Origin: a virus
Direction: 5' to 3' (one strand)
IMG/VR virus record: IMGVR_UViG_3300027849_000009
Length of the DNA stretch: 64,000 nucleotides
The notes under the pieces: model-generated
Database searches by the model: none
The model's input: the letters and a program-made list of their open reading frames with translations, nothing else
What the model was told of the DNA's origin: nothing
Made by a program: the position numbers and the translations under genes
In this document: one piece after another, positions 1-64,000 of the stretch
Layout of the letters: the number at the start of each line of letters is the position of its first letter
Position numbering within the stretch: position 1 is the first letter of the stretch

Positions 1-642
1 GAGATTATAGAATTTAACGAGACTGGGGGTGACAACTCACTATCATTATATGAATCTGGTGCTATCGGTTCACTCTATTCTAATCTGGATGCTGGTACAG
101 GCAACTCGGTTGATGACCACATGACTATACGTGATATCATCGATGAGTTCTATACCAATGGACTTATATCGCCCGAATCAATTCAGTCAATTTACGATCC
201 TACTTTACTTATTGATGGTAAATTGTCAGACGAATATAACTCAATGCATATACATCAAGTGACATCCTCAGGAACATACAATCAGTTTCCTAGTTATCAT
301 GACGAAACAACTTTACTTGACGGCAATAATGATATAGTCGAATCAAGATTAAAAGTGAAGAACAAGATTATACGTGCTATAATGAAAAAGAATATGCTAG
401 ACATAGGCATGAACGGAACATTCTTTTTTAGCGGATCAGTTGGTGTAGGAAATAAAGTTAGACTTCTTTTCTTGAGTAGTAATGCTGAAGGCGATAATAA
501 AGATTTTGTGGAACAGATAGATATGAGAAAGTCTGGCGATTACTTCATTATAGCAATCAACCACAAATTAACGAGTGAGAAGAATATAACACAACTAAGA
601 CTATCTAAACTCGGCGAACTACCGGATGACTTTAAGTTATGA
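1..642 (+). CDS. Baseplate hub-type protein, 5'-truncated (frame open from base 1)
   Basis: Frame 1 has no stop from base 1 to 642. The C-terminal 'VGNKVRL...SGDYFIIAINH...TQLRLSK' resembles hub/late-control-D-like C-termini. Lies immediately upstream of gp5. Confidence 0.5.
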   Translation, partial: EIIEFNETGGDNSLSLYESGAIGSLYSNLDAGTGNSVDDHMTIRDIIDEFYTNGLISPESIQSIYDPTLLIDGKLSDEYNSMHIHQVTSSGTYNQFPSYHDETTLLDGNNDIVESRLKVKNKIIRAIMKKNMLDIGMNGTFFFSGSVGVGNKVRLLFLSSNAEGDNKDFVEQIDMRKSGDYFIIAINHKLTSEKNITQLRLSKLGELPDDFKL

Positions 643-1520
643 ACATTCTAGCACCCATAAAGAAAGAGTTCTACGGCGATGACGCTCGGTGGTTCTTCGG
701 CACAGTGATTAACGCACATCCACCAGCAGGACTTGAAGGTAGAGTTAAAGTACGTATCAACGGTGTACACAGTCCTAGTACTGGTGACATTCCTGAGAAA
801 GATTTGCCTTGGGCACAAGTACTCATACCGACTACCGAAGGCGGTGCATCTGGCATTGGACGCATTCCCCAAATCGTACAAGGATCATTCGTGTTCGGTA
901 TGTTCATGGATGGTACAACTTCTCAGTTGCCACTTATCATGGGCACATTACCTCGTACAGAATATCCCTCTGCTGTACAGACAGGTCGTAGAAACCCTGA
1001 CGAGAATGCTGTTGACTACACTAAGCGAAGATTACAAAATGTGGTGACACAGAAGTTCAAAGATGATACAATAGAGAAAGCAAGAGTTCCTTTACGTAGA
1101 CAACAGAGCATGAAGTTCTTTATTGATAACGGTTATGATATAATTCATGCCGCTGCAATTACGGGCGCACTTCAAGGACAGTCTCAGTTTGAAATATATG
1201 AAAAATTCTTCTTAGAATCATTTCGTACTCCTAAGTTGGGAATTGCTGGTTGGAAAAAGGTTAGATCAATAGGTAGTCGATACAACAATCTATTGAATTT
1301 CGCGGCACAGTTCTCGCCTAGTTCTGATTGGAAGTCTTTCTCTCTGCAACTTCAATTTGTTCTATATGAATTGAGAACACAATTCGCACAAGAGAACAGT
1401 CGATTGATAGCAACAGTAAATATTAAGGATGCAAGTGAAGTGGTGAACAGATACTATCTCAAGAATACTAATACAACTAACAGACTTGCACAACAAGCAT
1501 ATGATGAGGTAATGGTCTAA
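639..1520 (+). CDS. gp5: gp5 N-terminal OB-fold fused to a degenerate phage-tail-lysozyme (Phage_lysozyme2-like) domain
   Basis: 'WFFGTV...GRVKVRINGVH...DLPWAQVLIP...GSFVFGMFMDG...PLIMGTLP' is the gp5 OB-fold. 'AAAITGALQGQS...GIAGW...LQLQFVLYEL' is tail-lysozyme-like. Confidence 0.85.
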   Translation: MNILAPIKKEFYGDDARWFFGTVINAHPPAGLEGRVKVRINGVHSPSTGDIPEKDLPWAQVLIPTTEGGASGIGRIPQIVQGSFVFGMFMDGTTSQLPLIMGTLPRTEYPSAVQTGRRNPDENAVDYTKRRLQNVVTQKFKDDTIEKARVPLRRQQSMKFFIDNGYDIIHAAAITGALQGQSQFEIYEKFFLESFRTPKLGIAGWKKVRSIGSRYNNLLNFAAQFSPSSDWKSFSLQLQFVLYELRTQFAQENSRLIATVNIKDASEVVNRYYLKNTNTTNRLAQQAYDEVMV

Positions 1521-3427
1521 TGTCTAACAGTGATATTCTCAAGGAGAAGTTGGCGAATGCACAGAGTTCTGTTGATACAACGCCTATTACCAATGCAGGT
1601 AACGATGCAGTAAAGAACTTAAAGAATCAAGTAGAAACAACTACAGGACAGATAGCGGGTCAAGTAGAAGGTGGTATTCAATCACTAACATCTAAGGTTG
1701 ATAAGTTTCAGGACAAGTTGAACACAACAACTGTCGAAGGACTAGTTGATGATGGTATTGCTAGTCTCGAAGGAATGGCAACCAATGCTGTGGGTAAACT
1801 TGCAACAGACTTTCTAGGAAAGTTCGGTTCATCTGTTAAAGTAACATTCACAGAACCAGATTCTGCGGGTATGGTATATCCTCTGGCAGCATCTCTTGTT
1901 CCTCAAGGCGGAGTAAGTCCTACTGTCGCATCTATAATTCAAGCGATCACTGGTCTAGGAATTGATACGGGTAGTCTACAGAAAGCAGTAGTCGATGGCA
2001 GTCCTCAAGGTCTCTTGGCCGCAAGCGAAGGAATAGTCGGTCAGATTGGTGCTTTCAGTGGTGCTGAAGCAATCGCAAAACTAACAGAAACCGCTGTCAA
2101 CTCAGTAACCGACGTACTCAAAGACGCGGCAACTGGTGCATTAAGTCAAGTTTTAGATGCTGGAGATAATGTTCTTAATAGTATCAACAAAAACTTATCG
2201 TTTCCGAGTGGTTGGGATTCGAACGGCGAAGCAACTGCATACACTGCTGTTACAGGAGCAATGGAAAATAACGACAGTGCATTCAATCAATCCATGGCAC
2301 AGTTATCTGGTTCGATAACAGACTTGAGAGCAACAGTAACTAGCGCACAAGAGATCAAAGCAAACAAAGCAGGCGAAATATCTGACCTAGCAAATCTATC
2401 TGGCGGTAAAGACGGAAAGACTGTTCAAGCAGATGTTGATAAAGGTGCTGAATATAGATCACTGTACGACAAGAAAGGTAGTGAGTATCGTACTCTTGTT
2501 AAAACAAAGATTGCAAATGACTCTAAGCGTGGTGTCATTCAAGGACTCAATCAAGAGACACTGAAGAATATCAACAAAGAGTTCTATGAGTTTACATTTC
2601 CTAGAAGCATGTCAAAAGAAGAGATTACTGAAATCGTTGATTTATGTCAGGGAGATGCTGCCGAGTTCTCTGATGCTGTTCGAAGAATGTTTGAGATAAC
2701 AGGTAAAGAACACGCACTGATTAAAACTTTTCTGAAGACTATTGATACGACTATCTTTAGCGCAACTTCTCCTATATTATCAGATAAAGTATTTGGTACT
2801 CCTTATGTTATAGGATCATTCAGAGAGTCATGGAAACAGGGAGCAGGTGATCCGTCATTCCCTTACATATCATCTCGTGAAGAACTTCAGGCAGAGTTGA
2901 AAAATCTTAGTCGAGAAGTTACTGAGGTTGTTACTCATTGGACAGAGACTCACACGAACAAGAATATCGGGTCAGAAGAGATTAATAAATATCACATCAG
3001 CGCAGGTCTAGATGGTATCGGTTATCATTATGTTATCAGAAGAGATGGTTCATTGCAACGAGGACGTCCACTTAATATAGAAGGACAACATTCGCCTCTC
3101 AATGGTCATGATAAACGTAGTATAGGAATAGTATTTGTCGGTGGTATTAACGTACCGAGTGAAACGCCCAACAGCGAAAACTTTCTATCTGCTCAGTCAT
3201 TGACCAGAAGTCAAATCAATACATTCGACCACTTCTGTCGTGCAACATATAATATATTACCTGGCGCACAGATTGTAGGACACAGTAACATTGACGAAGA
3301 TGAGTTTGATCCGGGGTTCGATGTTATCAGTTATGTTAGAGCAAACTTCGGTAAGAAGAGTATGTTCCAAACTCCTCTCATTGACAGACCCTTTACAATA
3401 GAAGAGTTATTAACAAATGACAAATAA
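1520..3427 (+). CDS. Baseplate-associated protein with C-terminal N-acetylmuramoyl-L-alanine amidase (Amidase_2/T7 lysozyme-like)
   Basis: 'VVTHWT...IGYHYVIRRDGSLQRGRP...GQH...SIGIVFVGG...IVGH...DPGFDV'. The long A/G/S/T-rich N-terminal part is probably helical. Confidence 0.85.
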   Translation: MSNSDILKEKLANAQSSVDTTPITNAGNDAVKNLKNQVETTTGQIAGQVEGGIQSLTSKVDKFQDKLNTTTVEGLVDDGIASLEGMATNAVGKLATDFLGKFGSSVKVTFTEPDSAGMVYPLAASLVPQGGVSPTVASIIQAITGLGIDTGSLQKAVVDGSPQGLLAASEGIVGQIGAFSGAEAIAKLTETAVNSVTDVLKDAATGALSQVLDAGDNVLNSINKNLSFPSGWDSNGEATAYTAVTGAMENNDSAFNQSMAQLSGSITDLRATVTSAQEIKANKAGEISDLANLSGGKDGKTVQADVDKGAEYRSLYDKKGSEYRTLVKTKIANDSKRGVIQGLNQETLKNINKEFYEFTFPRSMSKEEITEIVDLCQGDAAEFSDAVRRMFEITGKEHALIKTFLKTIDTTIFSATSPILSDKVFGTPYVIGSFRESWKQGAGDPSFPYISSREELQAELKNLSREVTEVVTHWTETHTNKNIGSEEINKYHISAGLDGIGYHYVIRRDGSLQRGRPLNIEGQHSPLNGHDKRSIGIVFVGGINVPSETPNSENFLSAQSLTRSQINTFDHFCRATYNILPGAQIVGHSNIDEDEFDPGFDVISYVRANFGKKSMFQTPLIDRPFTIEELLTNDK

Positions 3428-4877
3428 AGTAGACGATCTCAACTCACGGCAGTTTCGAACTGCAATGGGCATCGGCGCAGAAGTGACCGAGGGTGTTCCT
3501 AAAGATGGGTTTGCGGATGCGTCTGGTGAATATCCTAATAAAGAATACTTCTTCGGTAATAGTATAAACAAAGCGGCGAAGGGCGAAGAGATAAACAATC
3601 TTGATTTGGGCGGTGGTGACTTCGGAGTATCAATTAATATTCCATCACAGAAACCATCACAGTTTCCATATAATCAAGTGCAACAAACACAGTCTGGTCA
3701 TTCTATAGAAGTAGATGACACTCCTGGTGGGGAACGTATTCTTCTCAAGCATAGAACAGGTGCTGGTGTAGAAGTACGTGCTGACGGTACTGTTCTGATA
3801 GTCTCGAAGAATCAGAAGATTGAAGTTACTGGCGGTGATCATACAACTATTATTGAAGGAGAAGGCAATCTTGTATATAAAGGCAATCTTAATCTTACAG
3901 TGTCTGGCGACTATAATGTTGATGTTGGAGGTAATTACAACGTCAAGGTTGCAGGAGATAAAAAGGAAGAAATTAAAGGAAGACACACAAAAACTGTGAA
4001 CAAAGACCAGAACTATACTATACGCGGGTCGCGTGGTAGTCAAGTAGTTGGCATGAACACAGAAACAATACTCGGTGATAACAATGTTATTGTCGCAGGT
4101 AAACAACAGAACTTAGTACAAGGCAATATAGAAATACTAACAGGCGCCTCACTAATTACGACTGCTGTTAATGAGTGGGTTGCGGCGGCATCGACTGCTA
4201 ATGTAACAGCACGACACGTTAGTATAATTGGTCACAAAGGAACTATCGGTGGACCACTTGTCGATTACTACGGTAAAACATATGGCGGTATGCCAGGTGG
4301 TTTGACTAATCTGTCAACATTCTACGGCACACTTGTAGGTAAAGCATCTGAATCAATTCATGCCGACTATGCTATTGTATCATCTATAGCGCAGTTTGCA
4401 GCAGGCGCGGCGACTGCAATCATTGCTAAGAAAGAAGCACCATGTGTAGTAAAAGGACCATCACCAAAACCAGGTGTCATGCCCTTCATACCAGTACCTC
4501 CTACTGCGCCTCTGCCAAACCCTGCTATCATTGAGTCACAGTTAGCAACAAGTAATTATGGTATCAGAAACATTGTGGTTGATGCAAAACTAGCAGAGAA
4601 GATAAGCAAGTCAGATGACTATAAAGGTTTATTCAACTTTGATCCTACGATTCATGAGATTCGTTCTAAGATGAGAGATCCTGCTAACTTTGATAATGGT
4701 GGGTTCACGAGTTATCTAGTGAGTGAAGGCAAACTAAACCCGGACTTTAAGAAGAACATTCCTCGAAACATTGGACGATCTGCATCTAAGAAAGGAACTA
4801 TTAGATTCGGCATAAACACTCTCGGCAACAACCCTGCTGACACTAGAAGCAAGCGATTTAAGGTAAATACGAAATGA
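3417..4877 (+). CDS. gp5: gp5 C-terminal part (beta-helix spike) with C-terminal extension
   Basis: 'FPYNQVQQTQSGHSIEVDDTPGGERILLKHRTG' followed by VxGD/VxGN 8-residue beta-helix repeats. Confidence 0.85.
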   Translation: MTNKVDDLNSRQFRTAMGIGAEVTEGVPKDGFADASGEYPNKEYFFGNSINKAAKGEEINNLDLGGGDFGVSINIPSQKPSQFPYNQVQQTQSGHSIEVDDTPGGERILLKHRTGAGVEVRADGTVLIVSKNQKIEVTGGDHTTIIEGEGNLVYKGNLNLTVSGDYNVDVGGNYNVKVAGDKKEEIKGRHTKTVNKDQNYTIRGSRGSQVVGMNTETILGDNNVIVAGKQQNLVQGNIEILTGASLITTAVNEWVAAASTANVTARHVSIIGHKGTIGGPLVDYYGKTYGGMPGGLTNLSTFYGTLVGKASESIHADYAIVSSIAQFAAGAATAIIAKKEAPCVVKGPSPKPGVMPFIPVPPTAPLPNPAIIESQLATSNYGIRNIVVDAKLAEKISKSDDYKGLFNFDPTIHEIRSKMRDPANFDNGGFTSYLVSEGKLNPDFKKNIPRNIGRSASKKGTIRFGINTLGNNPADTRSKRFKVNTK

Positions 4878-5617
4878 AGTTATTGGTAGATCCACAATAT
4901 AATCCAGAGTTTGAAACGTCTATCACATCAGCAACTAAACTTGGTGCAGGTATAACACTTGCTAAGTTTCTGGGTGCTAAAGGATCACGTACACAGTTAG
5001 AGAAACTATATGCTGACGGTTTCTTTGGTGCACCTGATACAGCACAGATTGCTAGAAACTTAGTTCTTCATGCGCAGGCAATACAAACCGTGACAGGCAA
5101 TTCATTCTTTTCTAAACATAGACTAGTAGTGAGTGAAGGGATATATGAACCTAATCCTAAGTTTGTTATACAAGAGACTAAAGTAAACGACGAAGCGGCA
5201 GCAAAGAAACTCGCAGAGAATAATAAAGGTTCTTACGGTAAAGGTCCTGATGGATGGTTAGCAAGAATACCAGTATACACTGGCGAGAAACCAACGTCAA
5301 ATAGTATTAATGACTTACGAAGAACTGGACGCACAGTAGTATATCAACTAATCGATCAACAAGGTAAGACTGATCCTAGAGTGTCGTTTGATCTAGCAGT
5401 GTTCTGGAAAGATTATGTGAACTATGATAAGTTGACACTTGACTATGATACGTTTGATCCGAATGGCGATCTCACTTGCTCTATTATATTAGAGATGCCA
5501 AAAGTTGGTGCTGATTATGATGTAAGTTACAAGTATAATCTTGAAACGACTTATAATGGTGAACTTCAGTCGAAAGATGAGTTATTAGAGATACTTCCTG
5601 AAGAAGAATATAATTGA
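4874..5617 (+). CDS. Hypothetical baseplate-associated protein, possibly a degenerate peptidase M15-like fold
   Basis: 'KLGAGITLAKFL...IARNL...YDKLTLDY' resembles the M15A scaffold, but no His/Asp zinc motif is visible. Overlaps the gp5-C stop (ATGA). Confidence 0.45.
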   Translation: MKLLVDPQYNPEFETSITSATKLGAGITLAKFLGAKGSRTQLEKLYADGFFGAPDTAQIARNLVLHAQAIQTVTGNSFFSKHRLVVSEGIYEPNPKFVIQETKVNDEAAAKKLAENNKGSYGKGPDGWLARIPVYTGEKPTSNSINDLRRTGRTVVYQLIDQQGKTDPRVSFDLAVFWKDYVNYDKLTLDYDTFDPNGDLTCSIILEMPKVGADYDVSYKYNLETTYNGELQSKDELLEILPEEEYN

Positions 5618-5637
5618 TTTATCTCTTAAAAATAACA

Positions 5638-5645
5638 TATAAATA
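5638..5645 (+). promoter_or_regulatory. T4-type late promoter TATAAATA
   Basis: Exact TATAAATA in the intergenic gap upstream of gp25. gp55 is encoded in the window. Confidence 0.8.
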
Positions 5646-5667
5646 AAAGAAAAAGGATTGTAGTAGC

Positions 5668-6342
5668 ATGGCGAAGATTTTTTCAGCAGAGGATGGTAAT
5701 CTCAGTACGAGTGTAAGAGTCGTGCGCGACCGTCTGTACTCTGATTTTGATCTGACGTTTGAGGCGAATACTACTAGTGGTGGTGATGTATATGGCAAGA
5801 CGGATGCTGCCTCAGTAAAGCAAGCAATCAAAACACTACTACTAACGAATCGTTTTGAGAAACCTTATAGACCTCAGTTTGGTGCAGACTTAGGTGGTCT
5901 ACTCTTCAATCTTGCTGATGCTGATACTGGCGAAGAAATATCATCTGCTATCAAATCAGCAATAGAAAGATATGAACCACGAGTAGTAATAACACGACTA
6001 CAAGTCTCCGCAACACCAGACTACAATAGTATCGATGTAGTGGTCGAATTTCGTGTAATAAATACGAATCAAGTTGATACATTAAGATTAGCAGTAGGCG
6101 GACAGACAGCAGGTCCTGCATTACCTATCGAATTGCCAGTTACACCTGATCAAATTATTGATCGAGTTATACTATCAGAGAGAGAAGGTGTAGTTACTCT
6201 ACGAACATTGACGGAAGCAGGCGCATTCTTAATTAGAGATATCGGTAAGTCTGTTGACGGTGCAATATTAACACAAGACGGTGATGAAATTTCGTTCTCT
6301 GATAATTCAGGTAACGTATTAATCATCACTGAAGGATTATAA
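5668..6342 (+). CDS. gp25: Baseplate wedge subunit gp25 with C-terminal extension
   Basis: 'YSDFDLTF...SVKQAIKTLLLTNRFEKPYRPQFGADL...IERYEPRV'. Confidence 0.92.
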   Translation: MAKIFSAEDGNLSTSVRVVRDRLYSDFDLTFEANTTSGGDVYGKTDAASVKQAIKTLLLTNRFEKPYRPQFGADLGGLLFNLADADTGEEISSAIKSAIERYEPRVVITRLQVSATPDYNSIDVVVEFRVINTNQVDTLRLAVGGQTAGPALPIELPVTPDQIIDRVILSEREGVVTLRTLTEAGAFLIRDIGKSVDGAILTQDGDEISFSDNSGNVLIITEGL

Positions 6343-6359
6343 TAAGAGGATAACCAGTA

Positions 6360-8147
6360 ATGGCAACAACTATTAAATCTACGGATTTAGATTTTGATGC
6401 AATCAAGAATAGTCTTAAAACACATTTGATACGCTCGGGTGAGTTTAATGATTATAACTTCGAAGGATCAGCACTGTCTAGTCTACTAGATGTGTTGGCA
6501 TACAACACACATCAAAATTCACTGGTCGCTAACTACGCTTTGAATGAATCCTTTTTGAGTACTGCGCAGATGCGTTCCTCATTAGTTGGACTAGCAGGTG
6601 GTTTGGGTTACACTGTCAATTCAAGAACTGCGGCATATGCTGTAGTGAATCTTTGGATAGAAGACACCGAAAATCCATCTAGTGTTACGATGCCCGCAGG
6701 TTTTAAGTTCACTACCACTGTTGACAATCTAACGTACACTTTCCAGACTCGCGATACATTGACAGCAACAAACAATGGTAGCAATCTATATTACTTTACT
6801 GCGAACTCTAACATCAATGTTCCTATATACGAAGGTACTACTAAGAGCAAGAACTTTATTGCAGGTGAAACTGCCTCAACGGATTCGTTCGTTATTCCTG
6901 TAACCAATATTGATATCGCAACTATCAAAGTTACTGTATTCGAAGATCCTTCGCATCTTGTCGGAACCGTTTATACTAACATCAGTGACGCAACAACTAT
7001 TGATGTGAACTCCGCAATATTCGTAGCAAAAGAAACGCCGAATGGTTTCTACGAAGTGTCGTTTGGTAACGGTGTTCGATTCACTAACACTACTCCTAAA
7101 GCGGGTAACAGAATACTAGTTGAATATACTACAGTTGCAGGTCCTTCAGCAAATGGTGCTAGAGTATTTACTGCTGAAAGTACTGTGGGCGGTAAGACAT
7201 TAAACATCACTAGCGGAACTGCTGGCGGTGGTAATGAAAAAGAAAGCATCGAATCTATTCGTAAGAATGCTCCTTATCTCTATGCGTCACAGAATAGAAT
7301 GGTTACTGCCGAAGACTATGCGGCACTAACACTACGTAATTTCAAGAATGTTATCAGCGACATTAAAGCATGGGGCGGACAAGACAATGTTCCACCTAGA
7401 TACGGTTCTGTATATCTTTCGGTTGACTTTACTACAGAAGATGCTACAGTGATTGCATCTACTAAAGAATCAATTAAGAAACTTGCTAAAGATTTGTCTG
7501 TTGCATCGTTTGAACTTCAGTTCACAGATCCAGTTAATACTTTCTTAGAAGTAACTACATTCTTTCAGTTCAATCCTAGATTAACATCAGTAGGTCAAAG
7601 CGCAGTTGAAGCACTAGTACAGAGTGCAACTTCAGATTACTTTGATGAGAACCTAGGCAAGTTCAATCAATCATTCAGACGTTCTAATTTGCTGTCAGAT
7701 ATTGATGCTGTTGATGGTTCGGTACTGTCTAGTCGAGCATCAATTAAGATGCAATCAAGATTCGATCCTGCCGATGGCGCGATTGATTATGTCATCGACT
7801 ATCCTGCTCCAATTGCACAACCTGATGACGTTGAATATACCATACAGAGCGAGAACTTTTTCTTGAACGGTAAGACTTGTTTCTTACGTAATAGAATTAG
7901 TACAAGTACAATCGAAGCAATTAATGTTGCTGACGGTCTTGTTGAATCAGATGTAATTGGATCATATGATGCACCTAATGGCGTACTTACTCTTAATGCC
8001 TTTGCTGGTTCTTTGATCTCAGGTGAATTCATGAAGATTGTTGCAACACCTGCTAATGAATCAGTTATTAATCCAACACGAAACAATATTCTGAAGTTCG
8101 ACAACGAAGCGTCTATCGCCAGAGCAGTGCTTACAGACACCTTATAA
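6360..8147 (+). CDS. gp6: Baseplate wedge subunit gp6
   Basis: 'LDFDAIKNSLK...DYNFEGSALSSLLDVLAYNTH...ESFLSTAQMRSS' and 'ESIESIRKNAP...QNRMVTAEDY'. Confidence 0.95.
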   Translation: MATTIKSTDLDFDAIKNSLKTHLIRSGEFNDYNFEGSALSSLLDVLAYNTHQNSLVANYALNESFLSTAQMRSSLVGLAGGLGYTVNSRTAAYAVVNLWIEDTENPSSVTMPAGFKFTTTVDNLTYTFQTRDTLTATNNGSNLYYFTANSNINVPIYEGTTKSKNFIAGETASTDSFVIPVTNIDIATIKVTVFEDPSHLVGTVYTNISDATTIDVNSAIFVAKETPNGFYEVSFGNGVRFTNTTPKAGNRILVEYTTVAGPSANGARVFTAESTVGGKTLNITSGTAGGGNEKESIESIRKNAPYLYASQNRMVTAEDYAALTLRNFKNVISDIKAWGGQDNVPPRYGSVYLSVDFTTEDATVIASTKESIKKLAKDLSVASFELQFTDPVNTFLEVTTFFQFNPRLTSVGQSAVEALVQSATSDYFDENLGKFNQSFRRSNLLSDIDAVDGSVLSSRASIKMQSRFDPADGAIDYVIDYPAPIAQPDDVEYTIQSENFFLNGKTCFLRNRISTSTIEAINVADGLVESDVIGSYDAPNGVLTLNAFAGSLISGEFMKIVATPANESVINPTRNNILKFDNEASIARAVLTDTL

Positions 8148-8150
8148 ATA
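8143..8150 (+). promoter_or_regulatory. T4-type late promoter TATAAATA
   Basis: Exact motif overlapping the gp6 stop, upstream of gp8. Confidence 0.75.
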
Positions 8151-8177
8151 GATCCATATTACTAAAGAGAAAAATAA

Positions 8178-9572
8178 ATGACATCTGCAATTACTAATAC
8201 GTTTAGGAGTCTTCTTTTAGATCAACTGAAAGAAGACATCGACGGCAACAGCGAGAACTATTACATAGGTCTTGCAAGGGCGGACTTGATTACCAATCCT
8301 ACGATTGAGAACTCAGTATATGCGCAGAATCAAGTTAGACATTCTCTTCAGGCAGTCAAGGCGCTGAATAATGCATCTCATGTTATTAAGAATGTTACTT
8401 GGTCAACTGGATTTGCATACGAAGCATATAACGATGCGATATCCGCACAAGAGAACTTCTATGTTATCAATTCATCGAAAGAAGTGTTTCTTTGTATAGA
8501 GCAAGGTAAGAATGCTGAAGGTGTTGTTCAGAACTGTGTGAACGAACCATTCGCATCACACGAGCGTTCTGTTGAGAATGGTGGTGGACTAGCATCAGAT
8601 GGTAAAACTTTCATTCTTGAAGACCTCTACAAGTGGCGTTATCTATTCACATTGTCTAACCTAGCATACGCTACATATAAGACAAACCAATGGATTCCAG
8701 TTAAGAAAGCACTTGCTGTTGCAACTATCGCTGAAGAGATTGAGCAATATGCACTACAGCAAGCATCGGTTGATGGTGAAATTCTTAGTGTTGAAATTGT
8801 TGATGGTGGAGATAGTTACTCTGCAACTCCTGATCTTATTATAGATGGTGATGGTACTTTAGCAGATTTCGAAGTTACTATTAACAACGGCAGTGTCGTA
8901 AAAGTAGAAGTTTCACAAAGCGCACTTGATGCATCATTTCAACATGGTTCTGGTTATCGTTGTGCTAGAGCAACATTATCAGCGGGTAACGCAGTACTGC
9001 GACCAATCATATCTCCACCAAAAGGCACACATGACGATCCAACTAAGATTCTAAAGTCTGTTGCTCTAATGTTACAAGCAGATTTTAAATCAGACGAAGA
9101 CGCGAAGATTCGAACAGAGAATGATTTTTATCAAACATGTTTACTCAGAGATTTGAAGAAGTACGGTGATAGTGACGGTGAAGGTGGATATACTCCTACC
9201 GACTCAGACTATGATTTGAATGTTGGTAGCGCATTAAAAATTCTACAGATTAATAAAACAGACGGTGTGTTTGGTCCAGACGATTTATTCTCTAATGCAG
9301 AAAACACCATACAAGGTAAAGTGTATCACTATGATTCAGCAGGTGATACAAAGTTGTATTATTATCAAGACGAGACTACTGGGTTCGGTAAATTTAATAC
9401 CGGTGCCGCTCTTGTCAATAGAACCGTAACAGGCACCGGAGAGATTATTCAATTATTTAATCCTGACGTTGACGCCACAACCGGTGATATTTTACACATA
9501 AATAATGTTGGACAGATAACACGCGGTTCTAATCAAACCGAAGACATTCGCATCGTAATTCAGTTAGGATAA
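8178..9572 (+). CDS. gp8: Baseplate wedge subunit gp8
   Basis: 'YYIGLAR...FYVINS...VFLCI...YKWRYLF...GDILHINN...RGSNQTEDIRIVIQ'. Confidence 0.88.
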   Translation: MTSAITNTFRSLLLDQLKEDIDGNSENYYIGLARADLITNPTIENSVYAQNQVRHSLQAVKALNNASHVIKNVTWSTGFAYEAYNDAISAQENFYVINSSKEVFLCIEQGKNAEGVVQNCVNEPFASHERSVENGGGLASDGKTFILEDLYKWRYLFTLSNLAYATYKTNQWIPVKKALAVATIAEEIEQYALQQASVDGEILSVEIVDGGDSYSATPDLIIDGDGTLADFEVTINNGSVVKVEVSQSALDASFQHGSGYRCARATLSAGNAVLRPIISPPKGTHDDPTKILKSVALMLQADFKSDEDAKIRTENDFYQTCLLRDLKKYGDSDGEGGYTPTDSDYDLNVGSALKILQINKTDGVFGPDDLFSNAENTIQGKVYHYDSAGDTKLYYYQDETTGFGKFNTGAALVNRTVTGTGEIIQLFNPDVDATTGDILHINNVGQITRGSNQTEDIRIVIQLG

Positions 9573-9584
9573 GAGACTAAAAAC

Positions 9585-12500
9585 ATGGCAAATATATTCA
9601 CATCTAATACGTTATCTGGAAGTTATGCAGACGATTATAACGCTAACGACAACTATCATCAGATATTGTTTAACAGCGGTCGCGCTCTTCAGTCACGAGA
9701 ACTTACTCAGATGCAGACTCTTATCTATGAAGAGATGGGTCGCATGGGTAAGAACATCTTTAAAGACGGTGCAGTAGTAAACGGTGGCGGTGTTAGCATG
9801 AACAATGCTTACCACTTCGTTAAGATTGCATCTACTAATCAGGGTGGCGAGTTCGGTGCTATACCAACTGGCACAATCTTAAAGAATCCTAACACTAATG
9901 TTTCTGCTCAGGTTATTCAAGCGATACCTGCTAACGGCACACAGACATTTGATACTTTGTTTGTAGAGTACATCAACAGTGGTAATGCTGATGCAACAAA
10001 TTCACCAATTACATTTGGTGATAATGAAACTTTGGTCGAACAGTTTGCCGCTTCTAGTGCATATGAGTTAGTAACAGAAACTCCTAATGCAACAGGTTAC
10101 GGTGCTAAGTTTACAGTCGCAGAAGGTGACTTCTTTATTCTTGGTCGTTTCGTCAATACAACAGAACAGAGCATTATTCTATCGTCTTACTCAGGCGATA
10201 ATATTAATGCTGAGGTTGGATTCAAAGTCATTCAGGAAGTAATAAGTGTTTCAGACACAGACACACTTTATGACAATGCCTCGGGTATTGTTAATACAGC
10301 ATCTCCTGGTGCTGACAGACTTCGCATCAAACTGGAACTTACTACTAGAGATTTAATTGATTCGAACGATACATTTGTGTTCCTTGCAGAAGTAGAAAAC
10401 TCTGCAATCAGCGAACAACTACAATCAATCGATGCATATAGTAAAATAGAAGAAGTTCTTGCTCTACGTACTAAAGAAGAGTCTGGTGATTATGTTGTTG
10501 AACCATTCATTGTTAATGTAAGTGACAACGATAATGGCACAGATGCTAACTTAGAACTTAATGTAAGTGAAGGCACTGCATATGTAAATGGTTATCGCGT
10601 AGAGAATCAATCACCAGTAACTTTAAATCTTCCTCGTCCAGTAGAAACTGAGACCGTAGAGAATGATGTTATCGGTGTGAACTACGGCAACTACTTTGTA
10701 TGTACTACTAACAGAGGACTTCCTAATCTCGATCATGCAAGAGTTGACTTATGGAGTGCAACAGGTTATGGCGGTAGTGGTACTGATTACGGTACTTGTC
10801 GTATTCGTGCAGTAGAACCATTCGGCACTAAGTTTAAAGTTTATGTATATGACATGAAAGTGTTTGCTACAGAAGACCTTGGTAACGTAAAAAGTATTGG
10901 TTCTTCTACTACTGATTATTTTGATATTGATTTGCAAGGCGGCAAAGCAGTACTAAATGAAACAACTACTAATAATACAGCATTGTTCGACACAGTATTT
11001 CCTCGCATCGAATCTCTTTCTGATGTTACTATATCAAAGCAAGTACGTCAGTCGAAAACTGCATCTAGTAATGCGGTGTCTCTTGATCAGTTACCCGCTG
11101 GACAATCGTATTTAGATTCATCTTTATGGATTGTAGGACTTAGCAGTGCAGTGATTGAAGCACCTAGCACATATACAGTATCAATCACCAACGGTGGTAG
11201 AGATGCTGCCATATCAAGTCTTGCTAGTGCTACTGGCGCATACGAGATTCTTGCTTATGTACAGAAGACTGCAACAATTCGTACAAAGACGCTAACAACT
11301 TCAACAGCAGTTTTGCCTAGTATTACAGATTCTTCTGGTCGTACATTGTTTGATATTGGTGTTCCTGACATCTACTCGGTCGACTCAGTACGACAAAGCA
11401 ACAGTGTTGGTTTTGATCTCACTGGCGCAGTAGTGCTTGACGATGGACAACGTGATAACTATTATGCTGATGGTAGTCTTTTACTCAAAGAAGGCAATAC
11501 AAATCCTACATCAATCTATGTTTCATATAAGCACTTTGTACGAGGCAGTGGTGATTTCTTTGCTCCTTCTTCTTACAATGTTCCTTATAAAGATATTCCT
11601 ATACACACTAATGTATCAGGTGACGTAATTGATCTACGGGATGTTGTTGACTTCAGACCCGATTTAAACAATACAGATAGTGCTGTAACTAATATTAATG
11701 GACTGCCTAGAGTAGGTACTAATATTACTGGTGATATAGAATATTATCTACCTCGTGCAGATAAAGTAATTCTTACGCCCGAAGGCGAACTACAAGTTCT
11801 AATGGGACAGCAAGCGCGTGATCCACAGTTCAAAGAAACGCCTATGCACTCTATGGAACTATACAAGATTGTTCTTAACGGTAATACTATTAACGAAGAT
11901 GATTTGACAATAATTCCAACAGCACAACAACGCGGTTACACGATGAAAGACATCGGTGATATTGATCGTAAGTTAGAAGCACTAGAAGAATCAACAACAT
12001 TAAGTATTGCAGAACTTGAAGCGAGACTTGATAATGTTCTTGATAGTGCTGGTGTTATTCGTATTATCAGTGGTATGCAAGTAGATGAGCATGATGATCA
12101 GGGCAACAGTGAAGTTGAATCGCCTGATTATAAGGCAGCAATTGATCCTGAGAATCGTCTAGTACGTCCTTCGTTTGATGAAGGCAACATGCGTTTAATC
12201 TTTGACTCAGTTGCATCCTCTGGTGTTGTTAAGAAAGGCGATAATGTTTATCTTGCACACACTGAAGCGACTTGGACAAATCAAAGAATAGCATCACGTA
12301 CTGTCAAGATTAATCCATTCGGTCTTATTGACAATGTAGGAACTTTGAAACTGTCACCTACAACTGATGAGTGGAAAGAGTCTATTCAAGATGCCGTTAA
12401 GTCACTCGCAGGTTCTGGAAGATTGTTTGGTAAGCAAGCATACTTGTGGAACAACTGGATGTGGAACTGGCAGGGTCGCACTGAGAAAGAGAATGCTGAC

Positions 12501-14963
12501 ATTGCTAAGTTAGCAGAAAAGGTTCGTAGTGGTTCAGGTAGAACACGAGCATGGGCATTAAGAACATTACATAACAAATATGGACTGTCGCAATCTGCTA
12601 CAATTAAACGTATTGTCTCAGGTGCTACTCTACGCAGTTCTATTGGCAACAAGACTGTCGATATAGCATTTGTACCATGGATTCGCTCACGTAAGATTTA
12701 CTTTAAAGCACAAGGTCTGACTCCTAATACTAAGTTTACTCCTTTCTTTGACGGTACTGATGTTTCGGCATGGTGTCGAGAAGAATCTTCGTTTGTTCAG
12801 TGGTCTGATAGAACAGATGAAATTGGTAACTTGTTCACACACTCACAAGTTCTTGGTCATCCTAACGGCACTAGTGAACTTATTGCTGATGCAAATGGCG
12901 AAGTGATCGGTTCATTCTTCATACCTAACCTTACTCCAAAGTTAGAAGTTGCTCACACTAAGTATCGCGGACGTTTTAACAAATATTATCTACGATTCAG
13001 AGCAGGCGCACGAGAGTTTAAACTTCTCGATATTAAAGTAAATGATTGGGCAAGTGCTAACAGTAAAGCATTCGCACACTATACGGTTAAAGGACTGTTA
13101 CCATGGACTTGGTACAACCCTTTAACTTATACACGTGGTCATAGTTATCTGTATCCTTACAACTATACTCACAAGTTGTATTCTGCAAAGCAAATGAAAA
13201 AGGTTCTTGATAACATACCAGCGAGTCAAGTAAGTATTATTGATCCTAGATTATCTGGTCTATACGGACCCGATGGTGTATCTCTGAATGCGGCAGCACT
13301 ACAGACACTTGCTAATAGTCAAGATATGTCTAAGGTTCTATCTGACTACATCAATGTGAATCATGCGCAGTTTGCTTCTATTCTTGGAGTAAGAGCAATA
13401 GCAACTCCTATGAATCCATTAGCGCAGACCTTTAAAGTCAACAATGAGTTTGGTGTTACACTAACTAAAGTCGAGTTGTTCTTTAAGTCGAAACCTGCTA
13501 ATGTATCTCTGCCAGTCTCTATACATGTTCGCCCTGTCGAGAATGGTAAACCTTCTATGAGTAGTATGGTGCCAGATTCACATGTATATGTCAACAGTGC
13601 AAATGTTAATGTCTCTGCTCTGTCTAGTCAGTTAGTGACTATTCAAGGTAACGGAACGTCATTCGTATTCGATGAACCTATATACTTGGCACCAGGACAA
13701 GATTATGCTATTGTAGTTACATCACAGTCAACCGAATATGAGTTGTTTAGTGCAAGAACTAGAGAGTCTGTTATTAACTCTACTGGTAGATTCAACAGCA
13801 CACAAACACCAGGTTATCTCTTCTTGCCACAGAATGGTAAGAACTGGGAGAAATCACAGAACGAAGACTTAATGTTTAAAGTTACTCGTGCAGTGTTCGG
13901 ATCAGGTGGTGGTGCTAACGGTAGTTTGATACTGAAGAATGCCGCTGTGCCTTCTAAACTGCTTGAAGAGAATCCAATCAGAACCACAAACGGTGATGAG
14001 AAGATTTATGTTCGTCATATCAATCACGGACTACGTCCTGGTGATGGTTGCAACATTGACAGTGCTACTGAAACTGGTGGTTTCTCTGCTACTCAACTAA
14101 GTGGAACTCATCAAGTTATTGATGTTGATATGTATGGTTACAGATTTGAAATCGATCCTTCTAACCCTACTAATGCTACTTCAACAGCAACTGGTGGTGG
14201 TGAAAGAGTATTGTCACAAGGTAACATAAACTTCTCAGTAGTTAATCCAATTATTGAGTCGATTATTCCTAACTATACTTCGATTGATGTATCTGGTAAG
14301 TTTACTTCAGGTCAATCAATCTCTGGTACTGAAACTCGATTCGCACAAGATGCTAAGTTTAATAGAATTACTCCTAAGACTAACACCGATCTTGCTGCCA
14401 CGTACACTCTATACAATCAGTTTGAAGTCGATTCATCAAGAAATAGTGGAATTACTTCATCAACATTGTTTAAAGTTGACATGAAGAGTGCTAACGATTA
14501 TGTCTCACCAATCATTGACTTACAACGATCATCTTTGGTCACTGTAAACAATCTGGTTGATGATCCATCAGTAACTCCTCACATCTTTAGTGTTGCAGAT
14601 TCGGCAGCATCTGGTGCTTCTTCTAGTGCAGTACACATAATGAAACCAGTTGTTCTTGATCAACCTGCTATCGGTATCGAGATTACTGCGGAGTTAACAG
14701 TACCTTCTGCAAGTAATGTTAAAGTATACTTTAGAGTAGGTGCTTCTGATGAGAATCTGAATGACCTTAATTGGACACTTCAACCAGAATATAACACTAT
14801 TGTTAAAGATGGCGTGACTCGTAAAGTTAAGTTTCTTGCTGGTGGTCAGAACGGTACGTTGAAACCATTCAACCAAGCACAAACTAAGATTGTTATTATA
14901 GGAACTAATCCTGCATTCACAGCGAAAGTTGGTGGTGTAGTTGTTAAGTGGTTAGCAAGTTAA
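9585..14963 (+). CDS. Large baseplate/virion protein, VrlC/DUF4815-like
   Basis: 'YADDY...YHQILFNSGRALQSRELTQMQ', 'PGADRLRIKL', 'RTKEESGDYVV', 'YYLPRADKV', 'PLAQTF'. Typical of this family and position in marine T4-like phages. Confidence 0.85.
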   Translation: MANIFTSNTLSGSYADDYNANDNYHQILFNSGRALQSRELTQMQTLIYEEMGRMGKNIFKDGAVVNGGGVSMNNAYHFVKIASTNQGGEFGAIPTGTILKNPNTNVSAQVIQAIPANGTQTFDTLFVEYINSGNADATNSPITFGDNETLVEQFAASSAYELVTETPNATGYGAKFTVAEGDFFILGRFVNTTEQSIILSSYSGDNINAEVGFKVIQEVISVSDTDTLYDNASGIVNTASPGADRLRIKLELTTRDLIDSNDTFVFLAEVENSAISEQLQSIDAYSKIEEVLALRTKEESGDYVVEPFIVNVSDNDNGTDANLELNVSEGTAYVNGYRVENQSPVTLNLPRPVETETVENDVIGVNYGNYFVCTTNRGLPNLDHARVDLWSATGYGGSGTDYGTCRIRAVEPFGTKFKVYVYDMKVFATEDLGNVKSIGSSTTDYFDIDLQGGKAVLNETTTNNTALFDTVFPRIESLSDVTISKQVRQSKTASSNAVSLDQLPAGQSYLDSSLWIVGLSSAVIEAPSTYTVSITNGGRDAAISSLASATGAYEILAYVQKTATIRTKTLTTSTAVLPSITDSSGRTLFDIGVPDIYSVDSVRQSNSVGFDLTGAVVLDDGQRDNYYADGSLLLKEGNTNPTSIYVSYKHFVRGSGDFFAPSSYNVPYKDIPIHTNVSGDVIDLRDVVDFRPDLNNTDSAVTNINGLPRVGTNITGDIEYYLPRADKVILTPEGELQVLMGQQARDPQFKETPMHSMELYKIVLNGNTINEDDLTIIPTAQQRGYTMKDIGDIDRKLEALEESTTLSIAELEARLDNVLDSAGVIRIISGMQVDEHDDQGNSEVESPDYKAAIDPENRLVRPSFDEGNMRLIFDSVASSGVVKKGDNVYLAHTEATWTNQRIASRTVKINPFGLIDNVGTLKLSPTTDEWKESIQDAVKSLAGSGRLFGKQAYLWNNWMWNWQGRTEKENADIAKLAEKVRSGSGRTRAWALRTLHNKYGLSQSATIKRIVSGATLRSSIGNKTVDIAFVPWIRSRKIYFKAQGLTPNTKFTPFFDGTDVSAWCREESSFVQWSDRTDEIGNLFTHSQVLGHPNGTSELIADANGEVIGSFFIPNLTPKLEVAHTKYRGRFNKYYLRFRAGAREFKLLDIKVNDWASANSKAFAHYTVKGLLPWTWYNPLTYTRGHSYLYPYNYTHKLYSAKQMKKVLDNIPASQVSIIDPRLSGLYGPDGVSLNAAALQTLANSQDMSKVLSDYINVNHAQFASILGVRAIATPMNPLAQTFKVNNEFGVTLTKVELFFKSKPANVSLPVSIHVRPVENGKPSMSSMVPDSHVYVNSANVNVSALSSQLVTIQGNGTSFVFDEPIYLAPGQDYAIVVTSQSTEYELFSARTRESVINSTGRFNSTQTPGYLFLPQNGKNWEKSQNEDLMFKVTRAVFGSGGGANGSLILKNAAVPSKLLEENPIRTTNGDEKIYVRHINHGLRPGDGCNIDSATETGGFSATQLSGTHQVIDVDMYGYRFEIDPSNPTNATSTATGGGERVLSQGNINFSVVNPIIESIIPNYTSIDVSGKFTSGQSISGTETRFAQDAKFNRITPKTNTDLAATYTLYNQFEVDSSRNSGITSSTLFKVDMKSANDYVSPIIDLQRSSLVTVNNLVDDPSVTPHIFSVADSAASGASSSAVHIMKPVVLDQPAIGIEITAELTVPSASNVKVYFRVGASDENLNDLNWTLQPEYNTIVKDGVTRKVKFLAGGQNGTLKPFNQAQTKIVIIGTNPAFTAKVGGVVVKWLAS

Positions 14964-15194
14964 ATGACACGCTACGTTAAAGTAGAAGGTGTTCCTGGGT
15001 TAGTTCGAGATATAGAGTCAAATGCGTTAATAAACGTAAATGCTAATGAGATCGAACTTGCCCAGAAACAAAAAAGGATAAGAGAGCAGAGTAAAGCAAA
15101 CTATCATAAATTAGAGGACACAGTAGAAACACTTCAAAAAGATATGTGTGAAATAAAGGAAGCACTCGCAATATTGCTTTCCAGAAGCATATAA
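14964..15194 (+). CDS. Small coiled-coil virion-associated protein
   Basis: 'YVKVEG.PGLVRD..SNALIN' followed by a heptad-rich C-terminus. Abuts the preceding gene. Confidence 0.7.
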   Translation: MTRYVKVEGVPGLVRDIESNALINVNANEIELAQKQKRIREQSKANYHKLEDTVETLQKDMCEIKEALAILLSRSI

Positions 15195-15197
15195 ATA
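15190..15197 (+). promoter_or_regulatory. T4-type late promoter TATAAATA
   Basis: Exact motif upstream of the giant repeat gene. Confidence 0.8.
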
Positions 15198-15229
15198 AAT
15201 GAAACAACTGACTCTAAGATGATAGAAAT

Positions 15230-18200
15230 ATGTCCTTACCGTTAAAACATCTCGGCACTGGTGCCCTTCAAGAACTCGCTACGCTTGATATAGATTATCT
15301 CGCGTATCAAGCGGGTATTCATCTTGGCAAAATGACCAATGGCGATGTCTCTGCTATCACTACAAATGGTAATGGAGCAACTGCTGTAGGTTCGTTTACG
15401 GACACCTACTTTGAATCGTCTGTCGGTTCTACACCAGGAACATCTTGGACAGTAAACTTTACTGTAGAGCATCGATCTAATCCTGGCACTGGTGTACACA
15501 CAGCAATATTCACAGCACAGAACGAGTTGCCATCTCCTCTATATGTTGGCGATACAGTTTATGTTATTGTAAACGGTGATGCAGTAACTGGATTCGAAGA
15601 GATCGGACACGAACTTGCAGTATCTGGTGATGCACTATTTGACAACGAAGGTGTTTCAACAACACCGACTGCTAACTCAGTTGATGGAACCAGAGTAGAG
15701 TGGGAAGACTTCAGCACTGTCGGTGGTCTTTCAGGATCATATCAATCATCATTCGAAATCAAAGTAACTCAAGTAGGTCTTTTAAACTTCACTTTAACTG
15801 CCAACTCTACTGACGTTCAAAACACCACTAAACAAACTGCTAACACTAGTATTGTATTTCCTACAGTTGAAGTCGAAGAGACCTTGCCACCGGAAGCAAC
15901 AGGTGTCCAGACTGATTTGTATCAAGTAACAACAGCATCACAACCTATTAATACTACTAGTGCATTAAAGAAAAATCCATTATACTGGAACAGAGCATTA
16001 ACACCCAACGGTGTTAAGGAGATGAATGACGCTGAACTTGACGCATTTTGCGAAGAGTTAGTCATCCGTATTATGCGGGATGAGTTACCAGGCACATATC
16101 GTCTAAGTGCTAATAGTCCTGGCGTTGATTGGGTACAGTTTGTTCCTAGCGTATTCAACGACACTCGTGGTGATGGAACTGTTATACCTTATTCAATATG
16201 GATAAGACAAGCGGGTATTAAACCTGCTGTAATTAGACCTGTCTATGCCGCACGTAATGCACAACAAGGTTGGGCAGGATTAAGAGAGCATACTGATGCA
16301 GAAGTAGAGTTTACTTTTGGTGAACGTGTAAAGAAAGCAGTTGAAACTACAGGAATTGGTAAATATCAATTACGCTCTGCAACACAAGGTGCACCGACTG
16401 ATACTGGTACATGGGTAGCACGTGGTAGTGCAATCGATACAAGACTTGAATACTATTACGATACTGGTTATCAAGCACTCGAAACATACACATCACAATA
16501 CACAGAAGATTATCTTGGTGAGTACGAAGCAACTTATGCTGGTAACTATGAACCTACGTACACAGGCGAGTTCACAGGCGATTACTTAGGAACTTATGAA
16601 GGCAACTTCGTTGGCAACTATACTCCAACATATGATGGCGATTATCTGGGTGACTACACACAGAATTACATCGGCGATTACAATAAAGAATATACACAGA
16701 ACTATCTTGGTGATTACGTTAATCAATACGTGCCTACTTATGACGGTACTGATTACATTAGTGATTATGAAAACACATATGATGCCGATGCAGTTATTGA
16801 ACAGTATGCTAGTGACTACGAATCTATTGATTACGTTGGCAATTATATTTCTGATTATAGTACAGACTATACTTCTGATTATACCAATACATATCTTTCA
16901 GACTATTCTGGTACAGAGTATATAGGAAACTATGTTTCAGATTATCTCGGTGGATTCCAGACTGAATACCTCGGTAACTACATCTCAAATTATATCGATG
17001 ATGTTTACATAGGCAATTACATCACCGATTACACCAGCGATTATATTAGTAACTATCTTGGATCTTATGATGGTGATTATCTAGGTGATTATGGCGCAAG
17101 TTATGAAGGTGCTTATGATAACTCATACGAAGGAGACTTCCAAGCAACTTACGCTGGAGACTTCACTGCTGATTATCTTGGCACATATCTGACGGATTAC
17201 GATTCGCAATACGAAGGCCAGTTTTCTGAAAACTACGCTGGTGATTACATCAGCGACTATCTTGGAACATATTCTAGTGGATATGAGTCTGATTATGAGA
17301 CAGGTTATCTAACACAATATGAAGGCGCGTATGATGAATCTGCATATGTGGGTAACTTTGTTGCTAGTTATGATAATGCATATGAAGGTGACTTTCAAGC
17401 GACTTACGCTGGAGACTTCACTGCTGATTATATTGGAACATATCTAACAGATTATGATTCACAATATGAAGGTCAGTTCGCAGAGAACTATACTGGAGAT
17501 TATATCAGTGATTATCTCGGAACATACGCTAGTGGATATGAGTCTGATTATACAACTGACTATCTTACACAATACGAAGGTGCGTATGATGAAGTAAATT
17601 ATTTAGGTAACTTTGTTTCTAATTATGATAACTCATACGAAGGAGACTTCCAAGCGACTTACGCTGGTGATTACATCAGTGACTATCTCGGAACATACCT
17701 AAATGATTACGATTCGCAATACGAAGGTCAGTTCTCAGATAACTACGCTGGTGATTACATCAGCGACTACCTTGGAACATACGCTAGTGGATATGTGTCT
17801 AATTACTCCACTGACTATCTTACACAATACGAAGGCGCGTATGATGAATCTGCATATCTAGGCAACTTTGTTGCTGATTATGTGTCTGATTATGAAGGTT
17901 CTTACACCAATCTATATGCTGGTGATTATATCAGCAATTATCTTGGAACATATGCTGGCGAATACGAAAGTGCTTATGCTACAAACTTTGATGCTATTTA
18001 CGTTGGTGGATTTGATACAGATTACATAGCAACTTTTGATGGAGAATACGAGAACACCTATATCGGCAACTATGTTTCAGACTATCTTAATGAGTTTGAG
18101 ACAACATATACCGGCGACTATGGTGGTTTATACACCTCCACTTACGCTGGTAATTATAGCGGCAACTATATTTCAGATTATTCGAATGAGTTTGAAACTG

Positions 18201-21200
18201 AGTATACAGGTGATTATGGTGGACAATATACTTCTACTTACGCTGGTAATTATAGCGGTAACTATATTTCAGATTATACGAATGAGTTTGAATCAACATA
18301 CGTAGGAAATTATAGCGGCGAATATGTTTCTACTTACGCTGGTAATTACGAAGCACAATATTCATCTGATTATGCCAACGAGTTTGAGACCACATACACT
18401 GGTGATTATGGTGGTTTATACACCTCTACTTACTCTGGTAATTATATTACTCAATACTCTTCAGACTATGCCAACGAGTTTGAAACCACATACACTGGTG
18501 ATTATAGTGGTCAATATCAGACTACTTACGCTGGTAATTATATTACTCAATACTCTTCTGAATATCAAGTACCTTATACTGGTGTTTACACAGGCGATTA
18601 CATCTCTGACTATATTGGTGATTACATCTCACCTTATGATGGCACACTGTATACTTCAGATTATATCTCTACTTACCAAAGTGCATATGGCGGTCAATTT
18701 GAATCATTATACACTGGGGTATTTGACGGAACAACATACTCAGGAAACTATGCTAGTCAATACGTAGGCAACTACATTGGTCTATACAACACAAACTACG
18801 CGACAGTATATCAGGGCACTGATTACATATCCACATACGAAGAAACTTACACTGGAAATTATTCTGGACAATATTCTTCTGCTTATGTAAGTGTTTATGA
18901 TGATCAAGCATATGCTACAGCATACGAAGAGACTTATGTTGGAGATTATTCTGGTACATTCGGTGCTACGTTCTTAGGAACTTATGATAGTACAAACTAT
19001 ACTTCAACATACGTAGAGACTTACACCGGAGATTATCTTGGACAGTATGCTTCTGCTTATGTAAGCGTTTATGATGCTCAAGCATATACTGCATCGTTCG
19101 ACACAACCTATTCTGGACAGTATGTAGGATCATTCACAGCATCTTTTGCTGGTGAATATGATAGAACAAACTATACTTCAACATTTGAAACTACGTATGT
19201 TGGTGATTATATTGGTCAATTCAGTCAGAACTTTGCTGCCAGTTTCGACGGAATACCTTATGTAGGATCATTCGAGACAAACTATGTCGGCAACTATATC
19301 GGACAGTTCACAGGTCAGTTCTCAGCATCATTTGCGGGTTCTGATTACACCTCAATATTTACTGCACAGTATACTTCGCAATATACTGGACAGTTTAGTG
19401 CATCTTTCAATGCTTCTTATAATGCAACAACATATGTAGGCGATTATATATCTGGATATGCAACATCATACTCTGGTGCATTCAGTCAAACCTTTATCGG
19501 TGAATATGATAGTCAAGCATACGTAACACAGTTTTCCGCAACGTACACAGGAAACTATGTTGGTCAATATGTCGCAGACTTCTTGGGCAACTATGATAGA
19601 GTAAACTATACTGCCAACTTCACTGCCAACTATACAGGTAATTATACTGGTGCTTTTGGTGCAGACTTTGTAGGAACTTATGATCGCCTGCAATATACAA
19701 ATGAATTTGAAAGTACCTATGCTGGTAATTACATCGGTCTTTTCTCTCAAACATATATCGGTTCTTATCAACGTACCAACTATCTTACACAGTACGAAGG
19801 CATATACACAGGCGATTACAGTGGTGCTTTCAGTGCTACGTTCTTAGGAACTTATGATCGTGCTGCCTATGCAAGAGAGTATGCTAATAGTTATACTGGT
19901 AACTATTCAGGACAGTTCACTGCAAACTATGCTTCCTCTTATGATCGGACTAACTATACTACTCAATTTACTGGTGGTTATACTGGTGGTGTTTCAGAAA
20001 CATTCGGTGCTACGTTCATAGGCGAGTATGATCGTCAAGGTTATATTTCACAATATACCGGACAATATGTGGGTCAGATTGGTGAATCGTTTGGTGCTAA
20101 TTACACAGGCAACTATGATCGAACCAACTATACTTCATCATATACTGGACAATATGTAGGACAGGTTGCTGAAAACGAGAACACGACCAATCAACAATCA
20201 TTTGATCGTGGTCAATATGCCGCTCAGTACACTGGACAATATGTAGGACAGATTGCTGAGAACGAGAATACCACTAATGCTCAGTCGTATGATAGATCAA
20301 ACTACAACACACAATTTACTGGTAACTATACTGGTGGCGTAACAGAGAACATAACTCAGTCACAGAACGAATCGTTCGCAAGAGGTGCTTATGTCTCACA
20401 ATATACGGGACAATATACTGGTGTAGTAGGGCAAAGCACTAACGAAACTTTCACACAGAATTTTAACGAAACTGGTGCCTATCAGATTGAGTATGTGGGA
20501 CAATATACTGGTGTAGTTTCACAGACACAACAGACTGGCGAAAGTCAAGAATTTCAAGTAAACTATACTGGTAATTACACAGGACAATATACTGGTGTAG
20601 TTTCACAGACACAACAGACTGCTGAGAATGAAACTTTCACAGCAGGGTTTGTTGGAGACTATACTGGACAATATACTGGTGCTGTACAGCAAGCAATGAC
20701 TTCTACTTACACTGGAGGTTATACTGGAGTATACTCTGGTAGTTATACTGGTGGTTATACTGGTGTAATTTCACAGACTCAACAGACTGGCATTTCTCAA
20801 GCAATAACACAGTCGCAGAATCAGTCATTTGCTAGAAACTATTCCGGCAACATCTATGCGAGTACGTCTTCGGTTACTCGCGCTTCTCAATCAGCAGATT
20901 CATATAATCTCACAAGCAGGGTGGGTTATTATTCTGGATCATATGGTTCGATGTCGCCTACATATTGGGCAAGCGGTATAAACGAGACTATTATAGGAGT
21001 ATATAAGTTTAATGACTTGTGCATTCCTCCACAAGGTTCATTCGGTGGATCGGGTTCGGATCAGTTTCGAGTCGTCTTCGGATCAGTTCTAACATCAACA
21101 CAGAGAGCGGCGTTTGGTTCGATTTTATTATGGTATACCGGTAGTAGTTCCCTTGCGACTTCGGCAGACAGGGCGGGTCATCGATTATATGCTTCCTCTG

Positions 21201-24200
21201 CCTCTTTTTACTCGTCCGGGGGTCAGTCGTATTTCGCTTGGACTCTGAGTCCTAGTGTAGGTATTTCATCCCCCATCTGGCGAGATAGTATGTCGATAAA
21301 TCCCTGGAATGTTGCTAGGATTCCAAATACAACAACACAGGTGAGTTATAACAACGGTACGTACACAGGACAATACTCTGGACAATATACTGGTGTTTAC
21401 ACTGGTGGATATACTGGTGGATATACCCGAGTTCAACAAACTGCTGTAATCGATAATGTCTCAGAAACAATTCAACAGTCATACACTGGATCATACACCG
21501 GTGGATATGTTCGTTCACAGAACCAAACTGACACAGACACATATACTGGTAACTACACAGGACAATATACTGGTGGTTATACTGGTGGTTATACTCGTGC
21601 GCAGAACGAAACATTCACCGCAGTTTTTGAAGGAACATATACTGGTGTTTACACTGGTGGTTATACTGGTGGTTATACTCGTGCGCAGAATCAAGGGTTC
21701 TCTGTTACATATACAGGATCATACTTAGGCAACTACACTGGACAATACTCTGGTGGTTATACTCGTGCGCAGAACGAAACATTCGGTGCAACATATACTG
21801 GTGACTACATTGGACAATACTCGGGACAATATTCTGGTGTATACACACGAGAGCAAGCAACGAACTATGCATCCGATTATCTAGGAACATTCATCGGTAA
21901 CTATACTGGTCAATACCTTGGATTATATGAACGAGCGCAGAATGAGCAGTTCACTAGAAACTATGATGGAACATATACTGGTGGTTATACTGGACAATAT
22001 GCGGGTCTATATGAACGTGCGCAGAACCAAGCATTCAGTGCCAACTATCTTGCAACATTCGAAGGATCTTTTGGCGCTAGTTACGCGGGACTATATGAAC
22101 GTGCGCAGAATGAGACATTTGCTGCCCAGTATGTCGGAACTTTCGGTGGAGATTATGTATCTCAGTACACTGGTGCTTATGCGCGTGTTCAAGATCAACA
22201 GTTCTCTGCTAACTATCTCGGAACATTCAATGCGAATTATGCTTCTCAGTACGAAGGATCATTTGCAGCGTTCTACAACACACAATATGCTTCTCAGTAC
22301 ATAGGAACATTTGAAGGCGACTATCTGTCACAGTACACTGGTGGATTTACTCAGAACTTTACGGGTCAATTCGGAGTCAACTACGAAGGAACATTTGACG
22401 GCAATTACACTTCACAGTACGAAGGTAATTTTGCACAATCTTTCACTGGTACTTACGCAACACAGTATACAGGAACATTCGACGGTAACTATGTATCGCA
22501 ATACTCGGGCGCATTTACACAAACTTACACAGGTGACTTTGCCGCTACTTATCTAGGAACATTCTTAGGAAACTATGCTAGTGCATATGAAGGCAACTTT
22601 GCTGCCAACTTCGGAGCGCAGTTTAGCGCACAGTATATTGGAACTTTCTCGGGTGATTACTTATCACAATACACCGGTGCGTTCGGAATAACATATTCAG
22701 GTAACTACACTTCAGATTACATCGACACTTACACGTCCGATTATGTTTCGCAGTACACTTCACAGTTCTCTGCTGTATACCAAGGCGACTTCGAAGGAGC
22801 ATATACAGATGATTATCTTGGCGAGTATGCTAGTCAATACGAAGGCAACTTTAGTGCAACATTCACTGGAACTTATAACGTAGATTACATCGACACTTAT
22901 GTTTCACAGTACTTGTCACAATACACTGGTGCATTCCAAGCACAGTTCATAGGAACATACGACTCACAGTATCTAGGAACTTTCATTGGTGACTATGGTT
23001 CGGCATACGAAAGCAACTTTACTGCTACCTTTGATGGAACATATGATTCAGCATATATCGACACTTATGCGGGTGATTATATCTCGGCATACACAGGTGC
23101 TTTCCAAGCAAACTTTGTCGGAACCTACGACACACAGTATCTAGGAACATTTGAAGGCGACTATGTGTCACAGTACACTGGCAACTTTGCCTCGTCATTT
23201 ACAGGCACTTATAACGTAGATTATATTGATACATATGCGGGCGATTATATCTCGGCATACACAGGTACTTTCCAAGCAAACTTTGTTGGAACATATGATG
23301 GTAACTTCACAGGAACTTATGGCACAGAATACACCACTGACTACGAAGGTGCATTCTTAGTTGACTATCTTGGTGATTACATATCTGATTATGTTCCTAC
23401 ATATGAAGGTCAATATACTACTCAGTATGAAGGCGATTATGCGTCTGTCTACGATGGCAATTACAACTCTGCTTACACGTCCACATATGACGGTAACTTT
23501 ACTCAGACATATGCGGGTAACTTTACTGATGTATATACTTCAGACACATATATTGGTGATTACATATCCCAGTATGCTAATAGTTACGCTGGTGGTTATG
23601 TTACTCAATACGAAGGTGACTTCCAGCAGAACTATATCGGTACTTACGGTACTTTATATGAATCACAATACTCTACTGATTTTATTACCAACTATGATTC
23701 AGGTTACGAGGGTGACTTCCAGCAGAACTATATCGGCACTTACGGTACTTTATATGTATCACAATACTCTGATGATTATATATCCGATTACGATTCTGGT
23801 TATGTTGGTGACGATTTAGAGCAATATGATGGCACTTACGCGACTACATATGCTGGCGACTTCATACAGGACTTTATCACCGACTATGATTCTCAATACG
23901 AAGGTGACTTCCAGCAGAACTATGCAGGCACTTACGGAACTGCATATTCTGGAGATTTCGTACAGGACTTTATCACCGACTATGATTCAAGTTATGAAGG
24001 TGACTTTCAGCAGAACTTTGAAGGCACCTACCAGACAGCATATGCTGGAGACTTCACTGCGGACTTTATTGCTCAGTACACAGCATCTTATGATGGCACT
24101 GTCTATGCTGGAACATATGACTCAGACTATCTCAATCAGTATGAATCAGACTTTACTGCACAATATACTGGCGAGTATGATGACATCGATTATGCAGGTA

Positions 24201-25756
24201 ATTATATCAGTGACTTCGAAATTGATTACACGGGTTTCTATACCTCAAATTACACAGGCGATTATCAAAGTAGTTATCTAGCAACATACGCAGGATTCTA
24301 CGAAACCTCATTCACCGCAACGTATGCAAGCGAATATACTTCTAACTATGATGATATCAATTATGCTGGCAACTATGTCAGTAACTATGTTGGTGATTTC
24401 ATTGGTGAATATACTTCAACTTATGAAACTGCTTATGATGATGTCAACTATGCCGGCAACTATATCAACGATTACGTTGGTGACTATAGTGGTGATTATG
24501 TAACAGATTACGCAGGTGATTATCAGAGTAATTATCTAGCAACGTATGCTGGATTCTATGAGACTACATATGCTACAACGTATGCAAGTGAATATGCTTC
24601 TAACTATGATGACCAAGATTATGCTGGTAACTATGCTAGTCTTTACATTGGTGACTTCATTGGACAATACACTTCAACTTATGAGACTGGATATGACGAT
24701 CAAGTTTATGTAGGTAATTATATCAGTGACTATGTTGGCGACTATAGTGGTGATTATGTAACAGATTACGTAGGAGATTATCAAAGTGATTATCTAGCAA
24801 CGTATGCAGGATTCTACGAGACAGAATACCTTACAACGTATGCAAGTGAATACACGTCCAACTACGATGATCAAGATTATGCTGGCAACTATGTTAGTCT
24901 TTACATTGGTGATTTCATTGGACAATACACTTCAACTTATGAAACTGCTTATGATGACATCAACTATGTGGGTAATTATATTAGCGACTATGTTGGTGAC
25001 TATAGCGGTGATTATGTAACAGATTACACTGGAGTTTACGAAGAGCAGAACTACCTTGGCAATTACGTATCAACTTATGATGATATTGAATATGAAGGTA
25101 ACTATGATTCAATCTACACTACAGATTATCTTGTTGACTTTGAGGGTAACTACTTAGGTGATTACAACACAATCTACGAAGGAACTTATGAGTCTTTATA
25201 TTCAGGTGATTTCTTACAAGGATTTGATGGAGTCTATGAGGGTGGTTTCGATTCTACTTACGCAGGTGATTACGGTACTACTTACGCAGGAGACTATGAG
25301 TCAAACTACACACTAACTTATGTTGGTGATTATCTTGGTGACTATACTCCATCGTACTCAACTCTATATGCTGGCAACTACACAGGCACTTATGACGGTT
25401 TAGCAGTAGATGAGTCGTACACTGTTGACTATATCGAGCAAAACTATGACACAGATTACTCAGTAGACTATCAAGAGGATGTCTATCTGGGCAACTATAT
25501 AGATACATTTGACGGCGCAGATGTTGAAGAGACTTATCTTTCCAATTATGACGATGTTGATTATTCTACTGACTATTCTTCTGACTACGATAATGTCGAT
25601 GCAATAGAGAACTATCAAGATGCTGATTACACAGGAACGTACACTCAAGACTATGCGATAGATTATCAAACATCTATATTATACGGTGTTGGCGGCAAGT
25701 TACTTGCTAATCCAGTACAAATTGAAACATACACATTATATGTAAGGGTAGCATAA
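15230..25756 (+). CDS. Giant (3508 aa) Tyr/Gly tetrad-repeat fibre-like protein with mirror-symmetric arms and central globular domain
   Basis: About 420-aa N-terminal domain, two arms of about 1450 aa of (Y/F)-x-(G/S/T)-x tetrads, a central unique domain of about 165 aa, and a short C-terminal strand 'IETYTLYVRVA'. Late promoter upstream. Confidence 0.85.
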   Translation: MSLPLKHLGTGALQELATLDIDYLAYQAGIHLGKMTNGDVSAITTNGNGATAVGSFTDTYFESSVGSTPGTSWTVNFTVEHRSNPGTGVHTAIFTAQNELPSPLYVGDTVYVIVNGDAVTGFEEIGHELAVSGDALFDNEGVSTTPTANSVDGTRVEWEDFSTVGGLSGSYQSSFEIKVTQVGLLNFTLTANSTDVQNTTKQTANTSIVFPTVEVEETLPPEATGVQTDLYQVTTASQPINTTSALKKNPLYWNRALTPNGVKEMNDAELDAFCEELVIRIMRDELPGTYRLSANSPGVDWVQFVPSVFNDTRGDGTVIPYSIWIRQAGIKPAVIRPVYAARNAQQGWAGLREHTDAEVEFTFGERVKKAVETTGIGKYQLRSATQGAPTDTGTWVARGSAIDTRLEYYYDTGYQALETYTSQYTEDYLGEYEATYAGNYEPTYTGEFTGDYLGTYEGNFVGNYTPTYDGDYLGDYTQNYIGDYNKEYTQNYLGDYVNQYVPTYDGTDYISDYENTYDADAVIEQYASDYESIDYVGNYISDYSTDYTSDYTNTYLSDYSGTEYIGNYVSDYLGGFQTEYLGNYISNYIDDVYIGNYITDYTSDYISNYLGSYDGDYLGDYGASYEGAYDNSYEGDFQATYAGDFTADYLGTYLTDYDSQYEGQFSENYAGDYISDYLGTYSSGYESDYETGYLTQYEGAYDESAYVGNFVASYDNAYEGDFQATYAGDFTADYIGTYLTDYDSQYEGQFAENYTGDYISDYLGTYASGYESDYTTDYLTQYEGAYDEVNYLGNFVSNYDNSYEGDFQATYAGDYISDYLGTYLNDYDSQYEGQFSDNYAGDYISDYLGTYASGYVSNYSTDYLTQYEGAYDESAYLGNFVADYVSDYEGSYTNLYAGDYISNYLGTYAGEYESAYATNFDAIYVGGFDTDYIATFDGEYENTYIGNYVSDYLNEFETTYTGDYGGLYTSTYAGNYSGNYISDYSNEFETEYTGDYGGQYTSTYAGNYSGNYISDYTNEFESTYVGNYSGEYVSTYAGNYEAQYSSDYANEFETTYTGDYGGLYTSTYSGNYITQYSSDYANEFETTYTGDYSGQYQTTYAGNYITQYSSEYQVPYTGVYTGDYISDYIGDYISPYDGTLYTSDYISTYQSAYGGQFESLYTGVFDGTTYSGNYASQYVGNYIGLYNTNYATVYQGTDYISTYEETYTGNYSGQYSSAYVSVYDDQAYATAYEETYVGDYSGTFGATFLGTYDSTNYTSTYVETYTGDYLGQYASAYVSVYDAQAYTASFDTTYSGQYVGSFTASFAGEYDRTNYTSTFETTYVGDYIGQFSQNFAASFDGIPYVGSFETNYVGNYIGQFTGQFSASFAGSDYTSIFTAQYTSQYTGQFSASFNASYNATTYVGDYISGYATSYSGAFSQTFIGEYDSQAYVTQFSATYTGNYVGQYVADFLGNYDRVNYTANFTANYTGNYTGAFGADFVGTYDRLQYTNEFESTYAGNYIGLFSQTYIGSYQRTNYLTQYEGIYTGDYSGAFSATFLGTYDRAAYAREYANSYTGNYSGQFTANYASSYDRTNYTTQFTGGYTGGVSETFGATFIGEYDRQGYISQYTGQYVGQIGESFGANYTGNYDRTNYTSSYTGQYVGQVAENENTTNQQSFDRGQYAAQYTGQYVGQIAENENTTNAQSYDRSNYNTQFTGNYTGGVTENITQSQNESFARGAYVSQYTGQYTGVVGQSTNETFTQNFNETGAYQIEYVGQYTGVVSQTQQTGESQEFQVNYTGNYTGQYTGVVSQTQQTAENETFTAGFVGDYTGQYTGAVQQAMTSTYTGGYTGVYSGSYTGGYTGVISQTQQTGISQAITQSQNQSFARNYSGNIYASTSSVTRASQSADSYNLTSRVGYYSGSYGSMSPTYWASGINETIIGVYKFNDLCIPPQGSFGGSGSDQFRVVFGSVLTSTQRAAFGSILLWYTGSSSLATSADRAGHRLYASSASFYSSGGQSYFAWTLSPSVGISSPIWRDSMSINPWNVARIPNTTTQVSYNNGTYTGQYSGQYTGVYTGGYTGGYTRVQQTAVIDNVSETIQQSYTGSYTGGYVRSQNQTDTDTYTGNYTGQYTGGYTGGYTRAQNETFTAVFEGTYTGVYTGGYTGGYTRAQNQGFSVTYTGSYLGNYTGQYSGGYTRAQNETFGATYTGDYIGQYSGQYSGVYTREQATNYASDYLGTFIGNYTGQYLGLYERAQNEQFTRNYDGTYTGGYTGQYAGLYERAQNQAFSANYLATFEGSFGASYAGLYERAQNETFAAQYVGTFGGDYVSQYTGAYARVQDQQFSANYLGTFNANYASQYEGSFAAFYNTQYASQYIGTFEGDYLSQYTGGFTQNFTGQFGVNYEGTFDGNYTSQYEGNFAQSFTGTYATQYTGTFDGNYVSQYSGAFTQTYTGDFAATYLGTFLGNYASAYEGNFAANFGAQFSAQYIGTFSGDYLSQYTGAFGITYSGNYTSDYIDTYTSDYVSQYTSQFSAVYQGDFEGAYTDDYLGEYASQYEGNFSATFTGTYNVDYIDTYVSQYLSQYTGAFQAQFIGTYDSQYLGTFIGDYGSAYESNFTATFDGTYDSAYIDTYAGDYISAYTGAFQANFVGTYDTQYLGTFEGDYVSQYTGNFASSFTGTYNVDYIDTYAGDYISAYTGTFQANFVGTYDGNFTGTYGTEYTTDYEGAFLVDYLGDYISDYVPTYEGQYTTQYEGDYASVYDGNYNSAYTSTYDGNFTQTYAGNFTDVYTSDTYIGDYISQYANSYAGGYVTQYEGDFQQNYIGTYGTLYESQYSTDFITNYDSGYEGDFQQNYIGTYGTLYVSQYSDDYISDYDSGYVGDDLEQYDGTYATTYAGDFIQDFITDYDSQYEGDFQQNYAGTYGTAYSGDFVQDFITDYDSSYEGDFQQNFEGTYQTAYAGDFTADFIAQYTASYDGTVYAGTYDSDYLNQYESDFTAQYTGEYDDIDYAGNYISDFEIDYTGFYTSNYTGDYQSSYLATYAGFYETSFTATYASEYTSNYDDINYAGNYVSNYVGDFIGEYTSTYETAYDDVNYAGNYINDYVGDYSGDYVTDYAGDYQSNYLATYAGFYETTYATTYASEYASNYDDQDYAGNYASLYIGDFIGQYTSTYETGYDDQVYVGNYISDYVGDYSGDYVTDYVGDYQSDYLATYAGFYETEYLTTYASEYTSNYDDQDYAGNYVSLYIGDFIGQYTSTYETAYDDINYVGNYISDYVGDYSGDYVTDYTGVYEEQNYLGNYVSTYDDIEYEGNYDSIYTTDYLVDFEGNYLGDYNTIYEGTYESLYSGDFLQGFDGVYEGGFDSTYAGDYGTTYAGDYESNYTLTYVGDYLGDYTPSYSTLYAGNYTGTYDGLAVDESYTVDYIEQNYDTDYSVDYQEDVYLGNYIDTFDGADVEETYLSNYDDVDYSTDYSSDYDNVDAIENYQDADYTGTYTQDYAIDYQTSILYGVGGKLLANPVQIETYTLYVRVA
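17126..17890 (+). repeat. 3 x 255-bp tandem repeat (85 aa, 21 aromatic tetrads), N-arm of giant protein
   Basis: Units start at 17126, 17381 and 17636 (YEGDFQATYAGD...). Confidence 0.9.
18095..18574 (+). repeat. 5 x 96-bp tandem repeat (32 aa, 8 tetrads), N-arm
   Basis: The Phe codons of 'NEF' fall at 18095, 18191, 18287, 18383 and 18479. Confidence 0.9.
23609..24088 (+). repeat. 5 x 96-bp tandem repeat (32 aa, 8 tetrads), C-arm
   Basis: Units (YEGDFQQN...) start at 23609, 23705, 23801, 23897 and 23993. Confidence 0.9.
24263..25036 (+). repeat. 3 x 258-bp tandem repeat (86 aa, 21 aromatic tetrads), C-arm
   Basis: Units (YQSxYLATYAGFYET...) start at 24263, 24521 and 24779. Confidence 0.9.
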
Positions 25757-26229
25757 TGACAGTGGAATTTTTAGACAATGGATTTTGGGAAAACGAAGAA
25801 AAGACAATACTTAAATGTATTCGCTTAACTCCTATTAAGGAGGGTGGTAGAAAGAAAGATGTTCTTGAACTACGTAAGATATTGCCGGACGGTTCTGAAT
25901 GTCCTCAGTTCAAGCAGTGTATTGCACAGCATGGTTTGGAAAAGATCGATGCTAATACACAGGTTCGTAAGGATACTAAAGAGAAAGAGGATCGCGAGAA
26001 ACGTGCTATACATGAGCAACGTAAAAAATCTCACGAACTTGAACAACTCTTTAATGCCAAACTACAAGCATTCGAAATAGATACGATCAAGAACTCAACA
26101 AATCGCGAGTTGCGTTCCAGACTACGTAGAGCAAAGAATGTTATTGAGATGAATGCATTGGCAGCATTAGTGATTGGAAGTGAACTTGGTTATTTTAAAA
26201 AGGTAGATGAAGATGAGCGAACCGACTAA
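25756..26229 (+). CDS. Hypothetical protein, possible fibre assembly chaperone
   Basis: Coupled to the giant gene by TAATG. Basic and helical. Function is inferred from position only. Confidence 0.6.
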   Translation: MTVEFLDNGFWENEEKTILKCIRLTPIKEGGRKKDVLELRKILPDGSECPQFKQCIAQHGLEKIDANTQVRKDTKEKEDREKRAIHEQRKKSHELEQLFNAKLQAFEIDTIKNSTNRELRSRLRRAKNVIEMNALAALVIGSELGYFKKVDEDERTD

Positions 26230-26971
26230 AGGTTATGTTATTGTAGCATCACGAAAGAAGTTTTTTTATGTCTCTGCCATTAACTTGATGGAGTCAATCA
26301 AAGATTATTATCCTGAAGCACAGATTACATTTGTAGTAGAAGAAAAGTTTCTTGACGGACAAGAAAGAATCGCAGACAATGTTATATTTTGCGATGATCA
26401 TGCAAGAGCAAAACTGATTGGTATGGCAAAGTCGCCGTATGATATTACGTTTTATGTTGATGCTGATATAGAATGCGAACACGAAGACATTGCAACTATC
26501 TTTGATAAACTAGATGGACATGATTTGATGTTTACTGGTTTACCTGCTGATAGACATTACTGCTATGCAGAAGTGTTCTTCGAAGGCGCAAGAAAACCAG
26601 ATGGCACTAAAGCAGGATTTGAATTGTGTGGTGGTGTTTGTTTGTATGATATGCGTAATCCTTTAGTTCGTTCATTCATGCAAGATTGGTATGACTTGAC
26701 TGTTGCACAATATGGTAAAGTGTGGTGGCCAACATTAGAAGATGGAGTCACCGAAGACTTAGAAAATTATCCTGCAACTCTGAAGAGATGGGATCAATTC
26801 TCATTGTGGTGGTTAGTCAACAAAGAACCTAAGTACAAAGATTTGAAAGTTGGTATACTAGAAGACGATGCTCGGTGGAACTTTTATTCCAAATATAAAT
26901 ATGAGCATAACAAGGATCCTGTCGTATTGAGACACTATTCTTCTTCTGGAGCAAAGCAACTGGATTTCTAA
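26207..26971 (+). CDS. GT-A fold glycosyltransferase (nucleotide-diphospho-sugar transferase / GT8-like)
   Basis: 'KGYVIVAS...AINLMESIK', 'AKLIGMAKSPYDITFYVDAD' (DxD motif), 'CGGVCLY', 'WDQFSLW', 'RWN...VLRHY'. The true start may be the second ATG at 26213. Confidence 0.8.
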   Translation: MKMSEPTKGYVIVASRKKFFYVSAINLMESIKDYYPEAQITFVVEEKFLDGQERIADNVIFCDDHARAKLIGMAKSPYDITFYVDADIECEHEDIATIFDKLDGHDLMFTGLPADRHYCYAEVFFEGARKPDGTKAGFELCGGVCLYDMRNPLVRSFMQDWYDLTVAQYGKVWWPTLEDGVTEDLENYPATLKRWDQFSLWWLVNKEPKYKDLKVGILEDDARWNFYSKYKYEHNKDPVVLRHYSSSGAKQLDF

Positions 26972-26973
26972 AT

Positions 26974-27648
26974 ATGATGAAAAATATACCACTGAATGAT
27001 TATGCGATCAATCTTTTAAATGAAGCACTATGGTTTACTAAGCAAGAGAACTATAGTGCTGTTATTCCTTCTAAGATAAATGACTTAGATAAAGCAGATT
27101 GGTTCACTGGTCAAGAATACTTTGAACAGATTAAGGGAGAGGGCAGAGGACACGATGGGTTCCCTGCTTTTGTTACTAGTTATTCATTCAATCAAGATTA
27201 TAGATTTGATCCTCATAATCCACACATTGATCGAAAGATAGCAGAAGTTGCGGATCATCATGGCAAGTTGATGACTAACATACAGACAGCATTCAATCTT
27301 AAAAAGAATGCACTGTTCTCTGTATATCCGCCTGGTGGTTATATCTCATGGCACAACAACGCAAATGCTTCGGCATATAATTTTATATTCACATACAGTG
27401 AAACAGGCGATGGTTGGTGGAAGCATTGGGATCCAGTCAATCAGAAGATGATTCACATTCCTGACGTTAAAGGGTGGCAGTGTAAAGCAGGACACTTCGG
27501 TGCATACGAAGATGGATCTGATAAACTAGTATATCATACAGCACGTAATGGTGAAAGCGGGATACGTATGACAATTGCGTTCGTATTAGATCGATCAGAG
27601 ATGTCTTTAGGTCTACAAGATTGGGTTATTGAAGATATACACGCTTAA
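26974..27648 (+). CDS. 2OG-Fe(II) oxygenase-like protein
   Basis: 'YPPGGYISWHNN...VYHTA...RMTIAF', the double-stranded beta-helix oxygenase pattern (H-x-N...H, distal R). Confidence 0.7.
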   Translation: MMKNIPLNDYAINLLNEALWFTKQENYSAVIPSKINDLDKADWFTGQEYFEQIKGEGRGHDGFPAFVTSYSFNQDYRFDPHNPHIDRKIAEVADHHGKLMTNIQTAFNLKKNALFSVYPPGGYISWHNNANASAYNFIFTYSETGDGWWKHWDPVNQKMIHIPDVKGWQCKAGHFGAYEDGSDKLVYHTARNGESGIRMTIAFVLDRSEMSLGLQDWVIEDIHA

Positions 27649-27653
27649 ACTCT

Positions 27654-27673
27654 TATAAATAAACCTATAAATA
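27654..27673 (+). promoter_or_regulatory. Tandem T4-type late promoters (TATAAATA x2)
   Basis: Exact motifs at 27654-27661 and 27666-27673. Confidence 0.8.
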
Positions 27674-27700
27674 TCTCAATAGTATAGCGGATAAAGACGA

Positions 27701-28060
27701 ATGGCACATTACGAAGTTCTAACAATTAATCAAGGCACAGATGTTTCTGTTGAACTGCATCTGGTTAATGTCGATAACTCAATAAAAGACTTGACAGGAC
27801 ATAGCATTACTGCTAAACTTGGTACTCACTATGATGCCAAAGATTCTGATAAGACTACCTTTGTTTCTTTAGTCGCAAGTCCAGCAACAGCAGGGATAGT
27901 AAATCTGTCTTTGACCAACGCTGTTACTGCCGCACTTAATCCTAAAAAGCGTTACGTTTATGATGTTGAAATATCCCATATTGATAGTGACACAAGTAAC
28001 ACTATCGTCGAACGGGTGATGGAAGGACTTATCACTATTACCCCTTCAGTAACAACATAA
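27701..28060 (+). CDS. Small Ig-like virion protein (BppU N-terminal-like)
   Basis: 'INQGTD...DLTG...GIVNLSLT...YVYDVEI...ERVMEGLITITP'. Confidence 0.75.
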   Translation: MAHYEVLTINQGTDVSVELHLVNVDNSIKDLTGHSITAKLGTHYDAKDSDKTTFVSLVASPATAGIVNLSLTNAVTAALNPKKRYVYDVEISHIDSDTSNTIVERVMEGLITITPSVTT

Positions 28061-28069
28061 AGGTTTATC

Positions 28070-29155
28070 ATGCCAGCACCAATAGATCAGACATATAAAG
28101 TAGTAGTCGGTAATCTCACGAAAGTAAAACGTGTTGTTGTTGGCGTACCTATTACTAGCGTAGTTGCTGCCGCTGCCGCAGGAGTTGTCGTTGATAACAT
28201 TGCGGGCATTGATACGAGCGGAGCAGTCAGTGGTGATCTGTTAATATATAATGCGATTACTGATGCGTGGGAAGCAAGTAAAGTATTAAATGAAAATCAG
28301 ATTATAGATGGTAAATTATATCCTTCTGATTCTGCACATGGTCTCATACTAACACGACGAAGCGGAACGAGTGGAGAACCACCTTATCTTCGCTCTGGTG
28401 AGATGGCGTACTCATGGTTAATTGATTCTTCTACAGATGGATTTGGTAATGGCGGAAAGAGATTATACATCGGTGTTGGGGCAGACTCGACATATCCAGA
28501 TGCTACAGTAAGGGCAGAGTCACTTGAAGTTATAGGTGGTTCTTACTTTACAAATCTACTCAATCATCAGGCAGGTATTAATACTGCTAACAGTGCTTTG
28601 ATTGTAGATTCAAATGGCAGAATAGATTCTTTACTTGTTGATGCATTAACAGCAATCAATCTTACTGCAACAGGAATAACAACTCTCGATTCAGCATCGA
28701 TTGGACCACTAACTGTAAGAAATGATGCGTCATTTGATTCTGATGTTACGGTTAAAGGTAATCTAGTAGTACTAGGCGATACTACATTCGTACTAGATGT
28801 TACATTAGATTCAACAGTAATTAACGGTGATTTAACCGTAAACGGTAGAACTTTTCTTAATTCGAATGGACAGTTCTACGTAGATAGTGTACAAATTGAA
28901 CAATATATTGATAGTAGTGTTAATCGATTACTGACACCAGGTAGTGCGATTTCTTTATTATACAGTGATAGCGCAAATACTTTAACAATAGGTGCTATTA
29001 CAACAGATTCGGCAGCATTGGGAGTTGCATCTTTTAATGCGACTGCAGGAGACTCTACTCAAACTGCTAAACAATTTACAGTTGTCAATGGTGCGGTCAG
29101 TGTGAATGTACTTGATGGAGGATTCTTTGGTAATGATCCTTTGTATCCAGGGTAA
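28070..29155 (+). CDS. Tail fibre-like structural protein
   Basis: 'RRSGTSGEP..LRSGEMAYS...RLYIG' fibre-anchor motif, plus GNLxV/GDLTVNG beta repeats. Confidence 0.7.
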   Translation: MPAPIDQTYKVVVGNLTKVKRVVVGVPITSVVAAAAAGVVVDNIAGIDTSGAVSGDLLIYNAITDAWEASKVLNENQIIDGKLYPSDSAHGLILTRRSGTSGEPPYLRSGEMAYSWLIDSSTDGFGNGGKRLYIGVGADSTYPDATVRAESLEVIGGSYFTNLLNHQAGINTANSALIVDSNGRIDSLLVDALTAINLTATGITTLDSASIGPLTVRNDASFDSDVTVKGNLVVLGDTTFVLDVTLDSTVINGDLTVNGRTFLNSNGQFYVDSVQIEQYIDSSVNRLLTPGSAISLLYSDSANTLTIGAITTDSAALGVASFNATAGDSTQTAKQFTVVNGAVSVNVLDGGFFGNDPLYPG

Positions 29156-29208
29156 TTCAAAGACACTAAATAGAAACACTAAGAGCATTATAACAGGAAT
29201 GAATATAA

Positions 29209-32200
29209 ATGTCAAGCACAAAATTACTTAATCGCAGAACTAATGTCCCGGGTCAAGTTCCCGGCAATACAGACATTGATCTCGGCGAAATAGCGATCAA
29301 CACGCATGAGGGTAAAATGTACCTCAAGCGTGATAAGTTTGGCGTAGTCGATATAGTTCAAGTAGGTGAAGATGCAGTAGAGAATGTTTACTACGTATCT
29401 AAATCTGGAGAGTTTGGTAATTCTGGTACTTCTCTTGGCGACTCTTTCAAGACTCTCGACTCTGCAATTTCCTTAGTTACATCACTTAGTTCATTCGCAT
29501 TTGACGAAGTTAAGTGTACTCGTGACTTGAATTATATTCTTGACGGACTTTATCTTGACATTGCTTTCGGAACAAACTATAATGCAGTAACATCTGGTCA
29601 TGCTTATCAAAGAGCAGGATCAAATAAAGTTACTACAGGACAATTGCAACCAACTGTTGTAGCATTTAACCAAGCACGTGGTGCTGTCGGTTCTATTCCT
29701 CTAGTAAAGGCAAGCACTGGTGTAACAGGAGCGTTATATAGAAACAATGCTCACTGGTCAGAAGTAGTAGATATTCTTACTAATGGTAAGCAGAGTACAG
29801 AACAAGCACATGACGATTTAGTCTTTCCTGCTCCTGCTGTATTACCTACTGCTGATGCTGATGATGCTGCCATTATTCTTCAGAACAACCGTGAATGGTT
29901 GAAAGATGAACTTATAACATTCATTGCTAAAAACTATCCTGCATTAACATACGACGAAACTAAATGTCTACGTGATACGGGTTTCATCATTGATGCTGTT
30001 ATCACAGACTTAATGACTGGTTCGAACTATAATTGTGTGACCGCAGGTATTGCTTATCAACGAGCAAATGCATTGCCTACAGCACAAGTATCATCCACAA
30101 TTGCTGTGATTGTCTTTGTTCGTGATCAAATGTTGGCACTAAGTATTGCTGACGCTTCTAAAGTTTTAATCACAGCAAGCGTTAAAGAAATCACTGACAT
30201 AATCGTCAATGGAGAATCTGCTGCCGCACCAATTACATTCGCTGCCGCACCTGCTACTATAACAGCAGAGACAGATGCTGGCAATCAGATACAGAATAAC
30301 AAAACCTTATTAGTTAATAACACTATTCGGTATATCTCAGACAACTATGACGTTCAAGATTACGACCAAACTAAGTGTGAACGAGACGTTGGTCATATTG
30401 TCGATGCATTAACTATTGATTTAATGTTAGGAACAGACTATAATGTTGTTACAGCAGGTCTTGCTTATAGACGCGCCAATGCATTGCCAGGAAATCAGTT
30501 AGAATTTACAATTGCGGCATGGGAAGTATTAAGAGTTGGAATAAATGCTCTAAGCATTAGTGCGGCAAGTAAAGCACACATCAATGCATCGTTTGTTCAA
30601 TTGATCGCTATAATGTCAACGACTGCACCGTTCGCTCCAATTCCTATTGAATATAACGACTCTGTTAATACTACAACTGCTAGACGTAGTGCCGCGGATC
30701 AAATACAAAATAATTTACAATTAATCATCGATGATACTATTAAGCATGTCTCAGTTAATTTTGAAGCGCAGACATATCCTAGAACTAAATGCTCACGAGA
30801 TGTAGGTTACATTCTTGAAGCATTAACAAATGATTTGCTGTTTAGCACCAACTATAATACAGTGACCGCGGGTCTTGCATATACTCGCGCAGGTGCTATC
30901 CCTGAAGCACAAGTTGCGGGCACTGTACTGACTATCAGAAACATCGGTGTTCTTCTTAGTGCATTGGATATTAACGCTTCTTCTAAAACCATATTGCTTG
31001 AAAACCTAGAAATAATTCTTGACATTCTTGAAGGAAAGATTCCAGCACCGGTGATTGTATATCCTACTCCTCTTAATAGTCTGAATAATGAATATTGGGC
31101 ACACGAGCAGATTAGAAATAACCGTCAGTTACTTATTGACAATACGATTGCTTATCTCACTACAAACTATCCTTCATTAAGTTACAATGTTGCAAAATGC
31201 CAACGTGACGTAGGTTACATTCTTGACGGACTATCTTATGATATTCTGTATGACGGCAACTTCGCTTCACGTATTTTAGCATTCTCTTACTTCAAAGATG
31301 GTGTTTCTCAGTTAGGTGGAGCGGCAGAAGTTACTGCCTCAATTGCGGCATACACTAATCTCAAAACTGAACTTGGTACATTGCTCAGTGAAACATTGAC
31401 TGGACAGGACGTAACAAGCGAAATTCAGTCTGGACAATTACTACAGACTGCAAGACTTCAAGGTCTTCTTCAGATAACTATTGACGCATTAACTGCTGGT
31501 AACTTTAATGGTGTTCCTGCACTAGTTAATCCTGATACGACTGCTATTGCTGAACCGATAATTCTTGACTTTACTACTATTGTGGCAGCAAAGACAACTA
31601 TTCAATCAGACTCGATTGACTTTGCGGACGTATATGGTCCTGTACAGTATGATAGAGATGCCTATAGATTAATTGTCGAGTATGTTCTTGACGGTATAGT
31701 TCACGATCTTCTTTATGACGGTAACTTCGCTACATTCAATAATGCAAGAGCATACTATGTTGATGGATCATTAGCGATTATTACACCACAACAGACAACG
31801 CCAACAATTAGTGCATACACAAATCTTAAAACTATTCTATCATCAATAGTTCAAGAAACATATACTGGTCAGAACACAACAGGCGGAACTGCAACTGCTA
31901 CAGAAGCGGCAACAACTGGCACGTTACTTGATATTATTATTGACGTTCTTACAGCAGAAAATCTCAATTCGATTGCAACTCGTGTACTGCCAGACTTTAC
32001 TGGTATAGTGTCTACAGACTACAACACCATCAATGGTGCGCTTACCTCCCTGCAAGCAGATGTTATAGAGTATGCTGATTGGTATGGTCCAACAACTTAT
32101 GATCGAGTTAAATGTAAAAGAGACATTGGATATATTCTTGATGCTCTTACTCACGATATAGTATACGAAGGAAATGTTGGCGCAGTTACTTCTGCAAGAG

Positions 32201-34152
32201 CATACTTTGTTGGTGCTGTAAGTCAATTAGGTGCAGGAGAGAAAGTTGCTACATTAGGTGCATATGCATATCTGAAGACTTCATTAGGACAAGTTGTTCT
32301 TGAAACATATACTGGTCAAGATACTAGCGCAGGAACTGCCACATCTACTCAAGCAACTCAGTTGGGTGTTCTTATGGACATCATCACTGAAGTTATTAAC
32401 GATGAAAACTTGAACAATCTTGACGCTACTATTCTACCAAACTTTACTGGTGTTAATGCTACAACAGCGGCAAACTACTCTACTATTCTAGCACAGAAAA
32501 GCACGATTCAAACACAAGCAATACAGTATGCTAATCTATACGGTCCTTCATCTTACGATAGAACTAGATGTCGTAGAGACATAGGGTTTATTGTTGACGG
32601 TCTAACATTCGATATATTATATGGCGGTACACACGCCATGATTATAAACTCTCGTGCATACTTTGTTGGTGCTGCCAGTCAATTAAACCCTGGTGAAGTT
32701 GCGGCAACAATTGCAACATACGAGCATATGAGAGACATTATTGGACAACTTCTCACCAATAATCTTACAAGTAATGTTACTACTGCTTCAGCATATGGTC
32801 CTAACGAGACTGGTAACTCCGGTCAGTATGCAACTTCAACAGAATCAACCATTATTAATACGCTGATTGACGACCTCTTAGTTGCCACTTTAGTTGCTGG
32901 TAATACTGATAGTCTACCAACTGAAGTTGATCCTATTTTATCAAGTCGTGGAGTAAGTGCAGAGTTACGAAACGCGATTGCCGCAGTCAAGAAAGATCAG
33001 GACTTCATTGTTCTTCAGTCCGTAAAGTCTGCTAAGAATACTGGTGACACTACAATCTTCTTGAAGTCTGGCGATTATATAATAAACAATCCTATTAAGT
33101 TACCGCCTAAGACTGCAATCGTTGGTGATAACTTGAGAACAACAACGGTGCGACCTAAGAGTGTTGACTCTGATATGTTCTATATGGACAATGGTTGCTT
33201 CATCAAAGATATTACTTTCCGAGATCATCAGAACTTTGCTGCCTGTGTAGCATATGATCCTAAAGTAGAAAGTGCTGGCGCTGGACCATTCATCGTTCAA
33301 TCACCATATGTTCAGAACTGTACATCTATTACCAACGATGGTATCGGTATGAAGATTGACGGATCTAAATGTTCTGGATTGAAGTCGATGGTATCAGACG
33401 CATTCACTCAGTACAATGCCGCTGGTATTGGTACTTACTTGTTGAATCGTGGTTACGCACAGTTAGTATCAATCTTTACAATCTCAACTCAGACTTCTAT
33501 TCTTGCTGAAACTGGCGGACAATGTTCTATCACGAACAGTAACTCCTCGTTTGGTGACTTCGGATTGATTGCTCGTGGTAGTTCTGAAGTACTATATGAC
33601 GGTAATCTCGATTCAGCAAAACTTTTGTATGATGACACCATTCGTATTTCAGGAGTGATAAATAGAGATAGTGCTGATTACTTCGGAACTGTAGGACAAA
33701 CTAAGTTGCCTAACTACGGCGATGCAATGAAGTTTGACAGTGAAGAATATTACTATACAGTGTTGGGTGTTGATTCAGTCGGTGGCGGTATGTACGACAT
33801 TGCATTCGAACCTGGACTGAATAGTAATAAGAAAGCAAATCAGCAGATGACCTTCAGACAGCGATCTGTTATCACATCATCTTCTCACACATTTGAATAT
33901 GTTGGATCTGGAACTAACACGTTTACTGCTATTCCACAGAATGGTGGTATACCAAGACCAGAAAGAGAAGTAGTATATGACTCTGCAACGAACGAAGGTT
34001 TAGTAGTATTTACATCAACGGATCAGTTAGGCGACTTTAGAATTGGTTCTGAACTGACAATTAAAAGACAGGAAGGTAGAATTGTAGGTGAGACGTTTGA
34101 ACGATCTCTATACGCTATTCTAACTCCATATATTCTAGCACTAGAAGGTTAA
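29209..34152 (+). CDS. Large fibre/tailspike protein: fibre-anchor motif plus pectin-lyase-like beta-helix interrupted by eight helical KCxRD repeats
   Basis: 'LGEIAINTHEGKMYLK', then 'VYYVSKSG...FKTLDSAI' [8 repeats] 'GDTTIFLKSGDY...IVGDNLRTT...SPYVQNCTS...FTSTDQLGDFRIG'. Confidence 0.8.
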   Translation: MSSTKLLNRRTNVPGQVPGNTDIDLGEIAINTHEGKMYLKRDKFGVVDIVQVGEDAVENVYYVSKSGEFGNSGTSLGDSFKTLDSAISLVTSLSSFAFDEVKCTRDLNYILDGLYLDIAFGTNYNAVTSGHAYQRAGSNKVTTGQLQPTVVAFNQARGAVGSIPLVKASTGVTGALYRNNAHWSEVVDILTNGKQSTEQAHDDLVFPAPAVLPTADADDAAIILQNNREWLKDELITFIAKNYPALTYDETKCLRDTGFIIDAVITDLMTGSNYNCVTAGIAYQRANALPTAQVSSTIAVIVFVRDQMLALSIADASKVLITASVKEITDIIVNGESAAAPITFAAAPATITAETDAGNQIQNNKTLLVNNTIRYISDNYDVQDYDQTKCERDVGHIVDALTIDLMLGTDYNVVTAGLAYRRANALPGNQLEFTIAAWEVLRVGINALSISAASKAHINASFVQLIAIMSTTAPFAPIPIEYNDSVNTTTARRSAADQIQNNLQLIIDDTIKHVSVNFEAQTYPRTKCSRDVGYILEALTNDLLFSTNYNTVTAGLAYTRAGAIPEAQVAGTVLTIRNIGVLLSALDINASSKTILLENLEIILDILEGKIPAPVIVYPTPLNSLNNEYWAHEQIRNNRQLLIDNTIAYLTTNYPSLSYNVAKCQRDVGYILDGLSYDILYDGNFASRILAFSYFKDGVSQLGGAAEVTASIAAYTNLKTELGTLLSETLTGQDVTSEIQSGQLLQTARLQGLLQITIDALTAGNFNGVPALVNPDTTAIAEPIILDFTTIVAAKTTIQSDSIDFADVYGPVQYDRDAYRLIVEYVLDGIVHDLLYDGNFATFNNARAYYVDGSLAIITPQQTTPTISAYTNLKTILSSIVQETYTGQNTTGGTATATEAATTGTLLDIIIDVLTAENLNSIATRVLPDFTGIVSTDYNTINGALTSLQADVIEYADWYGPTTYDRVKCKRDIGYILDALTHDIVYEGNVGAVTSARAYFVGAVSQLGAGEKVATLGAYAYLKTSLGQVVLETYTGQDTSAGTATSTQATQLGVLMDIITEVINDENLNNLDATILPNFTGVNATTAANYSTILAQKSTIQTQAIQYANLYGPSSYDRTRCRRDIGFIVDGLTFDILYGGTHAMIINSRAYFVGAASQLNPGEVAATIATYEHMRDIIGQLLTNNLTSNVTTASAYGPNETGNSGQYATSTESTIINTLIDDLLVATLVAGNTDSLPTEVDPILSSRGVSAELRNAIAAVKKDQDFIVLQSVKSAKNTGDTTIFLKSGDYIINNPIKLPPKTAIVGDNLRTTTVRPKSVDSDMFYMDNGCFIKDITFRDHQNFAACVAYDPKVESAGAGPFIVQSPYVQNCTSITNDGIGMKIDGSKCSGLKSMVSDAFTQYNAAGIGTYLLNRGYAQLVSIFTISTQTSILAETGGQCSITNSNSSFGDFGLIARGSSEVLYDGNLDSAKLLYDDTIRISGVINRDSADYFGTVGQTKLPNYGDAMKFDSEEYYYTVLGVDSVGGGMYDIAFEPGLNSNKKANQQMTFRQRSVITSSSHTFEYVGSGTNTFTAIPQNGGIPRPEREVVYDSATNEGLVVFTSTDQLGDFRIGSELTIKRQEGRIVGETFERSLYAILTPYILALEG

Positions 34153-34158
34153 AGAAAA

Positions 34159-34530
34159 ATGGCAACTCCACTTAATACGTTTAAGTCAACTTCTGTTACT
34201 GTTATTGGTAAAGATACACTTACTGGCGACAGCGATTTAGTCTATACTTCACCCAACGGAATCACTGCGATTGTGTTGATGGCGCAGGTAGCGAATATCG
34301 ACTCTGCTGGTACTGGTACTTTCGAGGTTAATATGCAACAGGCGCTGTCACTGGCAGCACCAGCAGTTCACTTGATTAAAGGTTATCGAGTTGCGCCTCG
34401 TGATGCAGTAAGTCTGATTACAGGTAAGTTAATTATTGAAGAAAACGGTGTTATCCGATGCTCAACTAATGCGGCGGGTGCTGGCAAACTGCAATTAACT
34501 CTAAGTTATTTGGAATCATTAAATGGTTAA
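34159..34530 (+). CDS. Small virion structural protein
   Basis: 'LNTFK...VYTSP.G.TAIVLMAQVANI...GKLIIE...LTLSYLE'. This type usually follows such tailspike genes. Confidence 0.7.
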   Translation: MATPLNTFKSTSVTVIGKDTLTGDSDLVYTSPNGITAIVLMAQVANIDSAGTGTFEVNMQQALSLAAPAVHLIKGYRVAPRDAVSLITGKLIIEENGVIRCSTNAAGAGKLQLTLSYLESLNG

Positions 34531-35767
34531 TACAATAAGCGTTTCGGGCACTTCTCTTACAGGTGGTGTAACAACCAGACCAGTAGCGGATCTCGATTCA
34601 GCAAGATATGAGTATATCACTCTCGACCAGGTAGAACCTAGTCCTGGTAATCCGACAACTGACGGTCAAGTACTTACGTCTACTGCTAGTGGTGTTAGAT
34701 CATGGGGTGATATATCTTCACTTACACTCAATGCACTTAACTTCACATCATTAGATTCGGGTGATACAAGTGATTTCTACGCCCTATTTGTAAAGAATAA
34801 TCCTTTTGATGGTGCTACGGATAGTGTTGTTGTTCGTAAGATTGGTGAAGGCGCATTTGCTGAGACCGCAAACGAGACACTAGCAACTGTCACCGCACGA
34901 GGCGATAGCACACAAGTCTACTCGTACTTCTACGGTGGACTATATGCTGACAGTGTAGTAATTAATGGTAATCTTACTGTTAATGGTACACAAACAATTC
35001 TGAACACCGCAACATTAGAAATCGATGATAAGAATATTGTTATTGCTAAGAATGCAACTAACAATGCAGAAGCAGAAGGCGCGGGTATCACTGTCGCTGG
35101 AGCAAATGCTGGTATCACATATGCATCGACAGATAACTCGTGGAACTTTAACAGACTAACTAATTTCGAAACAGGCATTGCAGTAGTTGGAGCGTCTCTA
35201 TTTGATTCTGCAACCTTCGACAATGATGTTGTAATTAACAACACTGACGCATCTGTTACTGCTACATTCGGTCTATTCTTAGAACCAACAACAAATAGAA
35301 TTGTTAGACGAACTATATCAACTGATATTCTTGACGGTACTGTCAACTTAACACAAGTTACATCGACTGATGCAGACTTAACTTTCTACCCTACATTTGT
35401 TAGTGTACTAAATGGCGGAGATAGTGCTAAAGTTGATAGTGCATTATCATACAATGCTTCTAGTAATAGACTCACTATGGGTAACTTATCTCTTACTCAG
35501 ATTGATAGAGATCAAGAGACTGATAACGTACTTGTACTTTCTGCACAGGACTCTGTGTCATTCAGAGAATTGGGTAATCTTGCATATTTGGATTCAGAGC
35601 AAGACACACTACAATCTGTAACCAGTCGAGGTGCTACTAGTACAGATAGTGTCACATTCGCAGGCGTAACGGTAGAGGGTGATCTCGAAGCGAGTCGCTA
35701 CTTTGATGCGCAAGCAAGACAATTAGTAATTTATGACTCAGTAGGTGCTACTCTCTGGGGTGCATAA
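34523..35767 (+). CDS. Tail fibre-like protein
   Basis: 'GNLTVNGTQTILNTATLEIDDKNIVI...GAGITV', 'TLATVTARG'/'TLQSVTSRG' repeats, 'FYPTFV...LSYN'. Confidence 0.75.
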   Translation: MVNTISVSGTSLTGGVTTRPVADLDSARYEYITLDQVEPSPGNPTTDGQVLTSTASGVRSWGDISSLTLNALNFTSLDSGDTSDFYALFVKNNPFDGATDSVVVRKIGEGAFAETANETLATVTARGDSTQVYSYFYGGLYADSVVINGNLTVNGTQTILNTATLEIDDKNIVIAKNATNNAEAEGAGITVAGANAGITYASTDNSWNFNRLTNFETGIAVVGASLFDSATFDNDVVINNTDASVTATFGLFLEPTTNRIVRRTISTDILDGTVNLTQVTSTDADLTFYPTFVSVLNGGDSAKVDSALSYNASSNRLTMGNLSLTQIDRDQETDNVLVLSAQDSVSFRELGNLAYLDSEQDTLQSVTSRGATSTDSVTFAGVTVEGDLEASRYFDAQARQLVIYDSVGATLWGA

Positions 35768-35794
35768 ATAAACAGATAAACTTTGGAGTAACAA

Positions 35795-36550
35795 ATGGCA
35801 TCGCCAGATTCAAGACAAGATTTAATCGACTTCGCTCTACGTAGATTAGGCGAACCTGTAATTGAAATCAATGTTGATATAGATCAAGTTGAAGATAAGG
35901 TTGATGACGCTCTTCAGAAATACCAAGAGTATCACAGTGATGCAACACTTAGAACTTATCTAAAGCATGAAGTAACTGCCACTGATGTGACCAATGGATA
36001 TATTCCTTTGAGTGCAAGCATTCAGTGGGTGAAGAGATTGTTTCCTATGAACTCTTCGTTTGGTTCTGGTGGAAATATGTTTGATCTAAAGTATCAGATG
36101 TACTTAAACAATATGCAAGACTTCTACAGTTTCGCGGGCGATCTATCATACATATATCAGATGGAACAATATCTGAGCATGATCGATCAACAACTGAATG
36201 GACTACCACAAGTGCGTCACTCGCGTAGACAGCAACGTCTATACATTGATGGCGATCTTGCTGACGGAGATATTAAAGCAGGCGACTATGTTGTTGCCGA
36301 AGTATATCAAATCATTGATCCAGAAGTACACTTGAGCATATGGAATGATATGTTCATGAAAGATTATACCACACAATTAATCAAACAGCAATGGGGCGTG
36401 AACATGTCCAAGTTTGAGGGAATGCAATTGCCTGGTGGTGTTACTATTAGTGGTCGTCAATTGTATGAAGACGCGACTGCTGAAATCGAGAAACTTGAAG
36501 AGAAATTACGTCTCGAACAAGAACTCCCAGTTGACTTTCTGATAGGATAA
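35795..36550 (+). CDS. gp13: Neck protein gp13
   Basis: 'LIDFALRRLGEPVIEINV...IKQQWGVNMSKFEGMQLPGGVT'. Confidence 0.95.
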   Translation: MASPDSRQDLIDFALRRLGEPVIEINVDIDQVEDKVDDALQKYQEYHSDATLRTYLKHEVTATDVTNGYIPLSASIQWVKRLFPMNSSFGSGGNMFDLKYQMYLNNMQDFYSFAGDLSYIYQMEQYLSMIDQQLNGLPQVRHSRRQQRLYIDGDLADGDIKAGDYVVAEVYQIIDPEVHLSIWNDMFMKDYTTQLIKQQWGVNMSKFEGMQLPGGVTISGRQLYEDATAEIEKLEEKLRLEQELPVDFLIG

Positions 36551-36551
36551 C

Positions 36552-37454
36552 ATGGCAACTAATCTTTACTTCTCACAAGGCAGAAAGTCTGAGCAGACTC
36601 TCTACGAAGATATCATTATTGAATCTTTGAAGATGTATGGTCAGGACGTTTACTATGTCCCACGTGAACTGGTCAACAGAGATACAATCTTTGGTGACGA
36701 TAACACCTCACGATTCGACAATGCTTATCGTATAGAAATGTACATCGAAGGCGTTGAAGGGTTTGATGGCGAAGGTGACTTGTTCGCTAAGTTTGGTGTA
36801 GAGATTCGAGATGCTGCCACATTCATTATGGCAAGGCGTCGATGGTTGAATACTGTTGCTTCTATCGAGAACACATTAGAAGAACCTTTCTATCGCCCAA
36901 GAGAAGGCGATCTAATTGTTTTAACATTGTCTAACTCAATATTTGAGATTCAGAAAGTAGAAGACGAGACACCATTCTACCAGTTAAAGAATCTTCCTGT
37001 GTTCCGTATGCGATGTGAACTGTTTGAATACAATGACGAAGACTTTGATACTGGTGTTGGAGAGATTGATGCAATTGAAACTGTACATGCATACACAACT
37101 ACTCTGATATTTGACGAGACTACATTCAGTGTAGCAGGTAGTAAGTTTGAAATTGGCGAAGAGATATCACAGGTCAATGCAACTTTCACTATGAAAGGAG
37201 AGATTGCTAATATTGATGCATCTGTTCCTGGAACATATAAAGTGTATGTCGCACATGGTGGTGGTTCTGATGGACTCTATCATAGTTGGGCAGCATCGTT
37301 ACCTGTAGTAGGACAGACTTCTGCAATTAGTGAAACTCCGACTTCAGTTGCAGGCGAGAACTTAGAGGTTGACAATCAGAATGCAATCTTTGATACTGTT
37401 GCAACAGAATTCATCGACTTCTCAGAGTCTAATCCATTCGGAGATCCAGTATAA
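36552..37454 (+). CDS. gp14: Neck protein gp14
   Basis: 'EQTLYEDIIIESLKMYGQDVYYVPR...FAKFGVEIRD...RPREGDLI...FSESNPFG'. Confidence 0.95.
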   Translation: MATNLYFSQGRKSEQTLYEDIIIESLKMYGQDVYYVPRELVNRDTIFGDDNTSRFDNAYRIEMYIEGVEGFDGEGDLFAKFGVEIRDAATFIMARRRWLNTVASIENTLEEPFYRPREGDLIVLTLSNSIFEIQKVEDETPFYQLKNLPVFRMRCELFEYNDEDFDTGVGEIDAIETVHAYTTTLIFDETTFSVAGSKFEIGEEISQVNATFTMKGEIANIDASVPGTYKVYVAHGGGSDGLYHSWAASLPVVGQTSAISETPTSVAGENLEVDNQNAIFDTVATEFIDFSESNPFGDPV

Positions 37455-38743
37455 TGTTAGGTTCACATTTCTATCATCAAAGAATTAGAAAAGCAGTTGC
37501 CGTATTTGGTTCATTGTTTAATAACATAAATGTCATACGCAAGAATACCGCGGGTGAAGTTATTAGTCAAGTAAAAGTTCCATTATCATATGCACCTAAG
37601 CGAGACTTTCTCACACGCATGGATAATATGCTTAACGGTGAGGTAAACGAAAGACAGATAGCATTAAAACTGCCAAGAATGTCATTCGAAATCGTAGCAA
37701 TGAACTATGATCCAGTAAGACAATTGCCTAAAATGAACAACTGTGTTAAAGCGCCGACAACTTATACTGGTTCAGCAACACAACTATACACACCTGTTCC
37801 ATATAATGTCAACTTTCAGTTGAACGTGTATGGTAAAAGTCAGGACGATGTATTACAAATTATCGAACAGATTCTACCTTATTTCACACCACAGTATACT
37901 GTAACAGTAAAACCTTTATCGGAGTACGATGTCAAGGAAGACACCCCCATAACATTGCAAGGCATAACATTCTCTGATGATTATGAAGGTCAGATAGAGA
38001 ATAGACGTTCAATCATATATACACTCGATTTTGAAATGAAGATTAGTTTGTATAAGGGTGTTGCCGCAACAGGTACTATTATAACAAGTGCTGATATCGG
38101 TGTCAAAGACTTAGAAGGAAATGACTTGTTCACTACATCCGTAGTAGGCAATGTTATAACAGGAGCAAGCGGCACATTAACAAACGAAGATGGCGGTACA
38201 ATAACAACCACATTTAAGATTGCTAATGCACAAAGTAGAGTAGTATCATATACGATAGGTACTGGTCCTACAAATGGTAATGCGCTTGCTACTGTCAGTT
38301 CATCTACCACAACGCCGACAGGTGCATTTAACGCTACGGGTACTTGGGCGTATACACCTGATCCAGACTTCTCGGGTGCTGATTCTTTTGTACTAGAGGT
38401 AAATTTAGTAGATGGAACAAAACTCGATCAGACAATCAATGTCTCAGTAACCAACTCTGTCGATGATGCTATTAATGTTGTAACATCAATTAACACAGGT
38501 GATGCATTGTCAATAGATATTGATGTAGGTGCTAATGACACATTCGAGTCTACATCTATTGTTTACACTATACCATCGGGCGGTGATCCAGATAATGGTG
38601 TGATAGCAATACAAGATTCGGTAAATGGAATCATTCGATATACTCCTACTAGTGGGTTTACCGGTGTTGATACATTTACATACAGAGTAACTCCTAGTAC
38701 AGGACAGGCAGAAACTGCAACAGTTACGATAACCGTGACTTAA
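37454..38743 (+). CDS. gp15: Tail sheath stabiliser/terminator gp15 with two C-terminal Ig-like (Big_9/cadherin-like) domains
   Basis: 'FYHQRIRKAVAVFGSLFNNI...KVPLSYAPK...LPRMSFEI...QIIEQILPYFTP', then 'YTPDPDFSGADSF' and 'YTPTSGFTGVDTFTY'. Confidence 0.92.
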   Translation: MLGSHFYHQRIRKAVAVFGSLFNNINVIRKNTAGEVISQVKVPLSYAPKRDFLTRMDNMLNGEVNERQIALKLPRMSFEIVAMNYDPVRQLPKMNNCVKAPTTYTGSATQLYTPVPYNVNFQLNVYGKSQDDVLQIIEQILPYFTPQYTVTVKPLSEYDVKEDTPITLQGITFSDDYEGQIENRRSIIYTLDFEMKISLYKGVAATGTIITSADIGVKDLEGNDLFTTSVVGNVITGASGTLTNEDGGTITTTFKIANAQSRVVSYTIGTGPTNGNALATVSSSTTTPTGAFNATGTWAYTPDPDFSGADSFVLEVNLVDGTKLDQTINVSVTNSVDDAINVVTSINTGDALSIDIDVGANDTFESTSIVYTIPSGGDPDNGVIAIQDSVNGIIRYTPTSGFTGVDTFTYRVTPSTGQAETATVTITVT

Positions 38744-38748
38744 AACAC

Positions 38749-38756
38749 TATAAATA
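38749..38756 (+). promoter_or_regulatory. T4-type late promoter TATAAATA
   Basis: Exact motif in the intergenic gap. Confidence 0.8.
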
Positions 38757-38787
38757 GAATTATAGAAACATATTCTGAGGAAGAACA

Positions 38788-40380
38788 ATGGCAGGCGTAA
38801 AGATAACAGATTTAGACTCGGCATTCGGTGCACCCGCAATCGATGACGTTCTAATCATAGTAGATACAAGTACTAACTTGACCAAGCAGATTCGCGCGGA
38901 TGATTTGCTCCTTGGGCAGACTGCTGAAAAAGCGAACACTATATTGGTCTCGACAGACACGACATCAACCGAAGCGAAGATTCATTTCGGTAATGGCGCA
39001 TCAGGTACGTATGACTCTGTTGGTATTAGCAACTCGCTTACATACGATGCCGCAACAGGTTCTTTGACAGCACTTGCATTCGAAGGTAATGGTTCTGCTT
39101 TAACTGACTTGCCTCAGAATGATCCTGTCGTGAATGCTGTTGATGCTGGCACAGATGCTAATCCATATTATATAATGATTCGCAACAGTGCGACTGGATT
39201 AGACAGTGTACATACTCAGAGCAACTTAACATCTAATCCAAATACTGGTGTATTAACTACTCCTTTCTTTGCTGGTAACGGTTCGTTACTAACAGGTGTT
39301 CTTGCTGATAGTGCGACAAATGCTGACAGTGCAAACTTTGCTACCGAAGCGACTCATGCTCTATATGCTGACAGTGCTACACAGGCAGCAAGTGCTTTAT
39401 TTGCTCTAAATGCAACTCAAGCAGTTAATGCTGATAGTGCGACAGTCGCCACGTCCTCTTTGACCTCTGCTCTTGCTACATTTGCTCTTGCTGCCGACAG
39501 TGCCGCCAGCGCAAGTAATGCAGTGCAAGCACAATATGCTGACACCATTGCAACTACTACTGCCGCCTCCGAGACAACTTTGTATCCTTTCATGGGTACT
39601 GCTCAGACTGGATTACAAGCAACTCTTGCCGCTGATGCCGCATTAACATATAACGCATCGAACGGTAGATTATCTTCAACAGCATTTTCTGGTGATGGTT
39701 CTTTACTTACTAACTTACCTATTCCTGGTGGTGGTAGTATTGCTAACGCATTGAATGTACTTCCTTCTGCTGTAGATGCTTCACACTCCATTCTATTTGT
39801 TCAGAGTGCGACTGGTGTAGATAGTGTAAACACAGATGCGGGTTTACTGTACAATCCATTAAGCAACTTATTAACTGCTGGTGCTTTCTCTGGTGAAGGT
39901 AAACTACTCACTGAAGTACCTGCAACAAAGATTAACTCTAACTTTAATCCTACTACTGGCACTCAGTATATAATGTTGAAAGCATCTCAGACGGGTTCTG
40001 ATAGTGTATCGACAGATGGTGGTATCGTATTTGATGCAGGAACTAATACACTAACTGCTACAAATCTTGCTGGTAATGGTTCGAACATAACAGACGTAGC
40101 GGCAGTCTCTGCTACTAACGCTGCCAACATAGCGATCACCACGATCAATGATAGTGCAACATACTATGTGCATCTTGGTTCGGCAGCATCTGGTAATGAT
40201 AACACTAACGTGGATCTCAATCTAACATACAATCCTTTGCAGAATCTATTGAATAGCGGTATCGCGTATACTACAGATAGCGCAGGATTATGGAACGGTG
40301 CGGCACCCACAACTCTTGACTCAGCAGTCAATCGATTTGCGATATTACTTAAAACATTAAACAGTCAAGTAGGCGCTTAA
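38788..40380 (+). CDS. Fibre-like virion protein
   Basis: N-terminal 'KITDL' motif, repeated 'LTYN...F.GNGS.LT' modules, Ala-rich 'ADSA' stretch. Confidence 0.7.
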   Translation: MAGVKITDLDSAFGAPAIDDVLIIVDTSTNLTKQIRADDLLLGQTAEKANTILVSTDTTSTEAKIHFGNGASGTYDSVGISNSLTYDAATGSLTALAFEGNGSALTDLPQNDPVVNAVDAGTDANPYYIMIRNSATGLDSVHTQSNLTSNPNTGVLTTPFFAGNGSLLTGVLADSATNADSANFATEATHALYADSATQAASALFALNATQAVNADSATVATSSLTSALATFALAADSAASASNAVQAQYADTIATTTAASETTLYPFMGTAQTGLQATLAADAALTYNASNGRLSSTAFSGDGSLLTNLPIPGGGSIANALNVLPSAVDASHSILFVQSATGVDSVNTDAGLLYNPLSNLLTAGAFSGEGKLLTEVPATKINSNFNPTTGTQYIMLKASQTGSDSVSTDGGIVFDAGTNTLTATNLAGNGSNITDVAAVSATNAANIAITTINDSATYYVHLGSAASGNDNTNVDLNLTYNPLQNLLNSGIAYTTDSAGLWNGAAPTTLDSAVNRFAILLKTLNSQVGA

Positions 40381-40422
40381 CACTAAGTCTAAATAACAGA
40401 AAGTATTTGAGGAAGAATAGAA

Positions 40423-41085
40423 ATGGCAGATATTAAGATATCGGCACTACCAGTACTAACATCAGCGGTTGATTCTGATGTTATTGTTATTAATGACGTA
40501 AGTACTGGAACGACGAAGAAGATTACCCGTGGTCTTTTGTTGAATCATCTAGCAAAGCAACTACGGGACTCTGCTGATGGCGGTATTGTCATTCCGAATG
40601 GCGACCTTACTCTTGCTAACGAACTAATCGCTGGTGGTGATATCTCAACTTCGGGTACAATTAACTTTGGTATCCTGCGAGATTATGTTAATAACACATA
40701 TGCAACTTCAATAGTTGATTCTGCTGGTGGTTATGATCTAAGTGATAGTGCTTTAACTACAACTTTGTCAGTTGTTCAATATCTTGCAACACACACTTCT
40801 GATCTAATTAGAATTGATTCTGCTGGACCTACACTCACTACACTATATCCAGTAATGACAAGTATTGTTGCGGGCGAAGATAGTGCGAGAACAGATACAC
40901 AACTATCATACAATCCTCAGACAAATATTCTAACTGCGGGTTCTTACTCTGGTTTAGGCAACTTACTTGGTTACACAGCAGATAGTGCAGGACTCTGGAC
41001 TAGTCCGGCACCAACAAATGTTAAAGATGCGATAGACAGACTAGCATTAACAGTCAAAACACTGAATAGTCAAGTAGGCGCTTAA
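40423..41085 (+). CDS. Short fibre-like protein, paralogue of the preceding gene
   Basis: 'KISALP' N-terminus. The C-terminus 'DSAGLW...APT...KTLNSQVGA' is shared with 38788..40380. Confidence 0.7.
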   Translation: MADIKISALPVLTSAVDSDVIVINDVSTGTTKKITRGLLLNHLAKQLRDSADGGIVIPNGDLTLANELIAGGDISTSGTINFGILRDYVNNTYATSIVDSAGGYDLSDSALTTTLSVVQYLATHTSDLIRIDSAGPTLTTLYPVMTSIVAGEDSARTDTQLSYNPQTNILTAGSYSGLGNLLGYTADSAGLWTSPAPTNVKDAIDRLALTVKTLNSQVGA

Positions 41086-44000
41086 TGCACAACGTCTTTA
41101 CGGATAATAGAAGAAGACATCTTAATCTGCGCGAACCGCAGGTGCAGAGTGTTTTGCCTGAGCATTTTGCTGATGCTTATCCCAAGTTCATAAAACTTCT
41201 TGAAGAGTATTATGAGTGGCAAGGTGAGTATGAAGCGACCGAACTTCTCAATCATTTATTCGCATCTCGTGATATTAACGAGACTGACGTTACTCTACTC
41301 TCATTCATTGAAGATGAGTTACTTCTGGGCGAGAATTACTTCGAAGGTTTTGGACAATCAGAGGCAGAGAAACGTGCTGCCGCAAACTTCTCTAGCACAT
41401 TGTTTCGTGCCAAAGGATCTAAGTTTGCTATTGAGTGGTTCTTCAGATCGTTCTATGGTTTGGATGCCGAAGTTCTTTATCCCAAAGAAGACATATTCAA
41501 TGTATCAGATGGCGAGTCTCGTATTGGTCCTGACTATCTAAACTTCTTAACTGATGATAAACTGTATCAGACATATGCTCTGCTTATTCGTGTAGGTATT
41601 CCTATCTCACAATGGTCAGAAGTATTTAAGAAGTTTGTGCATCCTGCGGGAATGTATCTTGGCAGTGAAGTACTACTTGCTTCAGATAATATCAGTAACA
41701 TGAATTTACCCAATGATAGTGCAGTAGCAAGAACTTCTACGTCATTCACTCTCACAAATGATGGTCCTACTGATGAAGGACAAACAACTAACTTTAGAGT
41801 AGTCGCCAATAATGTGCCCGAGAAAACTGGTGTTGTATATGCCTATGTTACTCACGGTTCGACTACAGATGCAGATTTCCCTCTGAATGCATTTACCATA
41901 CCTGCTCACGGACCTCTCAATCGCTATCCTGCTATTAACAAGACAATACCTCTACTCACAGACAGTGGCGGTGCTACATTAATAAACATTAATAACGACA
42001 GCGCAACTTTCTCAATAAGAAGTTGGGTTGATAGTGATGGTGGTGCTAGTAGCGAAAACTACCTACTACATATTATGGATCATGAAGGTAGGGCATTAGA
42101 AAGTACAACTGTCACTATCAACAATGTTGAACCATCATACTCATTAGTTCCTAGTAGCGAGACACCTAATGAAGGTGATGTGATAACATATACAATCACA
42201 GGATCAAACACACCTTACGATGGTGAAACTTCTTTGTTTTACCATCTAGTTCATGGCGGCACAAACGATTCAGATTTTACAGTTCCTCCTCAACAAGTTG
42301 TCAATGATCAGACTGCCGCTTCAGAAATAACTTTATCTGGCGGCACAGGTTCGTTCTCACTTAAAACTATTATCGACGGCGCATCTGATGATGCCGAAGA
42401 ATTCACAGTTAATATTACTGATTCTAAGAAGTTACAAGTTGCAACCAGAACAGTTTCAGTACAGCAAGTCGCAACCTCTTTTGTAGTCAGTGCCGACAAT
42501 ATAGTTGAAGGTAATTCTCTCTTACTTACTGTTGTGGTAAATACGGCAGAGATTGGAGATTCACTGACATATGTTATCACTAATGGCGATGCTAGAATTG
42601 GACTTCTAACAGAAACCTTTACTGCTCCCTCTGAATCATTCGTTAAAGTTATACCCACTTCAGTGAGTAGTTTATATCAAGGAACTATTACACCTACTAT
42701 CAGTGTAACAAACAATGTAACTGGTATTACAGTGACAACGACCTTTCAATTGTCAGATGTGACTCCTGTATGGGACATGACCTCAGAACCAGAGTTCGCT
42801 GTTCAAGGTGACCAAATTACTTTCAAAGTTGACGGAACAAATCTTCCTGATCCTACTACTGTATGGTTCGAAATACTTCACGGCACAACTGCTAATGCGG
42901 ATTTCACAACAACACCTCCGCAGACAGGCACACGTTCATCGACTGCTATTAGTGATCCAGGTGATACTGTCTTTCAGATTACTGTTGATAGTGATGGTGA
43001 AGTTGCTGATGAATCATTCACTGCGCGTCTATATGACGCCGACGCTGGCGGTAATCTGTTAGCATCTATTCCTTACGTGATACAAGGTACTAACACTTCA
43101 TATGTTTTAACGCCTAGTGTCACTACAGTAAATGAAGGTGGTCAAGTTACATTCACCTTTACTACTAATCAACCAGACGGAACATACTATTGGTATATAC
43201 CGACATATTCTGGGTATACAATACAAGTCGAAGACTTTAAGTTTCCGAACGGTGGTTTCGGTAATGGTTATCCTATAGGCACAAATGATAATAGATATTC
43301 GTTTGTTGTAACTGGCGGTACTGGTACAATTCTTGTTGAATTGCTTAATGATACGCTTACCGAGGGCGCAGAATCATTCAATTGTTTAGTATCAACATCT
43401 GCTAATGCAAGCGTACCTCCTATTGCGTCTAGTGCAAATGTTACAGTAAATGATACGTCCATAACAATCTATTCTGTTACTTCTAACAATCCTGTTGAAG
43501 GCAGCACTCTGGATATAGTGGTTACTGCGACAAACCAAACTAATCCAAACAGCGAGACACTGTATATCGAGGTTACTGGATCCCCAGTAGTTGGTAGAAT
43601 ACCTACGCAACAATTTGCATCAACTAGTAGTTCGTATATTCGAAATATATTTGTGAGTACAACTTCTAGTACTACATATCAAGGTACTTCTGTCGGTGGA
43701 GTTTCTGTTTCACGTGGTAACTATGCATCTTTAGGCGGAACATTAATAGATTCTGTAACATTCCAACTAGTGGATCAAGCGCCAGCAATGACGTTGACTC
43801 CTAATGCCACGACTGGTACTGAAGGCGACACAGTAACATATACTGTTGGTGGAACTAACATTCAGAACGGTACTTACTACTGGTACGATCCTGCAATAGT
43901 TAAAACACTTGACTGTCCCAATGGTCGAAGTTCTGGCACGTCACAGATCGATCACCAAGGTCCTTCAAATCTTGGTTTAGATTTAGAAGTAGGAATGTCA

Positions 44001-44966
44001 ACTGATGATGCTGACATACCAGGCACAATAACTAGTGTAATTAATACCGGTTCTACTACTGGTTATATAACTATGTCAGAACCGACAACTAGAGCAACAG
44101 TTACAGGTGAACATATAAAGTTTGCTTTCCCTGCGGACTGGGCAGATGCAACCGAACTCTATGGTACTGTAGCAGTATCAAGCAACGCGGGCACTTTCGA
44201 GTTAGACACTCTTGTGAATTCTGATTTCAATGATGACGTATATTCTATGAGAGTCTTTGATAATTTATTCTCATATAATACATATCTTGGCGCCAATCTC
44301 GGACTTGCTACTGCCGCAACTGTTACTATTGCAGACACTAATCCGGCATCTGTGAATTTACAATATAATACTGGCAACTCTCTCTCAGCAAGTTTCTTTA
44401 ATGTTTTTGGAAATGCGCAAGTTACAACTCTAATGACTGAGTACAATGATACCGGTCAAGGAATCGTGTGGAAGAATTTTACTCCGCATTACGCTTCAAG
44501 CAGTCCCACTGAGGATTTCGGTAATCCGGCGTATGATAATAACTGGATTCTTCCTGTCGAAGCAAGGCAAGATTATATTGGTTCGAATTACCAGATGAAT
44601 GTTAGATTTTATAACGATTCACAAAGAACTATTGCTACAGTACCTGATCAATCAACTGGTGGTGGTTCGGGTTATTCATACGTAAATGGCCAGCGTTTTG
44701 TGGACGGTGTAGAAGTTGATACCTGGGACAATTCAGCAACTCAATGGTGGGTGGTTGGGTCGACTACAGAAAGTGGCACACATTATTTTCGACATATAGC
44801 ACAAACAACGCCTACCGGCGGTAGCGCCAATGTTAGTAATTTCAGATGGGTAACAGTAACCATTAAAGAATTTAGTGGGACTTTAGGTACAGGTACAACT
44901 CTTTTGACATATAACTATCAATCGTATGTCAGTGCCGTCACAGAAACCTGGCAGGGTGGATTTTAA
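41085..44966 (+). CDS. gp7: gp7-like baseplate wedge protein fused to tandem Ig/Calx-beta-like domains
   Basis: 'LPEHF...YPKFIKLLEEYYEW', 'FRAKGS...FFRSFYG', 'YQTYALLIR...KKFVHPAGM'. Then repeated 'NEG...TF.....DF...G......D...E.F' modules. Confidence 0.75.
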   Translation: MHNVFTDNRRRHLNLREPQVQSVLPEHFADAYPKFIKLLEEYYEWQGEYEATELLNHLFASRDINETDVTLLSFIEDELLLGENYFEGFGQSEAEKRAAANFSSTLFRAKGSKFAIEWFFRSFYGLDAEVLYPKEDIFNVSDGESRIGPDYLNFLTDDKLYQTYALLIRVGIPISQWSEVFKKFVHPAGMYLGSEVLLASDNISNMNLPNDSAVARTSTSFTLTNDGPTDEGQTTNFRVVANNVPEKTGVVYAYVTHGSTTDADFPLNAFTIPAHGPLNRYPAINKTIPLLTDSGGATLININNDSATFSIRSWVDSDGGASSENYLLHIMDHEGRALESTTVTINNVEPSYSLVPSSETPNEGDVITYTITGSNTPYDGETSLFYHLVHGGTNDSDFTVPPQQVVNDQTAASEITLSGGTGSFSLKTIIDGASDDAEEFTVNITDSKKLQVATRTVSVQQVATSFVVSADNIVEGNSLLLTVVVNTAEIGDSLTYVITNGDARIGLLTETFTAPSESFVKVIPTSVSSLYQGTITPTISVTNNVTGITVTTTFQLSDVTPVWDMTSEPEFAVQGDQITFKVDGTNLPDPTTVWFEILHGTTANADFTTTPPQTGTRSSTAISDPGDTVFQITVDSDGEVADESFTARLYDADAGGNLLASIPYVIQGTNTSYVLTPSVTTVNEGGQVTFTFTTNQPDGTYYWYIPTYSGYTIQVEDFKFPNGGFGNGYPIGTNDNRYSFVVTGGTGTILVELLNDTLTEGAESFNCLVSTSANASVPPIASSANVTVNDTSITIYSVTSNNPVEGSTLDIVVTATNQTNPNSETLYIEVTGSPVVGRIPTQQFASTSSSYIRNIFVSTTSSTTYQGTSVGGVSVSRGNYASLGGTLIDSVTFQLVDQAPAMTLTPNATTGTEGDTVTYTVGGTNIQNGTYYWYDPAIVKTLDCPNGRSSGTSQIDHQGPSNLGLDLEVGMSTDDADIPGTITSVINTGSTTGYITMSEPTTRATVTGEHIKFAFPADWADATELYGTVAVSSNAGTFELDTLVNSDFNDDVYSMRVFDNLFSYNTYLGANLGLATAATVTIADTNPASVNLQYNTGNSLSASFFNVFGNAQVTTLMTEYNDTGQGIVWKNFTPHYASSSPTEDFGNPAYDNNWILPVEARQDYIGSNYQMNVRFYNDSQRTIATVPDQSTGGGSGYSYVNGQRFVDGVEVDTWDNSATQWWVVGSTTESGTHYFRHIAQTTPTGGSANVSNFRWVTVTIKEFSGTLGTGTTLLTYNYQSYVSAVTETWQGGF

Positions 44967-44968
44967 TA

Positions 44969-45889
44969 ATGCATAACATAGATGCAAATGATTTAGTATA
45001 TGAGCAAGATGAATTGGATCCTAGGGTTTGGTTTTGTAATTTTCTTGATCCTGACGGAAATCTTGATAAGAGCGGAAATGTTTGTGTTAAGTATAGAGTC
45101 CCTGTAGTTTTTAATAATGATGGTACTATTAATTACGCCGAGTCGTATACCGCTATTAATACTTTACATAAACACGAATCGTGGGAATTTTATAGAACAT
45201 TAATTCCTAGCAGTGACAACCCTGCCGCTAACGTGTATGTTAATGGTCAAATAAAAAGAGTAGATCGTTTAATTGGTGAAACAGAAGGTCAAGAACTTGT
45301 TGATATTGTCGAGTCTCGTTTTCCCGCGTATGATCTTGAAACGTGTAATTTGAATGTGGTAGGCAGTTACGGTCCGTATAGACCACCATATACTGCGGCA
45401 TCGTCAATAAGTTTCTATGATATGGAGATGTTCACTGATCCAGCAACGGATTTTGCTAATGTTAATCAATACGTACATAGACGACCTCCACATTCAAAAT
45501 ACAATGTAGACTTAAACGTATATACAATGTTGATGCCTTGGTTCGGTTATAAGTTTAACCTTGATGATGACACTGTGTCAATGAAGATTGTTCACCGAAA
45601 TAGAATACCTTCAGTCACCTATCCTCCTGTGCCTGAAGGTGAGTTAAAAAATATATACTATGCTAGAATACACAACGAAGATGGCACTATAGATAACATG
45701 AACGATGTGTTTTTTGATGTATATTGGGATGATGTGCAGAGATATTGTACAGAGCATGATTTAGATTATCCGATACCAGAAGGTGTTGATGCTACTCATG
45801 TTCTTGTTTGGGGTATTGTGTTTAATGGTACTACCGGTGTACCGGTGATGGTAAAAGGATATGAAAGCAGAGATGTCGTTCCAACTTGA
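44969..45889 (+). CDS. Hypothetical protein
   Basis: 306-aa ORF coupled to the gp7-like gene. No motif recognised. Confidence 0.7.
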   Translation: MHNIDANDLVYEQDELDPRVWFCNFLDPDGNLDKSGNVCVKYRVPVVFNNDGTINYAESYTAINTLHKHESWEFYRTLIPSSDNPAANVYVNGQIKRVDRLIGETEGQELVDIVESRFPAYDLETCNLNVVGSYGPYRPPYTAASSISFYDMEMFTDPATDFANVNQYVHRRPPHSKYNVDLNVYTMLMPWFGYKFNLDDDTVSMKIVHRNRIPSVTYPPVPEGELKNIYYARIHNEDGTIDNMNDVFFDVYWDDVQRYCTEHDLDYPIPEGVDATHVLVWGIVFNGTTGVPVMVKGYESRDVVPT

Positions 45890-46088
45890 TACAACTGAAA
45901 TAGATAAGAAATTCTGGGATAAAACAAACGAAGAGTTGAGTATTGCCAAGCAAAGATATGTTGATGTTCGTATTGAACAACTTGCCGAAGAGCGAGATAA
46001 GAATACTGATACATATGACATAGCGTGGTATAATCGACTCATCGAAGAATTGACTTGGGCACAACAAATGTCTGAGCGAAAGAGATAG
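45861..46088 (+). CDS. Hypothetical small protein (start may be 45873)
   Basis: Fills the gap before gp16. 'WYNRLIEELTWAQ'. Confidence 0.6.
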   Translation: MKAEMSFQLDTTEIDKKFWDKTNEELSIAKQRYVDVRIEQLAEERDKNTDTYDIAWYNRLIEELTWAQQMSERKR

Positions 46089-46091
46089 TAT

Positions 46092-46457
46092 ATGGCAGAA
46101 CATGATAACATTGATGCGGACTACAACACCTCTCGTGACACATACAACGATCTGATTGACAAGGGACGCGAGTCTTTAGAGTTGATGATTGAAGTTGCTC
46201 GTGAGAGTGAACATCCTCGGGCATTCGAAGTTCTTTCTGGCATGATTAAAAACATATCTGATGTCAATGATAAGTTGATGGACTTGAATAAGAAGTACAA
46301 AGAAGTTACCGCAACTACTAAACCCGCTTTAGACGCGCCTAGTACTGTTACTAATAATAATGTATTCATTGGCAGTACAACAGACTTACAGCGAATGCTG
46401 ATTAAGAATGCCGAAGAGCAAAAGGTAATTGATGTCGTTCCAGACGAATCTCAATAG
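46092..46457 (+). CDS. gp16: Terminase small subunit
   Basis: 'DYNTSR...ARESEHPRAFEVL...NNNVFIGSTTDLQRML'. Confidence 0.93.
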   Translation: MAEHDNIDADYNTSRDTYNDLIDKGRESLELMIEVARESEHPRAFEVLSGMIKNISDVNDKLMDLNKKYKEVTATTKPALDAPSTVTNNNVFIGSTTDLQRMLIKNAEEQKVIDVVPDESQ

Positions 46458-48054
46458 CGGCACATCCTATCTCGGTAATCCTAATGTAAAACGTGACGGC
46501 GTATTACAGCAATGGACTGAGTGGGAAGTCATGGAGTACGCGAAGTGCAGTAATGATCCTGCCTACTTTGCTCGTACTTACATTAAGATTATATCATTGG
46601 ATGAAGGTCTTGTAAACTTTAATCTATATGATTATCAAGAAAATATGTTTGACCACTTCGACTCACACAGATTCACTATCGTGCTTGCCTGTAGACAGTC
46701 AGGTAAATCTATATCATCTGTTGTATATCTTTTGTGGTATGCACTCTTTCATCCAGAGAAAACGATTGCTGTTCTAGCGAACAAAGGAGCAACCTCTCGT
46801 GAAATGCTACAACGTATTACACTTGCTCTTGAAAACCTACCGTTCTTTCTGCAACCAGGTTGTAAAGCACTCAACAAAGGTTCTATTGAATTTTCTAATA
46901 ATAGTCGAATTATTGCCGCTGCTACTAGTGGGTCTTCTATTCGGGGTATGTCTGTTAATCTGTTGTTTCTCGATGAGTTTGCTTTCGTTGAACGCGCTTC
47001 TGAGTTCTATACTTCAACGTATCCAGTTGTCTCTGCGGGTAAAGATACAAAAGTTATCATCACCTCAACTGCCAACGGAATAGGTAATACATATCACAAG
47101 ATATGGCAGGGAGCAACACAGGGCGTTAATGAATATAAACCATTCACTGTAAACTGGTGGGATGTACCTGGACGAGACGAAGAGTGGAAGCGACAGACTA
47201 TCGCGAACACTTCGCAGTTGCAGTTCGATCAAGAATTTGGTAACACCTTCTTCGGAACAGGTGATACGCTGATTAATGCTGGTTGTCTATTAGACTTGAG
47301 AGCAATTAATCCTATACAGATACTAGAAGGCGGTGATTGCCTCGTATATAAAGAACCTGTAAAAAGTCACGAATATATCATGACTTGTGATGTAAGTAAG
47401 GGAAGAGGACAGGATTATTCTACATTTACTTTAATCGATATTACTACAAGACCTTTTCAACAGGTATGTGTATATCGCAACAACAATATCTCTCCATTAC
47501 TCTTCCCTGACATTATATATAAATATGCGAAAGTCTACAATGAAGCGTATGTTATAGTCGAGTCAAACGATCAAGGCACTGTAGTGTGTCAAGGTCTGTA
47601 TCACGACTTAGAGTATGAGAATGTCCATGTCGAATCTGCTACTAAAGCAAATCGAATTGGTGTTGAAATAACCCGTAAGTCGAAGCGACTAGGTTGTTCT
47701 GCTATCAAAGATATTCTTGAAGAGAATAAGTTAGAAATCGTCGATGAGAATACTATCTTTGAGATGTCCACGTTTACAGCACAGGGACAATCTTATGAAG
47801 CATCAGATGGTAATCACGATGACTTGATGATGAATCTAGTGATGTTTGGTTACTTTGTATCCACACAGTTCTTCGCAGACATGACAGATATTAATTTAAA
47901 GCAGATGATGTTCGAGAATCAAGTAAGACAGATCGAAGATGATATCGTGCCCTTTGGTTTTATTGACAACGGCGACGATGAAATAAACAGAATAGAACAA
48001 GTAGAGAATGATAAGCACCAGCAATGGGCAACATGGGGTAACGATGATTATTGA
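46432..48054 (+). CDS. gp17: Terminase large subunit
   Basis: Walker A 'RQSGKS', 'LLFLDEFAF', 'TSTANG', nuclease 'DVSKGRGQDYS', 'HDDLMM'. ATG at 46432. Confidence 0.97.
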   Translation: MSFQTNLNSGTSYLGNPNVKRDGVLQQWTEWEVMEYAKCSNDPAYFARTYIKIISLDEGLVNFNLYDYQENMFDHFDSHRFTIVLACRQSGKSISSVVYLLWYALFHPEKTIAVLANKGATSREMLQRITLALENLPFFLQPGCKALNKGSIEFSNNSRIIAAATSGSSIRGMSVNLLFLDEFAFVERASEFYTSTYPVVSAGKDTKVIITSTANGIGNTYHKIWQGATQGVNEYKPFTVNWWDVPGRDEEWKRQTIANTSQLQFDQEFGNTFFGTGDTLINAGCLLDLRAINPIQILEGGDCLVYKEPVKSHEYIMTCDVSKGRGQDYSTFTLIDITTRPFQQVCVYRNNNISPLLFPDIIYKYAKVYNEAYVIVESNDQGTVVCQGLYHDLEYENVHVESATKANRIGVEITRKSKRLGCSAIKDILEENKLEIVDENTIFEMSTFTAQGQSYEASDGNHDDLMMNLVMFGYFVSTQFFADMTDINLKQMMFENQVRQIEDDIVPFGFIDNGDDEINRIEQVENDKHQQWATWGNDDY

Positions 48055-48067
48055 AAATAGTGGTATG

Positions 48068-48075
48068 TATAAATA
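48068..48075 (+). promoter_or_regulatory. T4-type late promoter TATAAATA
   Basis: Exact motif upstream of gp18. Confidence 0.85.
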
Positions 48076-48140
48076 AAACATTGATATCTAATCGTATTAT
48101 GAAAATCTTATCATATGTTTAACTAATAAAGGACAAGACC

Positions 48141-49892
48141 ATGGCATTTATTCCATCAGAGTCTCCCAACATTACAGTAAAAGAGTTTGACTTGTCAGGT
48201 GTTGTACCTGCTGTCACCACTTCTACTGGCGCAATTGTTGGTGACTTTAACTGGGGACCTATAGGCGTACCAACGAAGATTTCGAATGAATCTCAATTGG
48301 TGGGTACTTTCGGATCTCCAACATTAACAAACGAAGGTTCCGCAGTCGATTACTTGACCGCCGGCGCATTCTTAAAATATTCTAGCGATCTCTTTGTTGT
48401 ACGTGACGCAACTGTTGCGGCACTTAACTCATACGATAGTGACGGCGCCGCTGCCGCATCTATTGTTAAAAACGACGATGATTTCCTAACTAAAAAATCA
48501 GGTCTTGCTACTAGTGGACATACGTTCATCGGCAAACACGCTGGTATTCTGGGTAGCGACATTGACATTCAAATTGTTGGTGAAGATTCCGCAGTATTTG
48601 GTGCTTGGACATATGCTCCTAACTTCGATGAGAAACCAGGTACTTCTGCTCATGTCGCGGCACGATCCGCTAGTGCCGCCGCTGCTAATGACGAAATTCA
48701 TATTGCAGTTATTGATCGTACTGGTATATTCTCTGGTGTTCCAGGAACTCTTCTCGAAGCGTTTCCATTCGTATCTTTAGCAACTGACGCAAGAACACCC
48801 GAAGGTGCATCTAACTATGCAGTCGATGTGGTCAATGCTGGTTCTGAGTATGTACGATGTGCTTCACTTCCTGACGAAGTAGGAACTCCTACAACTTCAA
48901 TCGCACATACTACATCTGCTAACGGTTCTCAACTTATCACTGCTGTTGATACAACAGTACTTAAAGGTGGTACAAACAGCGGAACATTCACTACTGCCGA
49001 GTATACTGGTGTAGAGAAAGGATTCAGTCTGTTCGAAGATGTTGATACCATTCAAGTCGATTTCTTAATTGCTCCTGGACTTGCCACTTCTGCTGATCAA
49101 GTAACAGTCGTAAATGCTCTAACAGGTATTGCTGCCGCACGTAAAGATTGTGTTGTTGTATCATCTCCTGCACGTACTGATGTTGTCGGTGTAGCACCTA
49201 GTTCTATAGTAACAAAGTCTATCGTTACTACTAACTTGTTTAACGCATCATCTTACTTGATTGTTGATAACAACTATCTTAAAGTCTATGACAAGTACAA
49301 CGACCAATATGTTTATATCCCTGCGGCATCTTCAACTGCTGGTGTAATGGCAGCGACAGATGATGTTGCGGCACCTTGGTTCTCTCCTGCAGGCAGTCGC
49401 CGTGGTCAATACTACGGTGTAACTAATCTTGCATACTCAGCAACTAAAGCACAGCGTGATACTCTGTACAAAGCAGGCGTTAACCCAATTGTTAATCTGC
49501 CAGGACAAGGTATTCTTCTGTATGGCGATAAGACTAAACTAGGTCGTCCATCTGCATTTGATCGTATCAACGTCCGTCGTCTGTTCTTAGGCGTAGAACG
49601 TGCAATCAAAGCGGCAGCACAGAACGTAATGTTTGAATTCAATGATGAGTTCACTCGTGCTGAGTTCGTAAACATAATCGAACCTTTCTTGAGAGAGATT
49701 AAGGGTCGTAGAGGTATTACTGATTTTAGAGTTGTATGTGATGAAACAAACAACACTGCCGCAGTAATTGACAATAATCAATTTATCGCTTCTGTCTTTA
49801 TCAAACCAGCACGATCTATCAACTACGTATCTTTGAACTTCGTAGCAGTTAGAACCGGTGTTGATTTCGATGAAGTAGTCGGTCTGGTATAA
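48141..49892 (+). CDS. gp18: Tail sheath protein
   Basis: 'SPNITVKEFDLS...FNWGP', 'PWFSPAGSRRG', 'FDRINVRRLF', 'IKPARSINYVSLNFVA'. Confidence 0.97.
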   Translation: MAFIPSESPNITVKEFDLSGVVPAVTTSTGAIVGDFNWGPIGVPTKISNESQLVGTFGSPTLTNEGSAVDYLTAGAFLKYSSDLFVVRDATVAALNSYDSDGAAAASIVKNDDDFLTKKSGLATSGHTFIGKHAGILGSDIDIQIVGEDSAVFGAWTYAPNFDEKPGTSAHVAARSASAAAANDEIHIAVIDRTGIFSGVPGTLLEAFPFVSLATDARTPEGASNYAVDVVNAGSEYVRCASLPDEVGTPTTSIAHTTSANGSQLITAVDTTVLKGGTNSGTFTTAEYTGVEKGFSLFEDVDTIQVDFLIAPGLATSADQVTVVNALTGIAAARKDCVVVSSPARTDVVGVAPSSIVTKSIVTTNLFNASSYLIVDNNYLKVYDKYNDQYVYIPAASSTAGVMAATDDVAAPWFSPAGSRRGQYYGVTNLAYSATKAQRDTLYKAGVNPIVNLPGQGILLYGDKTKLGRPSAFDRINVRRLFLGVERAIKAAAQNVMFEFNDEFTRAEFVNIIEPFLREIKGRRGITDFRVVCDETNNTAAVIDNNQFIASVFIKPARSINYVSLNFVAVRTGVDFDEVVGLV

Positions 49893-49905
49893 GGGAGAAT
49901 AGACA

Positions 49906-50433
49906 ATGGCAATTTTAGGCGTAGATGATTTTAAATCGAAACTCAGAGGTGGCGGTGCTCGTCCCAATCTGTTTAAGACAACCCTTAACTTTCCGGCATA
50001 TGCTGGAGGTGACGTAGAACTTACGTCATTCCTTTGTAAGGCAGCACAGTTACCACAATCAAGCATGGCACCTCTTTTGGTACCATTCCGTGGTCGTGAG
50101 ATGAAGATTGCTGGTGATCGTACATTCGAAGATTGGACAGTAACCATTATTAACGATACTGATTTCGATGTTCGTGATGCTTTCGAGCGTTGGATGAACG
50201 GTATCAATGCACACCAATCCAACACTGGTCTAGTTAATCCTGTTGATTATCAAGCAGACTTAATTGTTGATCAATTGGATCGTAACTCTGACGTATTAAA
50301 GCGTTATCAGTTCAGAGGCGCTTTCCCAACACTTGTAGGACCAATTCAGTTGAGTTATGATACTCGCGACGAAGTTGAAACCTTTGATGTGACGTTCTCA
50401 TATCAGTATTGGGAATCAAATACTACTAGTTAA
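49906..50433 (+). CDS. gp19: Tail tube protein
   Basis: 'GGARPNLF...FRGREMKIAGDRTFEDWTVTIIND'. Confidence 0.97.
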   Translation: MAILGVDDFKSKLRGGGARPNLFKTTLNFPAYAGGDVELTSFLCKAAQLPQSSMAPLLVPFRGREMKIAGDRTFEDWTVTIINDTDFDVRDAFERWMNGINAHQSNTGLVNPVDYQADLIVDQLDRNSDVLKRYQFRGAFPTLVGPIQLSYDTRDEVETFDVTFSYQYWESNTTS

Positions 50434-50442
50434 GACCGTACT

Positions 50443-50482
50443 AAATAATAGGGAGTGCTTCGGTGCTCCCTCATTATTATTT
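50443..50482 (+). terminator. C(UUCG)G hairpin between gp19 and gp20 (terminator or RNA-stability element)
   Basis: GGGAGTGC-TTCG-GTGCTCCC at 50451-50470. Extendable by AAATAATA/TATTATTT. Confidence 0.7.
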
Positions 50483-50495
50483 ACTAGGAAAGAAT

Positions 50496-52121
50496 ATGGC
50501 AGACCAAGACAACAACAACGCATTAAAACTCTTTGGGTTTGAAATCAAAAGAGCAGGCAAAGCAAATTCTAATAAAGAGAAGTTGCCCTCTGTCGTGCCT
50601 CCAACAGACAATGACGGTGCAGGTTATGTAACTGCTACTGCTGGACACTTTGGTCAGTACGTAAACATGGACGGCGACCAGTCTAAAGACAACGCCCAGT
50701 TGATCATGCGTTATCGTGGTGTTTCAATGCATCCCGAAGTTGATATGGCAATTGAAGAAATTGTAAACGAAGGTATTTCATCATCAGAAAACTCATCATC
50801 GGTTGAGATTGCACTAGATGATATTGAAGCACCTGACAAAATTAAAGACCAGGTTCGCGAGGAGTTTGACTCCATCATTGCGATGCTCAAGTTCAACGAA
50901 TTGGGTCACGATATATTCAGATCGTTTTACGTAGACGGTAGACTGTACTATCATTTGCTTGTTAATGAAAGCAACATGAAAGCGGGCATCCAAGAGATAC
51001 GTAACATCGATAGCGCAAAAGTGCGTAAAGTTAAAGAAATCAAGTACAAGAAAGACCCAAAAACTGGTGTTAAACTCGTTGATACTATTGATGAGTACTT
51101 TGTATACGAAGACAAACCAGGCAATCAGAACAGTGGTGTTAAACTAGCAACTGATTCTATTGCATATGTCACATCAGGTTTACTTGACGAATCTAAAAAG
51201 AAGGTAGTATCTTATCTTCACAAAGCATTAAAACCAATCAACCAATTGCGTATGATGGAGGATAGTCTTGTAATCTATCGTCTTGCTCGTGCGCCAGAAC
51301 GTCGAATCTTTTATATCGATGTTGGTAACTTGCCACGTGGTAAGTCAGAACAGTACATGAAAGACATTATGACACAGTATCGTAACAAGTTAGTATATGA
51401 TGCTGATACTGGTCAGATGAAAGATGACCGAAAGCATATGTCTATGCTCGAAGATTTCTGGTTACCTCGTCGTGAAGGCGGTCGTGGTACTGAGATTAGT
51501 ACACTGCCTGGCGGTGAGAATCTTGGACAGATTGACGATGTTATCTACTTTCAGAAGCGTCTGTATCGTTCACTGAATGTACCTGTCAGTCGATTAGAGC
51601 AAGAGGCACAGTTCTCGCTAGGTCGTAGTACTGAGATTTCACGAGACGAAGTTAAGTTCCAAAAGTTCATTGATCGCTTGAGACGTAGATTCTCTGGACT
51701 GTTCATGAACATCCTACGCAAGCAGTTATTGATCAAAGGTATCATTACTGAGCAAGATTGGGAAGAGTGGAAAGATGACATCTATGTAGATTTCATGAAG
51801 GACAACCACTTCACCGAACTTAAAGAGATGGAGATTCTTCGAGAGCGTGTTGGTCTAATGAATGAAGTAACACAGTACGTTGGTGAATACTTCTCTAAAG
51901 ATTGGGTCATGCGTAATGTTCTTCAGTTAAGCGAAGACGATATGAAAGACATGAAGAAGGACATTGCTAAAGAAATCTCTGACGATGAGATTGTAGACAG
52001 GAGTCCTGGTGCTGAAGATGAGAAAGAAGAACCAGCACCTAAAGCACCTGCTCCTACTGCACCAGTTGCCGCACCTAAAGCGCCAGTTAAGAAAGACATA
52101 GATACAGCACAAGAAAAGTAA
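50496..52121 (+). CDS. gp20: Portal vertex protein
   Basis: 'LFGFEIKR', 'MEDSLVIYRLARAPERRIFYIDVGNLP', 'EDFWLPRREGGRGTEISTLPGG'. ATG at 50496 follows AGGA. Confidence 0.97.
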   Translation: MADQDNNNALKLFGFEIKRAGKANSNKEKLPSVVPPTDNDGAGYVTATAGHFGQYVNMDGDQSKDNAQLIMRYRGVSMHPEVDMAIEEIVNEGISSSENSSSVEIALDDIEAPDKIKDQVREEFDSIIAMLKFNELGHDIFRSFYVDGRLYYHLLVNESNMKAGIQEIRNIDSAKVRKVKEIKYKKDPKTGVKLVDTIDEYFVYEDKPGNQNSGVKLATDSIAYVTSGLLDESKKKVVSYLHKALKPINQLRMMEDSLVIYRLARAPERRIFYIDVGNLPRGKSEQYMKDIMTQYRNKLVYDADTGQMKDDRKHMSMLEDFWLPRREGGRGTEISTLPGGENLGQIDDVIYFQKRLYRSLNVPVSRLEQEAQFSLGRSTEISRDEVKFQKFIDRLRRRFSGLFMNILRKQLLIKGIITEQDWEEWKDDIYVDFMKDNHFTELKEMEILRERVGLMNEVTQYVGEYFSKDWVMRNVLQLSEDDMKDMKKDIAKEISDDEIVDRSPGAEDEKEEPAPKAPAPTAPVAAPKAPVKKDIDTAQEK

Positions 52122-52140
52122 ACGATAAACTTTGGAGAAT

Positions 52141-52434
52141 ATGATGTCAGAAGAAAACGTGATTATTGATGAATTAGAAGCAGAACCTATTGAGACTGGT
52201 TCTGAACCTATCGCTGATTTAATTGATGCGATAAAAGCGCAAGACTTTAATGCGGCAGAATCTCAGTTCAACGATTTAGTTGGCGAGAGACTATCAGATA
52301 CACTTGATCAGGCGAAGATTGCTATTGCGGATCAAATCTTTAATGCACAAGCAGAGACTTGGGCAGATGCTGGCGACGATGCTGAGGATGACATTGAAGA
52401 AGAAGATGAAGACCTCGATGATTCAGAAGTATAA
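52141..52434 (+). CDS. Acidic prohead core protein (gp67-like)
   Basis: Small, very acidic ORF directly after the portal gene, with GGAG RBS. Confidence 0.65.
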   Translation: MMSEENVIIDELEAEPIETGSEPIADLIDAIKAQDFNAAESQFNDLVGERLSDTLDQAKIAIADQIFNAQAETWADAGDDAEDDIEEEDEDLDDSEV

Positions 52435-52453
52435 ATACTAATAAGTATAAATA
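52430..52453 (+). promoter_or_regulatory. Tandem T4-type late promoters (TATAAATA x2)
   Basis: Exact motifs at 52430-52437 and 52446-52453. Confidence 0.75.
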
Positions 52454-52454
52454 A

Positions 52455-53093
52455 ATGCTAGTAGATAAAAAACGTGAAGCGGTCATTGAGAAGGCGTCAG
52501 AAGACCACCTCTATTACGTAATGAAGCATAAGGAACTGTTCGCGGTTCCTATGCATCTTAGCACAGTGCAGTACATGAATGCTAAGAATATGCGGAACCA
52601 ACTCAAGTTTAATGAGTTACTATATAAGAGGTTACTAGCATTTGATAGAGGCGGGATATACTTAGATATTGGAGTAGGACCTGCGTTTCTTGAGTATGCT
52701 AATAATGAATTAGGTAAGAAGTTACATCTATCTACAGTAGAGTGGGAAGAGCAAGTTGACCACTTTAAGTGTGTACGTGATTCGTGGAAAGTTACTGTCG
52801 ATTACGAATGCAATGATATATTGAAAGATGATTTTAAAATACATAATTGTGAGACGTACTATGATTATGTATTACTTCAGAGATTCTTTCCTGTCTATAA
52901 GACCACAGGAACACAAAGAATTGATGATGTACTGACTAAGTTTGTACCGTATGCAAAGACTGCGATTATCATTGAGTCTGATACGAATTGGACAAAAGTG
53001 CAGTGGAAATATCTACTGTCGATAAGTAAAGAACGTATTAAAGTCTATGGTGATTTTAATATGTTTATCATAGATTTGGAACAGTATAAATGA
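52455..53093 (+). CDS. Class I SAM-dependent methyltransferase-like protein
   Basis: Motif I 'YLDIGVGPAFLE', acidic 'TVE' after strand 2, 'YDYVLL'. Confidence 0.65.
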   Translation: MLVDKKREAVIEKASEDHLYYVMKHKELFAVPMHLSTVQYMNAKNMRNQLKFNELLYKRLLAFDRGGIYLDIGVGPAFLEYANNELGKKLHLSTVEWEEQVDHFKCVRDSWKVTVDYECNDILKDDFKIHNCETYYDYVLLQRFFPVYKTTGTQRIDDVLTKFVPYAKTAIIIESDTNWTKVQWKYLLSISKERIKVYGDFNMFIIDLEQYK

Positions 53094-53296
53094 TATCATT
53101 CAAAGAAATTAGAGAAGCGAAGACTAAGATGCCTCCGGGTGATCATGTCTTCGATACTAAAGTTGGCAAAGTGAAGGTAATGATTCACAAAGATGCCAAA
53201 GGATTTACTGTCTTTATTGATGGTGAAAAACTCGACACCTATCGTTCGCAGAAAGAAGCGGAAAAGATGGGCGTAGCATTTGCCAAGGAAATGTAA
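53090..53296 (+). CDS. Small prohead-cluster protein
   Basis: 'MISFKEIRE' N-terminus. Coupled to gp21 by TAATG. Confidence 0.65.
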   Translation: MISFKEIREAKTKMPPGDHVFDTKVGKVKVMIHKDAKGFTVFIDGEKLDTYRSQKEAEKMGVAFAKEM

Positions 53297-53955
53297 TGAA
53301 ACTGATCACTGAATACACAGAGAATGATGTACAATGCATTGTCGAAAAGAATGCACAAGGTGAGAAGAAGTTTGTCATTGAAGGCATCTTTATGTCGGCA
53401 GAGCAAAAGAATAGAAATGGTCGTATTTACCCTAAGCAGATTATGGAACGTGCTGTAGATAAATACGTCAAAGAACAAGTAAGTCAGAAGCGAGCGGTTG
53501 GTGAGTTGAATCACCCCGAAGGTCCGACTGTAAATCTTGATAAAGTTTCACATCTCATTACTGACCTCCAGTGGGAAGGTAATGATGTTGTTGGAAAGGC
53601 ACAAATATTGGATACTCCGATGGGTAGGATTGTAAAAGGTCTTCTCGAAGGTGGCGTTCAACTAGGTGTGTCAACTCGTGGTATGGGTAGTCTTGAGAAT
53701 AGAAATGGCGTTATGTACGTTAAAGATGACTTTATGTTAAATACTGTTGACATCGTACAAGATCCATCGGCACCATCAGCATTTGTTAATGGTATCATGG
53801 AAGGCGTTGACTGGGTATGGAACAATGGTATCCTCTCTTCTCAGGTAATTGAAAATATGGAGACAGAAATAAGAACTGCTCCGAAAAAGCATCTCTATGA
53901 GACGCAGGTTCGGGAGTACAAGAATTTCCTCTCATTACTCAAGTCAAACTATTAA
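53296..53955 (+). CDS. gp21: Prohead protease
   Basis: 'MKLITE...IEGIFM...NRNGRIYP...GELNHP...GVSTRGMGSL...DIVQDPSAP'. Confidence 0.97.
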   Translation: MKLITEYTENDVQCIVEKNAQGEKKFVIEGIFMSAEQKNRNGRIYPKQIMERAVDKYVKEQVSQKRAVGELNHPEGPTVNLDKVSHLITDLQWEGNDVVGKAQILDTPMGRIVKGLLEGGVQLGVSTRGMGSLENRNGVMYVKDDFMLNTVDIVQDPSAPSAFVNGIMEGVDWVWNNGILSSQVIENMETEIRTAPKKHLYETQVREYKNFLSLLKSNY

Positions 53956-53965
53956 GGAGTCAAAC

Positions 53966-55018
53966 ATGTCGGAAGATATGAATGTTGAACTTCCTATTGA
54001 TGAGAATACATCAGTCGAGGAAGGAAGTGTACAACAAATGCCAGTAGGCACCGAAGCAGACGCAGTTGCGTCCGTAGATAAAGCAGAAGATGGAGTTAAG
54101 TCTAAAGCGCCAGCACGTAAGGGCGACAATACTAAACAAGATCCTGCACCAAAGACCAAAGCAGGTCTGCTCAATGCAATGTATGGTAAGTTATCTTCTT
54201 TGAAGAAAGCGGATCTAAACGCTGTATATACCAAGTTCTCAGAAGATTTTGATTTTGAAGATATGGAAGTTTCAGATGCAGTTGCACTGCCTGAATTCTC
54301 TGTAACAGATGAGTTGAATGACCTTGTAGAATCTGAGCAAACTTTATCAGATGAGTTTAAAGCGAAAACTGCTGTAATCTTTGACACTGCTATTCGTTCA
54401 AAACTTTCAGAAGAAGTTGAAAGAATTGAAGATGAATACCAATCACGACTTGACGAAGAACTAGAGGCAACTCGAAGTGACCTTGTTGAGAAAGTAGATT
54501 CATATCTTAACTACGTAGTTGAGAACTGGATGAAAGAGAATCAGATTGCTGTTGAATCTGGTCTGCGTACTGAAATCGCTGAGAACTTTATGGGCAGTCT
54601 GAAAGACTTGTTTGTAGAATCTTACATCGAAGTACCTGAATCCAAAGTGAATCTTGTAGACGAACTAGCGGAGCAAGTTTCTGAGTTAGAAGAGAAACTT
54701 AATGCACAAACTGGTTCTGCCATAGAAATGTCTGAGAAGTTAGAAACTCTACAGCGTGACGCGATTATTCGTGAATCTGCTGGCGATCTTGCTGACACTC
54801 AGGTTGAGAAGTTAAAAGGTCTAGTTGAATCACTCGACTTCGAAGATGCTGAATCTTTCGCACAGAAAGTAAAGACTGTTAAAGAGTCCTACTTTAAGAA
54901 AGACGTAGTAACTGTAGAAGAAGAAATCAACGAAGATTGGTCTGCTGAAGCATCTGCACCTGCACAAGGTTCAGTTATGGATCAGTACCTTACACAAATC
55001 AAAAAATCAAACAAGTAA
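53966..55018 (+). CDS. gp22: Prohead scaffolding/core protein
   Basis: 'LSDEFKAKTAVIF...VDSYLNYVVENWMKEN..AVESGLRTEIAE'. AAGGAG RBS before ATG at 53966. Confidence 0.95.
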   Translation: MSEDMNVELPIDENTSVEEGSVQQMPVGTEADAVASVDKAEDGVKSKAPARKGDNTKQDPAPKTKAGLLNAMYGKLSSLKKADLNAVYTKFSEDFDFEDMEVSDAVALPEFSVTDELNDLVESEQTLSDEFKAKTAVIFDTAIRSKLSEEVERIEDEYQSRLDEELEATRSDLVEKVDSYLNYVVENWMKENQIAVESGLRTEIAENFMGSLKDLFVESYIEVPESKVNLVDELAEQVSELEEKLNAQTGSAIEMSEKLETLQRDAIIRESAGDLADTQVEKLKGLVESLDFEDAESFAQKVKTVKESYFKKDVVTVEEEINEDWSAEASAPAQGSVMDQYLTQIKKSNK

Positions 55019-55037
55019 ATACTAGGAGTATTAACAA

Positions 55038-56381
55038 ATGCAACAATCATACGATAAATTAATCGAAAAGTGGAGTCCAGTATTGGACGAAAGTTCTGCC
55101 GGTGTTATCACTGACAACCACAAAAAAGCAGTAACCGCCGCTATCCTTGAGAACCAAGAGAAAGCATTCCTCGAAGAAAGCAACATGCTTAACGAAACAC
55201 CAACAAACACCAACGCTACTGTAACAGGTACTGCTAACTGGAATCCAGTATTGATTGCACTCGTTCGTCGTGCAATGCCTAACTTGATGGCATACGATCT
55301 TGCTGGTGTTCAACCTATGACTGGTCCTACTGGTTTGATCTTCGCTATGAAGAGCAACTACAAGACTACTCGTGCCGGTGCTACTTCTGGTGACGAAGCA
55401 TTGTACAACGAAGCAGTAACTGGTTTCTCTGGTGATTCTTCTGCTACTACTGATGGTCGTGGTTCTTCTGGTCTAGTTGGCGCAACTGATACTGACGTTG
55501 ACTCAAGCATTGCTGATTCTGGTTCTGTCTATGTACCAAAAGTTGGCGGCGCTATGCCTACTGCTGATGCTGAAGCACTTGGTGGTGCTACCGGTTCTGC
55601 ATTCGCTGAAATGGGTTTCTCAATCGAGAAAGCAACTGTAACCGCTAAGTCTCGTGCATTGAAAGCAGAATACTCGCTTGAACTTGCTCAGGATCTTAAA
55701 GCAATCCACGGTTTGGATGCTGAAACTGAACTTGCAAACATCTTGTCTACTGAGATTCTTGCTGAGATCAACCGCGAAATCGTTCGTACTATCAACAGTC
55801 AAGCGAAGATCGGTTGTCTTACTTCTAACGTCCAGACTCAAGGTATCTTTGACTTGTCAACTGATGCAGACGGTCGTTGGAGCGTAGAGAAGTTCAAAGG
55901 TTTGTTAGTTCAAATCGAACGCGAAAGCAACCAAATCGCCAAAGACACTCGTCGCGGTAAAGGTAACGTAGTAATCTGTTCTTCAGATGTTGCTACTGCC
56001 CTTGTTGCTGCCGGTATGCTTGATTATTCACCTGCTATCTCTGCTAACTTGAACGTAGATGATACTGGTAATACCTTTGCTGGTGTTCTTAACGGTCGCA
56101 CTAAAGTGTTCATCGATCCCTACGCCACTGGTGACTATGTTACTGTTGGTTATAAAGGCACTAACCCATATGACGCTGGTATCTTCTACTGCCCATATGT
56201 TCCTTTACAAATGGTTCGCGCAGTTGGCGAGAATGATTTCCAACCACGTATCGGGTTCAAGACTCGTTATGGTATGGTATCTAACCCATATGCTGGAACT
56301 GCTGGTGCTCAAGACGGACTTGCTGCCGCTCGTACCAACCAATACTACCGTATCTTCCGCGTAGACAACATCCTCGCATAA
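55038..56381 (+). CDS. gp23: Major capsid protein
   Basis: 'KWSPVL', 'LVRRAMPNLMAYDLAGVQPMTGPTGLIFAM', 'SRALKAEYSLELAQDLKAIHGLDAE', 'FQPRIGFKTRYG'. Confidence 0.98.
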   Translation: MQQSYDKLIEKWSPVLDESSAGVITDNHKKAVTAAILENQEKAFLEESNMLNETPTNTNATVTGTANWNPVLIALVRRAMPNLMAYDLAGVQPMTGPTGLIFAMKSNYKTTRAGATSGDEALYNEAVTGFSGDSSATTDGRGSSGLVGATDTDVDSSIADSGSVYVPKVGGAMPTADAEALGGATGSAFAEMGFSIEKATVTAKSRALKAEYSLELAQDLKAIHGLDAETELANILSTEILAEINREIVRTINSQAKIGCLTSNVQTQGIFDLSTDADGRWSVEKFKGLLVQIERESNQIAKDTRRGKGNVVICSSDVATALVAAGMLDYSPAISANLNVDDTGNTFAGVLNGRTKVFIDPYATGDYVTVGYKGTNPYDAGIFYCPYVPLQMVRAVGENDFQPRIGFKTRYGMVSNPYAGTAGAQDGLAAARTNQYYRIFRVDNILA

Positions 56382-56428
56382 GACTGTAGTAGAAAAGATA
56401 ATAATAAGAAACTTGTTTTAATCTTTAT

Positions 56429-56455
56429 ACCCCTCCTCACGGAGGGGTTTTTTTT
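56429..56455 (+). terminator. Rho-independent terminator after gp23
   Basis: ACCCCTCC-TCAC-GGAGGGGT stem-loop followed by a T-run. Confidence 0.9.
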
Positions 56456-56495
56456 GTCTGCTAAATAGTTCTATAATTAAACTCTGAGAAACGTG

Positions 56496-56681
56496 ATGCC
56501 TACATACAATTATGAATGTAAGAAGTGTGAAAACAAATTAGAAGTGATGCAAAAAATGTCAGACGATCCATTGACTACTTGTCCTAAATGTAAAGAAGAA
56601 GAACTAAAGAAAGTCTTTGTTGCTGGTGGTGGTGGGTTTCATCTTAAAGGAAAAGGATGGTTTAAGACTGGTGGATACTAA
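56496..56681 (+). CDS. FmdB-family zinc-ribbon protein
   Basis: 'MPTYNYECKKC...MSDDPLTTCPKC...FHLKGKGWFKT'. Confidence 0.85.
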   Translation: MPTYNYECKKCENKLEVMQKMSDDPLTTCPKCKEEELKKVFVAGGGGFHLKGKGWFKTGGY

Positions 56682-56692
56682 GTTAAAACTTG

Positions 56693-56700
56693 TATAAATA
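56693..56700 (+). promoter_or_regulatory. T4-type late promoter TATAAATA
   Basis: Exact motif upstream of gp3. Confidence 0.8.
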
Positions 56701-56725
56701 TCTGTATAAACTGGAGTAAGAAACA

Positions 56726-57229
56726 ATGACTGACTTTACATGCGATACTAACTATCTCGCACCAACTGGATTTAAGATCACGATATCTCGTGAGAACTTT
56801 CCTAATTTACAATTCTTCGCACAGCAAGTAATGCATCCCTCTATGGAGATGAATGCTGTTGATGTTGGTTACAGAAGAGCGTCTGTTGCATTGACAGGTG
56901 ATACAGTCGGGTTCGGCACATTGTCTATGGATATTCTAATGGACGAGAACATGAATACTTACGAAGAACTGTTTCAGTGGATGGAAAGAATGGTTGAAAC
57001 ACCACACAGACCTAATACTGGTAGACTTCTAGGTGGTATAAGTGATGTCGCACACTACTGTGATATTAGAGTGGCAGTGCTGACTAGTGGCAATAATGTT
57101 GCAAGAGAACTGAAGTATGTCAACTCATTTCCTATATCATTAGGTGATATTACTTTTGCTTCGACCAACGATGGACAGTTTATTACGTTCCCAGTATCGT
57201 TTAAGTTTGACTATTTTGATTTTGTGTGA
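56726..57229 (+). CDS. gp3: Tail completion / tube terminator protein
   Basis: 'NYLAPTGFKITI...PNLQFF...DENMNTYEELFQWM...FPISLG'. Confidence 0.88.
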   Translation: MTDFTCDTNYLAPTGFKITISRENFPNLQFFAQQVMHPSMEMNAVDVGYRRASVALTGDTVGFGTLSMDILMDENMNTYEELFQWMERMVETPHRPNTGRLLGGISDVAHYCDIRVAVLTSGNNVARELKYVNSFPISLGDITFASTNDGQFITFPVSFKFDYFDFV

Positions 57230-57235
57230 TATAAT
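57207..57235 (+). promoter_or_regulatory. sigma70-type promoter upstream of uvsY
   Basis: TTGACT-17 nt-TATAAT with extended -10 (TGa). Confidence 0.75.
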
Positions 57236-57272
57236 AGTGTAGTTAATAACTACATTTTTAAGGTGAAATATT

Positions 57273-57716
57273 ATGGATTTACAAACTGTTCTACAAGAAT
57301 GGAAGAAAGACTGTGAAATTGAGTTTAACCAATTAGACGTTAGTTCCCAGGAGACACCCCGTCTTCATGCTAAGTATCTAACATTACTCTCTGACTCGCG
57401 CCTGAAGTTAAAGGACGTGGAGTTCAAGCAGAAATTACTACTTAAAGATAAGTGGTTATATTACCAAGGTAAGATGTCTCGTGAAGATATTGAACGGAAA
57501 GGATGGAATCCTGATCCTTTTGATGGTCTGAAGATTCTTAAAGGTGAGATGGATTACTACTACAACTCTGACCCCGAGATCATGAAGAGCGAGGCAAGGA
57601 TCACATATATAAAAGAACTAATCGATGTGTTGAAAGAAATCGTCGAGAACATTAAGTGGCGACACCAGACAATCGGAAATATGATACGATGGAAGCAATT
57701 TGAAGCAGGATTCTAA
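57273..57716 (+). CDS. uvsY: Recombination mediator UvsY
   Basis: 'WKKDCEI...PRLHAKYL...KWLYYQGK...IGNMIRWKQFEAG'. Confidence 0.92.
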   Translation: MDLQTVLQEWKKDCEIEFNQLDVSSQETPRLHAKYLTLLSDSRLKLKDVEFKQKLLLKDKWLYYQGKMSREDIERKGWNPDPFDGLKILKGEMDYYYNSDPEIMKSEARITYIKELIDVLKEIVENIKWRHQTIGNMIRWKQFEAGF

Positions 57717-59192
57717 ATGCAAACAATAACCCTGAAAATGAAAGATTACTCGATGCTTCAATTGGTGGAGTGTGACCCTGATGTGGTCCATGAATTGAGT
57801 GAACACTTTACATTTGAGGTACCTGGTGCGAAGTTCATGCCCGCTGTAAAGAAGCGGTTGTGGGACGGCAAGATAAGAATGCTGGATCGTAACACAGGAC
57901 AGATCAATGCAGGGTTATACTATGCTATAAAGAAGTTTGCTATGCAACGTGGGTATGGCATCAAGGTGGACGAAGGTGCTTACGGTTTCCCGTACGAAAC
58001 TAACAAAGTCAATCACTTAGAGACTATGAATTGGATGGATACTTTAGGTATTCCATTCAAACCTCGCGACTATCAGTATGATGCTATAACACATGCAATC
58101 ACATATAAGCGATGCATTCTAATATCACCGACTGGTTCTGGCAAATCCTTTATCATCTATCTGTTAATGCAATGGTACATGGCGAATCATGATAAGAAGA
58201 TTCTTGTTATTGTTCCGACAACATCTCTTGTTGAGCAGATGTATGCTGACTTTAAATCATACGGAATGGATGTAGATAACGAAGTACACAAGATTTATTC
58301 TGGTAAAGATAAAGAGACTGATAAGCGTATTGTTGTCACAACATGGCAGTCCATCTATAAGTTACACCCAGTTTGGTTCGAAAACTATGGTGCTATCTTT
58401 GGTGATGAAGTACATGGATTCAAGTCGAAGTCCTTATCATCTATTATGAACAAAGCAAAGAATGCTGAATATAGATGGGGAACAACAGGCACACTCGACG
58501 GTACTCAAGTACATAAGTTAGTACTAGAGGGACTATTTGGTCCAGTACATCGTGTTACTACTACACACGCACTACAAGAAAATGAGACATTAGCAAAACT
58601 CGATATTGATATCATACTGCTGAAGTATGCCGAAGAGTTTTGTAAGTTGACCGAAGGCAGGACTTACCAAGAAGAGATTGATTTCATTGTATCATATGAG
58701 AAGCGTAATAACTTTATTGCAAACCTCGCAATCAATCAGAAAGGAAATACGCTAGTACTATTCAACTTAGTTGATAGACATGGTAAAGTTCTACGTGATT
58801 TAGTAGAAGATAAACTTAAAGAAGGACAAAGGATATTCTATGTTAGTGGGGAGACGAAGACAGCAGATAGAGAGCAGATCCGTAATATCGTTGATAAGCA
58901 TAATAATTGTATCATTGTTGCCTCTCTTGGCACTTTTTCTACTGGTATTAACATTCGAAATTTGCATAACATTATATTCGCGTCTCCGAGCAAGTCTCAG
59001 ATACGTGTACTCCAGTCTATCGGGCGTGGGTTAAGGCAGAGTGATGATGGTTCAACTGCTAAGTTATATGATATAGCAGATGATCTACATATAGGTAAGA
59101 AAGCAAACTTTACTCTTCGCCATAGTGCGGAAAGAATAAAGATATATACTAGTGAGAAGTTTCCCTATAAGATAACTCAGGTTGATATATGA
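57717..59192 (+). CDS. uvsW: SF2 DNA helicase UvsW
   Basis: 'PRDYQ', 'SPTGSGKS', 'GDEVH', 'LQSIGRGLR'. Confidence 0.96.
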   Translation: MQTITLKMKDYSMLQLVECDPDVVHELSEHFTFEVPGAKFMPAVKKRLWDGKIRMLDRNTGQINAGLYYAIKKFAMQRGYGIKVDEGAYGFPYETNKVNHLETMNWMDTLGIPFKPRDYQYDAITHAITYKRCILISPTGSGKSFIIYLLMQWYMANHDKKILVIVPTTSLVEQMYADFKSYGMDVDNEVHKIYSGKDKETDKRIVVTTWQSIYKLHPVWFENYGAIFGDEVHGFKSKSLSSIMNKAKNAEYRWGTTGTLDGTQVHKLVLEGLFGPVHRVTTTHALQENETLAKLDIDIILLKYAEEFCKLTEGRTYQEEIDFIVSYEKRNNFIANLAINQKGNTLVLFNLVDRHGKVLRDLVEDKLKEGQRIFYVSGETKTADREQIRNIVDKHNNCIIVASLGTFSTGINIRNLHNIIFASPSKSQIRVLQSIGRGLRQSDDGSTAKLYDIADDLHIGKKANFTLRHSAERIKIYTSEKFPYKITQVDI

Positions 59193-59677
59193 TGAACGAA
59201 TTAGATTTTGCACAATTTAAGTTAGCAAGCGGACACGAAGTTGTCTGTGAAGTATTAGAGTGGACCGATCCTGCTATTCCAGACTCTAAAGAAATTATTA
59301 TTAAAAATGTTATGCAGATAATTAATGGTCAAGTCAACGAGTCTGGTGAAAGCATTTTCATGTTTCGCCCTTTCGTTAATTTCTGTGAAGGCGAGAAAGA
59401 ATATATGGTGATGGATATGAGTCATGTTCTTACGGTGAATCGACCTAACAAACATCTTACTGCCGAGTTCATCTATGCAGTAGATGAGATGAATGCTATT
59501 GCTCAGGATAGGGATGATGAAGTTGCTGAAGCAGAAGAATTATTTGCACAGAACCTAGAGAAGAATAAAGGACGCTTAGAAGCATCGATGAAACGTGTTA
59601 TGAGCAAAGATGGTGATAATGTTGTTCAGTTTCCTTTTATGAAGAATAAACCAGAAGACGATGATATTATTCACTGA
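59189..59677 (+). CDS. Hypothetical protein (possible Sm-like fold)
   Basis: 'QFKLASGHEVVCEV' N-terminus. Conserved-looking slot between uvsW and gp55. Confidence 0.65.
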   Translation: MMNELDFAQFKLASGHEVVCEVLEWTDPAIPDSKEIIIKNVMQIINGQVNESGESIFMFRPFVNFCEGEKEYMVMDMSHVLTVNRPNKHLTAEFIYAVDEMNAIAQDRDDEVAEAEELFAQNLEKNKGRLEASMKRVMSKDGDNVVQFPFMKNKPEDDDIIH

Positions 59678-59721
59678 GTGTCTAAAGAGTTTTTCTTTGT
59701 GATTAAAAACGTGCTAAGTGC

Positions 59722-59750
59722 ATTATACTATAAATGAAGAAGGATGTCAA
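59722..59750 (-). promoter_or_regulatory. Consensus sigma70 promoter on the minus strand (antisense to upstream genes)
   Basis: Reverse complement reads TTGACA(59750-59745)-17 nt-TATAAT(59727-59722). Confidence 0.65.
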
Positions 59751-59776
59751 CCTTTTTCTTTAATTATTTTTACTAC

Positions 59777-59805
59777 TTGACAACCGTTCATTAATAGTGT
59801 ATAAT
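59777..59805 (+). promoter_or_regulatory. Consensus sigma70 (early) promoter
   Basis: TTGACA(59777-59782)-17 nt-TATAAT(59800-59805). Confidence 0.88.
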
Positions 59806-59837
59806 GGACTCTATATTAAAAGAAATGGCATTATATT

Positions 59838-60314
59838 ATGAAAATTGGTTTCACTTGCTCCGCATTCGATCTGCTACATGCTGGTCACGTACAGATGCTC
59901 CGCAACGCAAAAGAACAATGTGAATATCTTATAGTAGGACTTCAAGTTGACCCTCAACTAGATCGACCCACAAAGAACGCACCCATCCAAACTATCGTTG
60001 AACGCTACACGCAACTTCAAGCGTGTTCGTATGTTGACGAGATTGTCCCATACAGCACCGAACGTGACCTCACTGACATTCTTTCTATGTACGATATAGA
60101 TGTACGTATACTTGGCGAAGAATATAAAGATAAAGAATTTACTGGCAGAGACCTCTGTCGTAAGCGCGGTATGCACATCTACTTTAACGAAAGATCCCAC
60201 AGATTCTCATCTTCTGATTTAAGACAGAGAGTGGTTGACAATCAGAAAGAAGTAGTGTATAATAAACCAACAAACGAAGTTACACAAACCCTTAACCCGA
60301 GTAAGCAAAGATAA
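59838..60314 (+). CDS. Cytidylyltransferase, glycerol-3-phosphate cytidylyltransferase (TagD)-like
   Basis: 'GFTCSAFDLLHAGH' (HxGH), 'LIVGL', 'ERY', 'VDEIVPY', 'RSHRFSSSDLR'. Confidence 0.88.
   Translation: MKIGFTCSAFDLLHAGHVQMLRNAKEQCEYLIVGLQVDPQLDRPTKNAPIQTIVERYTQLQACSYVDEIVPYSTERDLTDILSMYDIDVRILGEEYKDKEFTGRDLCRKRGMHIYFNERSHRFSSSDLRQRVVDNQKEVVYNKPTNEVTQTLNPSKQR
60235..60263 (+). promoter_or_regulatory. Consensus sigma70 promoter for gp55, inside the cytidylyltransferase 3' end
   Basis: TTGACA(60235-60240)-17 nt-TATAAT(60258-60263). Confidence 0.8.
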
Positions 60315-60925
60315 TGAAAGAACCAACAAAGAAACTAAAACCGAAAGAGAAACCGCATTACGTTAATAATGCTCTGTTCTCACAGTCGGTAGTAGACTAT
60401 GTTGCATCTAAGAATGCCGCAGTAGCGAAGGGCGAAGTACCACCAATCGTCACTAACTACATTGCGGAATGCTTTTTAAAGATATGTGAAGGACTATCAC
60501 ACAAAGCAAATTTCGTCCGATATACGTATCGCGAAGAGATGGTAATGGATGCTGTAGAAAACTGCCTTAAAGCAATTGAAAACTATAATCTGGAGACTGC
60601 TACACGAACTGGTAAACCTAATGCATTTGCATACTTCACACAGATTAGTTGGTATGCGTTTCTTCGTCGTATCGAGAAAGAGAAGAAGCAACAGGACATT
60701 AAAGTACGCTACTTGTCAGAGAGTGGTTTGTCCGAACTAGTGAGTAGTGAATTGCTTGATGCCGGAGTACAACAGCAGACACAAGCGTTTGTCGAAGAGT
60801 TGCGTGGTAGAATCGACTATGTTAAGTCCAATGATAGACTCATTAAAGAGTATGCCAAAGACACAAAGCGTAAACGTCGAAGTCGCTCTGTTGATTCTGA
60901 TTTGACTGGTCACTTTGAGGAATAA
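60314..60925 (+). CDS. gp55: Late-transcription sigma factor
   Basis: 'HYVNN..F', 'YIAECFLKICEGLSHKANFVRYTYREEMVMDAVENC', 'NAFAYFTQI.WYAFLRRI.KEKKQ'. Confidence 0.96.
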   Translation: MKEPTKKLKPKEKPHYVNNALFSQSVVDYVASKNAAVAKGEVPPIVTNYIAECFLKICEGLSHKANFVRYTYREEMVMDAVENCLKAIENYNLETATRTGKPNAFAYFTQISWYAFLRRIEKEKKQQDIKVRYLSESGLSELVSSELLDAGVQQQTQAFVEELRGRIDYVKSNDRLIKEYAKDTKRKRRSRSVDSDLTGHFEE

Positions 60926-60927
60926 CG

Positions 60928-62001
60928 GTGAAGATTGCTTTTCTAAATGACACCCATTGTGGTGTAAGAAATTCTTCTGAAGTCTTCATGGACTATCAAG
61001 AGAGATTCTATCGCGATGTATTCTTTCCATATCTGAAAGAGAACGGTATTACTAAGATTGTACATCTTGGTGATTATTATGAGAATAGAAAGACCATTAA
61101 CTTTAAGGCACTAGAACACAATCGTAAGATATTCCTAGAGAAACTTCGTGAGTATGGTATACACATGGACATTATCCCGGGCAATCACGATGTGTACTAC
61201 AAGAACACGAATCAACTGAATGCTCTAAAAGAACTACTCGGACATTATATGGCAGAGGTTCGTATCATCGAAAAACCTACTGTTGTTAATTATGATGGTC
61301 TTGATTTTGCACTTGTTCCGTGGATAAACCAAGATAACGAAAAGCACACGATGGAGTTTCTTGCTACGTGTAAAGCATCTCATGTAGGTGCGCACTTGGA
61401 GTTAGAAGGGTTTGAGATGCAAGCGGGTATCCCTTGTGTACATGGTATGAAATCATCGACGTTCGATAGATTCGAAATGGTTCTATCTGGTCACTTCCAT
61501 ACCAAGTCACAGCAAGGACCGATTCATTATCTTGGGTCACAGTACGAGTTCTTCTGGTCTGATGCACATGATCCTAAGTACTTCCATGTCCTAGACACAG
61601 ACACTCGTGAACTGACACCTGTACATAATCCACTACGTATCTTTGAACGTGTATACTATGATGATACAGTAGAGAAAGCAGACTACAAGTATGGCATTGG
61701 TGAACTACCTGACGTAGACCATAAGTATGTTAAGTTAGTTGTAGTGAACAAATCTAAACCTAAATTGTTCGAGAAGTTCGTGGATCGTTTGCAGATGAAA
61801 CAGATACATGAACTGAAGATTGCAGAGAACTTTTCTGAGTTTATGGGTGATGATGTTGATGATGATAAAATAAATGTTGACTCTACCGAAGATTTGTTGT
61901 ATACTTACATAGACGCTGTAGATACAGTCTTAGATAAAGATCGTATCAAAGGCGAAGTTCGACAATTAATGATTGAGGCACAGACCCTAGATATAGTATG
62001 A
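60928..62001 (+). CDS. gp47: Recombination endonuclease subunit (Mre11/SbcD-like)
   Basis: 'DTHCG', 'LGD', 'GNHD', 'SGHFH' phosphoesterase motifs. GTG start. Confidence 0.95.
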   Translation: MKIAFLNDTHCGVRNSSEVFMDYQERFYRDVFFPYLKENGITKIVHLGDYYENRKTINFKALEHNRKIFLEKLREYGIHMDIIPGNHDVYYKNTNQLNALKELLGHYMAEVRIIEKPTVVNYDGLDFALVPWINQDNEKHTMEFLATCKASHVGAHLELEGFEMQAGIPCVHGMKSSTFDRFEMVLSGHFHTKSQQGPIHYLGSQYEFFWSDAHDPKYFHVLDTDTRELTPVHNPLRIFERVYYDDTVEKADYKYGIGELPDVDHKYVKLVVVNKSKPKLFEKFVDRLQMKQIHELKIAENFSEFMGDDVDDDKINVDSTEDLLYTYIDAVDTVLDKDRIKGEVRQLMIEAQTLDIV

Positions 62002-63704
62002 TAATATTTAAAAAACTAAGATATAAGAATTTCTTATCGACTGGTGATAGTTTCACTGAGATCCAACTGAATCGTTCTAGGTCTACTCTTGTAGTAGGTC
62101 AGAACGGTGCAGGTAAGTCTACGATGTTGGATGCTCTGTCATTCGCACTGTTCGGTAAGGCACATCGGAGTATCACGAAGAATCAGTTGATCAATTCTAT
62201 CAACAACAAAGGAACTGAAGTTGAAGTAGAGTTCTCTGTTGGTGTAAGTGAGTATAAGATTCATCGTGGTATTAAACCTAACACTTTCGAGATATGGAAA
62301 GATAATGTTCTGGTCAATCAGGACAGTCACAACAAGGAGTATCAGTCAGTACTTGAGAAGAATATTCTGAAGTTGAATCACAAATCGTTTCACCAGATAG
62401 TTGTTCTTGGATCATCTTCATTTGTTCCATTCATGCAACTCCCTGCTCAACATAGACGAGATGTGATCGAAGACCTACTTGACATTAACGTATTCTCTAA
62501 GATGAATGGTATTCTTAAAGAGCGTATGTCTGTGCTACGTGAGAAGGGTCGGACTAATCAAGTTCAGTTAGAGTTGATTCGTGATAAGATTAAGAACCAA
62601 GAACGATATGTAAACACACTTCGTCTACTTAGTTCCGAACAGAAAGCGAAGAAGCAGGTAGAGATAACTGAGTTAGGCGAGAAGATTGATGAACGTATAG
62701 CAACTAATACTGCTGATCTTGAGCATGAACTGACACAAGTAAAGTCACAACTTGCTAAGATAAACAAGCAGAGAGTAGAGTTCGAGAAGTACGACCATCA
62801 GTTTCAGGTTAAACAGAAAGAACTTGCGAAGGAAATTAAATTCTATGAAAGTAATGACATCTGTCCAACCTGTGACCAGGACATCGAAGAATCCCTTAAA
62901 TCAACAAAAACAGCACACGCACGAACTAAGGGAGAAGAACTCGAAGAAGGTAGAACCCAAGCGTCCACCAAAATCAACGAACTCGACGATAGACGTGGAA
63001 GTGTAGAGACGCATAGCAAGCAACTAGTCTCTGCTATTAATGATGTACATATCAGCAATGCTCAAGTGAACGAGTGGCAGAAACGTATGTCAGTTCTTCA
63101 GAATGACCTTATTAAGATTGATGAAGAGACAGCAAGTATTGATGAGGCATTAGAGGCGAAATCAGAACTCGAATCGAGCAAGCAAGTTTTACATGATGAG
63201 CATATCGTGATTGCTGATGAAGGATCATACGGTGTTGTTATAGCAGAACTGTTGAAAGATACTGGTATTAAAACCAAAATCATTAAGCAGTACTTGCCTG
63301 TCATTAATAAACTGACGAATCAGTATCTCCAGATTCTGGACTTCTATGTCTCGTTTGACCTAGATGACACTTTCAAAGAAACTATTCGTTCGCGTCACCG
63401 TGATTCGTTCTCGTATGATTCGTTCTCTGAGGGTGAGAAGCAACGCATCGATCTGGCGTTACTATTTACTTGGCGTATGATCGCTAAGATGAAGAACAGT
63501 GTTGCCACTAATCTGCTGATACTAGATGAGACTTTTGATTCATCTCTTGATGCTGATGGTGTGGATAACCTGACTAAGATAATTGATAGTATGGATGGTG
63601 ATTCTAGCATCTTTGTTATCAGTCATAAAGGAGCAATCCTGGAGCAATACTTTGATTCGAAGATTGAATTCATTAAAGAGAAAAACTTTAGTAAAGTCGC
63701 TTGA
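61998..63704 (+). CDS. gp46: Recombination endonuclease ATPase subunit (Rad50/SbcC-like)
   Basis: 'GQNGAGKS', zinc hook 'CPTC', 'FSEGEKQRIDLALL', 'LILDE'. Confidence 0.96.
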   Translation: MIIFKKLRYKNFLSTGDSFTEIQLNRSRSTLVVGQNGAGKSTMLDALSFALFGKAHRSITKNQLINSINNKGTEVEVEFSVGVSEYKIHRGIKPNTFEIWKDNVLVNQDSHNKEYQSVLEKNILKLNHKSFHQIVVLGSSSFVPFMQLPAQHRRDVIEDLLDINVFSKMNGILKERMSVLREKGRTNQVQLELIRDKIKNQERYVNTLRLLSSEQKAKKQVEITELGEKIDERIATNTADLEHELTQVKSQLAKINKQRVEFEKYDHQFQVKQKELAKEIKFYESNDICPTCDQDIEESLKSTKTAHARTKGEELEEGRTQASTKINELDDRRGSVETHSKQLVSAINDVHISNAQVNEWQKRMSVLQNDLIKIDEETASIDEALEAKSELESSKQVLHDEHIVIADEGSYGVVIAELLKDTGIKTKIIKQYLPVINKLTNQYLQILDFYVSFDLDDTFKETIRSRHRDSFSYDSFSEGEKQRIDLALLFTWRMIAKMKNSVATNLLILDETFDSSLDADGVDNLTKIIDSMDGDSSIFVISHKGAILEQYFDSKIEFIKEKNFSKVA

Positions 63705-63729
63705 CATCCCTAAAGTTCTATGTTATAAT
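63701..63729 (+). promoter_or_regulatory. Consensus sigma70 promoter upstream of gp45
   Basis: TTGACA(63701-63706)-17 nt-TATAAT(63724-63729) with extended -10 TGt. Confidence 0.85.
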
Positions 63730-63760
63730 ACACCCATAAACAAACAAACTGAGATATATT

Positions 63761-64000
63761 ATGGAATTAACTGAAAAGACTATGCAAGTTCTCAAGAACT
63801 ATGCTACTATCAACCCAAACATTGTGATCACTGAAGGCAATGTAATCAAGACTGTATCAGAAGCAAAGAATGTTCTAAGTTCTGTTGAACTAGATGTAAC
63901 ATTCCCGCAGACGTTTGGTATCTATGAACTAAGCGAGTTCCTAAGTGTTCTATCTCTGGTAGATTCACCACGACTCAAGTTCGAAGACACTTATGTCCTT
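63761..64000 (+). CDS. gp45: Sliding clamp, 3'-truncated
   Basis: Translated by hand: MELTEKTMQVLKNYATINPNIVITEGNVIKTVSEAKNVL...FPQTFGIYELSEFLSVLSL. Follows gp46. Confidence 0.92.
   Translation, partial: MELTEKTMQVLKNYATINPNIVITEGNVIKTVSEAKNVLSSVELDVTFPQTFGIYELSEFLSVLSLVDSPRLKFEDTYVL

Follow-up and report, generated by a model that had tools for sequence, protein, structure and literature searches.

The window analysed here is a stretch of 64,000 nucleotides of viral DNA (IMG/VR record IMGVR_UViG_3300027849_000009), and it contains a giant fibre gene at 15230-25756, a single open reading frame whose product (P0001) has 3,508 aa. All coordinates below refer to the window, and all features lie on its plus strand. 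The gene is located among the T4-like baseplate and tail genes of an uncultured marine phage: it follows gp6-like and DUF4815 baseplate genes and precedes three small genes, an order shared by the window, L002, and C48C1. The small genes (157, 254, and 224 aa; 25756-27648) are always found downstream of the fibre gene, with syntenic homologues in L001, L002, L010, L017, and L031, i.e., at five or six loci. They have no Pfam or PHROG match, and it is possible that they are assembly or modification factors. The product of the giant gene itself is probably a T4-like myovirus fibre of very great length.

The protein is characterized by a four-residue repeat, [Y/F]-x-[small]-[D/N/T/Q], also written [Y/F]-x-[G/S/T/A]-[D/N/T/Q], which we call a tetrad. 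The corresponding four-residue spacing of Y or F occurs 596 times in the 3,508 residues, of which just 7 are histidines. In order, the protein consists of an N-terminal domain, a first run of about 355 tetrads, a tip domain of 177 aa, a second run of 355 tetrads, and the conserved C-terminal sequence ETYTLYVRVA. The globular domain at the N-terminus (aa 1-407; 15230-16450) is conserved in 331 protein clusters and is likely to be the end attached to the virion. The N-arm (aa 408-1865; 16451-20824) comprises 355 tetrad-equivalents with 38 extra residues, which occur as 5-residue steps, and the C-arm (aa 2043-3484; 21356-25681) also comprises 355 tetrad-equivalents, with 20 extra residues. Between them lies the central tip domain (aa 1866-2042; 20825-21355), the sole internal segment without repeats. 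The protein ends with a closure segment (25682-25753), whose terminal motif ETYTLYVRVA is nearly invariant among the 54 complete family members.

A profile built from the N-terminal domains of the window protein and P0002 retrieves 331 clusters at E <= 1e-3 and 132 at E <= 1e-30; the window domain shares 45% identity with P0002 and 35.5% with Phage C48C1. At the other end, the window C-terminus reads PVQIETYTLYVRVA, and the motif ETYTLYVR[VI][AS] closes all 54 complete members, which range from 422 to 4,046 aa. These members have kept both the N-terminal domain and the C-terminal motif, and the middle is freely variable. Outside this family, little was found. Megablast matched the gene to none of 50,697 phage records, tblastn with the N-terminal domain or with the short relative P0070 found only Phage C48C1 among isolates, and a word-indexed protein search returned one relative, P0002. 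Pfam and PHROGs contain nothing matching the whole protein, the N-terminal domain, or the tip domain, a tblastn search with the tip among phage isolate records was also empty, and a search of PDB sequences gave no match at E <= 1. We found no description of this fibre family in the literature and solved structures that we searched.

Structure prediction did not yield a structure of the arms. For the 494-aa relative P0070, AlphaFold (90 sequences) modelled the N-terminal domain with a pLDDT of 95-98 and a C-terminal strand, residues 463-492, with a pLDDT of 93-98, and the arms are below 50. The model contains just two long strands, E234-261 at the base of the N-arm and E463-492; structural matches cover residues 37..494 as a single compact domain, in which strand 463-492 lies together with residues 37-260. 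The model therefore predicts that the C-terminal strand pairs with the base of the N-arm, a prediction that rests on strand lengths and confidence and not on contacts. Foldseek gave no match to this model at E <= 0.001. The best fold matches of the N-terminal domain are beta-prism-like (MABP / perforin-2 P2-type), namely 8b6v_A (Z 7.5, rmsd 3.7 Å over 121 residues), 2qp2_A (Z 7.0), and 3tow_A (Z 6.2); Z scores up to 7.5 are in the range that denotes merely a common arrangement. For the window protein, a model of residues 1560-2360 made with four alleles reached a pLDDT of only 41.8 and was unusable; at this low confidence it shows three short strands per 28-residue repeat of the C-arm, which is more like a solenoid than a continuous ribbon.

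The tip domain is the most divergent part of the protein between alleles, with 56% identity to L023 and 40% to L025, compared with 86% and 77%, respectively, for the whole protein. In 52% of 54 proteins of the family, the most irregular segment lies at 0.45-0.55 of the tetrad count, whereas about 10% would be expected if the segment were placed at random. This placement was made by our second automated tip finder, which does not cope with multi-domain members (P0002 and C48C1, for example). The first one, which took the longest irregular stretch, was too crude, failing for example on L010, and was dropped. The tip domain may be the receptor-binding end of the fibre, although this role is only inferred.

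Each arm carries three tandem blocks, with units of 21, 8, and 14 tetrads. Tandem Repeats Finder reports arrays on the N-arm at 17113-17882 (period 255 bp, 3.0 copies, 82% match) and 18059-18566 (period 96 bp, about 5 copies), and on the C-arm at 23609-24069 (period 96 bp, about 4.8 copies) and 24249-25038 (period 258 bp, 3.1 copies, 82% match). In translated units, these are a 21-tetrad block of 3 x 85 aa (17114-17878) and an 8-tetrad block of 5 x 32 aa (18083-18562) on the N-arm, and an 8-tetrad block of 5 x 32 aa (23609-24088) and a 21-tetrad block of 3 x 86 aa (24263-25036) on the C-arm. The 14-tetrad blocks lie further in: 2 x 58 aa on the N-arm (18833-19184; period 174, 2.0 copies) and 2.2 x 56 aa, or 2 x 14 tetrads, on the C-arm (22921-23295; period 168). 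The 85-aa unit contains 21 aromatic-anchored units, among them one 5-residue step (YDESA or YDEVN), and the 86-aa unit contains 21 units, among them two such steps (YDDIN or YDDQD; YDDVN or YDDQV); each 32-aa unit consists of 8 tetrads.

In tetrad-equivalents measured from the base of the arm, the 21-tetrad block occupies 53-116 on the N-arm and 52-115 on the C-arm, and the 8-tetrad block 133-173 and 129-169; all three blocks face their partners to within 4 tetrads. The first-pass annotation, made from the sequence alone, had claimed three 21-tetrad and five 8-tetrad copies on each arm, mirrored block positions, and one versus two 5-residue bulges as the source of the difference between 85 and 86 aa. 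All of these claims held, the first by both Tandem Repeats Finder and the translated units, and the units are exactly as described; the range 17126-17890 given there for the N-arm triple block is another phase of one and the same array. The third mirrored pair, 2 x 14 tetrads, had not been noticed. The offsets between facing blocks range from -3 to +4 tetrads with the landmarks that we chose.

Paired arrays are alike in their Tandem Repeats Finder match (82 and 82% for the 21-tetrad blocks, 76 and 77% for the 14-tetrad blocks), and this similar internal divergence suggests that the two events of a pair happened within a short time of each other. In the inner arms, there is a superperiod of 28-29 residues. 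Their irregularities, YDRxN pentads on the N-arm and 'Y[ET]RA-QNEx' units on the C-arm, both recur every 7 tetrads, and the phase offset between the two is constant across at least 6 periods.

For the comparison between alleles, all sequences are short-read metagenome assemblies; they are few and related, and they provide about six matched events rather than dozens. Some are redundant: L023 is the same as L006, L009 is 99.9% identical to L023, and L025 is identical to L008, perhaps from one sample. The window and L023 have 355 tetrads on each arm, with block copies, read from the N-terminus, of 3, 5, and 2 on the N-arm and 2, 5, and 3 on the C-arm. L022 has 283 tetrads on each arm (1, 3, 1 and 1, 3, 1), and L025 has 267 on each arm (1, 1, 1 and 1, 1, 1). 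Equal totals are also found in L010 (187 and 187) and in further relatives, including 85 and 85 and 81 and 81. L031 has 231 on the N-arm and 229 on the C-arm, and L030 has 191 and 183.

The equality of the arms arises block by block. Relative to the window, L022 differs by -170, -32, -32, and -58 aa along the N-arm and by -56, -32, -32, and -172 aa along the C-arm, and L025 by -170, -128, and -58 aa and by -56, -128, and -172 aa, respectively; in both alleles, the order of the C-arm indels is the mirror of the N-arm order. Across alleles, the 21-tetrad block is found as three copies on both arms or one on both, the 8-tetrad block as five, three, or one on both, and the 14-tetrad block as two or one on both. 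The N-arm 21-tetrad block is single-copy in L022, L025, and L020, its C-arm partner in L022 and L025, and the N-arm 14-tetrad block in L022 and L025 (-58 aa near residue 1205). L022-type copy numbers also occur in L020, and the L023-type N-arm occurs in the independent assemblies L005, L007, and L009. Equal arm counts and mirrored, matched indels are in this sense direct observations: in four distinct full-length alleles, each change in arm length is matched by an equal number of tetrads at the mirror position of the opposite arm.

The first-pass annotation had inferred that expansions on the two arms must be compensated in register, and had named frequent copy-number changes in only one arm as what would refute this. 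No allele of this gene has such a single-arm change, and the inference is supported. Compensation is strong but not absolute, as indicated by the sister pair L030/L031, which is only roughly balanced: its paired indels start at equal distances from the base, but their sizes differ (40 vs 47 tetrads), and the pair is unbalanced by 7-8 tetrads.

The mirror extends to the order of units inside the 8-tetrad block. Units of one type share 76-97% identity, compared with 52-77% between types. The order is AABCC on the N-arm with XXYWZ on the C-arm in the window, AAABC with XYWWZ in L023, and ABC with XYZ in L022, and the block is single-copy on both arms in L025. If the arms are paired in mirror fashion, the units always line up in the same way: A is opposite Z or W, B opposite Y, and C opposite X. 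The window and L023, therefore, both have five copies on each arm and yet differ in unit order, and the orders mirror exactly between the arms. The 21-tetrad block does not behave in this way. Its N-arm order differs between the window and L023 (the third window unit resembles the second unit of L023, and the second window unit resembles the third), and no mirrored swap of the C-arm units was seen between these two alleles. Trees of the repeat units, which had been proposed as a check on whether the duplication histories mirror each other, give a clean mirror for the 8-tetrad block and none for the 21-tetrad block.

Two further observations show a mirror register outside the copy numbers. In 80-aa bins, the divergence profile of the N-arm correlates with the mirrored profile of the C-arm at r = 0.88 against L023 (p = 2e-6) and r = 0.91 against L025 (p = 1e-5), and local dips in divergence are also mirrored. 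The mutual information between N-arm tetrads and mirrored C-arm tetrads, calculated on residue classes, is highest at shift -1 among 49 shifts; the peak spans shifts -2 to 0 and is shared by the window, L022, and L025 (z = 2.8-3.4), with its greatest strength in the allele that lacks large repeats. A residue-level pairing rule surfaced solely as this weak peak. We also considered the mirror as a DNA palindrome and rejected it: blastn of arm against arm found no opposite-strand similarity (E >= 2.4).

We consider it likely that the fibre is an antiparallel, in-register fold-back whose two arms evolve in matched lengths; the evidence from comparison is strong for the window protein, and the zipping of the arms is itself inferred, as no structure of the arms is available. 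In this model, the chain would leave the N-terminal attachment domain as an extended beta strand of tetrads, reverse mid-sequence at the variable tip domain, and return antiparallel to the outward strand and in register with it, and the last 20-30 residues (…ETYTLYVRVA) would dock beside the N-terminal domain. Every outward tetrad would then have a facing partner, and because of this a duplication or deletion in one arm would create an unpaired loop and disturb the phase of the periodic 5-residue bulges. A variant of this kind would persist only after the facing segment had changed by an equal number of tetrads in the same direction, and the length of the fibre would evolve in matched steps. 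Packing of the aromatic residues over the small residue on the facing strand is likewise inferred, and a trimeric assembly is inferred from the analogous T4 gp37 needle. We estimate a fibre length of about 0.4 µm for fully extended strands (355 x 4 residues at 3.0-3.4 Å). A bolder reading, towards which we lean only by a small margin, is that this is an undescribed class of fibre, a fold-back beta ribbon of hundreds of nanometres with about 1,450 residues per strand in register, whose length is changed through compensatory duplications and deletions in facing segments, which would be the protein equivalent of covariation in RNA stems.

An alternative is that only total length matters, the arms being separate rods or a doubly anchored loop without tetrad-by-tetrad pairing. 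Equal arm totals, the tolerance of a 7-8 tetrad mismatch in L030/L031, and the unmirrored 21-tetrad unit order between the window and L023 are in its favour. However, compensation is local, with equal unit size at the mirror position; in the 8-tetrad block, it is the facing unit that has been duplicated; the mutual-information peak is sharp (shifts -2 to 0); and the local divergence dips and the 7-tetrad irregularities are mirrored and phase-locked, respectively. We therefore regard this alternative as unlikely.

It is similarly improbable, in our view, that the arms pair as two antiparallel-stacked beta-solenoids with about 7-8 tetrads per coil, which would make the fibre tens rather than hundreds of nanometres long. 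The superperiod of the inner arms, the 14- and 21-tetrad blocks, which are multiples of 7, and the three short strands per 28-residue C-arm repeat in the low-confidence AlphaFold model are consistent with this arrangement. On the other hand, the 8-tetrad units do not fit a multiple of 7, the solenoid-like model has a pLDDT near 50, and the continuous 30-residue strand of P0070, modelled at high confidence, holds at least 5 tetrads (YVGD FLGN YLGN YVGD …).

That the short alleles are assembly artefacts, in which tandem repeats collapsed and matched by accident, is very unlikely. It is true that the alleles come solely from metagenome assemblies and that the L025 state may represent a single sample. 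However, the copies differ by 12-35% in DNA and are too divergent for collapse, which would also have to affect three arrays per arm equally; the three-copy N-arm state is shared by L022 and L020, which are distinct alleles from separate samples, and the five-copy AAABC state occurs in four samples; and collapse cannot yield mirrored differences in unit order. Finally, a coupled mutational mechanism producing both duplications in one event, for which the similar internal divergence of paired arrays (82 and 82%, 76 and 77%) could be cited, can be all but dismissed, since the N- and C-arm units share no sequence and no inverted similarity and so offer no substrate for gene conversion or template switching, the sites are 5-7 kb apart, and the unbalanced L030/L031 pair fits stepwise change followed by selection. 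Of the two causes put forward in the first-pass annotation, strong selection or a coupled mechanism, the former is thus favoured; with no coupled mechanism evident, selection on separate events is the simplest cause of the matching.

If the arms do zip in the fold-back manner, a structure could be read from matched indels across alleles, as has been done for RNA, and the alleles would be a rare natural record of a long repetitive fibre changing its length without losing its fold. Marine T4-like phages would then adjust the reach of the fibre stepwise, by roughly 10, 18, and 27 nm per 8-, 14-, and 21-tetrad unit according to our own estimate, and the putative receptor-binding tip could diverge separately from fibre length. 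The tetrad motif, in which aromatic residues at every fourth position alternate with small ones, is also a candidate template for length-programmable protein rods. The family comprises hundreds of clusters that are at present unannotated.

The closest comparison is with the needle and collar of T4 gp37 (D10-D11), a T4-type phage fibre protein whose chain reaches a receptor-binding tip and comes back, the path proposed here for the window protein. The tip crystal structure was reportedly determined by Bartual et al. 2010. Collar domain D10 is formed by residues 811-881 and 1010-1026, the chain reaching the tip and returning between them, and in the stem a glycine packs on the aromatic residue of a neighbouring strand, as in G921 with F970 (PMC6957217). 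The gp37 needle has about 50 residues per strand and His-x-His iron sites, whereas the window arms have about 1,440-1,460 residues and strict aromatic tetrads, with no HxH pattern; the proposed fold-back spans nearly the whole window protein, and that of gp37 only the tip. No sequence relation to gp37 was detected in Pfam, PHROGs, or PDB sequences, and the gp37, gp12, and gp10 collars are not among the structural matches of the P0070 model.

Outside phages, the stalk of streptococcal antigen I/II adhesins (SpaP, SspB) folds back so that A-region repeats pair with P-region repeats; the stalk structure is reported to be that of Larson et al. 2010. The resemblance lies in the matched copy numbers of N- and C-terminal repeats and in the domain at the tip, which is adhesive in the adhesin. 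Antigen I/II, however, pairs an alpha helix with a polyproline helix over three repeats on a bacterial surface, whereas the window protein would use beta-beta pairing, which is inferred, over hundreds of tetrads. In SMC, Rad50, and MukB, the two halves of the chain fold back as an antiparallel coiled-coil rod with a domain at the turn and matched arm lengths. These are chromosome proteins with an alpha-helical heptad code and a strongly conserved length, whereas the length of the window fibre is tuned between close alleles. The evidence itself most resembles that for RNA stems, where one side may change only together with its facing partner and the case for pairing is comparative; unlike in RNA, the unit of compensation here is not a base substitution but an indel of 8-42 tetrads.

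All of the arrays lie inside a single open reading frame (15230-25756, plus strand) that encodes a fibre protein of 3,508 residues, in which the Tyr/Phe spacing is exactly 4 residues 596 times and 5 residues 46 times. Cutting the protein at every aromatic residue results in five parts, all on the plus strand: an N-terminal globular domain (aa 1-407), an N arm of tetrads (aa 408-1865), a central domain, the sole internal segment without repeats (aa 1866-2042; 20825-21355), a C arm (aa 2043-3484), and a short tail that ends in ETYTLYVRVA. The tetrad consensus is the same in both arms, [Y/F]-x-[G 45%, S 21%, T 11%, A 10%]-[D/N/T/Q], and that of the 5-residue steps (pentads) is Y-D-[R/G/D]-x-[N/D/A]. 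The inner arms (19900-20800 and 21400-22300) have a 7-tetrad superperiod; on the N side its unit measures 29 aa and contains a YDRxN pentad, and on the C side it measures 28 aa and contains YxRAQNEx. Nearer the tip, Q/T/N/E-rich runs without aromatics, 1-5 tetrads in length, also occur every 7 tetrads in both arms.

The first-pass annotation had listed two tandem arrays on each arm, and all four are reported by Tandem Repeats Finder: on the N arm at 17113-17882 (plus strand; period 255 bp, 3.0 copies) and 18059-18566 (plus; 96 bp, about 5 copies), and on the C arm at 23609-24069 (plus; 96 bp, about 4.8 copies) and 24249-25038 (plus; 258 bp, 3.1 copies). Its explanation of the 85-aa and 86-aa repeats also held, since each contains 21 aromatic-anchored units, with one 5-residue step on the N arm and two on the C arm. 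That list lacked a third mirrored pair, with 2 x 14 tetrads in each member, which comprises 18833-19184 on the N arm (2 x 58 aa) and 22921-23295 on the C arm (2.2 x 56 aa). With each arm measured from its base in tetrad-equivalents, the 21-tetrad block occupies 53-116 (N) and 52-115 (C), the 8-tetrad block 133-173 and 129-169, and the 14-tetrad block 195-223 and 198-226. No opposite-strand DNA similarity was found between the arms (E >= 2.4); the mirror symmetry therefore belongs to the protein, and its reading as a DNA palindrome is rejected.

For the comparison of alleles, queries taken from the N-domain, tip domain and inner arms were run against IMG/VR and JGI metagenome contigs. This yielded four distinct full-length alleles including that of the window, which serves as the reference. 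The others, named by locus, are L023 (identical to L006, with L009 99.9% identical; 3,509 aa, 86% identity to the window), L022 (2,926 aa, 92%), and L025 (identical to L008; 2,814 aa, 77%). In the global alignment, every arm indel falls in a mirrored pair. The indels of L022 are -170, -32, -32 and -58 aa on the N arm and -56, -32, -32 and -172 aa on the C arm, and those of L025 are -170, -128 and -58 aa and -56, -128 and -172 aa. When blocks are listed in chain order (21, 8, 14 tetrads on the N arm; 14, 8, 21 on the C arm), copy numbers are 3,5,2 and 2,5,3 in both the window and L023, 1,3,1 and 1,3,1 in L022, and 1,1,1 and 1,1,1 in L025; the corresponding totals per arm, N and C alike, are 355, 355, 283 and 267 tetrad-equivalents. 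The first-pass annotation had proposed to test for covariation of copy number between the arms; the copy numbers match in all four full-length alleles, and none of them is altered in one arm alone. The N-arm states recur in partial contigs of other samples, with L005 and L007 in the L023 state and L020 carrying the N-arm copy numbers of L022.

The internal order of the blocks resolves individual events. By DNA identity, the 32-aa units of the 8-tetrad block sort into clear types, with N-arm and C-arm orders of A B C and X Y Z in L022, A A B C C and X X Y W Z in the window (18083-18562; 23609-24088), and A A A B C and X Y W W Z in L023. The window and L023 both have five copies on each arm, via different duplications, and in both of these alleles the unit duplicated in the opposite arm is the facing one: A is always opposite Z or W, B opposite Y, and C opposite X. 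Compensation acts locally, and not only on total length. Over the three blocks together, the matched events number about six per arm. Among full-length alleles, the 8-tetrad unit occurs only in odd copy numbers (1, 3, 5), and the AABC / XYWZ intermediate implied by the unit types is not observed. The first-pass annotation had asked whether the duplication histories of the repeat units mirror each other; they do for the 8-tetrad block, and the result is not clean for the 21-tetrad block. In the latter, the N-arm order of the three 85-aa units (17114-17878) differs between the window and L023 (the closest units are WIN_3 to L023_2, 92.5%, and WIN_2 to L023_3, 87%), which suggests shuffling or gene conversion of units within the array; no mirrored swap was seen on the C arm between these two alleles.

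There are further signals of register. When allele identity in 80-aa bins is compared between the N arm and the reversed C arm, the profiles correlate for L023 (r = 0.88, p = 2e-6) and L025 (r = 0.91, p = 1e-5), with local dips coinciding too; for L022 the correlation is not significant (r = 0.46). Mutual information between residue classes of N tetrads and mirrored C tetrads, calculated over 49 shifts, is maximal at shift -1 in the window, L022 and L025 (z = 2.8-3.4), and the peak is highest in L025, the allele without large arrays. Moreover, N-side pentads (YDRxN) and C-side 'Y[ET]RA-QNEx' units recur every 7 tetrads in the inner arms, and the phase offset between the irregularities of the two sides is constant over at least 6 periods. 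Divergence declines both ways with distance from the protein centre, and the fastest-evolving part is the central domain, with 56% identity to L023 (86% overall) and 40% to L025 (77% overall). Most small indels between alleles sit in this domain. Both features are consistent with a receptor-binding end under diversifying selection.

A profile search with the N-domain collected 331 protein clusters. The 54 complete members span 422 to 4,046 aa, and ETYTLYVR[VI][AS] ends all 54; their middles are wholly different, and the layout of arm, irregular middle and arm repeats. Arm counts are 187 N / 187 C in the locus L010 and 85 / 85 and 81 / 81 in the relative proteins P0057 and P0078. The sister-subfamily alleles L031 (gene from 7097) and L030 (gene from 7595), which are 95% identical, differ by one indel per arm. 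Both indels begin 24-25 tetrads away from the arm base, and they differ in size, one spanning 166 aa (40 tetrads) and the other 189 aa (47 tetrads), leaving L030 with 191 N / 183 C. Equal arms are therefore favoured without being obligatory, as is expected if changes arise in one arm at a time, and L030 could be an intermediate not yet compensated. The distant members L001 (Phage C48C1, 14677-24720) and P0002 have arms interrupted by several additional globular domains and other tetrad flavours, such as the Y-[ST]-R-x / F-x-G-N repeats of C48C1, and the simple arm count is not symmetric in them. Phage C48C1 is the only carrier of the family among 50,697 phage records, where the protein is annotated as hypothetical, and no papers on the family were found in the literature searched.

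Judged by its neighbours, the fibre gene is part of a T4-like myovirus module for baseplate and fibres. Among these neighbours are baseplate wedge proteins, gp6-like and others, a giant DUF4815 protein, tail sheath, portal, major head protein and large terminase. It is flanked by two more giant structural genes (9585-14963 and 29209-34152), one encoding the 1,792-aa DUF4815 protein (phrog_358) and the other a 1,647-aa protein with a weak pectate-lyase-like match. Directly 3' of the fibre gene (25756-27648) are three small genes of 157, 254 and 224 aa, which are homologous and syntenic in L001, L002, L010, L017 and L031; the matches in L033 are weaker. None of the three has a Pfam match at E < 0.05 or a PHROG match.

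Two origins of the matched expansions had been proposed in the first-pass annotation. A coupled mutational mechanism that expands both arms is not supported. Compensated expansion under selection is supported by the allele comparison, and we consider it likely. In the proposed mechanism, tetrad positions 1 and 3 would lie on the same face of an extended strand, along which a large aromatic would therefore alternate with a small residue; in an antiparallel strand pair with a two-residue offset, each aromatic would pack over a small residue of the opposite strand. Duplication in a single arm would produce a loop and shift the phase of the periodic bulges, and a matching duplication opposite would restore the zipper.

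AlphaFold applied to residues 1560-2360 of the window protein with four alleles gave all-beta arms at a pLDDT of 41.8, too weak for use. For P0070, a 494-aa relative modelled with 90 sequences, the N-domain (pLDDT 95-98) and a C-terminal strand (463-492, pLDDT 93-98) are well predicted. Only two strands of the model are long: E234-261, which lies at the N-arm base, and E463-492, one continuous strand that holds at least 5 consecutive tetrads. In a fold comparison, residues 37..494 matched as one compact beta-prism-like domain, with a best Z of 7.5, middling by the ranking of the tool; Foldseek found no match to this model in the PDB at E <= 0.001. We read the model as predicting that the chain end comes back to pair with the chain start, although contacts were not inspected, as no coordinates were available. 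With the same reservation, it mildly favours an extended ribbon over a solenoid. By our own estimates, a solenoid would give a fibre of about 25 nm. Fully extended strands (3.0-3.4 Å per residue) would give about 430-480 nm for the window and about 320-360 nm for the shortest allele.

The nearest known design is the needle of T4 gp37. In its stem, glycine packs on an aromatic residue (G921 with F970), and its collar is formed by two distant chain segments, 811-881 and 1010-1026, so that the chain runs out and back (PMC6957217), a course inferred here for the fibre protein. By analogy, this protein is likely a fold-back fibre, with the tip domain as the putative receptor-binding end, and probably trimeric; the pairing, the trimer and the receptor role are all inferred. 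No homology between the two is detectable by PDB sequence, Pfam or Foldseek searches. Per strand, the gp37 needle has about one thirtieth of the length, and its His-x-His iron sites have no counterpart in the fibre protein. Antigen I/II adhesins and the arms of SMC and Rad50 share matched fold-back arms, but these are helical.
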